Assembly (NCBI GenBank): GCA_963666205.1
Contig: OY762654.1
Location: forward strand, 2,592,001-2,656,000
Origin: Synergistales bacterium
GTDB taxonomy: Bacteria > Synergistota > Synergistia > Synergistales > JAFGMB01
Reading direction: 5' to 3'
DNA length: 64,000 bases
The position numbers and the translations under genes were made by a program. Each line of letters begins with the position of its first letter. The first letter of the stretch is position 1. The notes beneath the pieces are model-generated. The model saw only the letters and a program-made list of their open reading frames with translations, had not been told where the DNA came from and did not search any database. This document shows positions 1 through 64,000 of this stretch, piece after piece.

Positions 1-1
1 T

Positions 2-586
2 GAAGACAAGATAGGTTATGTACGACTCAGTCAGTTTAAAATGCAGACAGCAGAGGATGTCAAAACCGCTCTTAATGATCTTCAGAGCCAGGGAGCCAGG
101 GGTATCGTCCTTGATCTGAGGAATAATGGAGGAGGTTTACTTGACTCTGCCGTTGATATTTCCAGCCTTTTCCTGGATGGAGGACTTGTTGTGGGAATGA
201 AAGGAAGGGTACAGCGGGCTAATGATGAACTTTTTGCAAGGCCTGGACGGCTGTGCAAATTACCCATGGTTGTTCTTGTGAATGAAGGTAGTGCCAGTGC
301 ATCCGAAATTGTTGCAGGAGCTTTGAAGGACCGTCAGAGGGGAACCCTGGTAGGACAGAAAACCTTTGGTAAAGGGTCAGTGCAGACCCTGTTTAACCTT
401 CCGGACGGTTCTGGAATGTATGTAACGATTGCCCGTTACCATACTCCCTCCGGAAAAGTGATAGATCACGTAGGCCTTGATCCGGATATTGAAGTTGAAG
501 GAGAACTTATTAAGGATCACACAAAGGACGAACAGTTGAAAAAAGGCATCGAAGTTCTTAAAAAACAGCTGCCTCAAAATAGCTGA
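2..586 (+). CDS. ctpA: Carboxy-terminal processing protease, S41 family (5'-truncated by window edge)
   Basis: Frame open from base 2 (EDKIGYVRLSQF...); motifs DLRNNGGG, SASASEIVAGAL, TFGKGSVQ. Confidence 0.92.
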   Translation, partial: EDKIGYVRLSQFKMQTAEDVKTALNDLQSQGARGIVLDLRNNGGGLLDSAVDISSLFLDGGLVVGMKGRVQRANDELFARPGRLCKLPMVVLVNEGSASASEIVAGALKDRQRGTLVGQKTFGKGSVQTLFNLPDGSGMYVTIARYHTPSGKVIDHVGLDPDIEVEGELIKDHTKDEQLKKGIEVLKKQLPQNS

Positions 587-607
587 TACTGATTAACGCT
601 GTCTGAG

Positions 608-2894
<2,287 letters not shown>

Positions 2895-2908
2895 GATCAT
2901 ATAACAAT

Positions 2909-2946
2909 ACAGGACCGCCCCCTATGGGGTGGTCCTGTGGTTTTTT
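2909..2946. terminator. Intrinsic terminator hairpin between convergent purA and tRNA
   Basis: ACAGGACCGCCCC-CTAT-GGGGTGGTCCTGT followed by a T-run. Confidence 0.8.
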
Positions 2947-2948
2947 AA

Positions 2949-3023
2949 TGGTGGGCGACACAGGGTTCGAACCTGTGACCTCTTCCGTGTGAAGGAAGCG
3001 CTCTTCCACTGAGCTAGTCGCCC
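2949..3023 (-). tRNA. tRNA-Val (anticodon CAC), CCA encoded
   Basis: Reverse complement folds into a 75-nt cloverleaf: GGGCGAC/GTCGCCC acceptor, GCTC/GAGC D arm, CTTCC-TTCACAC-GGAAG anticodon arm, ACAGG-TTCGAAC-CCTGT T arm, ACCA end. Confidence 0.97.
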
Positions 3024-3036
3024 ATTGACTGCGGGT

Positions 3037-3065
3037 ATTATATCTGCAGCAGGAATTTAATGCAA
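3037..3065 (-). promoter_or_regulatory. Sigma70-type promoter of tRNA-Val
   Basis: TTGCAT-17 bp-TATAAT on the minus strand just upstream of the tRNA. Confidence 0.7.
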
Positions 3066-3250
3066 GTGTTAAAACTTTCAAAAAAGGTGTGATTTCATTC
3101 GATTCCCAGCCTTTTCCCTTCGGTAGATCCAGTAGGGAGTGTTATTTTATAGACTGATTTAAGAAGATGTGATAATAGGTATAGTTCATATAATTATCTT
3201 CACTTTTAATGTGTATGGTGTATAATGTGCGCGTATGAGGAGTGTTGTTT

Positions 3251-3703
3251 TTGTCTGATTATTCTGTTTTGACAACAGTCCCGGATTTCTGGACCTACTG
3301 GGGTTTTGAACCTTGGGAATACTCGGGTATGAAGGGCTTTTACAGAAAGGTGACTTTCGTTAAGGATAGTATCATGGGTGAGATTGCCCGATATTATGCC
3401 TATGATTATATTGTTCTTGTCCACAGGGGAAATATCGACGCAGACATTATCTACAGGAACTGGAAACCAGGTCCGGATGTAATGCTGCAGAGGTTTATAT
3501 TTGTAGAGGAAAGAGCTGTGGATAAAAAAAAGATAAAATCCTTTTACATGGGGTTCAGGGGATTCCTTGAAATATATCACTATTCTGCAAATACGAACTA
3601 TGATAAAAAAATAAAAGACCTTGCTCCATTGGTCGATAAAGCTTGGGAATTGATACAGAAACAGAAAACTGACCTATATGGAGGTGATTCCGGAAAAGAG
3701 TAG
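3251..3703 (+). CDS. Hypothetical protein (~150 aa, aromatic-rich, soluble)
   Basis: Open frame with GAGGAG before TTG 3251 and TATAAT at 3221-3226; no motif recognised. Confidence 0.7.
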   Translation: MSDYSVLTTVPDFWTYWGFEPWEYSGMKGFYRKVTFVKDSIMGEIARYYAYDYIVLVHRGNIDADIIYRNWKPGPDVMLQRFIFVEERAVDKKKIKSFYMGFRGFLEIYHYSANTNYDKKIKDLAPLVDKAWELIQKQKTDLYGGDSGKE

Positions 3704-3758
3704 CATTCGGAATTTTTTTTGTTATTAATTATTATTAATATCATTTGGAGGTGTAAGT

Positions 3759-5381
3759 ATGTTTGCTGCAATGTTTATCGGTGCCATAGTGGTTTTTGGC
3801 ATAGCGTACAAAGTTCATGGAACCTTCATGGAGAATGTGTATGGTCTGGATGATAGTAACAAGACTCCTGCTGAAACGATGTATGACGGCATAGACTATT
3901 GTCCCGCCCATCCGGCTGTCCTTGTAGGTCACCACTTTGCGTCCATAGCGGGCGCTGGTCCCATAGTAGGTCCTATAGTTGCCGCATCAATGTTCGGCTG
4001 GCTTCCCGCATACCTGTGGTGCCTGATAGGTTCCGCCTTCCTTGGCGGTCCCCACGATATGGGAGCCCTGGTTTCATCAATGAGGCACGATGGCAAGTCC
4101 ATCGGTGAGGTTGTAGACCGCTGGATCGGCAGGAGCGGCAAGGTACTCTTCCTCTGGTTCACCATTCTTGCCCTTATCCTCGTAGTGGCTGTTTTTCTTG
4201 TCCTTTCCGCCAATACCTTCGCAGCAGATCCCATTGTTGCCTTTGTTGGATGCCTTTACATAGCCATGGCAGTCATTTCCGGTCTTCTTATCTATAAGTG
4301 GCATACTCCTCTCTGGATCGTAACGGTAGTGATGCTTGCCATTGTTGGTTTTGCCACAGTCAAGGGTGCAGATTCCGCCTGGATCATGTCTACCTTCAAG
4401 GTTCCTGCGGGCAACTGGAACTGGATACTTGGTGTATATATCCTCCTTGCTTCAGTTCTTCCCGTATGGCTTCTTCTTCAGCCCAGAGATTACCTTGCTT
4501 CCTACTTCCTTTATTTTGCTGTTATCCTTGGAGCAATAGGTATGCTTTTCGGAAGTAAATTTGATTCCGGTCAGATCCCTGTATGGGGCGGCGGATTTGT
4601 CGTCAATGGACAGCCCATGTGGCCCATGCTCTTTGTCATCGTAGCCTGCGGAGCCATTTCTGGTTTCCATTCCCTTGTAGGTTCCGGAACGACAGCCAAG
4701 CAGATCGCCAAAGAAAAAGACGCCAAGATAGTAGGATATGGTTCCATGCTTATAGAGGGTATTGTAGCTACAATAGCCATAGGAACCGTAATGGTAACCG
4801 GATCGGTTCTCAAGGGTGGCCCGGTAGTAACCTTCTCAACCGGAATTGGCCAGTTTGCCAGTATTATAGGTATCGATCCCAAACTTGGAATGAGACTTGG
4901 AGCCATCGCGATAAACTCTTTCCTTCTTACATCTCTTGATACCGCGACCCGACTTACCCGTTATCAGATCCAGGAACTTTCAAACATGAAGATCAATAAG
5001 TATGTTGCAACCATTATTGCGGTCGGCGCGGCTATTGCCCTTGTCTATATGCCCGCTCATGATCCGGCAGGTAACGTTATTCCTGCATGGAAGGCTATAT
5101 GGCCCATCTTTGGAGCTGCAAATCAGATGGTAGCTGCTCTTGCCCTTCTTTCTATCGGCGTTTGGGTTATCAAGGGGCTCAAGAAGAGCGGGACTTTCCT
5201 TATCGCTCCTTTCTGGTTCATGATAGCCACAACAGCAGCCGCTCTTGTTCTCCTTATCAAGAATTCAATGGCTGGAGAGCACCCCAACTACCTGCTGGCT
5301 GGAGTAGCCTCGATCCTTATGGTTCTTGGTCTTATGCTTGCCGTTCAGGCATTCAGGGCTATCAAGGGAGAAAAAGCTTAA
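3759..5381 (+). CDS. cstA: Carbon starvation protein A family peptide/pyruvate transporter
   Basis: GHHFASIAGAGPIVGP, PVWLLLQPRDYL, ACGAISGFHSL, LDTATRLTRY; polytopic membrane protein. Confidence 0.95.
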   Translation: MFAAMFIGAIVVFGIAYKVHGTFMENVYGLDDSNKTPAETMYDGIDYCPAHPAVLVGHHFASIAGAGPIVGPIVAASMFGWLPAYLWCLIGSAFLGGPHDMGALVSSMRHDGKSIGEVVDRWIGRSGKVLFLWFTILALILVVAVFLVLSANTFAADPIVAFVGCLYIAMAVISGLLIYKWHTPLWIVTVVMLAIVGFATVKGADSAWIMSTFKVPAGNWNWILGVYILLASVLPVWLLLQPRDYLASYFLYFAVILGAIGMLFGSKFDSGQIPVWGGGFVVNGQPMWPMLFVIVACGAISGFHSLVGSGTTAKQIAKEKDAKIVGYGSMLIEGIVATIAIGTVMVTGSVLKGGPVVTFSTGIGQFASIIGIDPKLGMRLGAIAINSFLLTSLDTATRLTRYQIQELSNMKINKYVATIIAVGAAIALVYMPAHDPAGNVIPAWKAIWPIFGAANQMVAALALLSIGVWVIKGLKKSGTFLIAPFWFMIATTAAALVLLIKNSMAGEHPNYLLAGVASILMVLGLMLAVQAFRAIKGEKA

Positions 5382-5420
5382 TAAACAGATAATCAGAAGC
5401 ATTCTGGTTTATGATACTCC

Positions 5421-5451
5421 GAGGGGGACCGTATAACGGTCCCCCTTTTTT
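5421..5451 (+). terminator. Intrinsic terminator after cstA
   Basis: AGGGGGACCGT-ATA-ACGGTCCCCCT followed by a T-run. Confidence 0.85.
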
Positions 5452-5644
5452 ATTGGGAGATATAGATAAGATTTCCAGTCTATTTCATTGACCCTGTAAA
5501 TAATCTCTCCTTCAATGACCTGTACCGTTTTTCCCCTTTACCGTTCTGTAGTATACTTAAGCATAGTAATTAGACAAAGAGTCATTCTGATCTTTTTCTT
5601 TGCTCAAAACAGAGCCTGGCTAGTATGAAGGGGGGTCCTATCTA

Positions 5645-7372
5645 TTGGTTACTTACAGAGAGCATGGTGCATGTGACTTTTCTGTCGTCTTGTGCGGGGC
5701 TGCAGGACAGGGCATAAAGACTGTAGAAACACTTGTAGTTAAGGTAATGAAAAGAGCCGGATATAACGTATTTGCGAGCAGGGAATATATGTCTAGGGTA
5801 CGGGGAGGTAATAATTCTACGGAGATAAGGATCTCCTCCGTTAGAGTATCAGCATTTGTGGACAGAATAGATATGCTTCTTGCCCTCAACGGAGGAATAA
5901 GAAAAAATATAAGAGATAGAATATCTGATTCAACAGTTATTGTTGCTGACAGAGATGAACTTGGTGGAGAAGTCGATTCCCTTTCAGGACAATTTTATAA
6001 TGTAGACCTTATAAGACTTGCAAAAGAAGCGGGAGGGGCCGTTTATTCCAATGTGGTTGCAGCTGGCATAGTGTTCGGGCTCTGTAAAGTACCAATTCAG
6101 GAAGTAACACAGTTCTTTAACGCCTTTTTCATTTCCAAAGGAGAAGGGGTGGTTAAGAAGAATCTTGTTGCAATGGAAAAGGGGTTTCTGATCGGAGAGC
6201 GGATGGGATCTTCGGGTCTTATTCCCATTGATCTTGAACCTGATCCTGATGTAAAGGAAGAGCTCCTGATGGATGGAAGCGAAGCCGTATCCCTTGGTGC
6301 GATCGCTGGAGGATGTAATTTTATTGCCTCATACCCGATGTCACCTGCAACAGGGGTCCTTACTTTTTTATCTAAAAACGCAAAATCTTTTGGAATCGTG
6401 GCAGAACAGGTAGAGGATGAGATAGCTGCCATCAATATGGCAGTTGGAGCCGGATATGCAGGTGCAAGGGCTATGGTTTCCACCTCTGGCGGCGGATTTG
6501 CCCTGATGAGTGAGGGATTGAGCCTTGCGGGTATTATGGAAACACCTGTAGTGATCCACCTGGGACAGCGGCCTGGGCCAGCTACAGGTATGGCAACCAG
6601 GACAGAACAGGGAGACCTTGAACTTGCTCTTTACTCGGGACACGGAGAATTCCCCCGTATAATCCTGGCACCTGCAACGATAGAGGATGGGTTCTGGCTT
6701 ACCCAGAAAGCTTTTAATCTTGCAGATAAATTTCAGACCCAGGTCATAATACTTACAGATCAGTATTTCCTTAATTCCTTTTATAATATTCCCGCCATAG
6801 ACACAGAAAAGATCTTTATTGACAGATATATCGTAGAAGCAGATAAAAATTACAGACGATACATTATGTCAGAGAACGGAATATCCCCTCGCTCTGTTCC
6901 TGGTTATGGCAGAGGAATAGTCGGAGCAGATAGCCACGAGCACGACGAATGGGGACATGTCCAGGAAGATTTTGAACTCAGGGTCAGAATGGTTGATAAA
7001 CGGTTGAGGAAGATGAGAGAGATCGAAAAAGAAACTGTTGAGCCACTCTTTTTTGGATCGACGGATTTCACAAACCTGGTTCTTTCATGGGGATCTACAT
7101 ATCCTATGGTCATGGAAACAGCAAAACTGCTCCCATCTGCCGACACGGCCTTTCTTCATCTGAGACAGATATGGCCTCTTTCCGGGGAAGTGCGAGAGAT
7201 TCTTTCAAGGGCATTAAAGGTCATAGTTCTCGAGGGTAACGCTACCGGTCAGTTTTCTAAACTTATCAGAAGAGAAACTGGAATTGAGGCTGACCATCTG
7301 GTTCTTAATTACAGTGGATTGCAATTCTCTTCGGAAGATGTTTACAGATATCTTCACAAGATTCTGGATTAG
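5645..7372 (+). CDS. korA: 2-oxoacid:ferredoxin oxidoreductase alpha subunit (gamma-alpha fusion)
   Basis: [50 protein letters not shown]; substrate cannot be read from sequence. Confidence 0.9.
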
Positions 7373-7383
7373 GAGGTGAAAAG

Positions 7384-8244
7384 ATGGATCCCAGTATTTT
7401 TGACCTTCAGAATATCGATATCCAGTGGTGTCCGGGTTGTGGCGATTTCAAGATATTGGATGCCTTAAAAGGAGCCCTGGCTGAGCTCGATTTTCCTCCG
7501 GAGGAAGTGGTAATCGTATCGGGAATTGGCCAGGCTGCTAAAATGCCCCATTTCATGAAATCCCATTTCTTCAATGGTCTTCATGGAAGAGCCCTGTCCA
7601 ATGCTACTGCCATAAAAGCCTCCAATCCCTTTCTTAAAGTAATAGCTATAGGAGGAGACGGGGATATGTACGGGGAAGGTGGTAACCATTTTATTAATAC
7701 CATAAGACGTAATACTGATATAACCAATATTGTCTGTAACAATATGGTCTATGGACTTACAAAAGGGCAGGCATCCCCTACCAGCCCGATAGGTTTCAGG
7801 ACTTCTGTTCAGGTCGATGGTGTGATCAACGAGCCCTTTAATCCTCTTTCCATAGCTATTGCCCAGAAAGCTTCATTTGTTGCAAGGGCTTTTGCCGGAG
7901 ACCTTGAGAAAACCAGGGAAATAATAAAAAAAGCGATCCTCCACAAGGGTTATTCTCTGGTTGATATTTTCCAGCCATGTGTTTCATTCAACAAGGTAAA
8001 TACTTATAAGTGGTTTATGGAGAATACATATTATCTTGATGACAATCATGATTCGGAAAACAGGGAAAAAGCGATACTTCTTGCATTGAAGGAGGACAAA
8101 TATCCTCTGGGTGTCATCTACGAAGAGAATCTCAGAAACTCTTTTGAAGAGAATCTGGGCATCTACGGGGAAGATAAGCGTCCTCTTTACAAAAAAGATT
8201 TTGATATGGATAAATTCAGAGAGTTACTTGATATGCAAAAATAA
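7384..8244 (+). CDS. korB: 2-oxoacid:ferredoxin oxidoreductase beta subunit (TPP-binding)
   Basis: WCPGCG, LHGRA, GGDGD...[23 protein letters not shown]. Confidence 0.9.
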
Positions 8245-8266
8245 GAGATTTTAAGGAGGCCGAAAA

Positions 8267-8857
8267 ATGGGAGAAATTATTGACCTGGGTTTTGAAGCGC
8301 TGGATTTCAGTCTGAAAGATCAGAATAATGAAGAAGTAAGACTATCTGATTTTAAGGGAAGGAATATTCTCCTCTCTTTTCACCCTCTGGCATGGACAAA
8401 AATATGTACTGAGCAGATGAACAGGCTGGATGTAAGGATGGACCTTTTCGAAAAACTCAATACCATTCCCTTTGGGTTGAGTGTAGATACAGTACCTTGC
8501 AAGAAAGCATGGGCAAAAGAAATAGGAATCGAAAAACTTCGTCTGCTTTCTGATTTCTGGCCCCATGGTGAAATTGCTGGTGCTTTTGGACTCTTCAGGG
8601 ATAAGGATGGCTTCTCCGAAAGAGCGAACATACTCCTTAATGAAAAACATGAGGTGATATTCACAAGGGTATATGATCTTGGAGAACAGCCCGATCTAAG
8701 GGAAATAGAGGAGTTCCTTATCGATTATGGTAATACTTCAATTGATCTGGAGGTAGAGATCAAAAAATGCCTTATCGACAATAAGGGTAAACTCCTGTGC
8801 ATGCAGGATCTTTCCGCTGTAGGGATCCATGCTACGCCAAAAGTAGATTTCGACTAG
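8267..8857 (+). CDS. Peroxiredoxin, AhpE-like, with ~45-aa C-terminal extension
   Basis: PLAWTKIC (PxxxTxxC), LLSDFWPHG, SERA motifs. Confidence 0.85.
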   Translation: MGEIIDLGFEALDFSLKDQNNEEVRLSDFKGRNILLSFHPLAWTKICTEQMNRLDVRMDLFEKLNTIPFGLSVDTVPCKKAWAKEIGIEKLRLLSDFWPHGEIAGAFGLFRDKDGFSERANILLNEKHEVIFTRVYDLGEQPDLREIEEFLIDYGNTSIDLEVEIKKCLIDNKGKLLCMQDLSAVGIHATPKVDFD

Positions 8858-8907
8858 AGAGTATATTTTCTTTAAACGCGATATATGGAAAACCGGAGGA
8901 ATCAACA

Positions 8908-9381
8908 ATGGATATTATCGGGAAGAAAGCACCTGTTTTCTGCCTTGAAGATCAGTACGGCAAAGAGGTCTGTCTGGAAGATATGAGGGGTAAAATGGTA
9001 GTTCTATTCGTATATGTAAAAGATTCTACCCCTGGGTGAACTAACGAGGCCAGAGATTTTCAGGACAGGTTGTCCTCTTTCAGAGAACTGGGAGCAGAAG
9101 TTATAGGAATAAGTCCGGATCCAGTAAAAAGCCACATCCGTTTTGCGGAAAAACTTTCTCTTGACTATAAGCTTCTCAGTGATCCGGGTCACAAGTTAAT
9201 AGAAGATTATGGGTTCTGGCAGTTAAAAAAAATGTATGGCAAGGAATATATGGGTGTAGTAAGATCTACTGTTCTCATAGATAAGGACGGTAATGTCGAA
9301 TACTTGTGGGATAAGGTTAAAGTTAAGGGGCATGCTGAGGAAGTTCTTACAAAGATACAGGAATATACCAATAAAATGTAA
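8908..9381 (+). CDS. bcp: Bcp/PrxQ peroxiredoxin, putative selenoprotein (TGA 9037-9039 = Sec44), 157 aa
   Basis: GGAGG then ATG 8908; ORF-track pieces 8797..9039 and 9070..9381 share one frame and read through as KDSTPG-U-TNEARDFQ...GISPD...LLSD...KKMYGKEYMGVVRSTVLID. Confidence 0.88.
9050..9091 (+). promoter_or_regulatory. Putative bacterial SECIS hairpin inside bcp
   Basis: Apical AGGACA-GGT-TGTCCT (9062-9076) on lower pairings TTTTC/GAGAA and CCAG/CTGG; first loop G 29 nt after the TGA; folded by eye. Confidence 0.6.
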
Positions 9382-9436
9382 TGAAACTTTAATGGCAAGG
9401 GGGGAGAAGCTGTTTCAGTGCGCTTTGTCCCCCTGG

Positions 9437-10195
9437 TCATTCCCATTCAAAGTCAAGTATCTTTTCCCATGTGAAATTAAGGATGGCTTCCTTTGATGGC
9501 ATCCGGCCTTCGGTCATTCTCTGGTAATCGTCACAGATATTTTCATACACAAGTCTGAGTTTGGGGTCGGCTTCGTTCACTATAACCATGCGGCTTATTT
9601 TGGTCAGCTGTTGATATATTTCCGGAACGGATACAAGGGCTGGACCGTCGGGTGTTATGGCTATGGTGTAGACAAATGAAAGTATATCATTACCCCTGTA
9701 GGAGCTTATACCTCTGTATTCAGGTGTAGTAGGTGAAACATACAGGATAATATCCTCGGGGACTTCGATATCAAGAGGCAGGTTGTTCCATCTGGTCTCT
9801 CCCTCCGGAGTCAAAATAATCCACCCGAGTTTAGCAGTTGAGAGTGTAGTAACCCACATGGTCAGCACATTACCTTTCAGAGGGTCTTCCAGTTCAATGT
9901 GCCAGACAAGATCATTGATGTTGTCACTGTCTGCATTAACCAGCGAGTAGGATGAATCCCGGTAGATTAGTCCTTCCATTTCGTAAAGTCGGTATAACTC
10001 TGTCGAGGTTCTGAAAAATGCTTTTCTGATTTCTCCAGCCTCATATTTATGCTGTTCAATGGAAATAAAAAAAGGTTGCTCGGGGACGGATAAAATCCTG
10101 TTGAAGGCCCATACCGGTGACATGGGATAAATGACAAAATGTAAGATGAAAAGAAATGATAGAAAAAACCGAATAAGGTATGGCAATGATTTCAC
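9437..10195 (-). CDS. Hypothetical exported protein
   Basis: 252-aa ORF directly after folK; hydrophobic N-terminus ending ...SPVWA resembles a signal peptide. Confidence 0.7.
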   Translation of the reverse strand: MKSLPYLIRFFLSFLFILHFVIYPMSPVWAFNRILSVPEQPFFISIEQHKYEAGEIRKAFFRTSTELYRLYEMEGLIYRDSSYSLVNADSDNINDLVWHIELEDPLKGNVLTMWVTTLSTAKLGWIILTPEGETRWNNLPLDIEVPEDIILYVSPTTPEYRGISSYRGNDILSFVYTIAITPDGPALVSVPEIYQQLTKISRMVIVNEADPKLRLVYENICDDYQRMTEGRMPSKEAILNFTWEKILDFEWE

Positions 10196-10199
10196 CTCG

Positions 10200-10691
10200 C
10201 TATAATTGGACGATGCGTACCATGGTCTGATCCATGTCTTGAAGTTTTTCTTTCAGATCTCTTATGGTTCTTCCTATTACAGGATGGACCCAGTCAGGAG
10301 TTAACTGTTCCAGGGGTATAAGAACAAAAGATCTTTTATGAAATTCAGGGTGGGGAATGGTAAGATCATTTTCATCGATTACGTAGTTATCGTAAAGGAG
10401 TATGTCCAGGTCAATTTCTCTGGGACCCCATTTCTCCCGGTGGATCCTTCCTATCTGTTTTTCAATGTCCTTGAGCTGGATAAGAAGAGACTGCGGAGAA
10501 AGTTGAGAATCAATTATGACGCAGGCGTTCAGAAATCGATTCTGGTCCTGTGGCCCTAGAGGATGGGTTTCAAAAATATCGCTTCTGCCGGTTATATCTA
10601 TTCCTTTGAGTTTTAGAAGACGCAGGGCTTTCCTTAAATTTCCGAGTCTATCTCCAAGGTTACTTCCCAATGCTATGGCTACTCTTGTCAA
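10200..10691 (-). CDS. folK: 6-hydroxymethyl-7,8-dihydropterin pyrophosphokinase
   Basis: ALGSNLGDR, FLNA, KWGPREIDLDILLY, LTIPHP, RSFVLIPL. Confidence 0.96.
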   Translation of the reverse strand: MTRVAIALGSNLGDRLGNLRKALRLLKLKGIDITGRSDIFETHPLGPQDQNRFLNACVIIDSQLSPQSLLIQLKDIEKQIGRIHREKWGPREIDLDILLYDNYVIDENDLTIPHPEFHKRSFVLIPLEQLTPDWVHPVIGRTIRDLKEKLQDMDQTMVRIVQL

Positions 10692-11902
10692 AGTTGGGCC
10701 TCCTTAACTGCATTAATAGTATTGATGACTCTAATGTTTTTCTCAATGTCATGTACTCTGATGATCTGAACATCCTGAAATGCACAAAGAGCAGATATGG
10801 CTAGAGTACCTTCGAGACGGTCTTCAGGGTCCGTCTGATGGTTAATCGTACCGAGGAAACTCTTTCTGGAATGGCCGATCATGATAGGAAAGCCCAACCC
10901 TTTTAGAGCTGTGAGATGCTTGAGTATAAGCAGATTATCACTCATTCTCTTTCCAAAGCCTATTCCCGGATCAAGGATAATACTGTTTGGATCTATTCCC
11001 GACCTGAGTGAAAAATCTATTCTTTCACGGAAATGATCTGTTAACTCACCAATGATGTCTTCATAGAATGGGTTGTCCTGCATATCTGCCGGAGTTCCCT
11101 TAACATGGTTGATGATTATGGCGGCTCCAGAAGTGGCTATAACTTCAGCCATTGCAGAATCATAGGTCATACCTGATATGTCATTAATTATATGCGCGCC
11201 CTCCAGAACAGCTTCTCTGGCTACCTCTGATTTGTAGGTATCTACTGAAAGGATGGTGTTGGGAAGACTTTCGCGCAATATCCTTATCGCCGGAATGATC
11301 CGTTCCATCTCCTTGTCCAGACTGATCTTTTCAGCGCCAGGCCTTGTCGATTCTGCACCGATGTCCAGTATTAAAGCACCATTGTTGACCAGGCCTATCG
11401 CCCTATTTCTTAGTTCTGTGTCTGAACCTATTCTGCTTGCTGGATAGAATGAATCTTCAGTTAAATTCATTATTCCCATTATGATGGTTTTGTTTCCCAG
11501 AGCAAGGGATTCCCTTCCTGGAAGGGGGATAGTCCATTTTTGTATGAAAAAGGAACTTAGAAAATCATCAAGCTGAGCCTTGACCATCTCCAGACCCCAA
11601 TAGGGCATTTGTTCAAGTTTTGCAGAGAGCAGACCATACTGTTTTTCTGTTCCAAGCAGTATAACATCAGTCTTGTCAATCTGCCGGTCAATAGAATTTT
11701 TATGAACTATAACATCGCCATCTCTTGAAAGCATTTCCTGTTTAAGGACATTTGCTGCTCGTGTGTCAACATCAGAAATGAACAGAGATAATATTTCCTT
11801 CTTGGAGTTAAAGAATGGAATGCTTCGCGGGTCGGCCCCGATTTTCATTACTGCCTGGGCCAGTTCCTGCGGAGTCGTGATTTTATATAGATATGAGGGC
11901 AT
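10688..11902 (-). CDS. folP: Dihydropteroate synthase with ~135-aa N-terminal extra domain
   Basis: MGIMNLTEDSFY, DIGAESTRPG, DPGIGFGK, GHSRKSF, IIRVHD; ATG 11902 preceded by GGAGGT. Confidence 0.95.
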   Translation of the reverse strand: MPSYLYKITTPQELAQAVMKIGADPRSIPFFNSKKEILSLFISDVDTRAANVLKQEMLSRDGDVIVHKNSIDRQIDKTDVILLGTEKQYGLLSAKLEQMPYWGLEMVKAQLDDFLSSFFIQKWTIPLPGRESLALGNKTIIMGIMNLTEDSFYPASRIGSDTELRNRAIGLVNNGALILDIGAESTRPGAEKISLDKEMERIIPAIRILRESLPNTILSVDTYKSEVAREAVLEGAHIINDISGMTYDSAMAEVIATSGAAIIINHVKGTPADMQDNPFYEDIIGELTDHFRERIDFSLRSGIDPNSIILDPGIGFGKRMSDNLLILKHLTALKGLGFPIMIGHSRKSFLGTINHQTDPEDRLEGTLAISALCAFQDVQIIRVHDIEKNIRVINTINAVKEAQL

Positions 11903-11940
11903 GAGAACTACCTCCGTGAAAAGGTTGTAGGACCAGAAGA

Positions 11941-11969
11941 ATAATAAGCCCAACGATAGTGGGGGTCAA
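11941..11969 (-). promoter_or_regulatory. Sigma70-type promoter for folP-folK
   Basis: TTGACC-17 bp-TATTAT on the minus strand. Confidence 0.6.
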
Positions 11970-12022
11970 GAAATCAGGTCTTATAGTGTATTCAGCACAT
12001 ACCCATGCGCCATAGATAGAGA

Positions 12023-12673
12023 CTAGGTCCACTCTACATTCAGCTCTGAAAGATGTTTTGTCTCGTTAAGCCTGTACAGGCAGAAGCCTCTTTCCTTATG
12101 ATAGATCATTATGGAATAGGAAGCAGTATCAATATGGATTTTCCAGAAATATGGTTCCGGGATAGCAAGACTGGCTGCTATAAGAGGTTTCAGGGTGGTA
12201 CGGTGAGAAACCAGAACAATCGTTTTATGGGCATGGGTTTCGGCGATTCTGCATAGAGAATCAAAGGCCCTTTTCTGGACTGACTGGAAGGTTTCAGCTC
12301 CATCGAGACGGAGCTTTTCAGGATTAGTAAGCCATGTCTGCCAATCTTCGGGATACTCTCTGGATATTGTCGATTTTAGCCTACCTTCCCAATTGCCCAG
12401 GGAGATGTTATTTAAGCCTTCATCAGGTACTATTTTGAGGGAAAGCATTTCTGCCAGGGGAGTGGCTGTCTCAATGGCTCTTTTTAAAGGGCTGCTGTAG
12501 ATAAAATCCGGGATTAGTTCCTTCAGTTCTGAGGCCAGTTCAAGCGCCTGTTTACGTCCCCTTTCATTCAGTGGATAATCTTTCCTTCCTCTAAACCTGT
12601 TTTCAATATTTCCCTGGCATTCACCATGTCTGACCAGGATTATTCTTGTATGAGCAGGTACATTCACTCCCAT
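12023..12673 (-). CDS. Histidine phosphatase (phosphoglycerate mutase-like) family protein
   Basis: LVRHGE, SSPLKRAIETA, GNWEG, LVSH. Confidence 0.9.
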   Translation of the reverse strand: MGVNVPAHTRIILVRHGECQGNIENRFRGRKDYPLNERGRKQALELASELKELIPDFIYSSPLKRAIETATPLAEMLSLKIVPDEGLNNISLGNWEGRLKSTISREYPEDWQTWLTNPEKLRLDGAETFQSVQKRAFDSLCRIAETHAHKTIVLVSHRTTLKPLIAASLAIPEPYFWKIHIDTASYSIMIYHKERGFCLYRLNETKHLSELNVEWT

Positions 12674-12772
12674 GTTGGCCTCCTGAAAAGAGTATGTCTT
12701 TTGTGTTCCAGGTTTCAGTATATCAGTTTTTCCATCTGGTGCTAATTCTATGGCCGGTTTATCTGACCAGTC

Positions 12773-12801
12773 TTGACAATAAGCCCTGAGATTGTTAATC
12801 T
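12773..12801 (+). promoter_or_regulatory. Sigma70-type promoter of the hrcA-dnaK operon
   Basis: TTGACA (12773-12778), 17 bp, TAATCT (12796-12801) with extended -10 TG. Confidence 0.75.
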
Positions 12802-12819
12802 ACCATGGGATAAAAAGAA

Positions 12820-12846
12820 TTGGCACTCGATGTAAAAGAGTGCTAA
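12820..12846 (+). promoter_or_regulatory. CIRCE element (HrcA operator)
   Basis: TTGGCACTC-N9-GAGTGCTAA, one mismatch to TTAGCACTC-N9-GAGTGCTAA, directly upstream of hrcA. Confidence 0.95.
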
Positions 12847-12861
12847 TAAGCCGAGGGAGTT

Positions 12862-13878
12862 TTGACCTTGCTTACTGAGAGACAGCTTGAGGTGGTCCTG
12901 GCGGTTGTATATGAATACATAGAATGCGGTGAACCTGCTGGTTCCAGAACTATTGCCAAAAAATACCTCAGAGGATGCAGTCCGGCTACGATAAGAAATG
13001 AAATGTCAGATCTGGAAGAAATGGGATATCTCTACCAGCCCCACACTTCTGCTGGCAGATTGCCTACTCCCATGGCTTATAGACTTTATGTAGATGCTAT
13101 AATGCAGCGAAGAAGGAACCCTCACCCGGGTGTTAATGGTTGGCTTGATGATATACGTGATCAGCGAAGGGATATGGAGTCTGTTCTGGCATATGCTTCC
13201 CAGCTTCTTGGAAAGGTAACCAGTTATGTGGGTGTAGCGGCAATTGCTCCCCTGGAAGACGTGGCTATCCACAGGATCGATTTCCTCCGGCTTGGAGGAG
13301 AAACTGTTCTTATGGTTATAGTGCTTAATGGGGGGCTGGTCCATTCCAGGACTATTCTACTCCCTGCAGATATTTCCCAGGACATGCTGGATAACATTTC
13401 AAGGAGTATAAATACAATTGCCTCTGGAAACCCATGGGGCCAGGTAAGGGAAGTAATATATTCATATCTTGTCCAGGAGCTTGAGCAGATCTTCCATTCC
13501 TGCAGGGAGGCCATCGATCAGATGGATCTTATCCTTTCGAGCAGAAAGTACAGATTGTTCACAGGTGGGGCAAGATATATCCTGGCTCTTCCTGATTTTC
13601 AGGATATGGGAAAACTTAAGGCCATATTGTCCCTGCTCGAGGAAGAAAAGAATCTGGCTGCAATTGTTGAAAAATGTTCACAGAAAGAAGGGGTCAGGGT
13701 GACCATCGGTGATGAGAACCCTGTGCCTGGTATTAGCTCCTGTTCAGTGGTTACCGTTGCCTCTTCGACAAAAGGACAAAGGGCAGTGCTTGGTCTGATC
13801 GGACCTATGAGGATGGATTATGAGCGTTCCATAGCCTTGTTGGAAACCATGCTGAAAGGGCTTTATGAAGATTTTTAA
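12862..13878 (+). CDS. hrcA: Heat-inducible transcription repressor
   Basis: SPATIRNEMSDLEEMGYLYQPHTSAGRLPT, GLIGPMRMDY. Confidence 0.96.
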   Translation: MTLLTERQLEVVLAVVYEYIECGEPAGSRTIAKKYLRGCSPATIRNEMSDLEEMGYLYQPHTSAGRLPTPMAYRLYVDAIMQRRRNPHPGVNGWLDDIRDQRRDMESVLAYASQLLGKVTSYVGVAAIAPLEDVAIHRIDFLRLGGETVLMVIVLNGGLVHSRTILLPADISQDMLDNISRSINTIASGNPWGQVREVIYSYLVQELEQIFHSCREAIDQMDLILSSRKYRLFTGGARYILALPDFQDMGKLKAILSLLEEEKNLAAIVEKCSQKEGVRVTIGDENPVPGISSCSVVTVASSTKGQRAVLGLIGPMRMDYERSIALLETMLKGLYEDF

Positions 13879-13890
13879 GGGGGTCCTTTA

Positions 13891-14541
13891 ATGAAAGATC
13901 CAAAGAATCACTTATCTGAAAAAGAAAATACAGAATCTCCTGTTTCCGAGGTGCATATGAAAAATTCTCAAATTGAGGGTTCCATTGAGGAACACCGGTC
14001 ATCTCACTCAAAAGCGCAGCTTCTGGCGGAACTTATCGAAAAGGATATAAAAATGGAAGAGCTTTTCTCTCAATTGGAAGGACTAGAAAAAGAAAAAGAA
14101 GAACTTAAAGAATGTGCAGCCCGATCTAAGGCGGACCTTTATAATTTCAGACAAAGGATCGAAAGGGAAAGGGCGCGGGAGAAAAAACTAGCCCTCGAAT
14201 CAAGTGTTCTGAAAATCCTTCCTGTTCTTGATAATCTTGATCGAGCGCTGAGTTTTCCGGAAGGGACTGATCCTGCATCAGTTCTTGAAGGAGTGGTTAT
14301 GGTCCAGAGACAATTCATAAATGTTCTTAATGCCATGGGAGTAAAGGATATACCTACAGTGGGGGAAGCTTTTTCTCCAGAGTATCATGAGGCTGTCGCA
14401 TTGAAGGAAGTTATCGATCCAGATCAGGATGGACTCATCGTGGAGGAATTCATGAAGGGATATATTATTGCCGATAAAGTAATCCGTCCAGCAAGGGTTC
14501 AGGTTGCAAAGTATGTACAGCCTGTTGAAAGTAGAGAATAA
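13891..14541 (+). CDS. grpE: Nucleotide exchange factor
   Basis: LPVLDNLDRAL, FSPEYHEAV, KGY...VIRPARVQV; operon position. Confidence 0.95.
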   Translation: MKDPKNHLSEKENTESPVSEVHMKNSQIEGSIEEHRSSHSKAQLLAELIEKDIKMEELFSQLEGLEKEKEELKECAARSKADLYNFRQRIERERAREKKLALESSVLKILPVLDNLDRALSFPEGTDPASVLEGVVMVQRQFINVLNAMGVKDIPTVGEAFSPEYHEAVALKEVIDPDQDGLIVEEFMKGYIIADKVIRPARVQVAKYVQPVESRE

Positions 14542-14603
14542 AAAAAGATCAGAAAGTAAGAATCTGGATTTTGAGATATATCACATAGAAGAGGTGAACT
14601 TTT

Positions 14604-16430
14604 ATGTCAAAAGTTGTAGGAATCGACCTGGGAACCACAAATAGTTGTATCGCAGTAAAAGAAGGGGATAACATTACTATTATTCCCAATGCCGAAGGTA
14701 GCAGAACTACCCCTTCGGTGGTAGCCTTTGCAAAAGATGGAGGAGAACGTCTTGTCGGGCAACTTGCGAAAAGGCAGGCTATCGTAAATTCAGACAGGAC
14801 CATTATGTCTATCAAGAGGGATATGGGAACGGACAGAAAAGTGGAGATTGATGATAAAAAATATACTCCACAGGAAATCTCCGCCATGATTCTCCAGAAA
14901 CTGAAGAGGGATGCTGAAGATTATCTTGGAGAACCCGTTACCAGGGCTGTCATAACAGTACCTGCATATTTCACTGATTCCCAGCGTCAGGCAACCAAGG
15001 ACGCCGGTACTATAGCAGGTCTTGAGGTTCTGCGGATCATCAATGAGCCGACTGCCGCATCTCTTGCCTATGGGGAGAATAAACAGGGAGAACACAAGAT
15101 ACTTGTTTTTGACCTTGGGGGAGGTACCTTTGATGTCTCCATTCTTGATGTAGGAGAAGGTGTCTTTGAAGTCCTTGCTACTGCTGGGAATAACCGTCTT
15201 GGCGGTGATGACTGGGATATGAAGGTTGTTGACTGGATTGTGGCTGAGTTTAAAAAGGCTGAGGGGGTGGATCTCAAGAATGATCGTATGGCTATGCAAC
15301 GCCTCAGAGAAGCTGCAGAAAAGGCAAAAATTGAGCTATCTTCCATGGCAGAAACAACCGTTTCTCTCCCATTTATAACTGCAACTAATACAGGACCGAA
15401 ACATCTCGAGCTAAATCTGAGCAGAGCTAAATTTGAAGAGCTGACGAGAGATCTACTTGAAAAGGTAATAGAACCTACCCGTCGTGCCCTTAAAGATTCA
15501 GGCCTTTCTCAGCAGGAAATAAACAAAGTTCTTCTTGTAGGCGGATCCACAAGAATGCCTGCAGTTCAGAAAAAGATAAAAGAGATAATTGGCCAGGACC
15601 CGACCAAGGGGATCAATCCGGATGAATGTGTCGCTTATGGTGCAGCTATCCAGGGGGCTATAATGACTGGAGAACATAAAGATATAGTTCTCGTTGATGT
15701 TACACCCCTTTCACTTGGCCTGGAAACCCTTGGAGGAGTATTTACCAAGGTAATAGAGCGCAATACGGCTATCCCGGTGTCCAAGAGCCAGATCTTTTCT
15801 ACTGCTGCAAACAATCAGCCAGCCGTGGATATAAAGGTTTTCCAGGGTGAGAGGGCAATGGCAAATGATAACGTTCTTCTTGGAAACTTTGTCCTTGACG
15901 GTATCCCTCCTGCACCCCGCGGAATACCCCAGATAGAAGTTACCTTCAATATCGATACTAATGGAATTCTCAACGTCAAGGCCAGGGACAAGGGGACGTC
16001 CAAAGAACAGCACATAACAATTCAGTCTTCCAACCTTTCCGAAGATGAAATAAACAAGATGAAACATGAATCAGAGATTCATGAGGAAGAGGACAAAAAA
16101 CGGAAAGAGACGGCTGAAGCGAGGAATGAAGCGGATACCCTTATATATAGTACCGAGAAGCTGATTTCCGATCTGAAAGAAAAGATCTCTGATAATGAGA
16201 AAGCTAAACTTAACGCAGAGATAGAAGAAGTCAGGACTGCCATGTCTTCTGACGATGTCCAGGCCATAAAGGCAGCATGCGAGAAACTGACAGGTAGTCT
16301 ACAGGAGTTCTCTTCAAGACTTTACAGCCAGGCTGGAACCGGTGAAAGTGAACAGGATACAACAGATACATCCGGAACTGAGCAGGAAGAAACGGTAGAC
16401 GCCGAGTTCAGTGACCAAGGGGAAGTTTAA
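14604..16430 (+). CDS. dnaK: Hsp70 chaperone
   Basis: [33 protein letters not shown]. Confidence 0.99.
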
Positions 16431-16443
16431 GAGGTGACCGCTG

Positions 16444-17577
16444 TTGACCCCTCCTGGAAATAATGATTATTACAAGATACTGGGTGTTTCGAGGGATGTT
16501 GATGCTGCTGAGATTAAGAAGGCCTATCGTAAACTGGTAAGACAGTATCATCCTGACGCGAATCCAGGGAATAAGGATGCGGAAGAACATTTTAAAAAAG
16601 TTAATGAGGCCTATGAAGTCTTGAGCGATTCTCAAAAGAGAGCCCAGTATGACCAGTTCGGTTACGTTGGAGATATGCCGGGAGGGAGCCCTTTTGAAGG
16701 TTTCAGCGGCGGAGTAGGGGATATCTTCGGAGATATTTTTGAGAATATTTTTGGTGGTACCGGAAGGAGAAGGACCGATCCCAATGCCCCTGTGAGAGGG
16801 GGGGATCTCGAGTCTGAACTTAGAATATCCCTTGAAGAGGCAGCAAAGGGTACCAGGAAGACCGTGGAAATACCAAGGTGGGAACCCTGTGACCGGTGCG
16901 GAGGAAATGGTTCAGAACCCGGTACTTCTCCGGAAACGTGTTCTACATGTGGAGGAACAGGTCAAGTTGAAACTCAACAGAGGACACCCTTCGGTCAGTT
17001 CGTTTCCATCAATTCCTGTCCGTACTGTAATGGGAAAGGCAAAGTTATCAAATCTCCATGTAAAACCTGTAAAGGTGAAGGGCGGGTAAGAAAAAAGCAT
17101 TCAGTAGAAGTATCCGTTCCAGTTGGAGTAGATATGGGTACAAGATTAAGGATATCTGGTGAAGGCCAGGCTGGTGTTAACGGCGGACCTCCTGGAGACC
17201 TCTATCTCGTGATGAACGTAATGGAAAACAAGATCTTTAAAAGGGATGGGGTGGATCTTCACAGGAAGCTGTCAATTGCGTTTCCTCAGGCAGCCCTTGG
17301 TTCAGAAGTGACGGTCTCAACTCTGATCGATGGTGAAAAAGATCTTGAGATACCTGCAGGAACGCAGCCGGGCAAGGTTATGAAACTTCGGGGCCTGGGC
17401 ATGCCATCTCTGCGAGGATCCCTTAGAGGTGATCTTTATATACATCTTACTGTGAAAGTTCCCAGCAAACTGACAGATAAGGAGAGGGCTCTCCTTGAAC
17501 AGCTTGCCGTGGAAATGGATGTAAAGGTCAAAGGAACAGGTGTTCTGGGGAAATTCAAAAGTCTTTTCGGTGCCTGA
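16444..17577 (+). CDS. dnaJ: Chaperone DnaJ
   Basis: J domain with HPD, G/F region, four CxxCxGxG repeats. Confidence 0.98.
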   Translation: MTPPGNNDYYKILGVSRDVDAAEIKKAYRKLVRQYHPDANPGNKDAEEHFKKVNEAYEVLSDSQKRAQYDQFGYVGDMPGGSPFEGFSGGVGDIFGDIFENIFGGTGRRRTDPNAPVRGGDLESELRISLEEAAKGTRKTVEIPRWEPCDRCGGNGSEPGTSPETCSTCGGTGQVETQQRTPFGQFVSINSCPYCNGKGKVIKSPCKTCKGEGRVRKKHSVEVSVPVGVDMGTRLRISGEGQAGVNGGPPGDLYLVMNVMENKIFKRDGVDLHRKLSIAFPQAALGSEVTVSTLIDGEKDLEIPAGTQPGKVMKLRGLGMPSLRGSLRGDLYIHLTVKVPSKLTDKERALLEQLAVEMDVKVKGTGVLGKFKSLFGA

Positions 17578-17618
17578 TGTGCCAAAAGTCCCGTTTGATG
17601 TTAGACTGATTATTCAGA

Positions 17619-17646
17619 AGGGGAGGCTGATAAGCCTCCCCTGTTT
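17619..17646 (+). terminator. Hairpin/terminator between dnaJ and prmA
   Basis: AGGGGAGGCT-GATA-AGCCTCCCCT then GTTT. Confidence 0.65.
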
Positions 17647-17688
17647 AAATTAGCTTGAGTCTGTAAAGTAGAACAGGGAGGGAACAGT

Positions 17689-18555
17689 ATGCCTGTATTG
17701 GATAGTTTCTGGTGGTACGTAACTATGGAGGGGGAGAAAGTTCCCGAAGAAGTGATGGCATCCCTTGCTGATCTGTCTGGCAGTATTGGCACTGAACAAC
17801 ATGATCAGGGAGAGAAGATAAGGATCAGAGCATACTACAGGAGTTCCCAGGACCTTGGTTTCTGGATGCAAAGGATTAAACAGACCCTTGATCCCTGGCC
17901 TGAAATATCAGTTGTTGATACGGGCAAAATAGAAAATCAGAAATGGCATACTGAATGGAAAGAGGCTTTTCCCCCTCTTGAGGTGGGAAAAACTTTCATC
18001 GTGATGGCTCCATGGCATAAGGGTAAAGAACCCGCTGGGAGAATTCCCTTGTATATTTATCCAGGTAGTGCTTTCGGGACAGGCTATCATGAGAGCACAC
18101 AGATAGTGCTTTCCCTGCTTGAAAGACATTTGCGTCGGGGAGATGTTGTTGCAGATATAGGAACAGGTTCAGCCATCCTTTCCATCGCTGCTTTGAAAAT
18201 GGGAGCATCTCATGTTTTTTCAAGGGATATCGATCCGGCTGTTAGCGAAGAAGTTTATAGAAACCTCAACCAGAATTCCATATCCCATGAGCTTGTCGAT
18301 TTTAAAACCGGGAACCTTTTGCAGGGTTTTGACCACAAGGTAGATCTTCTCCTTGCAAATATAGTCGTAGAACCCTTGAAGAGGATGATCCCGGATGTGA
18401 AAACTATTCTCACCGAAAAAGGTAGAGCAATCTTTTCCGGTCTGGTAACAAGGGAAAAAAATGATTTTATCCAGATTCTGGAGTCAAACGGCCTGCTGGT
18501 GACAGATGAAATAACCTGTTCTGACTGGTGGGGAGTTCTTGTTGAAATAGCCTAG
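17689..18555 (+). CDS. prmA: Ribosomal protein L11 methyltransferase
   Basis: PGSAFGTGYHEST, DIGTGSAILSI, ANI; follows dnaJ. Confidence 0.93.
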   Translation: MPVLDSFWWYVTMEGEKVPEEVMASLADLSGSIGTEQHDQGEKIRIRAYYRSSQDLGFWMQRIKQTLDPWPEISVVDTGKIENQKWHTEWKEAFPPLEVGKTFIVMAPWHKGKEPAGRIPLYIYPGSAFGTGYHESTQIVLSLLERHLRRGDVVADIGTGSAILSIAALKMGASHVFSRDIDPAVSEEVYRNLNQNSISHELVDFKTGNLLQGFDHKVDLLLANIVVEPLKRMIPDVKTILTEKGRAIFSGLVTREKNDFIQILESNGLLVTDEITCSDWWGVLVEIA

Positions 18556-18599
18556 GAACAGAGGCAACCCAAGATTCTGACAGACTGCTATCCTGGAGA

Positions 18600-19952
18600 G
18601 TGAATCGTTTGTATAGTTCTCTATGTGACAAAAAGATCTGGATCCATGCCCTCGGTTGCAGAACAAATCAATATGAGTCAGAGGCCCTCGCTTCGATGCT
18701 CTCCTTCAAAGGTGCAGAAATAAGTACAGATCCTTCGGGTGTAGATGCTGCAATTATACTTTCGTGTACAGTCACATCTGCAGCAGATAGAAAATGTAGA
18801 CAACTATCCAGGAAGGTCAAGCGTCTTTCCCCTGGTTGCACCCTTGTGGTATGTGGTTGCTGGGCTCAGCGAATAAGCGAAAGCGAATCCAGGTCTCTTG
18901 GTATAGATATCCTCGTTGGAAGCAGGAATAAATCATGTATTCCTGAAATGCTGGAACAATATCTCAAACATGAATCCAGACTGGGATACTCAATGGAACG
19001 TAGAGAGATAATGGAAAATGATCAGTGGGATCCGCTTTTTCTCGAAAAACCCTTACTTCATACGAGAGCATTTCTTAAAGTTCAGGATGGGTGTAATCAT
19101 TTCTGCAGTTACTGCATAATTCCCTATGTCAGAGGATATCCTGTCAGCAGGGACCCCGACGATATCATAAGTGAAGCCAGCCATGTTGTTTCCGCAGGAT
19201 GTCATGAGGTAGTGCTTACTGGTGTTCACCTCGGCCTTTACGAAAAATATGGTTCCATTTCCCTTGGTGATCTGGTAAAGAAACTTTCCTGCATATCCGG
19301 ACTATGGCGGATACGTTTTGGATCCCTTGAACCTTTCGCGCTTAGTGAAGAATTGCTTATAGCCCTTTCTGAAACCCCTGCATTCTGCCGACATCTCCAT
19401 CTTCCTCTACAGAGTGGTGATGATGATGTGTTATCCCGAATGAAAAGGGGATATACCAGAGAGGATTATCTCAGAATGATTGAAATGGTAAGATCCCATC
19501 TTGGAGAAGATGTCCATATAAGCACGGACATAATTGTTGGATTTCCAGGTGAAGATGATAAAGCTTTTCATAACACCATCGATCTGCTTGATAAAGCGGA
19601 TTTTGGAAAACTTCATGTTTTTCCCTTCTCTCCACGGGAAGGTACACCAGCATATGAAATGGTTCCTTCAGTTCCTTCTGAAGTTATCAGTAAACGGGTT
19701 CATGAGGTTTTGAAATCCGGAGAAAAAAGTCTTGCCAGGTACTGTAAAAGGTGGATAGGAAGGCCTGTTGAACTTCTTTTAGAGAAAAAAGAGGGTTCCT
19801 CTCTTGAGGGGCTTACACGGGAGTTCATAAGGGTTCAGGCTTTGGGCGATTCACAGGTAAATCATATTGTAAAAGTTATCCCCAGGTCCATTTTCCCAGG
19901 TGGGCTAAACGCTGATATTATAACTCCTTCAGGTAATGAAGATATTTCTTGA
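18600..19952 (+). CDS. mtaB: tRNA t6A37 methylthiotransferase (radical SAM)
   Basis: LGCRTNQYES, KVQDGCNHFCSYCIIPYVRG, LTGVHLG, HVFPFSPREGTPA. Confidence 0.92.
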   Translation: MNRLYSSLCDKKIWIHALGCRTNQYESEALASMLSFKGAEISTDPSGVDAAIILSCTVTSAADRKCRQLSRKVKRLSPGCTLVVCGCWAQRISESESRSLGIDILVGSRNKSCIPEMLEQYLKHESRLGYSMERREIMENDQWDPLFLEKPLLHTRAFLKVQDGCNHFCSYCIIPYVRGYPVSRDPDDIISEASHVVSAGCHEVVLTGVHLGLYEKYGSISLGDLVKKLSCISGLWRIRFGSLEPFALSEELLIALSETPAFCRHLHLPLQSGDDDVLSRMKRGYTREDYLRMIEMVRSHLGEDVHISTDIIVGFPGEDDKAFHNTIDLLDKADFGKLHVFPFSPREGTPAYEMVPSVPSEVISKRVHEVLKSGEKSLARYCKRWIGRPVELLLEKKEGSSLEGLTREFIRVQALGDSQVNHIVKVIPRSIFPGGLNADIITPSGNEDIS

Positions 19953-20311
19953 GAAAGAAACAGATATAGGTCGAACTGTATGTCTTTTGGTCATTCAGAA
20001 GTTTTGGAAGCAAGGTCTTTTCGATGGTGAAATTGCCGATTCCGGAAGTTATCTTCAAATCAGTCATATTTTTAGTTCAGGAAACACAGACCGGATTATA
20101 TTAATCGAGGTATGAGTAAAAAGTTAAAGGACAGGTTCTGTAAAATAATGAATATACTCTACGATGGATCTCAATTTATCGATAAATAATCAAGAACTGC
20201 GAATCCTTGATCATGAAATATTATTGAGGAACAGGGATCCTGATCGGTGTATATATTCCCAATAATATGATAGGATTAAATTAAAATAAATAACAGGAAT
20301 TGATCGATGGC

Positions 20312-20653
20312 ATGAACAGAAAATGTATTTTTTGTGAGATAATCAAGGGCAATCAGAAGGCAGACATCGTGTGTGAGGATGAAGATATTCTCGTGATAAG
20401 GGATATTTCCCCTCAAGCTCCTATTCACCTTCTGGTAATTCCTAAAGAGCATATTCCTTCAGCGAGTCAAGTTGATGATCCCTATATCTGGGCAAAATTG
20501 ATGAATAATGCTACAATAGTCGCTCGTAATCTTGGCTTGGATGAGGATGGATACCGATTGGTTGTAAACTGCGGTTCCATGGCCTGCCAGACTGTACCAC
20601 ATCTGCATATACATCTTCTGGCAGGAAGGCAGTTCCATTGGCCCCCAGGTTAA
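20312..20653 (+). CDS. hinT: Histidine triad nucleotide-binding protein
   Basis: CIFC, PQAPIHLLVIPKEH, QTVPHLHIHLLAGR, WPPG end. Confidence 0.93.
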   Translation: MNRKCIFCEIIKGNQKADIVCEDEDILVIRDISPQAPIHLLVIPKEHIPSASQVDDPYIWAKLMNNATIVARNLGLDEDGYRLVVNCGSMACQTVPHLHIHLLAGRQFHWPPG

Positions 20654-20689
20654 AGAGCGGTTTTTTCCCAATGAAAGGGGGGAACGTAT

Positions 20690-20872
20690 ATGACTACTGT
20701 CGTTCGCAGAGATAACGAGTCCCTTGAAGATGCATTGAAAAGATTTAAACGCGAAGTTTCTAAAGTTGGTACCCTTCGCGAGGCAAGGCGCAGGGAACAC
20801 TATGAAAAACCAAGCGAAGTAAAAAAACTGAAAAAAGCGGCTGCTAAAAGAAAGAAGAACAAGACCAGGTAG
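20690..20872 (+). CDS. rpsU: 30S ribosomal protein S21
   Basis: [20 protein letters not shown]. Confidence 0.96.
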
Positions 20873-20884
20873 GGGGTATAAAGC

Positions 20885-21346
20885 TTGTCTGACCTAGAGA
20901 AAAAAATTCAGTCAGATTTGGTAGAATCCATGAAAGCCAGGGATGAACTCCGTCTTTCAACCCTACGAATGTTAAAAGCCGAGATCCAGAAGGCGAAAAC
21001 AGCTAAGGGAAGTTCTCACGAGATTTCCGACGAAGATATCCTTGGGCTTGTCCAGCGATCGATCAAGCAACGCAGAGAAGCGGCAGACCAGTATCTTGCG
21101 GGAGGAGCCAGAGACAGGTCTGAAAGGGAACTGCAGGAAGTTGAGGTCCTTAATCAGTATCTCCCGGTACAGCTTTCGACTGAGGAAATTGATTCAATAA
21201 TCAGCAAGGCTGCTGATGCAGTCCGTCCCCAGGGACCTAAGGATATGGGTATTCTCATGGGAAAAGTGATGCCTATGGTAAAAGGTAAGGCTGATGGTAA
21301 CATGGTCCGTAAGAAAGTTTCTGACTTTCTCAACAAACTGCAATAA
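20885..21346 (+). CDS. yqeY: GatB/YqeY domain protein
   Basis: MKARD..RLSTLRMLKAEI, KQRREA, YLPVQLS, KDMG..MG; follows rpsU. Confidence 0.92.
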   Translation: MSDLEKKIQSDLVESMKARDELRLSTLRMLKAEIQKAKTAKGSSHEISDEDILGLVQRSIKQRREAADQYLAGGARDRSERELQEVEVLNQYLPVQLSTEEIDSIISKAADAVRPQGPKDMGILMGKVMPMVKGKADGNMVRKKVSDFLNKLQ

Positions 21347-21358
21347 GTACAAACCTTC

Positions 21359-21384
21359 AAGGCCGGGAATTCTCCCGGCCTTTT
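21359..21384 (+). terminator. Intrinsic terminator after yqeY
   Basis: AAGGCCGGGA-ATTC-TCCCGGCCTT followed by TT. Confidence 0.8.
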
Positions 21385-21483
21385 CCTTTATCTTTTCAGC
21401 CTTTTGATTCGATTTGTTTTATACTTGTACTCTATATGTTGAGTTATTATAATAAACCATATCCTATATATGGAGGTCTTTCT

Positions 21484-21960
21484 ATGAGATGCCCGGAGTG
21501 CGGTGCCATGGAAACCAGGGTTATCGAAACCCGAACTGCTGATGAGGGAAGGGTTGTTCGCCGAAGGCGGGAATGTCCGGTTTGTTTTGCCCGCTTCACT
21601 ACTTATGAAAGAGTTGAAGAGAAAAGAGTGCTTTGGGTTCTGAAAAAAGATGGGCGAAGGGAGGCCTTTGACAGATCAAAACTTTTGAGAGGTATCAGTA
21701 AGGCCTGCGAGAAGCTTCCCGTCTCCCTTGAACAGATAGAGGATATCACATGCAGGATAGAAGATAAGCTCAGAATGCAGGGCTATGGAGAGGTGTCAGG
21801 TAACGATATAGGAGAATTAGTAATGTCTGAGCTTAAGGAACTCAATAAAGTTGCCTATGTCAGATTTGCATCGGTGTATAGGGAATTTACCGATATTGCA
21901 AGTTTCCAGAAAGAACTTGCAAGGCTCTCTTCAGAAAGAGAGGAACATCGGGATAGCTGA
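21484..21960 (+). CDS. nrdR: Transcriptional repressor NrdR
   Basis: MRCPEC, RRRRECPVC..RFTTYE, ATP cone, VAYVRFASVYREF; GGAGG before ATG 21484. Confidence 0.97.
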   Translation: MRCPECGAMETRVIETRTADEGRVVRRRRECPVCFARFTTYERVEEKRVLWVLKKDGRREAFDRSKLLRGISKACEKLPVSLEQIEDITCRIEDKLRMQGYGEVSGNDIGELVMSELKELNKVAYVRFASVYREFTDIASFQKELARLSSEREEHRDS

Positions 21961-22117
21961 CAATCAATGACTTCAGAGGGCTATGCTCTCCTTTCTGTTT
22001 CTTCCCGGATTCACCTTTCTGTGCCGACAGTTCCTGTGAACTATATTTTTTACATTTCCATGGTGCTATGATTATTACCATAGTTCTGACTTTATATTTA
22101 AGGGGGAATTGAGACTA

Positions 22118-23302
22118 ATGGCAGTAGCAATGACTTTCCTGAAGGAAGAGGTCCAGAGGCTCAAGGAAGAAGGCCTGTATACGAATATCCGCACTATTGA
22201 CGGTCCCCAGGGTGCCTGGGTTAACATTGAAGGGAAGAAATACCTTAATATGTGTTCCAATAACTACCTTGGCTTATGTAGCGAACCAAGGCTGGTTTCC
22301 AGGGTAAAGGAACTCATAGATCGTTTTGGGGTGGGTCCCGGTGCTGTAAGAACTATTGCCGGTACTTTGAGTATACATATAGAACTGGAGGATAAACTGG
22401 CTGAATTCAAGGGTACTGAGGCTTCTGCCCTTGTCCAGTCAGGTTTTTGCGCAAACCTTGCAGCGATTCCTTCCCTTGTAGGGAAAAACGACCTTATTTT
22501 CAGTGATGAACTTAACCATGCCTCCATAATTGATGGTTCCAGACTCAGCGGAGCTAAAATTGTTCGTTTCAGTCATAGTGATCATAATGACCTTGCCTTG
22601 AAGTTGGAGGAATATAAAGATCAAAACTGTAAAAAACTTGTCGTGACAGACGGAGTTTTTTCTATGGATGGAGATATTGCACCCCTGCCTGATCTTGTGG
22701 ATGTGGCGGAAAGATACGGCGCAATGATAATGGTTGATGACGCACACGGGGAAGGAGTGCTTGGAAGAGGTGGCCGGGGTATAGTTGATCATTTTGGTCT
22801 TCATGGCAGAGTTGATGTTGAAGTTGGAACTCTTTCGAAAGCTTTTGGCGTGGTGGGGGGATTTATTGCAGGCAGCAGAGACCTTATCGAATACATGAGG
22901 CAGAAGGCTCGCCCCAACCTTTTCAGTAGTGCCCTGACCGTTCCTGATGTTGCAGCTTGCCTTGCTGCTGTCGAAATACTTCAGGAAAGCGATGAGCTTG
23001 TAACAAGACTCTGGGATAATGGGAAATACCTTAAGGAAGAATTAAAAAAACTGGGATTCAACACAGGGAACAGTGAAACTCCCATAACTCCGGTTATCAT
23101 TGGAGAAGAGGTCGCGGCTAAAAAATTCAGTTCAAGGCTTTTCGATGAAGGGATTTTTGCAGGGGCTATCGCCTTTCCGACTGTTCCGAGGGGAAGGGCT
23201 AGAATTAGAGTGATGGTTTCTGCAGCGCACAGCAGAAAAGATCTTGATTTTGCTGTGGATAGATTTGCTCTTGTCGGAAGGGATCTTGAAATTATAGGTT
23301 AA
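22118..23302 (+). CDS. kbl: Glycine C-acetyltransferase / BioF-Kbl family PLP enzyme
   Basis: [53 protein letters not shown]. Confidence 0.85.
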
Positions 23303-23403
23303 AAGATTCACTAGATTTTATCAGCATCATATCTTCTGAAAACTTTTCTTAGTGTATAATAATTCTAGCTTTGTTTCATCTATTTGAAGGAGGGGAAAGG
23401 TGT

Positions 23404-24537
23404 ATGAAGTTACGTAATGTTTTACTTGCAGGGCTCTTGGTTATGGTATTTGCGGGGATGGCTATGGCTGCAGATGTAATCAAAATTGGTGTATATGAGC
23501 CCATGACAGGACAGATGGCTTTTGGCGGGCAGCTGACAGTTGATGGTATGAAGCTTGCTCAGGAACAGGCACCAGAAGTGCTTGGGAAAAAGATCGAACT
23601 TATTATCGTTGATAATAAATCAGATAAGGTTGAGGCAGCTAATGCGGTCAAACGCCTGATTGATAAGGAAAAAGTAGTTGCGATCATAGGGAGTTACGGA
23701 TCTTCCCTTTCCATGGCAGGAGGAGAAGTGGCAGAAAAGGCTGGGATCCCTGTTATTACTGATTCCGCAACAAATCCTCTTGTAACCCAGGGGAAAAAAT
23801 ATTATTTCCGTATGTGTTTCATCGATCCATATCAGGGTGCTGCAGCTGCAACATATGCCTATGAGAATCTTGAGGCCCGCAAAGCTGCTCTTCTTGTTGA
23901 CGTAGCCCAGGATTACTCTGTCGGTCTGAGCAAATTCTTTAAAGATTCCTTCACCAAAAAAGGAGGGGAAGTACTTCCTCTTTATAAATATCAGTCTGGC
24001 GACCAGGATTTCACAGCTCAGCTTACTGATATGATCAGTAAGGGTGCCGATTTCCTCTTCATTCCTTCTTATTTTGCTGAGGGAGCCATTGTTATGAAAC
24101 AAGCCAGAGAACTTGGTTTTGAGGGAGACATCATGGGTGGAGATGCCATGGATAACCCGGATCTTGTAAAGATAGCCGGTGATTCCGCTGAAGGTTTCAG
24201 TTTCACCACCTTCCCCTATGCTCCTGAAATGCCTGATATGAATCCTGTAGCCAAGAAATTTACGGAACTCTGGAATGCCAAATACCCCGATCAGCTTCCC
24301 AATGCCAATTCCGCTCTTGGTTATGACTGCTACATGTTTGTCAGGGATATGATAGAAAAGGCCGGTTCAACAGATCCTGAAAAGATCACAGAAGCCTTCG
24401 CTTCTGCCAAGGATTGGCTTGGTGCAACTGGTTCAACTACAATCAATGAGAGCCATGATGCTGAAAAACCTGTGGGCATCAAGACCATAAAGAATGGCAA
24501 ACAGGTTTATGCTGCATCCATCAAACCGGAACTTTAG
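23404..24537 (+). CDS. livK: Branched-chain amino acid ABC transporter substrate-binding protein
   Basis: Signal peptide ...AMAADV, IKIG..PMTG, FRMCFIDPYQG, GDQDFTAQLT. Confidence 0.9.
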   Translation: MKLRNVLLAGLLVMVFAGMAMAADVIKIGVYEPMTGQMAFGGQLTVDGMKLAQEQAPEVLGKKIELIIVDNKSDKVEAANAVKRLIDKEKVVAIIGSYGSSLSMAGGEVAEKAGIPVITDSATNPLVTQGKKYYFRMCFIDPYQGAAAATYAYENLEARKAALLVDVAQDYSVGLSKFFKDSFTKKGGEVLPLYKYQSGDQDFTAQLTDMISKGADFLFIPSYFAEGAIVMKQARELGFEGDIMGGDAMDNPDLVKIAGDSAEGFSFTTFPYAPEMPDMNPVAKKFTELWNAKYPDQLPNANSALGYDCYMFVRDMIEKAGSTDPEKITEAFASAKDWLGATGSTTINESHDAEKPVGIKTIKNGKQVYAASIKPEL

Positions 24538-24580
24538 AATCTCTCTTCAGATATACATTTAGCCGTAAAGGAAGTTATGA

Positions 24581-24616
24581 AAGGTAAAGGGGGAGTTTAA
24601 GCTCCCTCTTTACCTT
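24581..24616 (+). terminator. Intercistronic hairpin after the binding-protein gene
   Basis: AAGGTAAAGGGGGAG...CTCCCTCTTTACCTT inverted repeat, typical attenuating/stabilising position. Confidence 0.65.
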
Positions 24617-24640
24617 AATCAATCTGAGAGGTGTGCTTAC

Positions 24641-25534
24641 ATGACATTGACCATGTTCATCCAGCACTTTTTCAACGCTCTCACCCTGGGGAGCCTCTAT
24701 GCCCTTATCGCCATAGGTTATACAATGGTGTATGGCATCTTGAGGCTCATCAACTTTGCCCATGGTGATGTGTTTATGCTGGGCGCTTACTTTATTTTTT
24801 ATACGGGTACCATATTTCACCTTCCATGGATCGTCGGTGTTACTCTGGCAATAATCCTTACATCATTCTGTGGTGTTCTTGTCGAAAGGGCTGCTTACAG
24901 GCCTCTTCGGGAAGCTCCCAGGATATCGGCCCTTATAAGTTCCATAGGAGTTTCCTTTTTTATAGAAAATCTTGCCATAGTTGTTTTTACAGGTATTCCC
25001 AAGCCCGTTGTCAGGCCTGACTGGCTGGTTAAAATAATAGAGATTCGTGGAGTGAGAATCCTTCCTCTTGCAATAGCTGTCCCCATAATGTGTTTAATAC
25101 TTGTAACAGGTTTATTATTCATAGTATACAAAACCAAGCCTGGTCTTGCTATGAGAGCCATTTCCAAGGATATCGAAACAACGAGGCTCATGGGCGTTTC
25201 AGTGAATAAGATAATTTCATTGACCTTTGGCCTGGGGTCGGCTCTTGCTGCTGCAGGCGGAATAATGTGGGCTCTCCGCTATCCGCAGATCCAGCCTCTT
25301 ATGGGGCTTATTCCCGGACTGAAGGCTTTCATAGCGGCTGTTCTTGGTGGGATAGGATCAATTCAGGGGGCAGTTATAGGAGGTCTGCTTCTTGGTTTTA
25401 TTGAGATCATGATAGTGGCTTTTTTCCCTGGCCTGTCAGGGTATAAGGATGCTTTTGCCTTTATCCTGCTGATTGCGATATTGCTTATTAAACCCACTGG
25501 GCTTATGGGTGAGAAAATAGAGGAGAAAGTATGA
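24641..25534 (+). CDS. livH: Branched-chain amino acid ABC permease
   Basis: YALIAIGYTMVYGILRLINFAHG, KAFIAAVLGGIGS. Confidence 0.95.
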   Translation: MTLTMFIQHFFNALTLGSLYALIAIGYTMVYGILRLINFAHGDVFMLGAYFIFYTGTIFHLPWIVGVTLAIILTSFCGVLVERAAYRPLREAPRISALISSIGVSFFIENLAIVVFTGIPKPVVRPDWLVKIIEIRGVRILPLAIAVPIMCLILVTGLLFIVYKTKPGLAMRAISKDIETTRLMGVSVNKIISLTFGLGSALAAAGGIMWALRYPQIQPLMGLIPGLKAFIAAVLGGIGSIQGAVIGGLLLGFIEIMIVAFFPGLSGYKDAFAFILLIAILLIKPTGLMGEKIEEKV

Positions 25535-26577
25535 TGGCCAGTAAACTGAGAAATCAGATTCTTACACTTCTTGCGATAGCAGCCCTGGGTGTGTTCCTTT
25601 GGTGGGCCAATACAAATCTGGATGGTTACAAGATACAGATCCTTAACCTTATAGCCATAAATGCCATTCTTGCTGTCAGCCTGAATCTTATTTATGGATT
25701 CACTGGAATGTTTTCTCTTGGCCATGCCGGGTTCATGTGTGTAGGAGCCTATGTATCCTCTCTATTGATACTGCCGCAGCTCCAGAAGGATGCTATTTTT
25801 ATCCTGGAACCGATGGCCAGACCAATTTATGCGGCCCATGCACCCTTCCTTGTTGCTGTTCTCCTTGGAGGTCTTGTAGCCTCGTTGTTTGGTCTCTTTA
25901 TTGCACTTCCTGTTCTGCGTCTTGGTGGAGATTATCTTGGTATAGCTACTCTTGGATTTGGCGAAATAATAAGAGTCTTTGCCAATAACCTTGTTCCCAT
26001 AACCAATGGAGCACTTGGTCTCAAGGGTATTCCAGCTTATGCGAATCTTTGGTGGAATTACGGATTTATGGTCTTTACCTTCTACTTCATATGGAGGATC
26101 GTGAACAGCAATTTCGGGAATGCTTTAAAGGCAATACGGGATGATGAAGTCGCAGCCCGTGCTATGGGAATAAACACCTATAAATACAGAGTTATTTCAT
26201 TTACTGTAGGTGCTTTCTTTGCCGGAATAGGCGGAGCACTCCTTGCAAGCCTCCTGACCACCATAGACCCGAAGATGTTCCTTTTTGTAATGACCTTCCA
26301 GGTTCTGATGATTGTAGTAACGGGAGGTCTGGGATCCATTACAGGGAGCATTTTCGGTTCGTTCATTATAACTGCACTCCTGGAATGGCTCCGTTTTGTG
26401 GAAAATCCGATGAATATCCTGGGACTTGAGATACCTGGTGTTCCTGGAATGAGAATGGTTATTTTTTCTCTTTCTCTGGTTCTGATAATAATTTTCAGAC
26501 GTGAAGGTGTAATGGGAATGAGAGAGTTTACATGGGATGGACTTTTCAGTCGTTTTTCAAAGAGAGGTGAGGCCTAA
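25531..26577 (+). CDS. livM: Branched-chain amino acid ABC permease
   Basis: GFTGMFSLGHAGF, LRLGGDYLGIATLGFGEI, AIRDDEVAA. Confidence 0.95.
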   Translation: MMASKLRNQILTLLAIAALGVFLWWANTNLDGYKIQILNLIAINAILAVSLNLIYGFTGMFSLGHAGFMCVGAYVSSLLILPQLQKDAIFILEPMARPIYAAHAPFLVAVLLGGLVASLFGLFIALPVLRLGGDYLGIATLGFGEIIRVFANNLVPITNGALGLKGIPAYANLWWNYGFMVFTFYFIWRIVNSNFGNALKAIRDDEVAARAMGINTYKYRVISFTVGAFFAGIGGALLASLLTTIDPKMFLFVMTFQVLMIVVTGGLGSITGSIFGSFIITALLEWLRFVENPMNILGLEIPGVPGMRMVIFSLSLVLIIIFRREGVMGMREFTWDGLFSRFSKRGEA

Positions 26578-27366
26578 ATGTCAGACAGAAGGATAATTCT
26601 TAAAACTCCAGGTCTTACCATGAGATTTGGCGGCCTTACAGCTGTTGATAACTTTGATATCGAGGTCCAGGAAGGTCGTATAGTCGGCCTCATAGGACCC
26701 AACGGTGCCGGAAAAACTACATGCTTCAACATGATAACCGGTTATTACAATCCTACCGAAGGTAAGATAATTTTCTACGATGATGATATTACAGGGATCC
26801 CTACGCACAAGGTTTGCCAGAAGGGCATAGCAAGAACATTCCAGAACATAAGGCTCTTTTATAACGAAACAGTTCTTCAGAATGTTATGATAGGGGCCCA
26901 CTTGAGACAGAAGAGCAAGTGGTGGTATGCTCCCTTCCATATTCCATCCTGTGCAAGGGAAGAGAAAGAGGTCAGGGATAGATCCATGTTTCTTCTTGAG
27001 ACTGTAGGGCTCGGAGATCTGGCCAATGAACAGGCCAATAGTTTGCCCTATGGTGAACAGCGTAGACTGGAGATAGCAAGGGCTCTTGCCACACAGCCCA
27101 GGTTTCTTCTACTAGACGAGCCTGCTGCCGGGATGAACCCTCAGGAATCCTGGGAGTTAATGCATTTCATACAGAAGACCAGGGAGGATTTTAACCTCAC
27201 GATACTTTTGATAGAACATGATATGAAGGTAGTCATGGGAGTCTGCGAACATATCTGGGTTCTGGATTATGGAAAGTTGATAGCGGAAGGAGCACCTGAG
27301 GAGATCCAGGCCAACTCCAAAGTTATTGAAGCTTATCTTGGAGAGGAGTACGTCCAGAATGCTTAA
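26578..27366 (+). CDS. livG: Branched-chain amino acid ABC ATPase
   Basis: GPNGAGKTT, ARTFQNIRLF, LLDEPAAGMN, EAYLG. Confidence 0.95.
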   Translation: MSDRRIILKTPGLTMRFGGLTAVDNFDIEVQEGRIVGLIGPNGAGKTTCFNMITGYYNPTEGKIIFYDDDITGIPTHKVCQKGIARTFQNIRLFYNETVLQNVMIGAHLRQKSKWWYAPFHIPSCAREEKEVRDRSMFLLETVGLGDLANEQANSLPYGEQRRLEIARALATQPRFLLLDEPAAGMNPQESWELMHFIQKTREDFNLTILLIEHDMKVVMGVCEHIWVLDYGKLIAEGAPEEIQANSKVIEAYLGEEYVQNA

Positions 27367-28075
27367 GGTCGAAGGTCTTCATGTCTACTACGGTGGCATT
27401 CATGCGGTCAAAGGGATCAATATCGAAGTTCCCAGGGGCAAGATAGTAACCCTTATCGGAGCTAATGGTGCTGGAAAGAGCAGCACCATCAGAGCTGTTT
27501 CCGGTCTTTTGAAACAGGCTAAAGGTACCATATCTTATAATGGCAACGGTGAAAGCAGAAATATTCTCGGACTATCTCCGGAGGACATAGTCCGTAGAGG
27601 AATAGTAATGTGTCCAGAAGGAAGAAGGATCCTTCCTCATCTTACAGTCTTTGAAAACCTGATGCTTGGTGCCTATACAAGAAATGACAAAAAAGCCATC
27701 AGGAAGGATCTGGACTGGGTTTATGAGCTTTTCCCAAGAATGAAGGAACGAACCTGGCAGAAAGGCGGGACCCTTAGCGGAGGAGAACAGCAGATGCTTG
27801 CAGTCGGTCGTGCCATAATGAGTGCCCCCGAAGTGATAATGCTGGATGAACCTTCTCTGGGATTAGCCCCCCTTCTTGTTAAAGAGGTTTTTGATATTAT
27901 TGGACAGATCAATGCAGAGGGCAAGACGGTGCTTCTGGTTGAACAGAATGCCTATGCTGCATTAAAGATTGCAGATTACGCCTATGTTCTGGAAGTCGGG
28001 AACATTGTCCTTGAGGGGCCGGGAAAAGAATTGCTGGAGGATCAGCGGGTGAAGGAAGCCTACCTTGGTGGATGA
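27359..28075 (+). CDS. livF: Branched-chain amino acid ABC ATPase
   Basis: GANGAGKS, LSGGEQQML, LDEPSLGLAP, LVEQNA. Confidence 0.95.
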   Translation: MLKVEGLHVYYGGIHAVKGINIEVPRGKIVTLIGANGAGKSSTIRAVSGLLKQAKGTISYNGNGESRNILGLSPEDIVRRGIVMCPEGRRILPHLTVFENLMLGAYTRNDKKAIRKDLDWVYELFPRMKERTWQKGGTLSGGEQQMLAVGRAIMSAPEVIMLDEPSLGLAPLLVKEVFDIIGQINAEGKTVLLVEQNAYAALKIADYAYVLEVGNIVLEGPGKELLEDQRVKEAYLGG

Positions 28076-28101
28076 TCCAGCCTGAAAGAGTTTGTTTGTT
28101 G

Positions 28102-28151
28102 AATAATAAAGATTCTGGGCCGGCAGATGCCGGCCCGGAATCTTTATTATT
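28102..28151. terminator. Long inverted repeat / terminator after the liv operon
   Basis: AATAATAAAGATTCTGGGCCGGCA-GA-TGCCGGCCCGGAATCTTTATTATT. Confidence 0.8.
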
Positions 28152-28200
28152 GGTATATACTATAATCTGGTTTTTTATTTCTAAAGGAGGGGCTCTTTAT

Positions 28201-28773
28201 ATGGCTGCCATGAATCTTCCAAATCTATTGAGTTTCTCGAGAGTATTTTTAGCGCCTCTGGTAATGGTTTTTCTGACCATGAAGATCAACATAGGGGTTT
28301 TCCCCCTTGAGGAATTGGGAGTAGATGTCAGTTACGGAGATATTCTTGCAGGAATAGTATTCATCATTGCGGCCCTTACGGATACAGCAGATGGTTATAT
28401 AGCCCGTAAAAAGGGGATTGTGACTAACCTCGGGAAATTTATCGATCCACTGGCAGACAAGATCCTTGTCATAGCTGCCCTTATATCTCTTGTTGAACTT
28501 CAGAGATTACCCGCATGGATCGTGGTTGTGATAATCTCCAGGGATATGATGGTAACAGGTCTGAGGATGGTGGCTTCTGCTGAAGGCATTGTAATAGCTG
28601 CTTCGAGATTGGGAAAATGGAAAACAGTAAGTCAGATAGTTGCCATATGTCTCATGATATTCAACTTCCCGGGAGGGCTTGCTGCCATGTGGTTTGCCAT
28701 GATAATGACAGTGTGGTCCGGTGTTGATTATCTCATTAGAGGGAAAAATATCATTTTTAACACAAACTCTTAA
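28201..28773 (+). CDS. pgsA: CDP-diacylglycerol--glycerol-3-phosphate 3-phosphatidyltransferase
   Basis: MNLPN.L...R, TDTADGYIARK....TNLGKFIDPLADK, GKWKT; AAGGAGG before ATG 28201. Confidence 0.95.
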   Translation: MAAMNLPNLLSFSRVFLAPLVMVFLTMKINIGVFPLEELGVDVSYGDILAGIVFIIAALTDTADGYIARKKGIVTNLGKFIDPLADKILVIAALISLVELQRLPAWIVVVIISRDMMVTGLRMVASAEGIVIAASRLGKWKTVSQIVAICLMIFNFPGGLAAMWFAMIMTVWSGVDYLIRGKNIIFNTNS

Positions 28774-28796
28774 CCGATGGAGAAGAGATACTGGAC

Positions 28797-29215
28797 ATGT
28801 CCGCAATCTTTTCTGAGGTCATGTCCCTTAAGGATGAAATGGTCAGGGTCTTACCTTTCCTGGTGTCCTGTCCAGGTCTTGTTCCTCTTAAGAGAGGGGA
28901 GGGAGAACTCCTGAACGCTGAACATCTTGCCCTGGTTCTTAAGCAATCAGGCCCCTCCGACATTACCTGGTATAGCTCTAAGGATAATTGAGTCCCCCTG
29001 GATATAGACCTGGCATTACAGTCAAGATTTCTGGGAAAGATATTCAGGGATCTGACATTCAGGCGCTTGTATGGGCACAGAAAGCTTATGTTGCCGATAT
29101 TCCCAATGAATATGCTGTTATAGAGTATATGGTAAACGAAGCCAATGTCTTTGTCCTGATGATGTCGGGGATAGGAATTGATCCGGAGATTCTTATCCTT
29201 CCCCTTCATGTTTAA
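28797..29215 (+). pseudogene. Internally deleted, frameshifted remnant of an M20 (ArgE/DapE-like) metallohydrolase gene
   Basis: N-terminal-like GEGELLNAE...GYRP.ITVKISGK joined to C-terminal-like ALVWAQ...PNEYAVIEYMVNEANVF; stop at 28989-28991 and an adjacent frameshift; catalytic core absent. Confidence 0.65.
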
Positions 29216-30365
29216 GTAGTGGCCAGATCCAGAGCCTGAGAGAAAATAGATAAAGTATTATTAAGACTGAAATAAACTGAAGCATCCATCCATAGCTGCG
29301 GAATTGAGCCAGGCCTGCTGCAGCCAGAGGAGCCAAAACCCAGACAGCATCGATAAAAGTGTTAAAAAGTGTAAACATTGGTGTCATCAGCTCTCTTGGT
29401 GTGAGTCTGGAAATTTGAGCAAAGAGAAGGGGATATAGTATCCCTGTCCCAAGGCCGAAAAGGATCCCCCCTGTGATCAGTGCTCCAGTAGACATTCCCC
29501 AGCATGCTGTAGTAAGACCCGTTGCTGCGCAGTAAAATCCGGGTTTCAGAAGTCTGGTTTCAAAGCTGTCCACCAACCTGGAGATGAACAGCCTTACCAG
29601 TAGTGATACCCCTGATGCCGGTAAAAGGAAAGCGCTGCCATAGGATCCCCATTCTTTTGCCCCATTGGCCATATAGGGAAGAACCGGTGCGGAAAGCATT
29701 GCAAACGCACTTGCCGAGAGAAGGATGGCTCGTATATTTCCGTTTTTCCACGCCATATTCAGAACGGTAAGCAGGGGGATTCGAGGCGTTGTCTTTTCAT
29801 TCTGTCGAGATAGTCCATTAGCCAGGAATGAAGATATTAAACAAGCCATAAGGGCAATAAAGACTGTCAGTTTCAGATAGCCCTCCAGTACCAGCCACTC
29901 AGCCAAAGGGAAAAAAGTCAGTTGTGGAATAATTGGAGCGAGGCCTGCGAGGCCGAATCCGGCACCTCTTATTTCAGGGGGAAGAATCTTTGCATTGTGA
30001 ATATTGTTTGCAAGGATAAATAGGCCCCAACCAGTTCCCTGGATCAATCTGCCAATAAGTATGAGATAAAATGGTGGCATCATGTTGAGGATCGTGATCC
30101 CTGATGCCATAATAAGACCCCCTGCCAGCAATCCCTTTCGTGTTCCGTATCTGTGAAGGAATGCATTGCTCCAGGGTCTGCTTCCTATAAGCGCTATTTC
30201 AAAAGATATCCATGCAAGTCCCACCGAGAGAGGTGAATAACCCTTCAAGCTAAGGATCAGCGGATACAGGAAAAAAATGGCCATTGATGTGTAACAGGCA
30301 AAGGAACTAAAAAGACATGTAAGAAATTCTTTCGGAAGTGAATCTATCCGGGATCGTATTTTCAT
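29193..30365 (-). CDS. Major facilitator superfamily transporter
   Basis: 390 aa, about 12 hydrophobic segments, HRYGTRK, GRLIQGTG, PPEIRGAGFG. Confidence 0.88.
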   Translation of the reverse strand: MKIRSRIDSLPKEFLTCLFSSFACYTSMAIFFLYPLILSLKGYSPLSVGLAWISFEIALIGSRPWSNAFLHRYGTRKGLLAGGLIMASGITILNMMPPFYLILIGRLIQGTGWGLFILANNIHNAKILPPEIRGAGFGLAGLAPIIPQLTFFPLAEWLVLEGYLKLTVFIALMACLISSFLANGLSRQNEKTTPRIPLLTVLNMAWKNGNIRAILLSASAFAMLSAPVLPYMANGAKEWGSYGSAFLLPASGVSLLVRLFISRLVDSFETRLLKPGFYCAATGLTTACWGMSTGALITGGILFGLGTGILYPLLFAQISRLTPRELMTPMFTLFNTFIDAVWVLAPLAAAGLAQFRSYGWMLQFISVLIILYLFSLRLWIWPLLKHEGEG

Positions 30366-30396
30366 CTTCTCCTGTCAGTAAAATTACGGGTATTCT

Positions 30397-30426
30397 TTGA
30401 CCCGATCTTGTACAAAAGCATATAAT
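30397..30426 (+). promoter_or_regulatory. Sigma70-type promoter for secA
   Basis: TTGACC-18 bp-TATAAT. Confidence 0.6.
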
Positions 30427-30492
30427 ATATCCCTTAGTAAGAACTATATGTCAAGAAAAATATCCGCATAAACCTTTTGAGGTGAAAAATAT

Positions 30493-33177
30493 ATGTTGAA
30501 AAGTTTAAAGAAAGCCTTTGGTCTGGATCCGAATGAACGAGCCCTGAAAAGATACAGGGAGATTGCAGACATGATCAACTCTATCGAAGAGGAAGTAAGT
30601 TCTTTATCGGATTCGGAACTGGTATCTCACATGACTCTGTTCAGGGAACGCATTGCCAATGGAGAAACTCTGGATGATCTTCTGGTGGATGTCTTTGCAG
30701 TCGTCAGGGAAGTTTCCGTAAGAACCATGGGTATGCGCCATTTTGATGTCCAGTTAATGGGAGGGATTGCCCTTCATGAAGCGAATATTGCTGAAATGAA
30801 GACTGGGGAAGGCAAGACTCTTGTTGCTACCCTTGCGGTGGTCCTTAACTCGCTGGAAGGCAAAGGAGTTCATCTCATTACGGTCAATGATTACCTTGCA
30901 AGAAGAGACGCCGAATGGATGAAACCCATCTATTCCTTCCTCGGGCTTTCCGTAGGGGTGATATACCCTTCAATGAGCAATGAAGAAAGGGTTGCCGCCT
31001 ATAAGGCCGATATCACCTATGGGACTAACAGCGAGTTCGGCTTTGATTATCTTCGTGATAACATGGTGATCTCTGCTGCCCAGATGGTTCAGAGAGGCCA
31101 TCACTTCTGTATTGTTGACGAAGTGGACTCTATCCTTATTGATGAGGCCAGAACCCCGCTGATAATCTCTGGTCCTTCAGAGGACAGCACGGAACCCTAC
31201 GTTAAGGCGGACAGACTGGCGAGGCAGTTAAAAAAAGATGTAGATTTTGAGGTGGATGAAAAAGAAAAGAATCTTGCACTGACAGAAGATGGAATAACGA
31301 GGTGTGAAAATATCCTTTCTGTACCGACTCTTTTCTCGGATATCTCCTATTCTGATCTTGCCCATAGGATAATACAGGCTCTTAAGGCTCATGTCCTTTT
31401 CCAGAAAGATGTCCACTATGTTGTAAAGGACGGGCAGATAATTATTGTTGACGAGTTTACCGGTCGTCTTATGGTCGGAAGGCGTTACTCGGATGGACTG
31501 CACCAGGCTATAGAGGCAAAGGAAAAGGTTCAGATAGGAAAGGAAAGCCAGACCCTTGCGACTATTACTCTTCAGAATTACTTCAGGATGTACGGTAAAC
31601 TGGCTGGAATGACAGGTACTGCGGTTACTGAGGCGGAAGAGTTCAAAGATATTTACGGTTTAGGTGTGGTGGTTATACCTACCAATGAACCGATGGTGAG
31701 GATAGATAATCCTGATGTTATTTTCAGGAGCAGGGAAGAGAAGTTCATTGCAGTTGCAGAAGAAGTGGAGGAAACACACGAACAGGGATGTCCTGTACTG
31801 ATAGGTACTACCTCAATTGAAAGTTCTGAAAAAGTCAGCAGACTTTTAAAAGCCAGAAAAATCCCCCATCAGGTCCTTAATGCTAAACATCATGAAAAGG
31901 AAGCCCAGATAGTAGCTCAGGCTGGGCACCTTGGAGCTGTTACTGTTGCTACTAACATGGCTGGAAGAGGAACAGATATAATGCTCGGAGGTAACCCTGA
32001 ATTCCTGACCATGCAGGAGGCTGAAAAACAGAGCCTTGATATCGAGAAAGACAGTGAAAGGATCCACCGGATCCTTCAGGAAAAAAAGACCGTCTGTAAT
32101 GAAGAAAGCAGTCGTGTGAAGGAACTTGGAGGATTAAAGATCATCGGTACAGAACGTCATGAATCAAGAAGAATAGATAATCAGTTAAGGGGAAGATCAG
32201 GACGACAGGGAGACCCTGGATCAAGTCGTTTCTACCTTGCCCTTGAGGATGACCTTTTAAGACTTTTTGGTTCTGAAAGAATACAGGGGATAATGGGTAA
32301 GCTTGGACTGCAGGAGGGAGAAGCCATTGAACATGGACTTCTCACCAAGGCTATAGAATCTGCCCAGAAAAAAGTGGAACAGCTTCACTTCGACATAAGA
32401 AAACAACTCCTTGCTTTTGATAATGTTATGAATCAGCAGCGGGAAGCGGTATATACGGAACGTCAGCGTATCCTGAGGGACGAAGACATCCTTTCCCATA
32501 CATGGGAGATCATAGAAGGGGTTGCCCTGGATGTTTTTGAACAGTGTTATCCAGAAAATGGTGATGCAGAACCTGAAAGAGCAAAGGCAAAGCTCAAGAA
32601 CCTTTTTGGCCCAGGTCTTGAAAGATTTCTTGAAGGAGTAGACCATACTCGTGATCTGGAGCCAGTGAAAACAAACATTCTGGATGAACTTAAAAAACGT
32701 TTTGATACGAAAATATCCCGGATGGATGATGAAACCCGTGAAGGTCTTTTCCGTTTTATCGTTCTTCATACTCTGGATCAGAACTGGAAAGATCATCTTC
32801 TTGCCCAGGATGAACTGAGAAAGGGTATAGGATTGAGGGCTATTGGTCAGAAGGATCCTCTTCTTGAATATCAATTTGAATCATATAATCTTTTCCAGGA
32901 GATGATGGAGAGAGTCAGGGATACAATTGCTGAACTGTCAATGAGAGTTTCTGTTGTTTCTGAAAAACCAGGGATGAATTCCATCCGCAAAGAAAAAAAT
33001 GTTGTTGAAAGCAGGGAACTTGATCTTTCTTCCTTCGGTGGATCATCAATGGACGAGCTGCCTGAAAGACATCAACGGAGGGAACCCCTTAGAAAGACAC
33101 AGAAAGTTGGTCGAAATGAACCTTGTCCATGTGGAAGTGGGAAAAAATATAAACATTGTTGTGGAAAAAATTCATGA
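30493..33177 (+). CDS. secA: Preprotein translocase ATPase
   Basis: EMKTGEGKTL, DEVDSILIDEARTPLIISG, ATNMAGRGTDI, C-terminal CPCGSGKKYKHCC. Confidence 0.99.
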   Translation: MLKSLKKAFGLDPNERALKRYREIADMINSIEEEVSSLSDSELVSHMTLFRERIANGETLDDLLVDVFAVVREVSVRTMGMRHFDVQLMGGIALHEANIAEMKTGEGKTLVATLAVVLNSLEGKGVHLITVNDYLARRDAEWMKPIYSFLGLSVGVIYPSMSNEERVAAYKADITYGTNSEFGFDYLRDNMVISAAQMVQRGHHFCIVDEVDSILIDEARTPLIISGPSEDSTEPYVKADRLARQLKKDVDFEVDEKEKNLALTEDGITRCENILSVPTLFSDISYSDLAHRIIQALKAHVLFQKDVHYVVKDGQIIIVDEFTGRLMVGRRYSDGLHQAIEAKEKVQIGKESQTLATITLQNYFRMYGKLAGMTGTAVTEAEEFKDIYGLGVVVIPTNEPMVRIDNPDVIFRSREEKFIAVAEEVEETHEQGCPVLIGTTSIESSEKVSRLLKARKIPHQVLNAKHHEKEAQIVAQAGHLGAVTVATNMAGRGTDIMLGGNPEFLTMQEAEKQSLDIEKDSERIHRILQEKKTVCNEESSRVKELGGLKIIGTERHESRRIDNQLRGRSGRQGDPGSSRFYLALEDDLLRLFGSERIQGIMGKLGLQEGEAIEHGLLTKAIESAQKKVEQLHFDIRKQLLAFDNVMNQQREAVYTERQRILRDEDILSHTWEIIEGVALDVFEQCYPENGDAEPERAKAKLKNLFGPGLERFLEGVDHTRDLEPVKTNILDELKKRFDTKISRMDDETREGLFRFIVLHTLDQNWKDHLLAQDELRKGIGLRAIGQKDPLLEYQFESYNLFQEMMERVRDTIAELSMRVSVVSEKPGMNSIRKEKNVVESRELDLSSFGGSSMDELPERHQRREPLRKTQKVGRNEPCPCGSGKKYKHCCGKNS

Positions 33178-33223
33178 TCCTTTTATCCAGAGATCTGGAG
33201 TATAGCCAAGGAGGAATATTTTA

Positions 33224-35035
33224 ATGAAGAAAAGAACCTTTGTTCTTCTGTTTATCTACATGACCATTATTTCTGTTTTTTTCCTTTTGCCGGGAAAATC
33301 ATTTAGTAGTGTTAACATGGCGAGATTGACACAGGAGGCTCCTGGTCTCCACAATTATCCCGGATCTGACGGGGTAATCTGGTATAGAGAGGTAAATTAC
33401 TCCCTTACTGCAGATGGACGGATGGAAAAGGATTCAACATGGATTATTCTCGCGAAAAAGGGACTTGATGAACAATGGAGAAACTGGGAGATACCTGTAT
33501 ATCCTGAAGGTTCTGTTGAAGTTTTACAAAGCTCTCTGTATGACCCAGGGACTTCCACCATGATAACTCCTGTGTTGGCGGAGACTGTTGAGTCTGGAAA
33601 TATGGAAATTGTACAGATCCGTTTCCCCGAGCTTCAGGATGAATATCTGATATATCTATCCTATAGGGAGATAATTCCCAAAGATTGCAGACTTGATGAC
33701 TTTCTCTGGATGGCTCTTGACCTTCCCTTATGGGAAAACAGGATCAATGTCAATGTCCCTCAAGGTAGCGAACTGTTCTATTCCTCTGAGGGGATTGACC
33801 CTCCAGTTATCGAGAAACAGGTAGATGCTACCAAACGTTATAGCTGGTCTTCTTTCAATCTTTCACCCCGTAACAGGAGGTCCCTTGCTGTTGATCCAAT
33901 GTCTTTTCTTGCTTTCAGTTTAAGACGCGGAGAGAAAGCTTTTGCCAGGGATATACAGGTTCTTTCTTCCCCTTCTATCCCCCCCTTACCGCCTTCTGTG
34001 GCGGGATTCAATCAGGAAGCCAACAAGACCATTGCAGGAAGCAAAATGATCGGGTTTGTAGAAGAAGCGCCTCTCCTTAGAGGTTTTCCTGCTTCTTATA
34101 TTCGAAAAGATATACCCGAAAACCCTCCATGGAGTGTATTTGAAAAGGTTATCCTTCTCTCTGACTGGTTATCAAGGACCGGCTGGAATTCGGGGCTTTA
34201 CTGGTCGACCGTACAACCTCTGACAGAGGAAACTCCGGGTACAGGGGCATTTGTTTCAATGCCTGTTCTTGAGATAACCCCCCCTGGAGGGAGCTCCGTG
34301 TTTTACCAGCTTGGCCAGGGATTTTCCAATTCTGATTTGCCCCCTCAAATGTGGGGACGGACCGTTTACAGTTATCGGGATGGTGCCCTTTTAAAACGAC
34401 AACTTCCTAAGGGTGAGGCTTCTGATCACAGACTGAACATTAACTGGATACTGGACCTTGCCGAAGATGGTACTCTGTCCGGAAAACTGGAGTTTCTTGT
34501 AAGGAACGGATGGAAAGCCATGTTACTTGAGGATGGCAAGGCCTTTGATGAGTCGGTATCAGGTATGTTGTACAGCTTGAAGATTCCGGGATTTGATCCC
34601 GACAGAATTAAAATATCACCAATTAAATATGGGTCCAGAATCACGGTTCCTGTGATGTTTAACTCAGCTATAATAAGCGGAAACAACCTGTTGCTGAATT
34701 TACCCTCTGTTTTACTTGATCCTTTGCTTGACCTGGGGAAAATGGAACCAGGTTATGAGCTGAAATTTCCTTTTGTGGTGGATCATGGTTTCGAGATAAG
34801 TTTCCCTGATGGATATGAGACAGTCGCTCTTCCCGCGACTTCTGACAGGGATTTCGGTGTTATAAGGCTTAATGAAGATATTTCCATTAACAAGAAAAAA
34901 CAAAGGATTTCAGGAAACATTAAACTTTTAGTCAATACCGATGTTATAGATAATTCTATTCACAGGGCACTCATTGAATCTCTTCGGGAATGGCTGATGT
35001 GGATGGATAAGACCGTACCATTGCATAAAAAATAA
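33224..35035 (+). CDS. Exported protein, probably DUF3857 / transglutaminase-like architecture
   Basis: Signal-peptide-like N-terminus; NYPGSDGVIW...YSLTADGRME and late LAEDGTLSGKL / FPDGYETVALP segments resemble DUF3857/DUF3858 proteins. Confidence 0.55.
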   Translation: MKKRTFVLLFIYMTIISVFFLLPGKSFSSVNMARLTQEAPGLHNYPGSDGVIWYREVNYSLTADGRMEKDSTWIILAKKGLDEQWRNWEIPVYPEGSVEVLQSSLYDPGTSTMITPVLAETVESGNMEIVQIRFPELQDEYLIYLSYREIIPKDCRLDDFLWMALDLPLWENRINVNVPQGSELFYSSEGIDPPVIEKQVDATKRYSWSSFNLSPRNRRSLAVDPMSFLAFSLRRGEKAFARDIQVLSSPSIPPLPPSVAGFNQEANKTIAGSKMIGFVEEAPLLRGFPASYIRKDIPENPPWSVFEKVILLSDWLSRTGWNSGLYWSTVQPLTEETPGTGAFVSMPVLEITPPGGSSVFYQLGQGFSNSDLPPQMWGRTVYSYRDGALLKRQLPKGEASDHRLNINWILDLAEDGTLSGKLEFLVRNGWKAMLLEDGKAFDESVSGMLYSLKIPGFDPDRIKISPIKYGSRITVPVMFNSAIISGNNLLLNLPSVLLDPLLDLGKMEPGYELKFPFVVDHGFEISFPDGYETVALPATSDRDFGVIRLNEDISINKKKQRISGNIKLLVNTDVIDNSIHRALIESLREWLMWMDKTVPLHKK

Positions 35036-35052
35036 ATTTTGGAGGTGTCCCT

Positions 35053-36726
35053 ATGTCTGATATTAAGGATATCCTTAATGACATAATACAAGAAGCTTTA
35101 ACGGGTTTATGCAGAGATAATGACATGGAAACAGATCTTCCTGAAATAATTCTTGAAAGGCCCAAACGTCAGGGGCAGGGAGATTGGGCCACCAATGTCG
35201 CCCTTCAGATGGCCCGGAATTTCAACTTGCCACCCCGTGAGCTTGCCAGGCTCTTTGTTGAAAGATTACCGGAAAATGCTCATATTAAGAAGGTCGAGAT
35301 AGCCGGTCCGGGTTTTATTAATTTTTTCCTTACCAATAGGTGGATCAGGGACATAGTTGAAGATATACTTTCCAGCAATGATGCTTATGGCAGGCCGGAT
35401 CTTGGAAAGGATAGAAATGTTCAGGTTGAGTTCGTAAGCGCAAATCCAACTGGTCCTCTTCATGTCGGACATGGTAGAGGAGCAGCTGTAGGTGATATAA
35501 CCGCAAATATTCTTTCCTTTGCCGGGTGGAATGTTCAGAGAGAGTATTATGTGAACGATGCTGGACTTCAGATGGATATTCTAGGGAGATCGACCAGGGC
35601 CAGGTATTTTGAGCTTGCGGGTTTTCCTGAAAAAGCACCTTTCCCGGAAGACGGGTATAAAGGGGATTATATCTACGATCTCGCAAAGGGACTCCTGGAG
35701 GAAAAAGGTGTCAGTCTCCTTGAGATGGCTACTGAGGATAGCCTTCCATTCTTCAGGGATTATGCTTCCGATAATATCCTAAATAGTATCAAGAAGGATC
35801 TTGAAGGATTTGGAGTCAAGTTTGACAGGTGGTTTTCAGAAAAGAGTCTCTACGATAACCAGCTTGTTATGCGGACAGTTAACTATCTCAAAGATAAGGG
35901 CTATGTTTATGAAGAAGAGGGTGCCCTCTGGTTCAGGTCAACTGCTTTTGAAGATGAGAAGGACAGGGTACTCATCCGTGCAAATGGTGTTCCCACCTAT
36001 TTTGCTTCCGATGTAGCCTATCATAAGGAAAAATTTGACAGGGGATTTGACAGGGTAATTGATGTCTGGGGTGCAGATCACCATGGATATATCCCCAGAG
36101 TCAGATCTGCTATTGCTGCCCTGGGAAAGGACCCGGATGCTTTCAGCGTTTTTCTTATTCAGTTCGTGAATCTTCTTCGAGGGGGGGAGCAGATAGCCAT
36201 GTCAACCAGAGCGGGAGAATTTATCACGCTCAAGGACGTTCTGGATGAAGTTGGAGTCGATGCTACCAGGTATTTCTTTGTAATGCGCAGATCTGACAGT
36301 CACCTCGACTTCGATCTGGAGCTGGCAAAAAGACAATCCACAGATAACCCCGTTTATTATATCCAGTATGCACATGCCCGTATCTGCAGTGTTCTGAAAG
36401 AAGCTGACACTAGAGGAATAACACTTGACATTGAAGAAGGTTTTGATGAAGAGACCCTTTCCACTCCTGAGGAGAAGCGTCTGGCAGCAAGAATATCAGC
36501 CTTCCCGGAGGAAGTGGAAAAAGCGGCCCTGGAAATGGCTCCCCATGTTATCGCGAATTATGCCCTGGAACTCGCAGGAGATTTTCATTCTTTTTATAAT
36601 TCCTGTCGGATCCTGGGAGAAAGTGACGGGATAATGAAAGCAAGACTATTTCTGGCTGAGGCTGCCGGTATACTCCTTGCCACCAATCTCAGGCTCCTTG
36701 GAATAAGTGCACCGGAGAGGATGTAA
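35053..36726 (+). CDS. argS: Arginine--tRNA ligase
   Basis: AGPGFINF, EFVSANPTGPLHVGHGRGA, WGADHHGY, NPVYYIQYAHARI, APERM end. Confidence 0.98.
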   Translation: MSDIKDILNDIIQEALTGLCRDNDMETDLPEIILERPKRQGQGDWATNVALQMARNFNLPPRELARLFVERLPENAHIKKVEIAGPGFINFFLTNRWIRDIVEDILSSNDAYGRPDLGKDRNVQVEFVSANPTGPLHVGHGRGAAVGDITANILSFAGWNVQREYYVNDAGLQMDILGRSTRARYFELAGFPEKAPFPEDGYKGDYIYDLAKGLLEEKGVSLLEMATEDSLPFFRDYASDNILNSIKKDLEGFGVKFDRWFSEKSLYDNQLVMRTVNYLKDKGYVYEEEGALWFRSTAFEDEKDRVLIRANGVPTYFASDVAYHKEKFDRGFDRVIDVWGADHHGYIPRVRSAIAALGKDPDAFSVFLIQFVNLLRGGEQIAMSTRAGEFITLKDVLDEVGVDATRYFFVMRRSDSHLDFDLELAKRQSTDNPVYYIQYAHARICSVLKEADTRGITLDIEEGFDEETLSTPEEKRLAARISAFPEEVEKAALEMAPHVIANYALELAGDFHSFYNSCRILGESDGIMKARLFLAEAAGILLATNLRLLGISAPERM

Positions 36727-37032
36727 TTGCCTAAACTCCGCTGGGTAGCTATTATATGCACCTTTTTTCTTTTTCTTGCGATAATGGCTACCTCCTATTA
36801 TCATGAGTTCCTGAAGATATCGAGGTTTTCAAGGAAACTGGACAGCCAGATGTCCAGGCTTGTTTTACTGAGCCGAACTATGCAGGAATATCAGGAAAAG
36901 ATCGATTATTACAGTACGCCAGAAGGTGTTGCAAGGCTTGCCCGTGAAGAATTTAACTTTGCCTATCCTGATGAGAGAATATACAAGATAGTTCTGGTTT
37001 CTCCTGATCACTTGTCTGAAAACAATCAGTAG
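36727..37032 (+). CDS. Septum formation initiator family protein (FtsB/DivIC-like)
   Basis: Single TM, coiled coil, then TPEGVARLAREEFNFAYPDERIY. Confidence 0.72.
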   Translation: MPKLRWVAIICTFFLFLAIMATSYYHEFLKISRFSRKLDSQMSRLVLLSRTMQEYQEKIDYYSTPEGVARLAREEFNFAYPDERIYKIVLVSPDHLSENNQ

Positions 37033-37040
37033 CTTATAAT
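37012..37040 (+). promoter_or_regulatory. Sigma70-type promoter for rpsF-ssb-rpsR
   Basis: TTGTCT-17 bp-TATAAT. Confidence 0.7.
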
Positions 37041-37052
37041 AACACGGTTGTG

Positions 37053-37099
37053 TCCCTGTCTCTTCTGAATGAAGAGACCATAAGACCATAGGGAGGAGG
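37053..37099 (+). promoter_or_regulatory. Probable S6:S18 autoregulatory leader RNA
   Basis: GTCTCTTC-TGAAT-GAAGAGAC hairpin closed by TCCCT/AGGGA, which overlaps the rpsF Shine-Dalgarno; unpaired CC on the 3' side. Confidence 0.65.
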
Positions 37100-37107
37100 T
37101 GAATAAC

Positions 37108-37392
37108 GTGCGACCCTACGAAATGATGATCCTTGTTAATCCAGATCTGGAAGACCCGAAAGAGGAGATTTCCAATGTAGAGGAGGTCGTGCGCGGTCTT
37201 GGAGGAGAAATCGCCAAGACTGACATCTGGGGGAAAAGGCGTCTTGCCTATCCCATAGATAAGCACACGGAAGGCTTTTATGCAGTATGTAATTTCAAGT
37301 TTGACCAGGTACAGCTGAAGGAACTTGATCGTGTACTCAAACTTCGTTCAGAAGTCTGGCGTCATATGGTTGTAAGACTTGACGAAGAGTAA
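37108..37392 (+). CDS. rpsF: 30S ribosomal protein S6
   Basis: RPYEMMILVNPD, WGKRRLAYPI; GGAGG before GTG 37108. Confidence 0.97.
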   Translation: MRPYEMMILVNPDLEDPKEEISNVEEVVRGLGGEIAKTDIWGKRRLAYPIDKHTEGFYAVCNFKFDQVQLKELDRVLKLRSEVWRHMVVRLDEE

Positions 37393-37404
37393 GGGGTGGA
37401 GAAG

Positions 37405-37899
37405 TTGGCGCGAGGTTTTAACAAGGTAATTCTGATGGGTAACCTTGCGAGGGACCCTGAGATTCGTTATACCGTAGACAAAAGAGCATGGGCACGTTTT
37501 ACCATAGCGGTCAATCGCCAGTGGAAAGGCCGAAATGGAGAACTTCAGAGTTCTGCCGATTTTATCCCTGTCGTTGTATGGGGACCTCAGGCAGAACATT
37601 GTGAAAGATATCTGAGAAAAGGTCAGGCTGTTCTTGTGGAGGGCCGACTTCAGGTGCGGAACTATGAAGATAAATCAGGCACTCGAAGATATGTAACCGA
37701 AGTGGCAGCCCAGAGTGTTAATTTTGTTGGTTCTCGAAGAGACGAAGGGTCTGGCTTCAGTAAAGACTCCGCTTCCAGCGACGACATGGGAAGTATCAGA
37801 GACAAAGGATTCGGTGGAGAAGACTTTCCCCTTGATTTTTCCGAAATGGATGGAATGAATAACGATGGGGATGATGGGGATGCGGATATTCCCTTTTAG
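37405..37899 (+). CDS. ssb: Single-stranded DNA-binding protein
   Basis: NKVILMGNLARDPEIRYT, VEGRLQVRNY, C-terminal DIPF. Confidence 0.97.
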   Translation: MARGFNKVILMGNLARDPEIRYTVDKRAWARFTIAVNRQWKGRNGELQSSADFIPVVVWGPQAEHCERYLRKGQAVLVEGRLQVRNYEDKSGTRRYVTEVAAQSVNFVGSRRDEGSGFSKDSASSDDMGSIRDKGFGGEDFPLDFSEMDGMNNDGDDGDADIPF

Positions 37900-37945
37900 G
37901 TCATGATCCCAGATCCCTTAAGCATGTGCGAGAGGAGGAAGATCA

Positions 37946-38182
37946 ATGGCATATGTTCGTAGAAGGGGCGGCAAACGCCGTCCAAAGGTGTGCTTTTTTT
38001 GTGTGGACAAGGTCGATCATGCAGATTACAAGGATCTTGACCGTCTGAAAAAATATATAAGTGAGCGTGGCAAGATAATGCCTCGCAGAGTTACAGGAAA
38101 CTGTGCCAAGCACCAGCGTCAGCTTACTACTGCCATAAAGAGGGCCAGGCATATGGCTCTTCTGCCTTTCACAGTAGAATAG
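37946..38182 (+). CDS. rpsR: 30S ribosomal protein S18 (Cys-containing form)
   Basis: [31 protein letters not shown]. Confidence 0.97.
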
Positions 38183-38198
38183 GCAATATCCGGATCAT

Positions 38199-38238
38199 AC
38201 GAAGGGGAGTAAGCTTTTGCTTCTCCCCTTCGTTTTTT
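38199..38238 (+). terminator. Intrinsic terminator after rpsR
   Basis: ACGAAGGGGAG...CTCCCCTTCGT followed by a T-run. Confidence 0.85.
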
Positions 38239-38283
38239 ACCGGTATAAATATTCTTCCTGCTATAAATTGCTTTCCAGAAAGG

Positions 38284-39240
38284 ATGTTTGTGTTGACCCA
38301 GACAAAGAGTCTTGTGGAGTCCTCTCTCCTGGTAGGCCTTGCTGTTGTTATGTTTCTGGCTTCCCATGTTCTTCCGGTAATAGGTGTAATATTTTCCTTT
38401 TTGTGCCCGGCGCCGCTGGTAATTCTTGGTCTCCGCCATGATATCAAAAAAGCATCCCTGGGAGTTATGGTCGCCTCATTTATAGTCATGGCCTTCCTTG
38501 GACCGGTTGGAGCTATGTTCTTTTTATTTGGTTTTGGAGTGCTTGGGGTCGGACTCGGTTTTCTGGCTAAGAGGTATACCAGCGGAGTAGAGATAATCCT
38601 TTTTGGCATACTGATATCTCTGGGAAGCAAATTGCTTTTAATGGTCATAGTAAGTAAACTTAGTGGCATTAACCCCTTTTCCATGGACCCTTCAGAAATG
38701 ACTGGAATGGTTGACAAAGTATTTGCGTTTTATGCTGAAAGGGGTATGTCCGGAGATGCTCTCGAGACGATCAGGGATCAGGTATATAACTCTATCCGGA
38801 TGATACCACTTATTTTCCCGGCTCTACTCTCCATGGCTGCTGCTGTAGATTGCTATCTAAGTTATATGGTCAGCAGTATGGTAATGAAGAGGATCCATGG
38901 CACAATGCTTCCGCCTCTCCCTTCTTTCAGTCAGTGGAGGTTTCCTAAAAGCATCTTTCTTGCTCTTGTTGTTTCATTGGTGTTCTCTCTTGTCGGAGGC
39001 CAGGGTCAGTGGAACACATGGACCAAGATCGGAACTAACCTGAGGCTCCTCGTAAATATCGTATTTCTGTTACAGGGACTTTCATTGGTATGGTTCTACC
39101 TGGCCAGTAAAAATGTTTTTTCATTGCTCAAGGGAATAATTATTGTTTTAATATTATTTATTCCTATCCTGTCTCAATTGGTTTTACTCTTGGGTATAAT
39201 AGATATGTGGTTCGATATAAGGACTCGTTTTGCGAGGTGA
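38284..39240 (+). CDS. DUF2232 / YybS-family membrane protein
   Basis: TKSLVESSLL, PAPLVILGLRH, PSFSQWRFPK, LQGLS, LGIIDMWFDIR; between rpsR and rplI. Confidence 0.85.
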   Translation: MFVLTQTKSLVESSLLVGLAVVMFLASHVLPVIGVIFSFLCPAPLVILGLRHDIKKASLGVMVASFIVMAFLGPVGAMFFLFGFGVLGVGLGFLAKRYTSGVEIILFGILISLGSKLLLMVIVSKLSGINPFSMDPSEMTGMVDKVFAFYAERGMSGDALETIRDQVYNSIRMIPLIFPALLSMAAAVDCYLSYMVSSMVMKRIHGTMLPPLPSFSQWRFPKSIFLALVVSLVFSLVGGQGQWNTWTKIGTNLRLLVNIVFLLQGLSLVWFYLASKNVFSLLKGIIIVLILFIPILSQLVLLLGIIDMWFDIRTRFAR

Positions 39241-39246
39241 AGATTT

Positions 39247-39693
39247 TTGAAGGTAATATTAGTTGAAGATGTAAAGAAACTTGGGAAAAAGGGTGAACTT
39301 GTCGATGCTTCTGACGGTTATGCCAGGAATTTCCTTATTCCGAGAGGTTTAGCCGAAGAGGCTACTGCACCCAGACTTCAGGAATGGAAACAGAAACAAA
39401 GATCTATGGAAGCAAAGGAATCCAGGCTGAAGCAGAATGCGGATGATATAAGAAAGCATCTCCAGGGAAAACAGGTCAAAGTTAAAGTGAGTTGCGGTGA
39501 AACCGGTAAGTTATTTGGAAGTGTTACAAGTTTACACGTGGCTGAGGCTATCAAAGAGCAGATGGAGGTTGATGTAGCCAGAAAAGATATAAAGATGGCT
39601 GAAGTCATAAAGAATACTGGCCTATATCCCTTTACAATTAAACTGTACCCAGGCGTAGAGGCCAAAATGACATTGACCGTAGAGGGTGAATAA
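39247..39693 (+). CDS. rplI: 50S ribosomal protein L9
   Basis: KVILVEDVKKLGKKG, DGYARNFLIP, GKLFGSVT. Confidence 0.97.
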   Translation: MKVILVEDVKKLGKKGELVDASDGYARNFLIPRGLAEEATAPRLQEWKQKQRSMEAKESRLKQNADDIRKHLQGKQVKVKVSCGETGKLFGSVTSLHVAEAIKEQMEVDVARKDIKMAEVIKNTGLYPFTIKLYPGVEAKMTLTVEGE

Positions 39694-41048
39694 TGCTTAG
39701 CCAATCCCTTCTTGACAGGGTAGTGCCTCACAGTCTCGAGGCTGAGAGGGCCGTTCTTGGTGCCTGTATTGTTGATCGGGATGCGCTCAATACTGTGATA
39801 GAGATGCTTGAAATGACAGATTTTTATGATCTCAATCACCAGGTCGCCTTTGAAGCTATTGCAGATATGTCCCACAGGGATAAACCTGTCGACCCCCTTA
39901 CACTTATGGATGAGTTTTCCAAGAGGGGCATTACAGAAAGACTTGGAGGGCAGGCTTTTATCGTAGGTCTGGTTGATGCGGTTCCAACTACTGCCAATGT
40001 TGAATACCACTCTGCTATTGTCAAGGAAAAATCCCTGCACCGGCGATTGATACAAGTAGGTAATCAATTGGTTAAGCTCGGTTACTCGGAAGACAGGGAT
40101 GTAAAAGATCTTATGGAAGAGGCGGAACAGGCTGTTTTCGCTATATCTCAGGACAGGAATAAAAGGACCTTTAAAGCAGTTGCGGATGTTCTGCCTCCTG
40201 CTTTTAAAAGAATTGAGGAGCAGTTCCATAATACGGACCAGACAGTTACCGGAACCCAGACGCCTTTTATAGATTTTAACCGTCTGACAAGCGGTTTCCA
40301 GCCTGGAAGCCTGAATATTATTGCTGCACGCCCTTCAATGGGGAAGACCGCCCTTGCCATAAATATGGCTGAATATGTTGGAACAGAGAGACATACTCCC
40401 GTCCTGATTTTCAGCCTTGAAATGGGGGCTGAACAGCTTGTACAAAGAATGCTGGGTTCAGTGGCGGGAATTAATATACATGACCTTAACACGGGCTCTT
40501 TTGCTGATAAGGACTGGGATAAACTCACTAATGCTGCCGCAAAACTCTCTCAGTCATCAATTTTCATTGATGACAGCTCAATGCTTTCGACAGTAGAATT
40601 CAGGGCAAGGTGTAGAAGATTTAAAGCTCGTTACGAAAATCTTGGCCTTATAGTTGTTGACTATCTTCAGTTGATGAGTTTTTCGAGAAAAATAGACAGT
40701 AAACAGCAGGAAGTAGCAGAGATCTCAAGGGCTCTCAAGGGTGTGGCTAGAGAACTGGAAGTTCCGGTAATAGCTTTATCTCAGCTTTCAAGAGCAGTTG
40801 AACAGCGGACAGAAAAGATCCCTCAACTTTCAGACCTCAGGGATAGCGGAGCCATCGAACAGGATGCGGACATGGTGCTTCTTCTTTACAGAAAGGGCTA
40901 TTATGATTCCGCTCAGTCGGAGGAAGAAGAGGATAATACTGCTCTTATAAGGATTGCCAAGCACAGGAATGGTCCAACAGGAGACATAAGGCTGATATTC
41001 ATAAAAGAATTCACTCGTTTTGAAAACTATGGTGGTTTCGGATTTTAA
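39693..41048 (+). CDS. dnaB: Replicative DNA helicase
   Basis: PHSLEAERAVLG, AARPSMGKT, VDYLQLM, LSQLSR, SDLRDSGAIEQDAD, KHRNGPTG; no intein. Confidence 0.98.
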   Translation: MLSQSLLDRVVPHSLEAERAVLGACIVDRDALNTVIEMLEMTDFYDLNHQVAFEAIADMSHRDKPVDPLTLMDEFSKRGITERLGGQAFIVGLVDAVPTTANVEYHSAIVKEKSLHRRLIQVGNQLVKLGYSEDRDVKDLMEEAEQAVFAISQDRNKRTFKAVADVLPPAFKRIEEQFHNTDQTVTGTQTPFIDFNRLTSGFQPGSLNIIAARPSMGKTALAINMAEYVGTERHTPVLIFSLEMGAEQLVQRMLGSVAGINIHDLNTGSFADKDWDKLTNAAAKLSQSSIFIDDSSMLSTVEFRARCRRFKARYENLGLIVVDYLQLMSFSRKIDSKQQEVAEISRALKGVARELEVPVIALSQLSRAVEQRTEKIPQLSDLRDSGAIEQDADMVLLLYRKGYYDSAQSEEEEDNTALIRIAKHRNGPTGDIRLIFIKEFTRFENYGGFGF

Positions 41049-41111
41049 ATTCAGAAATTTTTCCATTGAAGTCTTTTTTAATGTCATTTATTTTTTCTCT
41101 GGAGGCGCTAA

Positions 41112-42053
41112 ATGCTTGGAGCCGGAAGATTTTTCAGAACTGATCCGCTTGTTGTCGAAAAGGAAGATATATCTTCTCCCCTTTATCTGCAGGGAACAAA
41201 TGTGCTGGAAATACCTCTGGATGAGATCCGTCCAAACCCATCCCAGCCACGGAAAGTCTTTGATGAAAATATGCTGGAAGAACTTTCAGCGTCCATAAGG
41301 GAGATCGGCCTTATTCAGCCAGTTGTAGTACGCCCTCTGGAACAAGGTTACGAACTGATCGTTGGTGAGAGAAGACTCAGGGCTGCCCGTAAAGCGGGTC
41401 TGGTTAAGATTCCTGCCCTTGTTCAGGATGTTGAACCTTCACGGCAGCGTCTGATGGCTCTTATGGAGAATATCCATAGGAGCGATCTGACTTCAGTGGA
41501 AGAAGCCCTTTCGTTGAAGGAGATCCTTGACAGAACCGGTTGGAATCAGACCGAACTGGCAGGCAAACTTGGAAGATCCCAGTCCTCTATTGCCAATAAA
41601 TTACGCCTCCTGCGACTTGAAGATCCTGTACAGCAAATGATACTTTCAGGCAAACTTGGTGAAAGGCAGGCGCGAGCTCTGATCGGACTCCCTGCCCCGG
41701 AACAGGTTGTTCTGGCTGAAAGAACTATTGAAGAAGATATCAGTGCCAAAAAGCTTGAAGAGCTTGCCGGATCCCTCCTTAAGAAGCTGCGTTCTCAAGG
41801 AGATAAGCCCCCTGTTTGTTCCAGAAAGCCTGCAGGTCTTCCTTTCTTTGGTCCGGAAGGTCCTACTGGAGCTCTCTTGAAAGATCTTGCACTGGTTGTC
41901 GAAGGAAGCAGGAAAAAGGGTGTACCGGTTCTATGGAAAGTTAGACAGCTTGCGCAGAATGAACTGGTTGTAGAGATAAAGGTCAACCTCGATGATAAAC
42001 ATAAAGATCTCAGGAAGGCAGTGAATGGACTCAATGAAGAAGAAACAGACTGA
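41112..42053 (+). CDS. ParB/Spo0J-family CTPase, Noc-like
   Basis: PNPSQPRK, GLIQPVVVR, GERRLRAA, ENIHRSDL, HTH GRSQSSIANKLRLL. Confidence 0.9.
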   Translation: MLGAGRFFRTDPLVVEKEDISSPLYLQGTNVLEIPLDEIRPNPSQPRKVFDENMLEELSASIREIGLIQPVVVRPLEQGYELIVGERRLRAARKAGLVKIPALVQDVEPSRQRLMALMENIHRSDLTSVEEALSLKEILDRTGWNQTELAGKLGRSQSSIANKLRLLRLEDPVQQMILSGKLGERQARALIGLPAPEQVVLAERTIEEDISAKKLEELAGSLLKKLRSQGDKPPVCSRKPAGLPFFGPEGPTGALLKDLALVVEGSRKKGVPVLWKVRQLAQNELVVEIKVNLDDKHKDLRKAVNGLNEEETD

Positions 42054-43860
42054 CAATATAAAATCCTTTTCCCCTTCCCTTGGGAGTTCAAATTCACCCG
42101 AAGATGGGTTGAACAGCACAAAGGGTCCTGTACCGGACGTGGTTTTTTTTATCCTCGTCCTTGTCTCTCTTGCTCTTCCCAATATTATTTTTTCGGGTAT
42201 GTTCTGGTTTCAGACCCTCCATTTAATGAAATGGTTCGTGGCGATGGTTCCCATAGGTATCCTTTCATTGTTCCTCGGATTCAGACTATTGCGTTCAGGA
42301 GCCTCAGATATTGGTTTCAGGATAGATATCTTTGGCTGGATCTGGCTTTTTTTATTGCTTTATATTACTCTCCAGCCACTTTGGGTTGATATTCGTTCTG
42401 TGCCGACCTTTGTTCGGGAATGGTTCTTTTTTGCAACTCTCTGGATTACTTACATCCTGTGCTATAACTTTTTCAGAGGTAAATATCTTCGACCCATACT
42501 ATGGCTGGCAAACATCAATGCGGCATTGAATGTTATTTTCGCTGAGTTACAGATAACGTCTTTAAATTCGCCCTTCCCTTTTATCCTTCCTACACCAGGA
42601 AATTATATAGGTAATACAGGTCAGCAGAATATGTTGGGTTTCTGGCTTGCGATATGTGCTTTGAACAGTATATTTCTTCATGTAGCATATAGATCAGAAA
42701 AGGATTCGAATACTTTAACTGGCAGATTGTTGAAATATTCCAATCTCTGTATATTAGCTCTCCTGGGTTGGGGTATCTGGAACAGCACCAGCAGGTCAGC
42801 CATACTTTCCCTCCTGTGCGGTATATTATTCTTTCTAATTCTTATTCTCAGGGACATGAAAAAAGAGCATCTTAGAAGGCTTGCATTAGTAGTTCTCATA
42901 TTTGTAATAGCTCTTTCTTCAGCGATGGTATTTAGTCAGCAAAGGGTCGGTAAGATGATATCAAAAACTTTTGATATTGTGAAAAATCCGGAAAAAATAG
43001 CCAATAGAGATTCCATCTGGTTGAGTTCCTGGTCCATGTTCACAAGTCAGCCCATCAAAGGTGTAGGATTGGGGCAGTACAAATGGCATTATCTTGATGG
43101 GCAGCGTGAAATGCTGAAAAAACATCCCCATATGGACTGGAAGTTCACCTATTGGGCCCATAATGAATACCTTCAGTGGTTCTGTGAAGCAGGACTTATC
43201 CCGGGGATCATATTAATGGCTATGGCTTTCTGGTGGCTCTGGTCCCTTTTCAGATGGGTGATATTGAAAAAACAGATATCCCTTGAGGCTGTCTGGGGTA
43301 TTTCCATGCTTGGGCTGATCTGGTTCAATGCCATCTGGACCAGACCCTTCCACCGTATAGAGGATGCCCTTTGGATGTCCTTTGCTTTTGCTCTTGCCAA
43401 CAGGGATATCCTGCCTCTGGAATCATCGTGGACAAAGGTGAGGAGAGGCTATCTTTATCGCGCTCTTGGAGCATTGATCCTTTTTTGTTCGATAGTTGGG
43501 TTCGGGTATCTTTTTCATGGAATGCAGGGAGATTTATTGTTAAGAAAGGCTGTTCAGACCAAGCACCCATTCACTCAACGCACCTACCTTGAAAGGGCTT
43601 ATGATCATCTTCTGGTAAGGGATATAGCCGAAAGACAGCTTGCTTACCATTACCTTTCTATTGGAGCCGCCAGCAAGAATACAGATTATACTGTCGAGGG
43701 AGTGGAAAGGCTATACAGGTATTTTTTAAGGGAACCCCATTCAAGGGAACTGAAAACCCTTATGGACTGGGGTGTCAGACTTCAGAATGTAGAATTGACA
43801 AGGGAGATAGCTTCCTATCTCAAACCTGGTTCATATAATCTGCAAATGAGGAAAAATTGA
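42025..43860 (+). CDS. O-antigen ligase family (Wzy_C) membrane protein, PglL-like O-oligosaccharyltransferase candidate
   Basis: About 12 TMs; GNTGQQN, STSRSA, R..IW....MF...PIKGVGLGQY, AHNEYLQWFCEAG; soluble C-terminal tail. Confidence 0.8.
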   Translation: MDSMKKKQTDNIKSFSPSLGSSNSPEDGLNSTKGPVPDVVFFILVLVSLALPNIIFSGMFWFQTLHLMKWFVAMVPIGILSLFLGFRLLRSGASDIGFRIDIFGWIWLFLLLYITLQPLWVDIRSVPTFVREWFFFATLWITYILCYNFFRGKYLRPILWLANINAALNVIFAELQITSLNSPFPFILPTPGNYIGNTGQQNMLGFWLAICALNSIFLHVAYRSEKDSNTLTGRLLKYSNLCILALLGWGIWNSTSRSAILSLLCGILFFLILILRDMKKEHLRRLALVVLIFVIALSSAMVFSQQRVGKMISKTFDIVKNPEKIANRDSIWLSSWSMFTSQPIKGVGLGQYKWHYLDGQREMLKKHPHMDWKFTYWAHNEYLQWFCEAGLIPGIILMAMAFWWLWSLFRWVILKKQISLEAVWGISMLGLIWFNAIWTRPFHRIEDALWMSFAFALANRDILPLESSWTKVRRGYLYRALGALILFCSIVGFGYLFHGMQGDLLLRKAVQTKHPFTQRTYLERAYDHLLVRDIAERQLAYHYLSIGAASKNTDYTVEGVERLYRYFLREPHSRELKTLMDWGVRLQNVELTREIASYLKPGSYNLQMRKN

Positions 43861-43896
43861 CCCCTTTTTCCTTGCTGAACCCTTGTGGAGGATTTT

Positions 43897-44484
43897 ATGG
43901 TTAAGTCCAGAAAAGCCTTTACCCTTATCGAAATACTTGTAGTAATAGCCATTACTGGAGTTATTCTTACAGCAGCCATGGCTCCAATTGTCCTTACAGT
44001 AAGGAACCTCAGGATTACGGAAAAGGATTTTGGAACCAGGGAGGCCATGTGGAAGTCTTTGTCTTTTATTGCAAGAGATCTTCGGCAGTCCATTCCCGGA
44101 CCATCAGGTCCGTCACTGAAACTGTTACATGGTGAAAGACTTGGAGACGGAGCAGATGATATAGTCTGTTTCTGGAGTTCTTTGCCCATTTCACACGGTA
44201 TGCCTCCTGGTTCTGTTATGTACAGGATCATTTCCGAAAGGAATCAACTTCCCGGACTTTACAGAGTTGTTTTTCCATCCCTTGAACCTGCTAAAATCGA
44301 TTGCAGAGAAATGCCTGAAAAGGATCTTCAGATACTCATCCCTTACGCTGAAAGCTTTCGTATCTCTGTATGGGATGGAGAAACATGGGTTGAAGAATAT
44401 GAAGGTCCTCGACCAGCCGGTGTTCGCTTTACCCTTGAAAGACGGGGAGAGGTGGTAGAATATGTTGACTGGATCCCAAGATAG
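43897..44484 (+). CDS. gspJ: T2SS minor pseudopilin, GspJ-like
   Basis: Class III signal RKA-FTLIEILVV; IARDLRQ; WDGETWVEEY..PRPAGVRFTL. Confidence 0.75.
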   Translation: MVKSRKAFTLIEILVVIAITGVILTAAMAPIVLTVRNLRITEKDFGTREAMWKSLSFIARDLRQSIPGPSGPSLKLLHGERLGDGADDIVCFWSSLPISHGMPPGSVMYRIISERNQLPGLYRVVFPSLEPAKIDCREMPEKDLQILIPYAESFRISVWDGETWVEEYEGPRPAGVRFTLERRGEVVEYVDWIPR

Positions 44485-45382
44485 GAAACATGGATTTATA
44501 CTTGTTTCCATCCTTCTTGTCCTGACAGTCCTTCTTTCCTGTACTGTAGGTTACGCATGGTTCGCAAGGGCCCAGTTCAAGCGGATATCTGCAGAAAGAT
44601 TTGAACTTCGCTCAAGGAGTATTGCCTATGCTGCGGTATTGCAAATAGCCAAAGGACTGCAGTATGATAAGAACGATTATGATTCCTATACTGAAGAATG
44701 GTTCGGGCAGAACGCTATTCCCATAGATGATCTGGGAATTCTGCTTGTTAATATTGAACCTCTGGATGACCTTTTTCCTGTGAATGAACTATTTCTACCA
44801 GATGGAGTTACCCTTCGTAATGAAATCAGGGCACCCTGGGAGAAAATATGGAAAGATCGCAATCAGGAAGGCTGGGGAACTGTCATCCTTGATTTTCTTG
44901 ATGAGGATGTCAAGCCCAGATTGGGAAGCTATGAAAGGCGTTTTTTCATCAACAGGGACATAGCCGATCTTTCAGACTTTCTTGTACTGGAGGGTTTTCC
45001 GCAGGAACTCATTTCAGGAAATGCTGGCATGACAGGACTCAAAGAACTTCTTACTCCATGGAGCTCTGGTAAGATCAACATTAATGTTGCCCCCCTTGAA
45101 GTTCTTGTCCTGCTTGATGGTATAGATGAATCTATCGCTGGAGATATAATTGAAACAAGAGCTGTTAACCCTTTCACGGATCTGAAGGATCTGACAGAAA
45201 TGCAGTCTTTCTCTGAAGCTCTTGTGCCTCGTATAATGAATATGGTTACATTTAAAAGCACCTACTTTCGAGTAGTTATGAAGGTCTTAAGACCCGATAA
45301 CGAATCAGCGATGATCTATCGCGTTATTCTTAAAAAAGACGGTTCCAGAAGCACGTCCATAGTAAAATGGGAGGAAATCTAA
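44462..45382 (+). CDS. gspK: T2SS minor pseudopilin GspK
   Basis: HG-FILVSIL (no E5), DSYTEEW, ILDFLDED, GKININVAP..VL..LDGI. Confidence 0.85.
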   Translation: MLTGSQDRKHGFILVSILLVLTVLLSCTVGYAWFARAQFKRISAERFELRSRSIAYAAVLQIAKGLQYDKNDYDSYTEEWFGQNAIPIDDLGILLVNIEPLDDLFPVNELFLPDGVTLRNEIRAPWEKIWKDRNQEGWGTVILDFLDEDVKPRLGSYERRFFINRDIADLSDFLVLEGFPQELISGNAGMTGLKELLTPWSSGKININVAPLEVLVLLDGIDESIAGDIIETRAVNPFTDLKDLTEMQSFSEALVPRIMNMVTFKSTYFRVVMKVLRPDNESAMIYRVILKKDGSRSTSIVKWEEI

Positions 45383-45385
45383 AGA

Positions 45386-46561
45386 ATGACCAGATCCCCT
45401 AGCAAGGTCCTTATATGCTCTTCTGCCGGAGAGATAACATTCTTGCCCCGTAATCTTCTAGAACGGATTCCCCTCAAAAGGGGAGAATCTCTTTGTCTGA
45501 TGCCTTTTAAAAGCCTTTCCATACAGCCCTTTTCATATCCCTTTACGAATCTTTCCCAGATAAGAGAAGCACTGGCAATAAAGGTTAGACCCTATAGAAT
45601 AGAGGGTAAGGGAGTTGAGATTTTTCCCGCTGTTTTTGATAAGGATGGCAGATCTTCCCGGGGGGTTGCATGGTTTATTTCTTCCGATGAACTGGAAAAA
45701 ACTGAGGCGAACCTGACGGATATTTCCGGAAATATCATGAATTGGCCATTGCCAATGGCTTTTGCTTCAAAGGTGAATGGTACTGGATCAGTTATCTGGA
45801 CCGATGGCGAAAGTATCTGTTCAATGCTCTTCAAGGGTTATTATCCTGTGCTTTACAGATGGAATGTTTATTCTGAAAATTGCACAGAAAGAGAAAAACA
45901 ATGGCTTTATTCCTATTCCCGTTCAAGTGGCGATGAGATTGAAGAGGCAGTGGTCATTGACTCCAGGAAAACAGAGGAGTATGAAAGCCTGGTTTCAACT
46001 TCCCTTCTGGAGACACTGAAGGCTTTTCCCAGATATTCCCAGATAAATGTTTCTAAAAAGGTAATGGATTCATTTCTTATGACCGAACGAATGACAGGTC
46101 TTTTGAGCAGGATCCTTTCTGTAATACTTGTTTCCGGCATCCTTTTTGCTTCGGGTTCTTTTATCAGGTATTCATCTTCTGAAAGGCATCTGGAAACCCT
46201 GCAGACGAGGAGTATTGAAGTATTCAGGGATGTTTTCCATGCCAGGGACAGGATTATTGATCCGCTAAGCCAGGCTAAGTCCATAATTGCTGAAATAGCA
46301 GGGACTGAAAAAGGACTTTCTCTTGAAGAACTTATGGCCCGCATTGGAATGGCATGGTCAGAGGTTGAGCAAAGTGGGATAGTGTTAAACTCTATAAGGT
46401 ACAGTGGAGATTATATGGACATGTCTGGTACTGCATCAGAGATGGTTTCGGTTCAGGTACTTCAGAAATCCCTCGATACTAAGGAAATCAAAAGCAGTAT
46501 CGGGGATATTCAACAGATACCAGGCGGTGGTATCAGGTTTAATATGACCATCAGGTGGTGA
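45386..46561 (+). CDS. gspL: T2SS inner-membrane platform protein, GspL-like
   Basis: Cytoplasmic domain, single TM near residue 250, IIDPLSQAK periplasmic motif; position after gspK. Confidence 0.7.
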   Translation: MTRSPSKVLICSSAGEITFLPRNLLERIPLKRGESLCLMPFKSLSIQPFSYPFTNLSQIREALAIKVRPYRIEGKGVEIFPAVFDKDGRSSRGVAWFISSDELEKTEANLTDISGNIMNWPLPMAFASKVNGTGSVIWTDGESICSMLFKGYYPVLYRWNVYSENCTEREKQWLYSYSRSSGDEIEEAVVIDSRKTEEYESLVSTSLLETLKAFPRYSQINVSKKVMDSFLMTERMTGLLSRILSVILVSGILFASGSFIRYSSSERHLETLQTRSIEVFRDVFHARDRIIDPLSQAKSIIAEIAGTEKGLSLEELMARIGMAWSEVEQSGIVLNSIRYSGDYMDMSGTASEMVSVQVLQKSLDTKEIKSSIGDIQQIPGGGIRFNMTIRW

Positions 46562-47073
46562 TTGACATGGCTCGTTTCCCTTCTGACATCAATGAAAAAC
46601 TGGGTTCTATGCTATCCTTTCCAGGATTCAGGAAAGTGGTGCTGCTTTTCCTCGGATGTTTCCTTGTGTGGGGAAGTTCTATCTATTTTCTTCAGGAAAA
46701 GGCGACATTATTGTCAAGGATAACTATCCAGGAAAGACGATTCAATGAACTTCTACAACTTGCTGCTACATACAAGAGGCTTTCTCTACCCCTTGCTGGG
46801 GAGGATATGAGTGCTTTTGAGGGGAAAGATCCGGTAGAGATAATATCTTCTACTCTGGACCAGGTCGGACTTAAATCCAACCTTGTCCAGTTATCAGTAT
46901 TATCCAGCGGTGTCAATGTACAGTTGGAAGATCTTTATGGAGAGGATATGGGAACATTTATCCAGCAGATCCGACTGAATGGTCTGGAAATAATGTCCGC
47001 TGAAATAAAGACTCTTCCACAGGGTGAGGGTCTTCTATTCAGCCTTTCAATGATAGTAGGTAAACGATTATGA
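46555..47073 (+). CDS. T2SS protein, GspM-like
   Basis: Single N-proximal TM, coiled coil, small C-terminal domain; position after gspL. Confidence 0.6.
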   Translation: MVIDMARFPSDINEKLGSMLSFPGFRKVVLLFLGCFLVWGSSIYFLQEKATLLSRITIQERRFNELLQLAATYKRLSLPLAGEDMSAFEGKDPVEIISSTLDQVGLKSNLVQLSVLSSGVNVQLEDLYGEDMGTFIQQIRLNGLEIMSAEIKTLPQGEGLLFSLSMIVGKRL

Positions 47074-47672
47074 GGTCGTCTTTTCGTTTTATTTTCCTCA
47101 TATTTATGTTTCTTCTGTTATTTTTTTCTTTTTCATGGCTCCTTTTTCCCTGGGAAGGGGCGGGAAGTTTTGTCCTTGGAAGGATACAGAATGAATTGCA
47201 GACAAGAGGGGTCTATGTGAACTATGAGGATCTCAACAGAGAGAATCTGGTTGATCCTGTTCTCGTAATGAAAGATACTTCTTTAGTGTATCTTATGGGA
47301 AATCTCCAGGTCGGTGTAGTGAAAGTAAGTCCTGATATAGTATCCTCCATTTTGAGTCTTAAACCTTCCCTTCGTGTTAGCCTTCAGGAAGGAATTGTCT
47401 TTATTGGAGGAGAAGAATCAGGTACCTTCGGAAATGGGGAATTTATCCTTCGAGTTCTTCCGGGTAAAATATTTGTGGATGAAGTAAGTTTTAAAGGAGA
47501 TATTTCAGCTTCCGGAGATATGGTTTTTGATACATCTGCAGGCGGGATAAATTCAGCATCCCTGGTTTTCAGGGTTCCAGAAAAACTGGAAGTATTTCTC
47601 AAGGCTCTATCAAGAAGCAGGACACTCAACAAAAACAACTCAGGGGAATGGCAGTTTATAATTAAAAAATAG
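47070..47672 (+). CDS. T2SS protein, GspN-like
   Basis: N-terminal TM ending LLFPW, beta-rich remainder; position after gspM. Confidence 0.5.
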   Translation: MRSSFRFIFLIFMFLLLFFSFSWLLFPWEGAGSFVLGRIQNELQTRGVYVNYEDLNRENLVDPVLVMKDTSLVYLMGNLQVGVVKVSPDIVSSILSLKPSLRVSLQEGIVFIGGEESGTFGNGEFILRVLPGKIFVDEVSFKGDISASGDMVFDTSAGGINSASLVFRVPEKLEVFLKALSRSRTLNKNNSGEWQFIIKK

Positions 47673-47685
47673 GGAGAGAGTTCGA

Positions 47686-48630
47686 ATGATAAAGAGCAGG
47701 ATATTCCTTGGGCACTTTTCATATAATAGCGTATCAGTTCTATCTATTATAGAAAAAATGCTGCCCTTTATGGCCTCGATAATGATAGCTTTTGCTCTTG
47801 CATGGGTCTCTTCTTCTTCTCTTGACTGGTACTTTACACTCAGAAATTATGAATCTGACCGGATCTCTATGCTTGAAGCGAAGGGTTTGGAAGCAGGACT
47901 TGTCATCCCTGGAGGAACAAGTCCTGCTATCAGTGATTTTGTAAGCGCAAACCCCTTTAATGTTATGGAATATGAAAAAAACCATTCAGGACCTGCTTCT
48001 ACAGAAAAAAAAGAAGAGATATTTTCCCTTGATGGCATGACTCTTTCAGGCACAATTCCGGGAATAGGGGCTCAGCTCCGTGATGGAGAAGCGACACCCT
48101 TTATCTTAAGTGGCCAGGAATACAGAGGATACACTCTTCAGGACGTTGAGAGTAACAGGGCCTTTTTTTTCAAGAATGATGATGAATTTATCCTTCATCT
48201 CTTCTATGGCCAGAACGGAGACAGCAAGAAAGGTTCGGGGAAAAATCCATCTCAGGTTAAACAGACTTTGCCGGTAAGAGAAAATCCAGGTATAGCTCCT
48301 GCCGAAGTTGGTCAAAACGGTACTATTGCCAGGGAGCTTGTCAACGATCTACTAATGAACCCTTTCAATGAAATGAAAAAAGTTCGGTTGAGGGCGAAGT
48401 TTCAGGACGGTGAGGCCCTTGGAATTGAAGTTCAGTGGCTTGCCAGGGATAGTCTGCTTGGAGAACTTGGAGTAGAAAAGGGAGATATAGTCCAGTCTAT
48501 AAACAGTGTACCCATTAACAATATGGGGGATATTTCCAATGCAATCAATTCCCTTATGGGTGGAGACCGCTTTGAAGTAGAGGTCCTTCGAAAAGGGGAA
48601 AAGGTTCCCCTGACCTATACGGTAAAGTAG
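47686..48630 (+). CDS. gspC: T2SS protein GspC with PDZ domain
   Basis: TM, TLSGT..G (HR domain), LGVEKGDIVQSINSV...VEVLRKGE PDZ. Confidence 0.8.
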   Translation: MIKSRIFLGHFSYNSVSVLSIIEKMLPFMASIMIAFALAWVSSSSLDWYFTLRNYESDRISMLEAKGLEAGLVIPGGTSPAISDFVSANPFNVMEYEKNHSGPASTEKKEEIFSLDGMTLSGTIPGIGAQLRDGEATPFILSGQEYRGYTLQDVESNRAFFFKNDDEFILHLFYGQNGDSKKGSGKNPSQVKQTLPVRENPGIAPAEVGQNGTIARELVNDLLMNPFNEMKKVRLRAKFQDGEALGIEVQWLARDSLLGELGVEKGDIVQSINSVPINNMGDISNAINSLMGGDRFEVEVLRKGEKVPLTYTVK

Positions 48631-48636
48631 AAGATT

Positions 48637-48984
48637 ATGATATCCAGGAAGGGTCTCTATTCCAGAAGCGGTGCTTTTACTCTTATTGAAGTTCTTGTTG
48701 CAGTCATCATTTTAGGATTGGTCGCCACTGCATCTTTTCGGTTGATGATAATGTCAGGTCGTACTATCAGAGAGGTGCAGGTTCAGAGAGAACTCCTGAA
48801 TAGGGCAAGGGAGATCCAGTTTTCCATGCTTTTCCAGGAAAAGGCAGATAGCGGTATAGAGAAGGATATGGCCTGGGAGACAAGAAAAATCTCTCAGCCG
48901 GTTTTCGGAGGCAAGTGGGAAGTTGCTTATCGCAGGGTTGATCTTACCTATAAAGGCAGAACTATAGTGATTTATTTGCCGTGA
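48637..48984 (+). CDS. gspI: T2SS minor pseudopilin, GspI-like
   Basis: GA-FTLIEVLVAVIIL; 115 aa. Confidence 0.7.
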   Translation: MISRKGLYSRSGAFTLIEVLVAVIILGLVATASFRLMIMSGRTIREVQVQRELLNRAREIQFSMLFQEKADSGIEKDMAWETRKISQPVFGGKWEVAYRRVDLTYKGRTIVIYLP

Positions 48985-49004
48985 AAAAAGGAAGGGGTGA
49001 AGCT

Positions 49005-50963
49005 ATGAAAAGATATCTTGTAATTCTTCTAGCTTTGTTGATGTTTTTATCTTTTGGAATTGATTCTACCCGGGCACAGGATACCTCTGATGAACAGAAT
49101 CTGCTTCAGGCAGCGGGAATGATGAGGGAATCAGGAAGGGTACAGTTCAACTTCTCAGATATCGACATCGTAAAATTTATTCGATTCATGTCAGAACTGC
49201 TCCAGGAAAATATTATCGTGCCTCCATCCGTAAAGGGAAACATTTCAGTCATTTCTCCCCAACCGGTTCCACTGGACCAGGCAAGGCAGGTTATGCTTTC
49301 TGTTCTTGAGATGAACGGATTATCCGTTCAGGAAATGGGACAGTACAGTAAAGTGGTACCCCTGAAGGCAGGTTCAGGAATCGAAAACGTTATTAGAAAA
49401 GGTAAAATGGGACCTGGAGTAGGAGAACAGGTTGTAGCCCAGGTGGTACCTCTGGATTATGTGTCTGCAGCATTTGTAGCGGATGCGGTTAAACAGATAT
49501 CTGGAAAGGATGTTGGCATCCTTCCCATAGGCATGGGTAACGAGATCCTTCTCACCGGTAAAGCATCTGATGTAAACCGGGCTGTCAGCCTTGTACAGAC
49601 CCTTGATGTTCCAGACAGTATCCGTACAAGCAGATCCGTAACATTAAAGTATTCTTCCCCAAGGGTTGTTGAATCCCATCTGAATTCCCTTGCCAAGGAT
49701 AAGTCAGGCCCAGTCAATGGCCTGGTGGCAATAGCAGATGAAGCAAGCAGCAAGATCATCCTGGTAGGTGAAAGGAATACCCTGTCTGCCGCATGCAGGA
49801 TCATACGTGACATAGATATTCCCGCACGTTCTGGAGACTTTCATGTTTATAAACTTCAGAATGCCGATGCTGAAAAGGTTGCCGAGCAGCTGAGCCAGAT
49901 ACTGGATGTTTCCGCCCGCCTGCAGACCAATAAAAAGGAAGGACAGGCGTCCACTCCTACAACGGTGGTAGCGGATATCCCAACCAACAGCCTCATCTTT
50001 GCAGTGCCTCAACACCAGTACCAGTCTATAGTGGATATAATCGAACAGATAGATATCCAGCCCAAACAGGTTATGCTCAGGGGCCTTATCGCGGAGGTCA
50101 ATCTGACAAAACTCAATGATGCCGGCATCGACTGGGCCACATGGGGGGGTGCTGTTACTGGAGATGCTTATATTGCAGCCCAGGCCCAGCTTGGTAATGC
50201 ATCGGTCCCGGCAGAGATAATTAATTACTTCCAGAATCTGACTACAACGGAAAGAGAAATATACAATGATGCGGGTAATGTAGTTGGTACTATAACAGAG
50301 TATGATACCAAGGCTCTCGTCTACTCTTACATTAAACTTACAAAACAGTTTGATGCCATAAACGTCCTTTCAATGCCGAGACTTCTCTGCACGGACAACA
50401 TGCCAAGCGAACTCCAGGTTGGACAGGTTATACCACAGTTAAGTGCAAAAACTTCAGATATAACCAACCCGAATTCAGTTCAGAACAGCTATGATTACAA
50501 GGATACCGGGTTGATATTGAACGTTACTCCCCATATTCGCAGTGGAAATCTTGTATCCCTGGAAATAGAGCAGAGTACGGAAGAGGTTCTCAGTGCGATG
50601 ACATCAGATACTCCTGTAACAGCAAAGAGGAAGATCAAGACTACCGTGCAGGTTGAAAATGGAAAGACGGTTATCCTGGGCGGTCTGATCAGGGAAGCAG
50701 AAAAAGCCATGAAACAGAGAGTTCCCGGACTTTCCTACATACCATTGGTGGGCAATCTTTTCAAAAGTTCGACAAAACAGAGGGAAAAGATCGAACTCAT
50801 GGTGTTCCTGACGCCATATATTCTGGAGACTCCCAAAGAGGCTTCCAGTTTTACCAGCCAGATAGTAATTTCAGGGGATCATGGAATGAATGAGGCGGAA
50901 AGGGCCCTTCAGGAACGCCTTGAAAGGGAATACCAGGAGATCCTTAAAAAGGAAAGCCAGTGA
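49005..50963 (+). CDS. gspD: T2SS outer-membrane secretin
   Basis: Signal peptide; FNFSDIDI..FI, N-domain repeats, DIQPKQVMLRGLIAEV, YKDTGLILNVTPHI, VPGLSYIPLVGNLFKS, ELMVFLTPYI. Confidence 0.95.
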   Translation: MKRYLVILLALLMFLSFGIDSTRAQDTSDEQNLLQAAGMMRESGRVQFNFSDIDIVKFIRFMSELLQENIIVPPSVKGNISVISPQPVPLDQARQVMLSVLEMNGLSVQEMGQYSKVVPLKAGSGIENVIRKGKMGPGVGEQVVAQVVPLDYVSAAFVADAVKQISGKDVGILPIGMGNEILLTGKASDVNRAVSLVQTLDVPDSIRTSRSVTLKYSSPRVVESHLNSLAKDKSGPVNGLVAIADEASSKIILVGERNTLSAACRIIRDIDIPARSGDFHVYKLQNADAEKVAEQLSQILDVSARLQTNKKEGQASTPTTVVADIPTNSLIFAVPQHQYQSIVDIIEQIDIQPKQVMLRGLIAEVNLTKLNDAGIDWATWGGAVTGDAYIAAQAQLGNASVPAEIINYFQNLTTTEREIYNDAGNVVGTITEYDTKALVYSYIKLTKQFDAINVLSMPRLLCTDNMPSELQVGQVIPQLSAKTSDITNPNSVQNSYDYKDTGLILNVTPHIRSGNLVSLEIEQSTEEVLSAMTSDTPVTAKRKIKTTVQVENGKTVILGGLIREAEKAMKQRVPGLSYIPLVGNLFKSSTKQREKIELMVFLTPYILETPKEASSFTSQIVISGDHGMNEAERALQERLEREYQEILKKESQ

Positions 50964-50988
50964 TCTGATACTGATTTACAGAGATACT

Positions 50989-51014
50989 AAAGGGAGCCCT
51001 GTGGGTTCCCTTTT
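50989..51014 (+). terminator. Intrinsic terminator after gspD
   Basis: AAAGGGAGCCC-TGT-GGGTTCCCTTTT. Confidence 0.75.
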
Positions 51015-51063
51015 GCATTTGTAATGATATAGTATTGTTAATAAATGATTATAAACAGGGGAG

Positions 51064-51852
51064 ATGGATTTGGGACCTGTAATAGCTGTTGCCAATCAAA
51101 AGGGAGGGGTCGGTAAAACTACCCTTGCTGTTAACATTGCGGCATGTATATCCTATAGGTGGAAAGATACGGGAAGGCGAATACTTCTAGTGGATACTGA
51201 CCATCAGGCCAATGCTTCCTACATACTTTCCCGGGATTCGGGCAAATACGAGGAGACTCTTGCGGCTATCTATCAGGATGAAATAGCCCGGGATTACGGA
51301 GACCTGATTCAGGCTACCAATGTTTCGGGAGTAGATATTGTGCCTGCATCTCCCATGATGGCCTCTGAAGAGATGAAGCTTGCCAGTAGGGAGAAGAAGG
51401 GTTACAGGCTCAAGTATTTCCTGGAGTTCAATGCTTCAAATTATGATCTGGTTATTATAGACTGCCCGCCAGCTATAAATCTGTTTGTTCTCAATGCTTT
51501 TTATGTTGCAGACCAGATACTTGTTCCCCTTCCTCCTGAAGATCTGGCTATACAGGGATTCCAGCAGTTGATGGCCCAGGTCCAGGCTGTAAGAGAAGTA
51601 AACCCTGGCTTGTCATTCCTTGGCGTAGTTGTCAACATGCTTACCGATAGAGTACGGATACACAGGGAGATAAGGTGTTTCCTGGAAGAAGAATTTGGTG
51701 ATAAGCTATTGGGCATAATACACAGGTCTGTCAGGATACAGGAGGCAGAAGCCATGAATCTGACCCTTCTCGATTATTCAAGAACCTCCCGTTCTTTCAA
51801 GGAATTTCTTGGAGTTGCTGACAATATTATTGAAGATCTGGGGTTGAAATAG
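51064..51852 (+). CDS. ParA/Soj-family ATPase (orphan, inside the T2SS cluster)
   Basis: Deviant Walker A ANQKGGVGKTT, DTDHQANAS, IIDCPP, IHRSVRIQEAE. Confidence 0.93.
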   Translation: MDLGPVIAVANQKGGVGKTTLAVNIAACISYRWKDTGRRILLVDTDHQANASYILSRDSGKYEETLAAIYQDEIARDYGDLIQATNVSGVDIVPASPMMASEEMKLASREKKGYRLKYFLEFNASNYDLVIIDCPPAINLFVLNAFYVADQILVPLPPEDLAIQGFQQLMAQVQAVREVNPGLSFLGVVVNMLTDRVRIHREIRCFLEEEFGDKLLGIIHRSVRIQEAEAMNLTLLDYSRTSRSFKEFLGVADNIIEDLGLK

Positions 51853-51853
51853 A

Positions 51854-53638
51854 ATGGGGCAGAAAAAATTCAGATACAGTAAGCATAATCCGCTCAAAGA
51901 ACTTGTCATTGAAACTTTCGGGGATGAAAAGACAGAAGCGGAGAAAAAGGAAATAACTGATAATGACCAGAGATCGTCCAAGGATATCCCGGTAAGAATA
52001 AGGGAGAATCCATCAGAAAATCTTTCTGATTCTGAATCTGAGCACGAAAATCTTCCAGAGCCTTTTGCCAGGGATAATTCATCGGAAACGGCAGAAGAAA
52101 GTCAGTTTGAAACTGAAAGTGTTCCTGATAACAGGGGGAGTTCCGGATCGATTGAAGATGGTCCATCTCTTCCAGCTCCATCAGTGATCGCATCCTTTCT
52201 ACCTAATTCCATAAGTCTGGATTCCCTCCGTCAGTCCAGCATCCTGCCTATAAGGATAAACGAAAATGTTCTGACAGTTGCTGTGCCCACCATGGATCTT
52301 TATCCCAGTGCCCAGATGCTTGGAAGTGTTTTCGGAAGGGCAGTGGAGATAGAGATACATGATCAGCAGATGATAGACAGGATAATCAGGATTCTTTACG
52401 ATATCAGGAGTGGAGTAGCGGATGAAACGGTCCAGGCTGTCGAGGGGATAGAGGATATAAACGATCTGACAAGGGAGGATGTGTTGAGCGACTCTGTTGA
52501 TGTTCCTGTCATCAAACTTGTTAATGGACTTATTCTCGATGCAACCCGCCAGAGAGCGACAGATATCCATGTAGAACCTTATGAAGACCATGTTCAGGTA
52601 AGATTTCGTATTGACGGAGTCCTTCATGACAGGTTGCGTCTGCCAAGAACCCATCAGGCACCGCTTACAAGCAGGATTAAGGTAATGGCAAGGCTTGACA
52701 TAGCAGAACATATGATACCCCAGGATGGAAGGATCGGTATCACCATAGGTGGTCGAGCTGTAGATATAAGGATAGGGATTGTTCCAACCCAGCACGGAGA
52801 GAGAATTGCTCTGAGGGTTCTCGACAAGGCCCAGGGTGTATTGACGCTTGAAGAACTGGGGATGGCGAAAATTGAAAGAGAGAGCATGGATGAGCTCATA
52901 AGATCTCCACATGGAATGATCCTTTTTACCGGCCCTACAGGTTCGGGTAAGACCACCACTATGTATGCCATACTTCAGGCTCTTTCCAGACCGGAAGTGA
53001 ATATTATAACTGTAGAGGATCCTATAGAGTACGATCTGCCTGGAGTGGCACAGATACAGGTCAATGAAAAAGCAGGAGTGACCTTTGCTTCTGCTCTGCG
53101 ATCCATACTGCGACAGGATCCGGATATAGTAATGATAGGTGAAATGAGAGATTATGATACGGCTCATATTGGTGTACAGGCTTCACTTACCGGTCATCTT
53201 GTTCTCTCCACTCTTCACACAAATGATTCGGTGAGTGCGGTAATAAGATTGATAGATATGGGGGTAGAGCCCTACCTGGCCTCCGGGTCCCTTATCGGAG
53301 TAGTTGCCCAGAGACTGGTCAGAAGGATCTGCCCGGAGTGCAGGTATAGAATTGCCCCCCCTGCCATCATAAGATCCCAGGGGGTAGATACTGCATATAT
53401 GGGAAAGGGATGCGAACATTGTAAATGGACCGGTTATCATGGCAGGGTTGGTCTATACGAGCATTTTCTTGTAAGCAATGTTATTGCAGAGGCTATCTCT
53501 TCTTCCGCCCCGGCTTCGAGATTAAGAGAGCTTGCAAGGGAACAGGGTTTCAAAACTTTATGGGAAATAGGTCTTAATGCAGTTTCATCAGGTATAACTT
53601 CTCCGGAAGAACTTCTCCGCGTGACAGGAGAGGATTAA
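51854..53638 (+). CDS. gspE: T2SS assembly ATPase GspE with ~105-aa N-terminal extension
   Basis: ATDIHVEP, PQDGRI, GPTGSGKTT, TVEDPIEY, LRQDPDIVMIGEMRD, STLHTND, CPEC/CEHC. Confidence 0.96.
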   Translation: MGQKKFRYSKHNPLKELVIETFGDEKTEAEKKEITDNDQRSSKDIPVRIRENPSENLSDSESEHENLPEPFARDNSSETAEESQFETESVPDNRGSSGSIEDGPSLPAPSVIASFLPNSISLDSLRQSSILPIRINENVLTVAVPTMDLYPSAQMLGSVFGRAVEIEIHDQQMIDRIIRILYDIRSGVADETVQAVEGIEDINDLTREDVLSDSVDVPVIKLVNGLILDATRQRATDIHVEPYEDHVQVRFRIDGVLHDRLRLPRTHQAPLTSRIKVMARLDIAEHMIPQDGRIGITIGGRAVDIRIGIVPTQHGERIALRVLDKAQGVLTLEELGMAKIERESMDELIRSPHGMILFTGPTGSGKTTTMYAILQALSRPEVNIITVEDPIEYDLPGVAQIQVNEKAGVTFASALRSILRQDPDIVMIGEMRDYDTAHIGVQASLTGHLVLSTLHTNDSVSAVIRLIDMGVEPYLASGSLIGVVAQRLVRRICPECRYRIAPPAIIRSQGVDTAYMGKGCEHCKWTGYHGRVGLYEHFLVSNVIAEAISSSAPASRLRELAREQGFKTLWEIGLNAVSSGITSPEELLRVTGED

Positions 53639-53639
53639 T

Positions 53640-54788
53640 TTGCCACAGTTTGCTTACACTGCTTACGATAACAAAGGAAAAGTGAAAAAGGGTTTCATGG
53701 AAGGTTCAGCCTCTTCTGCTGTGATAGGACAGCTCGAAAGCAGGGGCTTCATTGTCGTTGAAGTCAACCAGATTGTAAAAACCAGGAAAAAGGGCAGGAT
53801 AAGATCCCTTCCTCTGGAAGCACAGGCCATGTTCTGTCGAAGTATTTCGTCATATCTTAAAAGCGGACTTTCTCTTACGGATACTCTTAAGCTTCTTGCC
53901 AAACAGTCTTCGGAGAAAAAGGTCTCTGATGCCTATGCCTCTATACTTGAAGAGATACAGGCAGGACGAAAGTTTTCTGTTGCTCTCGAGGATCTGGGTA
54001 TCTTCCGGGAAAGCCTGAGGCGAGTAGTGGAATCCGGAGAGCAGAGCGGAACCCTTATAGATGTCCTGAAGCAGACGGCAGATCAGCTTAAACTCGAAAT
54101 ATCTCTGAGGCGCAAAGTTCGAGCTGCCTTGACATATCCCATTGTTATGGTTTTTGTCGGTATTGGTGTTGTATCCTTTCTGTTAGCTTATGTGGTTCCA
54201 AAGCTGGCAGATCTTTTTGCAGACATGGGACAGGATCTTCCCATCCCCACCAGGATCCTGTTAACTTCCTCTGAAATTATTAAAACTGGAGCAATACCAT
54301 TTCTTATCCTGATCCTTATGGCATCTTTATACTTTCGCCGAAAGAAGAAAGACCTTCCCTTTTTTCGTAAATTAAGGGAAAAAATAACCATATCTGTGGT
54401 AACTTCCCAACTGGGTACACTTCTGGATTCAGGGATTCCCCTGGTTCAGGCCCTTCGCATGTCTGCTCCGATGGATCGCAGGGCGGAGAGATGGCTTCAT
54501 GTAGCAGGTCTTGTCAAAGAGGGTTACCGTTTTGATACGGCTCTTGAAAGGGAGGGTTCTTTTCCCGAAGAAATGCTATATATTATCCGTGTTGGAGAAA
54601 TGGGAGGGGATCTCTCGGGATCATTAAGACACATATCTGAAAATAACTGGGAGATCGCAGAGAGCCAGATGGAAAGGCTGGCTTCTCTTATAGAACCGGT
54701 AATGGTACTTTCTCTCGGTTTAATTGTCGGTTTTATTGTTGTAGCCATTTTGTTGCCTATCTTTGATCTATCAAGCCTAGTAAAATAA
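53640..54788 (+). CDS. gspF: T2SS inner-membrane platform protein GspF
   Basis: PQFAYTAYD..GK, SGEQSGTL, AALTYP, LPIPTRIL, VGEMGG.L, LIEP, AILLPIF. Confidence 0.95.
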   Translation: MPQFAYTAYDNKGKVKKGFMEGSASSAVIGQLESRGFIVVEVNQIVKTRKKGRIRSLPLEAQAMFCRSISSYLKSGLSLTDTLKLLAKQSSEKKVSDAYASILEEIQAGRKFSVALEDLGIFRESLRRVVESGEQSGTLIDVLKQTADQLKLEISLRRKVRAALTYPIVMVFVGIGVVSFLLAYVVPKLADLFADMGQDLPIPTRILLTSSEIIKTGAIPFLILILMASLYFRRKKKDLPFFRKLREKITISVVTSQLGTLLDSGIPLVQALRMSAPMDRRAERWLHVAGLVKEGYRFDTALEREGSFPEEMLYIIRVGEMGGDLSGSLRHISENNWEIAESQMERLASLIEPVMVLSLGLIVGFIVVAILLPIFDLSSLVK

Positions 54789-54837
54789 TATGGTCTTTAT
54801 CTTTTGCAGCCCGAAGAAAATAACAGGAGGTGTCTGG

Positions 54838-55272
54838 ATGTCCTTTCGGAAGAGCAGGTTTAGAGGGGGTTTCACCCTGGTTGAGATCCTGGTGGTCGTA
54901 GTCATACTTGGTTTGCTTGCAACCCTTGTTGCACCCAGAGTGATAGGAAGAGGAGAAGAGGCCAAAAGAACGTCTACCCTTGTTCAGATAAGGGAGATAG
55001 AACAGGCTCTGGATCTTTATAAACTGGATAATGGTTTTTATCCTGTAACAGATCAAGGTCTTGAAGCCCTGGTAACAAAACCGGCATCATCCCCTGAGCC
55101 TTTGAAATACAGGAATGAAGGCTACATGAAAAAAGTGCCCCTCGACCCTTGGGGAAGTCCTTATGTATACCGTTGTCCGGGAGATCATGGGGAATATGAC
55201 CTTTTCTCCTATGGACCGGATGCTGAGGAAGGTGGAGAAGGGAAGAACCAGGATATAACAAGCTGGGAATGA
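54838..55272 (+). CDS. gspG: T2SS major pseudopilin GspG
   Basis: GG-FTLVEILVVVVILGLLA, ALDLYKLDNG.YP...QGLEALV, DPWGSPY.Y, SYGPD; AGGAGG before ATG 54838. Confidence 0.96.
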   Translation: MSFRKSRFRGGFTLVEILVVVVILGLLATLVAPRVIGRGEEAKRTSTLVQIREIEQALDLYKLDNGFYPVTDQGLEALVTKPASSPEPLKYRNEGYMKKVPLDPWGSPYVYRCPGDHGEYDLFSYGPDAEEGGEGKNQDITSWE

Positions 55273-55724
55273 TACCTTCTAATGCCATCAAGGAGGGACA
55301 TGCGGGTTTTACCCTGGTAGAACTGGTTATCACCGTAGCCTTGATAGGGCTAATCTCCTTTACCCTTTTTCCGCGTATCACTACTGAAAGGGATAATAAT
55401 GAAACGCTTCTTCTCCAGAGATCTATTTACGAAGCCATGGATGTTGCATCCAGTGGTTATCCCCTCCGGTTCATCATCGATTTAAAGGGGAAACTTAAAG
55501 CAGAAGTTCTGGTGATAACTGAAGACCTGGGAGAACAATGGAATAAACTTGAACTTAAATGGCTTCCAGTAAATTCCGGATGGAAGTCAGAGGCTACTGT
55601 GTTCTATATCTATCCCGATGGAACATGTTCTCCCTGGCATCTTGTTCTTGAAAAGAAAGATTATAGAACGGTTTACCTGGTATCAGTGACCGGACATGTT
55701 TACGAAGTTAAAGGCTCGCCCTAG
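55269..55724 (+). CDS. gspH: T2SS minor pseudopilin, GspH-like
   Basis: AG-FTLVELVI, FYIYPDGTCSP; overlaps the gspG stop. Confidence 0.75.
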   Translation: MIPSNAIKEGHAGFTLVELVITVALIGLISFTLFPRITTERDNNETLLLQRSIYEAMDVASSGYPLRFIIDLKGKLKAEVLVITEDLGEQWNKLELKWLPVNSGWKSEATVFYIYPDGTCSPWHLVLEKKDYRTVYLVSVTGHVYEVKGSP

Positions 55725-55738
55725 GGCGAGCCTTTAAC
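55707..55738. terminator. Perfect 32-bp palindrome, probable bidirectional terminator between gspH and glnA
   Basis: GTTAAAGGCTCGCCCT/AGGGCGAGCCTTTAAC, centred on the gspH TAG. Confidence 0.8.
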
Positions 55739-55768
55739 AATGGAGGTATGTTGCAGGTCCCGTATGTA

Positions 55769-57877
55769 TCAGGAAATATTAAGGAGCTCTCTATATCTTG
55801 GGTAAGGCCAGATGTCGTGATCAATAATCCTTTCGCAGCTGTCACACATTTCTCTTATTGCAGAGAAAAGATCCAGTCCCTCCTCAGTGAGTACCTTTGC
55901 CTGTTCTTCCAGTTTAAGGGGCTGAACCCTGTTTCTCAGATCATCCAGTTTTTCAATTGAAGAGATAAGACCGGACTTGAGCCTCGTCAGCCTTCCGAGG
56001 TAGCCATTCCAGGGTTTCAGATCAAATTCTCCTTCAGGTACGGCACTTAGAGCCTTATTTTCGAGTGCCATCTGTTTGGATATGGCTGGAAGGATGCCTT
56101 CCCAGACCATCGAATCAAGCATTCCCATCTCGATGTCCAGAGTCTTTACATACTGTTCGAGTCGTATTTCATAGTATGCATCTATCTCTCTATCGGTCAT
56201 TATATTAAGGCTTGAAAGGAGTTCCCTGTATTCAGGAACGAGATAAAGTTCCAGAGCTTCAGGAGTAGTATTGGCCATGGTTAGACCCCTTTTCTTTGCT
56301 TCTTCAAGCCATTCTTCGGAGTAACAATTACCTTCAAATCGAATAGCACTGCTTTCCCGGGCTGCGAACTTGATGGAGTCAAGGGCAGCATCGATAACGT
56401 CAACTTCGTTCATTCGAGCCTCTATCTTTCCAGCTATCTCGTTAAGGCCCCAGGCCCATATTGCACATATCATTGTAAGAGGCCCCCCCATGGCTTGTGG
56501 AGCTCCCGGAGCGCGGAATTCGAACTTGTTACCCGTGAATGCCATTGGTGCAGTCCTGTTCCTGTCCGTATTATCCATTATAATTGCCGGGAGCCGGTTA
56601 AGGCCAAGGTCCATGGTGTTTTTAGTGGGAAGATCTTCTGGAAGTCCTTTCTCGATCTTATCAAGAAGGTCGGTAAGTTCCTTACCCAGGAATACGCTCA
56701 TGATAGCTGGAGGTGCCTCGTTACCTCCAAGTCTGTGCATGTTGCCAGGTGAAGCAATAGATGCCCTTAGTAGATCTATATACCTGGAGAGACCATATAG
56801 AAGTCCTCCGAGGAAAGTAAGGAACTGAACATTCCTTCTTGAATTGGTGGAAGGCTGAAGAAGGTTCCTTCCCTCACTGTCCATTATGGAAAAGTTTGTG
56901 TGTTTTCCGCTTCCGTTCAAACCAGCAAAGGGCTTTTCATGGAGAAGAAGGCTTAGATTATGTCTCCTGGCCATCTTTCGAAGAGTTTCCATGATAAGCT
57001 GGTTCTGGTCACAGCCCAGGTTTGCTTCTGTGAACTGCGGTGCGCATTCGAACTGGCAGGGAGCAACCTCATTGTGGCGTGTTGTCAGGACTACTCCAAG
57101 GCGGTAGAGATCCCTCTCTACATCTTCCATGAAGGACAATATCCTCGGGTGGATGGAACCGAAATAATGGTCTTCCATCTGCTGTCCCTTTGGAGGAGGA
57201 GATCCTATGATACTTCTTCCACAGAACTGTAGATCTGGTCTTTTCCTGGCGATATCGTTGTCTACCAGAAAATACTCCTGCTCCCCTCCCACTGTTACCT
57301 TTGCCCATTTAACCCCACGATTCCCGAAAAGTTTCAATACTCTCATGGCTGCCTCTTCGACTGCATTGAGAGATTTCATAAGAGGGGTCTTGGTATCCAG
57401 GGGAGTTCCGTCATAGGATATGAAAACAGAAGGTATACAGAGTGTCCCACCCTTTTTACTCTTGATTATATAGGCTGGACTGGTGGGGTCCCATGCAGTA
57501 TATCCCCGGGCCTCGAAGGTTGCGCGGAGACCTCCGGAAGGAAAAGAAGATGCATCCGGCTCACTCTGTACAAGTTCCTGCCCCTTAAAGGATTCAAGGG
57601 GTATTCCCGTTTCATCGACCGTGAGAAATGCCATATGCTTTTCGGCAGTGGCTTCTGTTCTTGGCTGGAACCAGTGGGTATAATGTGTTGCTCCGTTTGA
57701 GATAGCCCATTCCTTCATTGCAGAGGCTACCATATCTGCAATTCCGGGATCGAGTTTCTGGCCACCCTCAATTGAATCCAGCAGTTTTCTGAAAACCTCT
57801 TTTGGAAGTCTCTCCCTCATTACCTTTCTGTCGAAAACATTTACTCCGAAAATTTCCTTGGGTCTTTCGAAAGACAT
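55769..57877 (-). CDS. glnA: Glutamine synthetase type III (702 aa)
   Basis: GATHYTHWFQP, EPDASSFPSGGLRATFEARGYTAWD, HNEVAPCQFE, HEKPFAGLNGSGKH, DRNRT.P.AFTGNKFEFR. Confidence 0.96.
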   Translation of the reverse strand: MSFERPKEIFGVNVFDRKVMRERLPKEVFRKLLDSIEGGQKLDPGIADMVASAMKEWAISNGATHYTHWFQPRTEATAEKHMAFLTVDETGIPLESFKGQELVQSEPDASSFPSGGLRATFEARGYTAWDPTSPAYIIKSKKGGTLCIPSVFISYDGTPLDTKTPLMKSLNAVEEAAMRVLKLFGNRGVKWAKVTVGGEQEYFLVDNDIARKRPDLQFCGRSIIGSPPPKGQQMEDHYFGSIHPRILSFMEDVERDLYRLGVVLTTRHNEVAPCQFECAPQFTEANLGCDQNQLIMETLRKMARRHNLSLLLHEKPFAGLNGSGKHTNFSIMDSEGRNLLQPSTNSRRNVQFLTFLGGLLYGLSRYIDLLRASIASPGNMHRLGGNEAPPAIMSVFLGKELTDLLDKIEKGLPEDLPTKNTMDLGLNRLPAIIMDNTDRNRTAPMAFTGNKFEFRAPGAPQAMGGPLTMICAIWAWGLNEIAGKIEARMNEVDVIDAALDSIKFAARESSAIRFEGNCYSEEWLEEAKKRGLTMANTTPEALELYLVPEYRELLSSLNIMTDREIDAYYEIRLEQYVKTLDIEMGMLDSMVWEGILPAISKQMALENKALSAVPEGEFDLKPWNGYLGRLTRLKSGLISSIEKLDDLRNRVQPLKLEEQAKVLTEEGLDLFSAIREMCDSCERIIDHDIWPYPRYRELLNIS

Positions 57878-58266
57878 ATGGTTTTCACCTCGTTCTTTAG
57901 TATAGTCAGAAAAAGAATATTGCATTATATATCATGAATCTAAAAAACATGCAAGCAATTTCACAAAAAGAGTGTCTAGTAAACTGGATATCATGCAAAA
58001 AAGAATAAATAAAGCCAAATAAGCATGTTTACATTGTCGTAATTATAGATATATAAGTCTGGATATGATTCTTCTGAGTGATAAGAAAGGGAAATATATT
58101 TTCAATTCTCAAGAATGCGGGGTCTGTATCAATTTACAAACTACCATTTAGAATGTGCAGAATAAAAATAGAATCTTCTCTTTTATCAAGTTATCTTCTA
58201 TGGACATAAATTGATGTAAAATCTAAGATAGAAATAATATTCAATTTGATAGAGGAGTGGTCTTCC

Positions 58267-58632
58267 TTGTTATTGAAACGTGTTTTTACCTTCGATGCAG
58301 CTCATAATCTGACCTGTTATCATGGAAAATGTGAAGCCCTTCATGGGCATACCTATAAACTGGTTATAACTGTGAAGGGACAGCCCGATCAAGAGGGGAT
58401 GATAATCGATTTTCTGGAGATCAAGTCTTTAGTTTCCGAAAAGGTAATTCATAAACTTGATCATTCATACATCAACAAGATAATATCTCAGCCGACTGCA
58501 GAGAATATAGCCAAATGGATATGGGGAGAGATCGCTTCTGACCTGCAGAGGCCTAACTGTTCCCTTTGGGAAGTGGAAGTGTGGGAAACTCCCAGGAACG
58601 GGGCAGTACTCTCAAGGGAGGATATGGAATGA
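58267..58632 (+). CDS. queD: 6-carboxytetrahydropterin synthase / PTPS family with hybrid PTPS-I/III motif
   Basis: FDAAH, KCEALHGHTYKL, IDF, LDH, PTAENIA, WET; GAGGAG before TTG 58267. Confidence 0.9.
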   Translation: MLLKRVFTFDAAHNLTCYHGKCEALHGHTYKLVITVKGQPDQEGMIIDFLEIKSLVSEKVIHKLDHSYINKIISQPTAENIAKWIWGEIASDLQRPNCSLWEVEVWETPRNGAVLSREDME

Positions 58633-59405
58633 AAGATATCCAGAAAGAGCATGATCCCCGAAATATACCCATTGACAAGGTGGGTGTGAAGGATGTTTCC
58701 TATCCTGTAACTCTTCTTGATCCTGAATTCAAGGAACAGCAGACGGTAGCCAATGTGAGTATGGCCGTTTCTCTACCAAGGGATACAAGGGGAACTCATA
58801 TGAGCCGATTTATCGGTCTTCTCAATGAATTCCAGGGGAAGATAACCCTGTCCAACCTTGAGAATATGACTGATATCCTGAAAGAGAAACTAGAGGCAGA
58901 AAAGGCTGAAATTTCCTTCGTGTTCCCTTATTTTATTCAGAAAAGCGCTCCTGTAAGCGGGATATTGAGCTATTCCAGATATGATGTCACCTTCTGGGCT
59001 TCAAAGGAAGGATCCTCCTTTGATTTTATCCTTCAAGTTGTTGTTCCGGTTCAGACCCTTTGTCCCTGTTCTAAGGAAATAGCAGATACAGGAGCTCATA
59101 ACCAGAGGGCAGCAGTGACTATTGCAGTTCGAATGAGCAGTCTTGTATGGATAGAAGAACTCGTAAAAATTGGTGAAATCAGCTCTTCTGCCCCTTTATA
59201 CACTCTCCTGAAAAGGGAAGACGAAAAATACGTAACAGAGCTTGCCTATGGTAATCCCCGGTTTGTGGAGGACGTAGTCAGAGATGCAGCCCTGGCTCTT
59301 GATTCTGATGATCGCATTACATGGTACAGAATACATACCGTAAGCAATGAAAGTATCCATAATCATGATGCTTTTGCAGAAATAGAAAAATGGAAGAACG
59401 TTTAA
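58629..59405 (+). CDS. folE2: GTP cyclohydrolase IB
   Basis: IPIDKVGVK, RGTHMSRF, TLCPCSKEI, GAHNQR, LKREDEKYVTE, NPRFVEDVVR, ESIHNHDAFA; ATGA overlap with queD. Confidence 0.96.
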   Translation: MKDIQKEHDPRNIPIDKVGVKDVSYPVTLLDPEFKEQQTVANVSMAVSLPRDTRGTHMSRFIGLLNEFQGKITLSNLENMTDILKEKLEAEKAEISFVFPYFIQKSAPVSGILSYSRYDVTFWASKEGSSFDFILQVVVPVQTLCPCSKEIADTGAHNQRAAVTIAVRMSSLVWIEELVKIGEISSSAPLYTLLKREDEKYVTELAYGNPRFVEDVVRDAALALDSDDRITWYRIHTVSNESIHNHDAFAEIEKWKNV

Positions 59406-59485
59406 AACAATAGGAAACCAGGAAGAATATTCTTTTCTGAAATATCTTGTAGAACTCCACAAAAACGGTTTAAGAGGTGATATGG

Positions 59486-60448
59486 ATGAAAGTGCTCTTT
59501 GCAGGAAAACCCTTCGAGAGATTAATGGATGTGATAAAACCGGCCTTCAGATATCATGAGATAAGGATAGCCGATGACAAGGATCTTGCGAATGAGATCG
59601 GATGGGCAGAAGCTATCATTCTCCGCCCCATCCCTTTTGGAGAAAAGCTTTTATCAAGAGCACCTGAACTGATGCTTGCTCAACAGTGGGGAGTAGGAGT
59701 AGAGGGGCTGGATATTGAAGCCTGTACCAGACATAATGTCAGGGCTTGTAACGTTCCTTCAAGGGGTACGGGAAACGCCGAAGGAGTGGCCGAGATAGCT
59801 GTTTTACATATGATGCTTCTGGCCAGGAGATATGCCAGGGCAAGGGAAAAGCTTCTTCAGGGCAAAGTGTTTACTCCCCCTGGAATAACTCTATGGAAAA
59901 AGAAGGCTTGCGTTATAGGCCTGGGAAATGTTGGACATTGTGTCGTGGAGAGACTCAATGGACTGGGAATGGAAGTAGTCGGAGTAAACAGGGATCTTTC
60001 AAAGGGTTATGGGGATTGGGGGTTGAGAGCTCTTTTCCCTCTCGATGAAATCAATAAGGCAGTTCAGGGATGCAGGTTCGTTATTATCTGTCTTGCCCTT
60101 ACCCCTGATACTGAAGGGCTTATAGATGAAAAAGTGTTGCAGTCCATGGATAGGGGTTCCTTTTTGATCAATGTGGCCAGAGGTTCCATAGTCGACAGAA
60201 AATCTCTGGAAAAAGCATTGGAGGAACAATGGATAAGTGGTGTCGGTCTTGATGTCCTCTGGGAAGAACCCCCCAGAGTGGATGATCCCATCTTCAACGA
60301 TAGCAGGATCACCATCACTCCCCACATAGGTGGTGTGACAGATGCATCAATGGAAGGGGTTCTTGGTTTTATAGTAGAGAATGTTGACAGAGTAGCCTCT
60401 GGCAGGTTGCCGAAATCCTGTCTGAACCCTCCAACACCTGGGCAATAA
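59486..60448 (+). CDS. D-isomer-specific 2-hydroxyacid dehydrogenase family protein
   Basis: GVGVEGLD, NAEGVAE, IGLGNVG, INVARG, GLDV..EEP, TPHIGG. Confidence 0.9.
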   Translation: MKVLFAGKPFERLMDVIKPAFRYHEIRIADDKDLANEIGWAEAIILRPIPFGEKLLSRAPELMLAQQWGVGVEGLDIEACTRHNVRACNVPSRGTGNAEGVAEIAVLHMMLLARRYARAREKLLQGKVFTPPGITLWKKKACVIGLGNVGHCVVERLNGLGMEVVGVNRDLSKGYGDWGLRALFPLDEINKAVQGCRFVIICLALTPDTEGLIDEKVLQSMDRGSFLINVARGSIVDRKSLEKALEEQWISGVGLDVLWEEPPRVDDPIFNDSRITITPHIGGVTDASMEGVLGFIVENVDRVASGRLPKSCLNPPTPGQ

Positions 60449-60484
60449 AGTCATGGGATCTGCTGTTTTCGGGATGAATAGCGA

Positions 60485-61408
60485 ATGAGATCAGTAATTA
60501 AAAGGATCTGGTACTGGTTTTTTGTCTCAGGAATGATATTTATGACTGTTGTCTTCTATATTATCTGGTACAGGTACTATGCTTCGATCCATCCTGAGAT
60601 AATTAAAGCTGAACCCTTCTCTTATGCAGAAGAGATCCCAATAGAGGGATGGCTGTTATGGGATGAAGAAATGGTCAATTCCTCTTCGGAAGGTACTATC
60701 AGTTACATGTACCCCGGGCAGATAGTGAGAATTTCAAGTGGGGCGATTCTGGGCCAGATCAGAAGGGGATCTTCCATTACAGAAAAGATAAGGGCAGTAA
60801 AAGAAGGCTACTTTATTCCTGCAACTGATGGACGGGAGGGAACCTGGACTTATTCCTATCTCTGGAACAGCCGTGGAAACATTTCTGATCCTGAAACTAT
60901 CTGGTACCAGAATGAAAGTCATGTGCGAAAAGGCCAGACAGTGGGAAAACTTGTGTATCAGCCTCAGAGACTGAAATGTGTGGCTTTTGCTGATCTGACG
61001 CCCGAGCTTGAGAGAGATCTGAAGGGCGGAAATGTAAGAATAAAACAGGAACCTCTGGATCTTCCACAGGAAGTCACTGTGAGGGTCTTTAAATTTCTGG
61101 GAAGTCATAAAGTCCAGATCTACATGGATCTGCCATTTTTCCCTATGGGCAGCATCGGTTCAAGACGGGTATCCTATACCCTGTATACTGGTGAAAAAGC
61201 TGGAGTTACCATTCCGGAATCCTGCCTTGTGATGCGAAAGGGGATCAAAGGTGTTTTTCAGGTAAAGGGTAATTTTTCTGAATTTACCAGGGTGGAAGGA
61301 GCTCCCTTGAAAGATAGAAATTTCTTTGTCAGCAGGGGCCTGAAACCCGGGAATCTGATCATCTTGAATGGAAGCAAAGCCAGGGAGGGGAGGCTTAAGC
61401 TGTGGTAG
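60485..61408 (+). CDS. Membrane-anchored protein, probably membrane-fusion (HlyD-like) fold
   Basis: N-terminal TM, lipoyl-like half motifs (SSSEGTI, IRAVKEG), C-terminal GVTIPESCL...GLKPG; overlaps yggS. Confidence 0.55.
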   Translation: MRSVIKRIWYWFFVSGMIFMTVVFYIIWYRYYASIHPEIIKAEPFSYAEEIPIEGWLLWDEEMVNSSSEGTISYMYPGQIVRISSGAILGQIRRGSSITEKIRAVKEGYFIPATDGREGTWTYSYLWNSRGNISDPETIWYQNESHVRKGQTVGKLVYQPQRLKCVAFADLTPELERDLKGGNVRIKQEPLDLPQEVTVRVFKFLGSHKVQIYMDLPFFPMGSIGSRRVSYTLYTGEKAGVTIPESCLVMRKGIKGVFQVKGNFSEFTRVEGAPLKDRNFFVSRGLKPGNLIILNGSKAREGRLKLW

Positions 61409-62112
61409 GTATCTTGAAAGACCGAATTCTCAGGATAAAGGACCGGATATCGGAATCTGCACGTAAAAGCGGTAGAGATCCCTCTGATGTTATCCTTGTT
61501 GCAGTTACCAAGACGCGCACTCTTGATGAAATTCTGGAAGCGGCTAACACCGGTGAAATTTCCGTTTTTGGAGAGAACCGCGTACAGGAAGGAGAAGGAA
61601 AGATCCTTTCATGGCCCTGCGAGCTGGATGTTAGATGGCATCTGATAGGACATCTCCAAAGAAATAAGGCTAGAAAAGCCATGGATCTTTTCAAGTGCAT
61701 TCAGAGCGTGGATTCAATCAGATTGGCGGAGTTAATTAACCGGGTAAGTGCGGAAAGAGGAATCCCTATGGATGTTTTTCTGGAAATCAACACATCTGGT
61801 GAAGCTAGTAAATTCGGTATTTTACCTATGGAAGCAGAATCTGTCTGTCTTGAGATCTTTGAGAAATATCCTTTCTTGAAGATCAATGGGCTTATGACCA
61901 TAGGACCTTTATCTAATGATGAGAAATTAGTCCGTTCATCTTTCTCTCTGCTCAGGGAATTGAAGGAAAAAATGGAGACATCATCAGGAAGAAGGATATC
62001 GGATCTTTCCATGGGAATGAGCGGAGATTACGAATGGGCCATTGAGGAGGGGAGTACCATGGTAAGGATCGGTTCTGCTCTTTTCGGACCCAGAGTTTAT
62101 GATAGGGATTAG
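61402..62112 (+). CDS. yggS: PLP homeostasis protein
   Basis: LVAVTKT, FGENRVQE, WHLIGHLQRNK, GLMTIGP, LSMGMSGDY..AIEEGSTMVRIGSALFG. Confidence 0.97.
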   Translation: MVGILKDRILRIKDRISESARKSGRDPSDVILVAVTKTRTLDEILEAANTGEISVFGENRVQEGEGKILSWPCELDVRWHLIGHLQRNKARKAMDLFKCIQSVDSIRLAELINRVSAERGIPMDVFLEINTSGEASKFGILPMEAESVCLEIFEKYPFLKINGLMTIGPLSNDEKLVRSSFSLLRELKEKMETSSGRRISDLSMGMSGDYEWAIEEGSTMVRIGSALFGPRVYDRD

Positions 62113-62122
62113 GAGGGATAAC

Positions 62123-62560
62123 ATGATAAGGAGCCTCCTGGAACTCCTTGGACTTGTTGAAGAAACTGAGAATGACGACATTTTTGAAGACCTTATGGAT
62201 GATGAACACGAGGAAAGGAAACAGCGGGTATTAAGCCCTGCACCGCCCCTGGTATCTGTAGTAATATGCAGGGGAGATAATTGCCTTGAGAACAGGGAAG
62301 ATCTGGCAGAAGTGCTCCGACAGGGGAAGATAATCATTGCTGACCTCAGGGAAATAGAGAGAGAACCAGGCCAGACTTTTCTTGATTTCATATGTGGCGT
62401 GGCTTACGCTGCACATGGTTCCGTAGCAAGGCTTGCTCCAGGTATTTTTATCGTCTCCCCGCGAAAGTCCATGATTGAGGAATGGGAATACTCTGTGGAT
62501 AAAGAATGCTACCATGAAGAGGAGGTTGATGATCTTGAAGGAGCTTCTTACCGCTCTTGA
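62123..62560 (+). CDS. sepF: Cell division protein SepF (divergent)
   Basis: N-terminal amphipathic LLELLGL, FLDFICGVAYA.HGS....APGIFIVSP; between yggS and divIVA. Confidence 0.85.
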   Translation: MIRSLLELLGLVEETENDDIFEDLMDDEHEERKQRVLSPAPPLVSVVICRGDNCLENREDLAEVLRQGKIIIADLREIEREPGQTFLDFICGVAYAAHGSVARLAPGIFIVSPRKSMIEEWEYSVDKECYHEEEVDDLEGASYRS

Positions 62561-63014
62561 GATTGAGAATAAATCCTTTGCAAAGGTCCTTAGAGGATAT
62601 GATCCGTTAGAAGTTGATGAATTTCTCGATTCAGTAGCAGAGAGTCTTCATGACTATGCAGGAAGATGCAAAAGACTTGAGCAGGAGATACAGCTTCTAG
62701 ATGACCAGCTCAAGGAATATGCTAATCTGAAAAATTCTCTTCAGGAGGCTCTGTTGATGGCCCAGAGAAGTGCAGATGAAAAAGTCAGCGCATCCAAGCA
62801 GCAGGGTGAGGCTATTATCGCCGAAGCAAGAGCCAAATCCGAGAATATACTGTTTGATGCATCCAGGGAAAAAGATCACTGCATGAGAGAAGTTAACCAG
62901 CTGAGAAAACTCAAACGGGAGCTCACTTCAGAGATCAGGACACTCCTGTCCCGATTCAGCTCTCTGGTTGAGCCTGTTCAGGAAGATGAGCATCCCGACC
63001 AGGAGGATTCCTGA
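62535..63014 (+). CDS. divIVA: DivIVA domain protein
   Basis: LTALEIENKSF...RGYDPLEVDEFLD, then coiled coil with LLMAQRSADE. Confidence 0.92.
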   Translation: MKELLTALEIENKSFAKVLRGYDPLEVDEFLDSVAESLHDYAGRCKRLEQEIQLLDDQLKEYANLKNSLQEALLMAQRSADEKVSASKQQGEAIIAEARAKSENILFDASREKDHCMREVNQLRKLKRELTSEIRTLLSRFSSLVEPVQEDEHPDQEDS

Positions 63015-64000
63015 TTGCATTCACTTCCTGAGTTTAATCTTCCTGTTAAATATCTTAAGGGAGTTGGACCGGCCCGTTCCGAACATCTGAAAAAACTTGA
63101 TATAGAAACCATAGGTGACATTCTTTATACTTTTCCACGAAGATATGAGGATAGGCGTACCCTTACTCCATTGCGGGATCTTGTGGAAGGAGTAACTTCA
63201 TCGGTAATAGCCAGGATAGTTTCCATATCCAGTCGTAAGACCAGACGAAAAGACCTCAGCATTACAGAGGCAGTAATAACTGATGGCGAAAGTATTGCCT
63301 CGGTGATATGGTTTAACCGGAAAGGACTTGAAAGGATATTCCTTACGGGACAGGATGTTGCCTTTTACGGTAAAATTGAGAAGAAATATGGGAAAGCACA
63401 GTTAACAAATCCTGATTTCGAAATAATCGAGAACGATGATCAGATCTCTGAATTCAACAGGATAGTTCCTGTCTATCCAACTACTTACGGTATTTATCAG
63501 AAATGGCTGAGAAAATTTATAAGTGTAAACATTAAGCTTTTTCTTGATAAAGTAGTGGAATTTCTGCCTCCCGAGGTTGTTTCCATAAATAACCTGATGC
63601 CTCTTAGAGATGCTATTCTGCAGATGCATTATCCTTCAGATAGAGACACCTGGAAAAAAGCGAGAAAAAGGCTTGTATTTGACGAATTCTTTGTTCTTCA
63701 GGCGGGCCTTGCTATGAGGAGAAGTGCAGGTGAAAAGACTGAAGATAAAGCACCTGTTTTTTCCAGTAGCAATATCTCTTTCATTGAAGCAGCGCGGGAA
63801 ATGTTTTCATTTCCCCTCACTGCTGCTCAGAAAAGGGTATTAGTTGAAATATCGGAAGATATGGGACAGGATATACCGATGAACAGGCTTCTTCAGGGAG
63901 ATGTCGGATCAGGAAAGACCGTAATAGCAGTATTATCCATGCTTCTGGCTGTGAAAAATGGCTATCAGTCGGCCTTTATGGCTCCTACGGAAATACTGGC
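63015..64000 (+). CDS. recG: ATP-dependent DNA helicase RecG (3'-truncated by window edge; absent from ORF track)
   Basis: AGGAGG then TTG 63015; YLKGVGP, FPRRYEDR, RKRLVFDEF, LTAAQKRV, MNRLLQGDVGSGKT, MAPTEIL. Confidence 0.96.
   Translation, partial: MHSLPEFNLPVKYLKGVGPARSEHLKKLDIETIGDILYTFPRRYEDRRTLTPLRDLVEGVTSSVIARIVSISSRKTRRKDLSITEAVITDGESIASVIWFNRKGLERIFLTGQDVAFYGKIEKKYGKAQLTNPDFEIIENDDQISEFNRIVPVYPTTYGIYQKWLRKFISVNIKLFLDKVVEFLPPEVVSINNLMPLRDAILQMHYPSDRDTWKKARKRLVFDEFFVLQAGLAMRRSAGEKTEDKAPVFSSSNISFIEAAREMFSFPLTAAQKRVLVEISEDMGQDIPMNRLLQGDVGSGKTVIAVLSMLLAVKNGYQSAFMAPTEIL

Follow-up and report, generated by a model that had tools for sequence, protein, structure and literature searches.

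A Soj-like ParA gene between gspD and gspE of a type II secretion-type cluster, and a ParA-associated N-terminal tag on GspE, in Synergistota

Introduction

The placement and counting of type II secretion system (T2SS) machines in the cell are poorly understood. A 64,000-nucleotide stretch of DNA from a Synergistales bacterium, called here the window, raises the question of what a ParA-family ATPase does when it is encoded among the genes of such a machine, and on which part of the machine it would act. The original prediction, made from the sequence, was of an orphan Soj-type ParA that is coupled to the T2SS ATPase and uses the nucleoid to position the machine. The answer that we favour, to which we give a little less than an even chance, is that this protein (ParA2) serves the T2SS as a dedicated ATPase of the ParA type, with the secretion motor itself as its cargo.

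Results

parA2 lies within a full T2SS-type cluster

The ParA-family open reading frame was found where it had been predicted, between gspD and gspE, and the genes around it make up a full T2SS-type cluster (Table 1). GspD and GspG scored above their NCBIfam cutoffs; GspE and GspF scored below theirs, yet had those same models as their best match. The Wzy_C/O-antigen-ligase-like gene is syntenic with the cluster, its position being unchanged in G001, G092, and G093. On sequence, the cluster is of the type II secretion (Gsp) type, and secretion by it is predicted. With the last base of the parA2 stop codon (TAG) at 51852 and the gspE start codon (ATG) at 51854, the two genes are separated by the 1-nt gap that had been reported, and the open reading frame coordinates agree equally well with gspF, gspG, and gspH following tightly. 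The start of parA2 is probably not at 51064, the TTG at 51070 being likelier (6 nt past the SD sequence AGGGGAG); this gives 260 rather than 262 aa, and the database copy of ParA2 (P0001) also has 260 aa.

It had further been proposed that parA2 opens a second transcription unit, behind a terminator and an extended -10 element. The hairpin is real and the -10-like element, TGATATAGT, is present. The predicted folding energy of the 100-nt gspD-parA2 spacer is -27.4 kcal/mol (z -3.3); its hairpin is kept in G001, and genus g3 (G003) has a counterpart of different sequence in the corresponding location; a comparable spacer hairpin was absent from genus g32. A consensus scan for promoters and terminators, which requires a -35 for promoters, flagged neither the hairpin nor TGATATAGT and gave no excess of promoter-like (19 versus 20.8 expected) or terminator-like sites (11 versus 11.7 expected). 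Contigs from RNA libraries, which may include DNA and are no proof of one transcript, cross the spacer, hairpin included, and also bridge the parA2-gspE junction in two studies (X1 record 4, X2 record 13, X3 record 20, and X4 record 29). Because the spacer is bridged in this way, a separate transcription unit for parA2 is not established.

Table 1. Features of the cluster and their positions in the window
Feature	Coordinates	Strand	Evidence or remark
ParB2, second ParB-family gene, cluster head, directly 3' of dnaB	41112..42053	+	Pfam ParB_N 2.6e-31, HTH_ParB 2.8e-27
Wzy_C/O-antigen-ligase-like membrane protein	42025..43860	+	Pfam PF04932 8.8e-17
First half of T2SS-type cluster	43885..48984	+	Pfam; gene order kept in G001, G003, G092, G093
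Pseudopilin	43885-44484	+	In first half of cluster, where pseudopilins were matched by Pfam N_methyl
GspK-like	44462-45382	+	Pfam T2SSK
GspL-like	45386-46561	+	Pfam GspL_C 27.9 bits, under cutoff 29.6
GspM-like	46555-47073	+	T2SSM at E 0.052 only
Unnamed 200-aa protein	47070-47672	+	Between GspM-like and GspC-like
GspC-like with PDZ	47686-48630	+	Pfam PDZ_2
Pseudopilin ahead of gspD	48637-48984	+	Last gene of the first half of the cluster
GspD secretin	48981-50963	+	TIGR02517 416 bits vs cutoff 351; Pfam Secretin, Secretin_N, GspD N0
GC-rich 11-bp hairpin 3' of gspD, with weak U tail, resembling a terminator or attenuator	50989..51013	+	Spacer fold
TGATATAGT, extended -10-like element	51025..51033	+	Present as sequence only
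ParA2, Soj-like ParA/MinD-family ATPase	51064..51852	+	Pfam AAA_31 2e-44, CbiA 5.7e-21
GspE ATPase, 594 aa	51854..53638	+	Pfam T2SSE 2.5e-130; TIGR02533 582 bits, just below cutoff 630
GspE N-terminal tag, residues 1-25, MGQKKFRYSKHNPLKELVIETFGDE, candidate ParA2-docking peptide	51854..51928	+	Conservation in 6 genomes
GspE acidic low-complexity linker, residues 26-108	51929..52177	+	Composition in six genomes
GspF	53640-54788	+	Pfam T2SSF 7e-54; NCBIfam 263 bits vs cutoff 424
GspG	54790-55272	+	TIGR01710 183 bits vs cutoff 88.85; Pfam T2SSG 8.9e-40
GspH-like pseudopilin	55269-55724	+	Pfam N_methyl

ParA2 is an additional, Soj-like ATPase

ParA2 carries the deviant Walker A motif of the ParA/MinD superfamily (KGGVGKT, residues 13-19), including the lysine named in the original prediction, and K13, K18, D46, N50, and D133 are invariant across the aligned ParA2 rows. 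It resembles Soj over its full length in sequence and fold: matches to solved structures were the ParA 8ray (1e-35) and TtSoj (1.7e-30 over residues 7-255), and the nearest folds to the ParA2 model (pTM 0.83) were Soj/ParA (Foldseek TM 0.78-0.87). Models of other family members stayed below their cutoffs, namely the CpaE-type TIGR03815 (18.8 bits, cutoff 154.45), the MinD equivalog TIGR01968 (43.7 bits, cutoff 212.9), the BcsQ equivalog TIGR03371 (62.5 bits, cutoff 157.85), and Pfam CBP_BcsQ (21.1, cutoff 21.3). With Walker A starting at residue 13 of 262, there is no N-terminal receiver-like domain of the TadZ/CpaE type. The ParA2 tail (...NIIEDLGLK) is unlike that of the genome's own MinD (...GFFAGLKKIFRI), a comparison that suggests, in line with the prediction, that ParA2 has no obvious MinD-type membrane helix. 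In two pairs of genomes, parA2 had dN/dS values of 0.058 and 0.061, compared with 0.050 and 0.054 in the core of GspE. As judged from these sequences, parA2 is a functional gene under purifying selection with its ATPase motifs intact.

One way in which the proposal could have failed was for ParA2 to be the only, displaced Soj of its genome. The same genome has a separate, canonical parA-parB (soj-spo0J) pair at C1:1740872-1742283, so ParA2 is additional. It also encodes MinD next to minC and an FlhG-like protein next to flhF, so that each member of the ParA/MinD family adjoins its own cargo genes.

parA2 occupies the same slot in three genera

Orthologues of parA2, with 53-98% identity, were present in 6 of 268 Synergistota genomes, spread over three genera and two families; the carriers are a few heat-loving anaerobic bacteria. 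A survey of the neighbourhood, suggested along with the original prediction, found the adjacency kept wherever the paralogue exists. The order gspD-parA2-gspE was seen in all six parA2-bearing genomes (the locus being split across two contig ends in G003 and cut at the contig start in G094), compared with gspE directly after gspD in 27 of 30 gspE loci from relatives. The gap between parA2 and gspE is 1-2 nt in G000, G001, G092, and G093, the genes are flush or overlap by 1-2 nt in G094, and in G003 they overlap by 26 nt as inferred across the contig break.

In a phylogeny with chromosomal Soj, also suggested at the outset, the 12 ParA2 rows formed a long-branched clade of their own (support 97/91), apart from the clade made up by 28 rows of Synergistota Soj (85/99). 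The free tree places ParA2 among non-Synergistota Soj-like sequences (support 94/78); because the AU test did not reject a tree joining ParA2 with Synergistota Soj (p 0.0715), an old duplication would also fit. ParA2-bearing rows did not form one clade in the GspE core tree (FastTree), which needs at least 3 changes, with only two or three independent lineages. The distribution of ParA2 may reflect a gain plus losses, or transfer. Metagenomic orthologues of ParA2 are P0002-P0007. Scans of the genome_contigs and metagenome_contigs sets with a single protein gave three confirmed loci each, all of them, the same-genus genome aside, Soj-like matches at 31-37%.

Such a patchy distribution (6/268) would also be expected if a partition cassette of a mobile element had landed in the cluster and left ParA2 as a remnant or passenger, still serving DNA segregation or having no role in secretion. 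We regard this as very unlikely. The sister of ParA2, G083_x (support 100/99), does sit on a 3.4-kb contig beside a repeat-rich 486-aa protein with no gsp genes, and the next-best relatives among 1.84 billion representatives are diverse ParA-like proteins with 'IH..' and 'P..PE' motifs, both of which fit a passenger; but parA2 keeps an identical slot in the three genera at 53-65% identity and a dN/dS of 0.06, is tightly coupled to gspE at all five contiguous junctions, and has neither parS, a downstream ParB gene, nor other mobile genes visible around it.

GspE carries a conserved N-terminal tag wherever ParA2 is present

An extra N-terminal segment of GspE, beginning with a conserved tag, was found in all six clusters with ParA2 and at none of the 27 loci that are ParA2-negative. 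The tag follows the pattern K.F.Y..N.L[KR][DE][LM]V[IL]ETFG over about 23 residues and leads into a variable acidic linker. Ten tag residues are invariant in the six genomes (M1, K4, F6, Y8, L14, V18, E20, T21, F22, and G23), and past the tag only three GspE columns before residue 113 are conserved (E69, P91, and P107). The linker ranges from 83 to 133 aa with a net charge of -10 to -24, and dN/dS was 0.09-0.10 for the tag versus 0.56 and 0.16 for the linker. Over residues 1-13, the net charge of the tag is +4 in family f1 and -1 to 0 in g32, the g32 values speaking against our reading. The conserved part of GspE begins near residue 109, and orthologues in relatives (58-72% identity) align only from about residue 100 on.

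No Pfam match was obtained for GspE residues 1-120, and the tag is unique in a six-frame translation of the genome. Searching 5.8 billion proteins with a tag profile returned 12 matches at E <= 4e-9, all T2SSE proteins or fragments, and a single-protein search with the tag region returned four near-identical GspEs only. The sole non-GspE match to the profile, an H-NOX protein at E 0.97, was taken as a chance helix likeness. An AF2 model of GspE built from 6 sequences (mean pLDDT 42) was uninformative on tag or linker.

ParA/MinD partners use a charged N-terminal stretch for contact, and the partner can belong to the cargo, as described in PMC10241942 and PMC11407121. The GspE tag is a candidate for such a peptide, fitting the N-terminal position by which ParA partners usually dock. 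Since tag and parA2 are adjacent DNA that a single insertion or deletion would move together, their co-occurrence is not independent evidence.

A complex of two ParA2 chains, two ATP molecules, and GspE residues 1-40 was predicted alongside three controls. It scored 0.59 (runs 0.58, 0.60, and 0.59), and the controls, two with a swapped partner and one with a swapped ParA, gave 0.00-0.02, the best of them 0.02; pLDDT of the partner was at least 56, and at least 84% of contacts agreed between runs. The tool's calibration set had 157 solved complexes, of which 116 reached the mark, and 215 mismatched pairs, of which 2 did; at 0.60 or under, it was reached by only 18 of the 157 and by both passing mismatches, meaning that a pass at such a level is, without a good prior, more often wrong than right; our own alignments and the ATP ligands fall outside this calibration. 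ParA-peptide complexes have already been solved, and the likeness may therefore be remembered by the predictor. The model lends weak support to binding of the GspE tag by a ParA2 dimer.

A ParB-like gene heads the cluster

The view of ParA2 as an orphan holds in that the gene downstream is gspE and not parB, but a ParB-like gene, parB2, stands first in the cluster, 9 kb upstream of parA2. ParB2 is 37% identical to the genome's Spo0J. It does not have Spo0J's LGxGLxAL-type motif; as a candidate partner of ParA2 it was set aside, and it is probably not the partner. The window held no match to parS with up to two mismatches allowed (consensus from general knowledge), and ParA2 therefore has neither the downstream cognate parB nor the parS of type Ib Soj/ParA.

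ParB2 nevertheless belongs to another reading of the locus, namely that ParA2 targets a different part of the machine (the GspL/GspF platform, the secretin, or ParB2) and that the GspE extension has an unrelated role, e.g., in regulating GspE hexamerisation or binding a different partner. The presence in the cluster of a ParB-family gene whose GERRxRA box is intact speaks for it, as do the weak complex score and the physical linkage that would alone explain the co-occurrence of tag and parA2. We nonetheless think it quite unlikely: 16 other genomes, the majority of which lack ParA2, also keep ParB2 next to their T2SS cluster, with orthologues 9-11 kb from gspE in ParA-less relatives, and the ParB2 N-terminus is the same in ParA2-positive and ParA2-negative genomes of family f1. 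The tag, moreover, is at the very N-terminal end of GspE, which matches known ParA partners, and the swap controls were near zero.

The Soj DNA-binding patch is partly kept and the partner loop is replaced

The basic C-terminal segments of ParA2 had been matched to the DNA-binding arginines of Soj. For three of the four patch residues the match stands: R196, R221, and R224 align with TtSoj R182, R208, and R211, which are given as BsSoj R189, R215, and R218 in PMC6393308. The fourth (TtSoj R194/BsSoj K201) is reversed to Glu208, and each of the 12 ParA2 rows covering this position has glutamate there, compared with R, K, or Q in every Soj row. The patch of the window's ParA2 (R196/E208/R221/R224) thus keeps three of four residues, and that of the g32 subclade (R/E/R/I), with isoleucine at the BsSoj R218 position, two of four. 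The proposed nucleoid-based ParA is consistent with the conservation of R196 and R221 and sits less easily with the reduced patch and its invariant charge reversal.

In PMC11229316, the HpParA residues L50-G51-F52, part of loop L23, are described as the site to which the HpParB peptide binds. At the position of this loop, placed via the preceding conserved Asp and Asn and not by direct alignment to HpParA, Soj has T-S-G-L and all 10 ParA2 rows covering it have S/T-Y/F-I/L-L, a change that we count in favour of our reading. Several other surface motifs are also replaced in ParA2 relative to Soj.

Erosion of the patch, with E208 invariant and R224 changed to Ile in g32, would suit a matrix-independent switch or scaffold like TadZ/CpaE or FlhG, in which an ATP-dependent ParA2 dimer recruits, restrains, or licenses GspE at a landmark or at the assembly platform, whether through the tag or by other means, with the nucleoid uninvolved. 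This reading draws on gene context and the tag just as ours does, and the secretion-linked TadZ/CpaE and BcsQ act at poles and not on DNA according to PMC11407121. It is unlikely in our judgement, as ParA2 has neither a membrane-targeting tail like that of the genome's MinD nor a TadZ-type domain ahead of Walker A, its key arginine R196 (BsSoj R189) and R221 are invariant, and its nearest sequences and folds are DNA-binding Soj/ParA proteins.

Discussion

The predicted coupling of ParA to the T2SS ATPase gains from the conserved adjacency, the separate clade, the ParA-associated tag, and a weak complex prediction; the mechanism by which ParA2 would act on the T2SS, including tag binding, ATPase stimulation, the nucleoid matrix, and the spatial outcome, we infer. 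With the secretion motor as cargo, ATP-bound ParA2 dimers, probably on the nucleoid surface, would bind the N-terminal GspE tag, held by the long, acidic, flexible linker ahead of the GspE domain that docks on the membrane platform. Like the peptides of ParB, McdB, or MinE, the tag would on binding promote ATP hydrolysis and release, and the cycle would set where, when, or how many GspE copies, and hence active machines, engage; it could also share GspE among daughter cells.

A further step, which we place on the unlikely side, is that parA2 and the tag-linker 5' end of gspE are one portable module, captured and fused onto a secretion motor that became its own 'ParB'. The source was possibly a mobile-element par cassette. 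If this is true, nucleoid-guided placement of machines of the type IV filament family via tagged motors may recur, undescribed. To our knowledge, a ParA partner peptide fused to the cargo's own motor would be the first known case. The locus offers a compact, testable case, with one small ATPase, one motor tag of about 23 residues, and sister genera without both as natural minus controls, and it may illustrate the rewiring of a partition module to a protein machine.

TadZ has an extra N-terminal domain ahead of its ATPase domain and acts at the pole. Like ParA2, TadZ/CpaE (Tad, type IVc pilus) is a ParA/MinD ATPase encoded within a cluster of the type IV filament superfamily, whereas ParA2 is a bare 260-aa Soj-like protein in a Gsp-type T2SS whose motor is tagged. 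TadZ/CpaE is described as needed for machine placement or assembly (PMC11407121). With Soj/ParA acting with Spo0J/ParB (type Ib), ParA2 shares fold, length, deviant Walker A, and the R189-equivalent arginine, and its partner would likewise be expected to dock by an N-terminal peptide near loop L23; it differs in lacking a parB downstream and a parS anywhere in the window, in its separate long-branch clade, in the replaced loop L23 and surface motifs, in the glutamate of its DNA patch, and in a proposed partner peptide that is fused to a secretion ATPase.

McdA-McdB of carboxysomes and PpfA/ParC of chemoreceptor arrays resemble ParA2 in that the ParA is encoded beside the cargo genes. McdA and PpfA are described as using the nucleoid as matrix, with a partner that stimulates the ATPase (PMC11407121, PMC10241942). 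In contrast, the cargo of ParA2 would be an envelope-spanning secretion machine, its proposed partner peptide lies within the motor ATPase and not in a separate adaptor, and its matrix binding is putative. Other ParA/MinD-family ATPases linked to export are VirC1 (T4SS) and BcsQ (cellulose secretion), as listed in PMC11407121, and PldP (TatA dynamics), as presented in 10.1101/2025.07.02.662783; their machines and partners differ, and they involve neither a T2SS nor a tag on a GspE/PilB-type motor. The literature searched and the available text of the review PMC11407121 name no ParA/MinD-family factor for the T2SS, in agreement with the original statement that no example was known. Set beside these systems, the locus represents a genuine variant of the ParA-type cargo systems that had not been described, and ParA2 together with the tagged GspE suggests that a secretion machine may be placed or controlled in a way not yet described.

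ParA2 is encoded within a type II secretion cluster

ORF, Pfam and NCBIfam analyses delineated a complete T2SS-type cluster on the + strand, beginning directly after dnaB (39693-41048), and the presence of ParA2, a Soj-like member of the ParA family, within this cluster is real. GspD and GspG exceeded their NCBIfam cutoffs; GspE (582 against a cutoff of 630) and GspF (263 against 424) fell below theirs, yet had those models as best matches. As originally predicted, parA2 lies inside the cluster just 5' of gspE, with 1 nt separating its stop codon from the gspE ATG. Because the Shine-Dalgarno sequence AGGGGAG directly abuts the ATG at 51064 but sits 6 nt 5' of a TTG at 51070, and the database copy of ParA2 (P0001) has 260 aa, translation probably starts at the TTG. 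A 718-aa ORF on the minus strand (55769-57925), which we take, from the look of its sequence alone, to be a type III glutamine synthetase, is convergent to the cluster end and also adjoins the cluster in the related genomes G001, G003 and G093.

Table. Genes of the T2SS-type cluster (window positions)
Feature	Position	Strand
ParB-family gene (ParB2)	41112-42053	+
Wzy_C-like membrane protein	42025-43860	+
Pseudopilin	43885-44484	+
GspK-like	44462-45382	+
GspL-like	45386-46561	+
Two small membrane proteins	46555-47073 and 47070-47672	+
GspC-like protein with PDZ	47686-48630	+
Pseudopilin	48637-48984	+
GspD	48981-50963	+
ParA-family gene (ParA2)	51064-51852	+
GspE	51854-53638	+
GspF	53640-54788	+
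GspG	54790-55272	+
GspH-like pseudopilin	55269-55724	+

The original prediction had parA2 opening a second transcription unit behind a terminator-like hairpin. A hairpin (11 bp, GC-rich, 50989-51013) was found in the 100-nt gspD-parA2 spacer, whose fold reached -27.4 kcal/mol (z -3.3). It is kept in a same-genus genome, a hairpin of different sequence occupies the equal position in genus g3, and none was found there in genus g32. A consensus scan did not flag the hairpin, reported no promoter there, and revealed no excess of either class of element. RNA-library contigs from two studies spanned the spacer (run X1 record 1, 48900-51266; run X2 record 12, 50892-51511), and others spanned the parA2-gspE junction (X1 record 4, X2 record 13, X3 record 20, X4 record 29). 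Contigs of this kind may contain DNA and cannot establish one continuous transcript; we therefore regard the separate unit as unproven and expression of the region as likely. Across 48900-54000, runs X1-X4, all from marine-sediment metatranscriptome libraries of two studies, held contigs 95-100% alike to the window.

ParA2 is rare and always lies between gspD and gspE

ParA-like matches were present in 52 of 61 genomes (60 relatives and the source genome, G000); among the 60 relatives, a ParA2 orthologue was found only in G001 (98%) and G003 (59-65%, the gene being divided between two contig ends). Seven proteins passed E <= 1e-45 across 268 genomes of the phylum, six of them orthologues (G000, G001 and G003 in family f1; G092-G094 in genus g32 of family f3) and the seventh a protein at 36%. 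The neighbourhood survey suggested with the original prediction placed all six orthologues between gspD and gspE. GspE of orthologue grade (58-72% identity) occurred in 33 other genomes, and gspE directly followed gspD in 27 of the 30 loci compared (G000's own plus 29 of the 33, leaving out G059, G055, G033 and G025). In a collection of 5.8 billion proteins, only P0001-P0008 exceeded 55% identity to ParA2, the next being Soj proteins at 38-40%.

ParA2 is distinct from the housekeeping partition system

The original prediction would have lost its basis had ParA2 been the genome's only, displaced Soj. A separate canonical parA-parB pair lies at C1:1740872-1742283 (genes at 1740872-1741594 and 1741717-1742283), its ParA being 32% identical to ParA2, and the housekeeping partition system does not explain ParA2. 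In the same genome MinD adjoins MinC and an FlhG-like gene comes after FlhF; all four ParA/MinD-family members thus adjoin their cargo genes, a logic applied in PMC10241942.

ParA2 matched solved Soj/ParA structures over its full length (8ray, 1e-35; TtSoj, 1.7e-30), and its AF2 model (pTM 0.83) was nearest to Soj/ParA folds (TM 0.78-0.87), followed by McdA and MinD. A maximum-likelihood tree (62 rows) grouped ParA2 with its orthologues in one long-stemmed clade (12 rows, 97/91), whose sister (100/99) was the ParA-like protein at 36% identity, encoded on a contig of 3.4 kb; this clade fell outside that of Synergistota Soj (28 rows, 85/99). Joining these two clades was not rejected by the AU test (p 0.0715), and ancient duplication and capture therefore cannot be told apart. 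The dN/dS of ParA2 was 0.058 (G000/G001) and 0.061 (G092/G093), similar to the GspE core.

The nearest outgroup locus, L093 (G083:C163, 863-3147, minus strand), encodes a 275-aa ParA-like protein without the Soj arginines; the next gene on this 3.4-kb contig encodes a 486-aa protein with many short tandem repeats (NIASEIDIASNKNLTS-like) and no Pfam match, and the two are possibly a plasmid-type partition pair. A graded series of metagenomic ParA-like proteins (P0135-P0170) scored higher than ordinary Soj with the ParA2 profile; throughout this set 'IH[RAS]..' replaces 'IPRNVR' and 'P..PE' replaces 'QCEYYALEG', and P0135 (43% identical) also has a 4-residue insertion after helix 1.

The earlier statement that parB is missing holds for the downstream side of parA2, but a ParB-family gene heads the same cluster. 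Its product, ParB2, has ParB_N and HTH domains and a GERRLRA box, and the gene overlaps the following Wzy_C-like gene. ParB2-grade matches were present in a further 24 genomes; in 16 of these the gene and an orthologous gspE shared a contig, 9-11 kb apart, and ParA2 was mostly absent. Because of this, and because the ParB2 N-terminus is the same in family f1 members with and without ParA2, ParB2 was set aside as a partner and is treated here as an older neighbour of the cluster. In the window and in relatives (e.g., G002:C4, G008:C7, G026:C1 and G057:C3) the gene for ParB2, a second, ParB/Noc-like family member, lies directly after dnaB, and the ParB2-Wzy-gsp arrangement is kept in 16 other genomes of the order.

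ParA2-linked GspE carries a conserved N-terminal tag

In relatives, GspE aligned to the window GspE from about residue 100 onward and not before. Each of the six ParA2-linked GspEs opens with a conserved peptide (the tag, residues 1-25; invariant M1, K4, F6, Y8, L14, V18, E20, T21, F22 and G23), a new element of the system. Next come a linker (83-133 residues, net charge -10 to -24), conserved only at E69 and P91, and then the usual GspE N-terminal domain; residues 1-120 matched no Pfam family. The strict tag motif was present in 6/6 GspEs linked to ParA2 and in 0/27 loci without it, in any frame, and did not recur in the six-frame translation of the genome. Against the 5.8-billion-protein collection, the tag profile retrieved 12 proteins at E <= 4e-9, all T2SSE proteins or fragments. 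The tag segment ALRDMVLETFG is almost the same as helix 1 of P0133, an H-NOX (PF07700) protein (E 0.97); this likeness probably arose by chance but suggests that the second half of the tag is helical.

A single indel would carry the tag and parA2 together, as the two are neighbours on the DNA; the six-to-none split is therefore not independent evidence of function. In a FastTree tree of the GspE core, the ParA2-linked rows did not form one clade, and at least 3 changes were needed. The independent evidence is the selective constraint on the tag (dN/dS 0.09-0.10) while the linker drifts (0.56 and 0.16).

Predicted contacts of ParA2 with the tag and with DNA

In the HpParA-ParB peptide structure, the peptide sits on loop L23 (L50-G51-F52; PMC11229316). 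The loop at this position, located by the preceding conserved Asp and Asn and not by direct alignment to HpParA, reads T-S-G-L in Soj and S/T-Y/F-I/L-L in every covering ParA2 row; further surface motifs also differ between ParA2 and Soj. Complex prediction with two ParA2, two ATP and GspE 1-40, using custom alignments, scored 0.59 (runs 0.58, 0.60 and 0.59) against 0.02 for the best of three controls, with partner pLDDT of at least 56 and at least 84% agreement of contacts between runs. The score mark was reached by 116/157 solved complexes and 2/215 mismatched pairs; passes at <=0.60 comprised only 18/157 solved complexes and both passing mismatches. The pass may reflect memory of solved ParA-peptide complexes, and the prediction lends weak support, a small increment, to ParA2-tag binding.

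The DNA-patch residues HpSoj K199/K227/K230/K247 correspond to TtSoj R182/R194/R208/R211 and BsSoj R189/K201/R215/R218, of which BsSoj R189 and R218 matter, according to PMC6393308. Alignment to solved structures put R196, E208, R221 and R224 of ParA2 at these positions, so that three of the four patch positions are Arg and the remaining one is Glu. R196 and R221 are invariant in the ParA2 clade. At position 208 the clade has Glu throughout, against R/K/Q in every Soj row, and position 224 holds R/K in the f1-like subclades but Ile in g32. DNA binding is therefore plausible but would be weakened and not uniformly conserved. ParA2 lacks a MinD-like tail, in agreement with the earlier description.

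Relation to known ParA/MinD systems

We propose that the GspE tag would bind ParA2 and that the ParA2 ATPase would be stimulated; ParA2 would act on a matrix and thereby influence the T2SS in the cell. The literature search, in the portions of text available, returned no ParA for a T2SS or a GspE/PilB motor, in line with the earlier remark that no example was described. The secretion-linked family members listed in the review PMC11407121 are VirC1, CpaE/TadZ and BcsQ, and a 2025 preprint links PldP to TatA dynamics (10.1101/2025.07.02.662783). Partners of ParA/MinD ATPases reportedly dock through a short peptide at their N-terminus that is held on a flexible tether (PMC10241942; PMC11407121), an anatomy shared by the GspE tag and linker. 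ParA2 is best read as a previously undescribed form of ParA-type cargo control, with the partner peptide borne by the T2SS motor itself.
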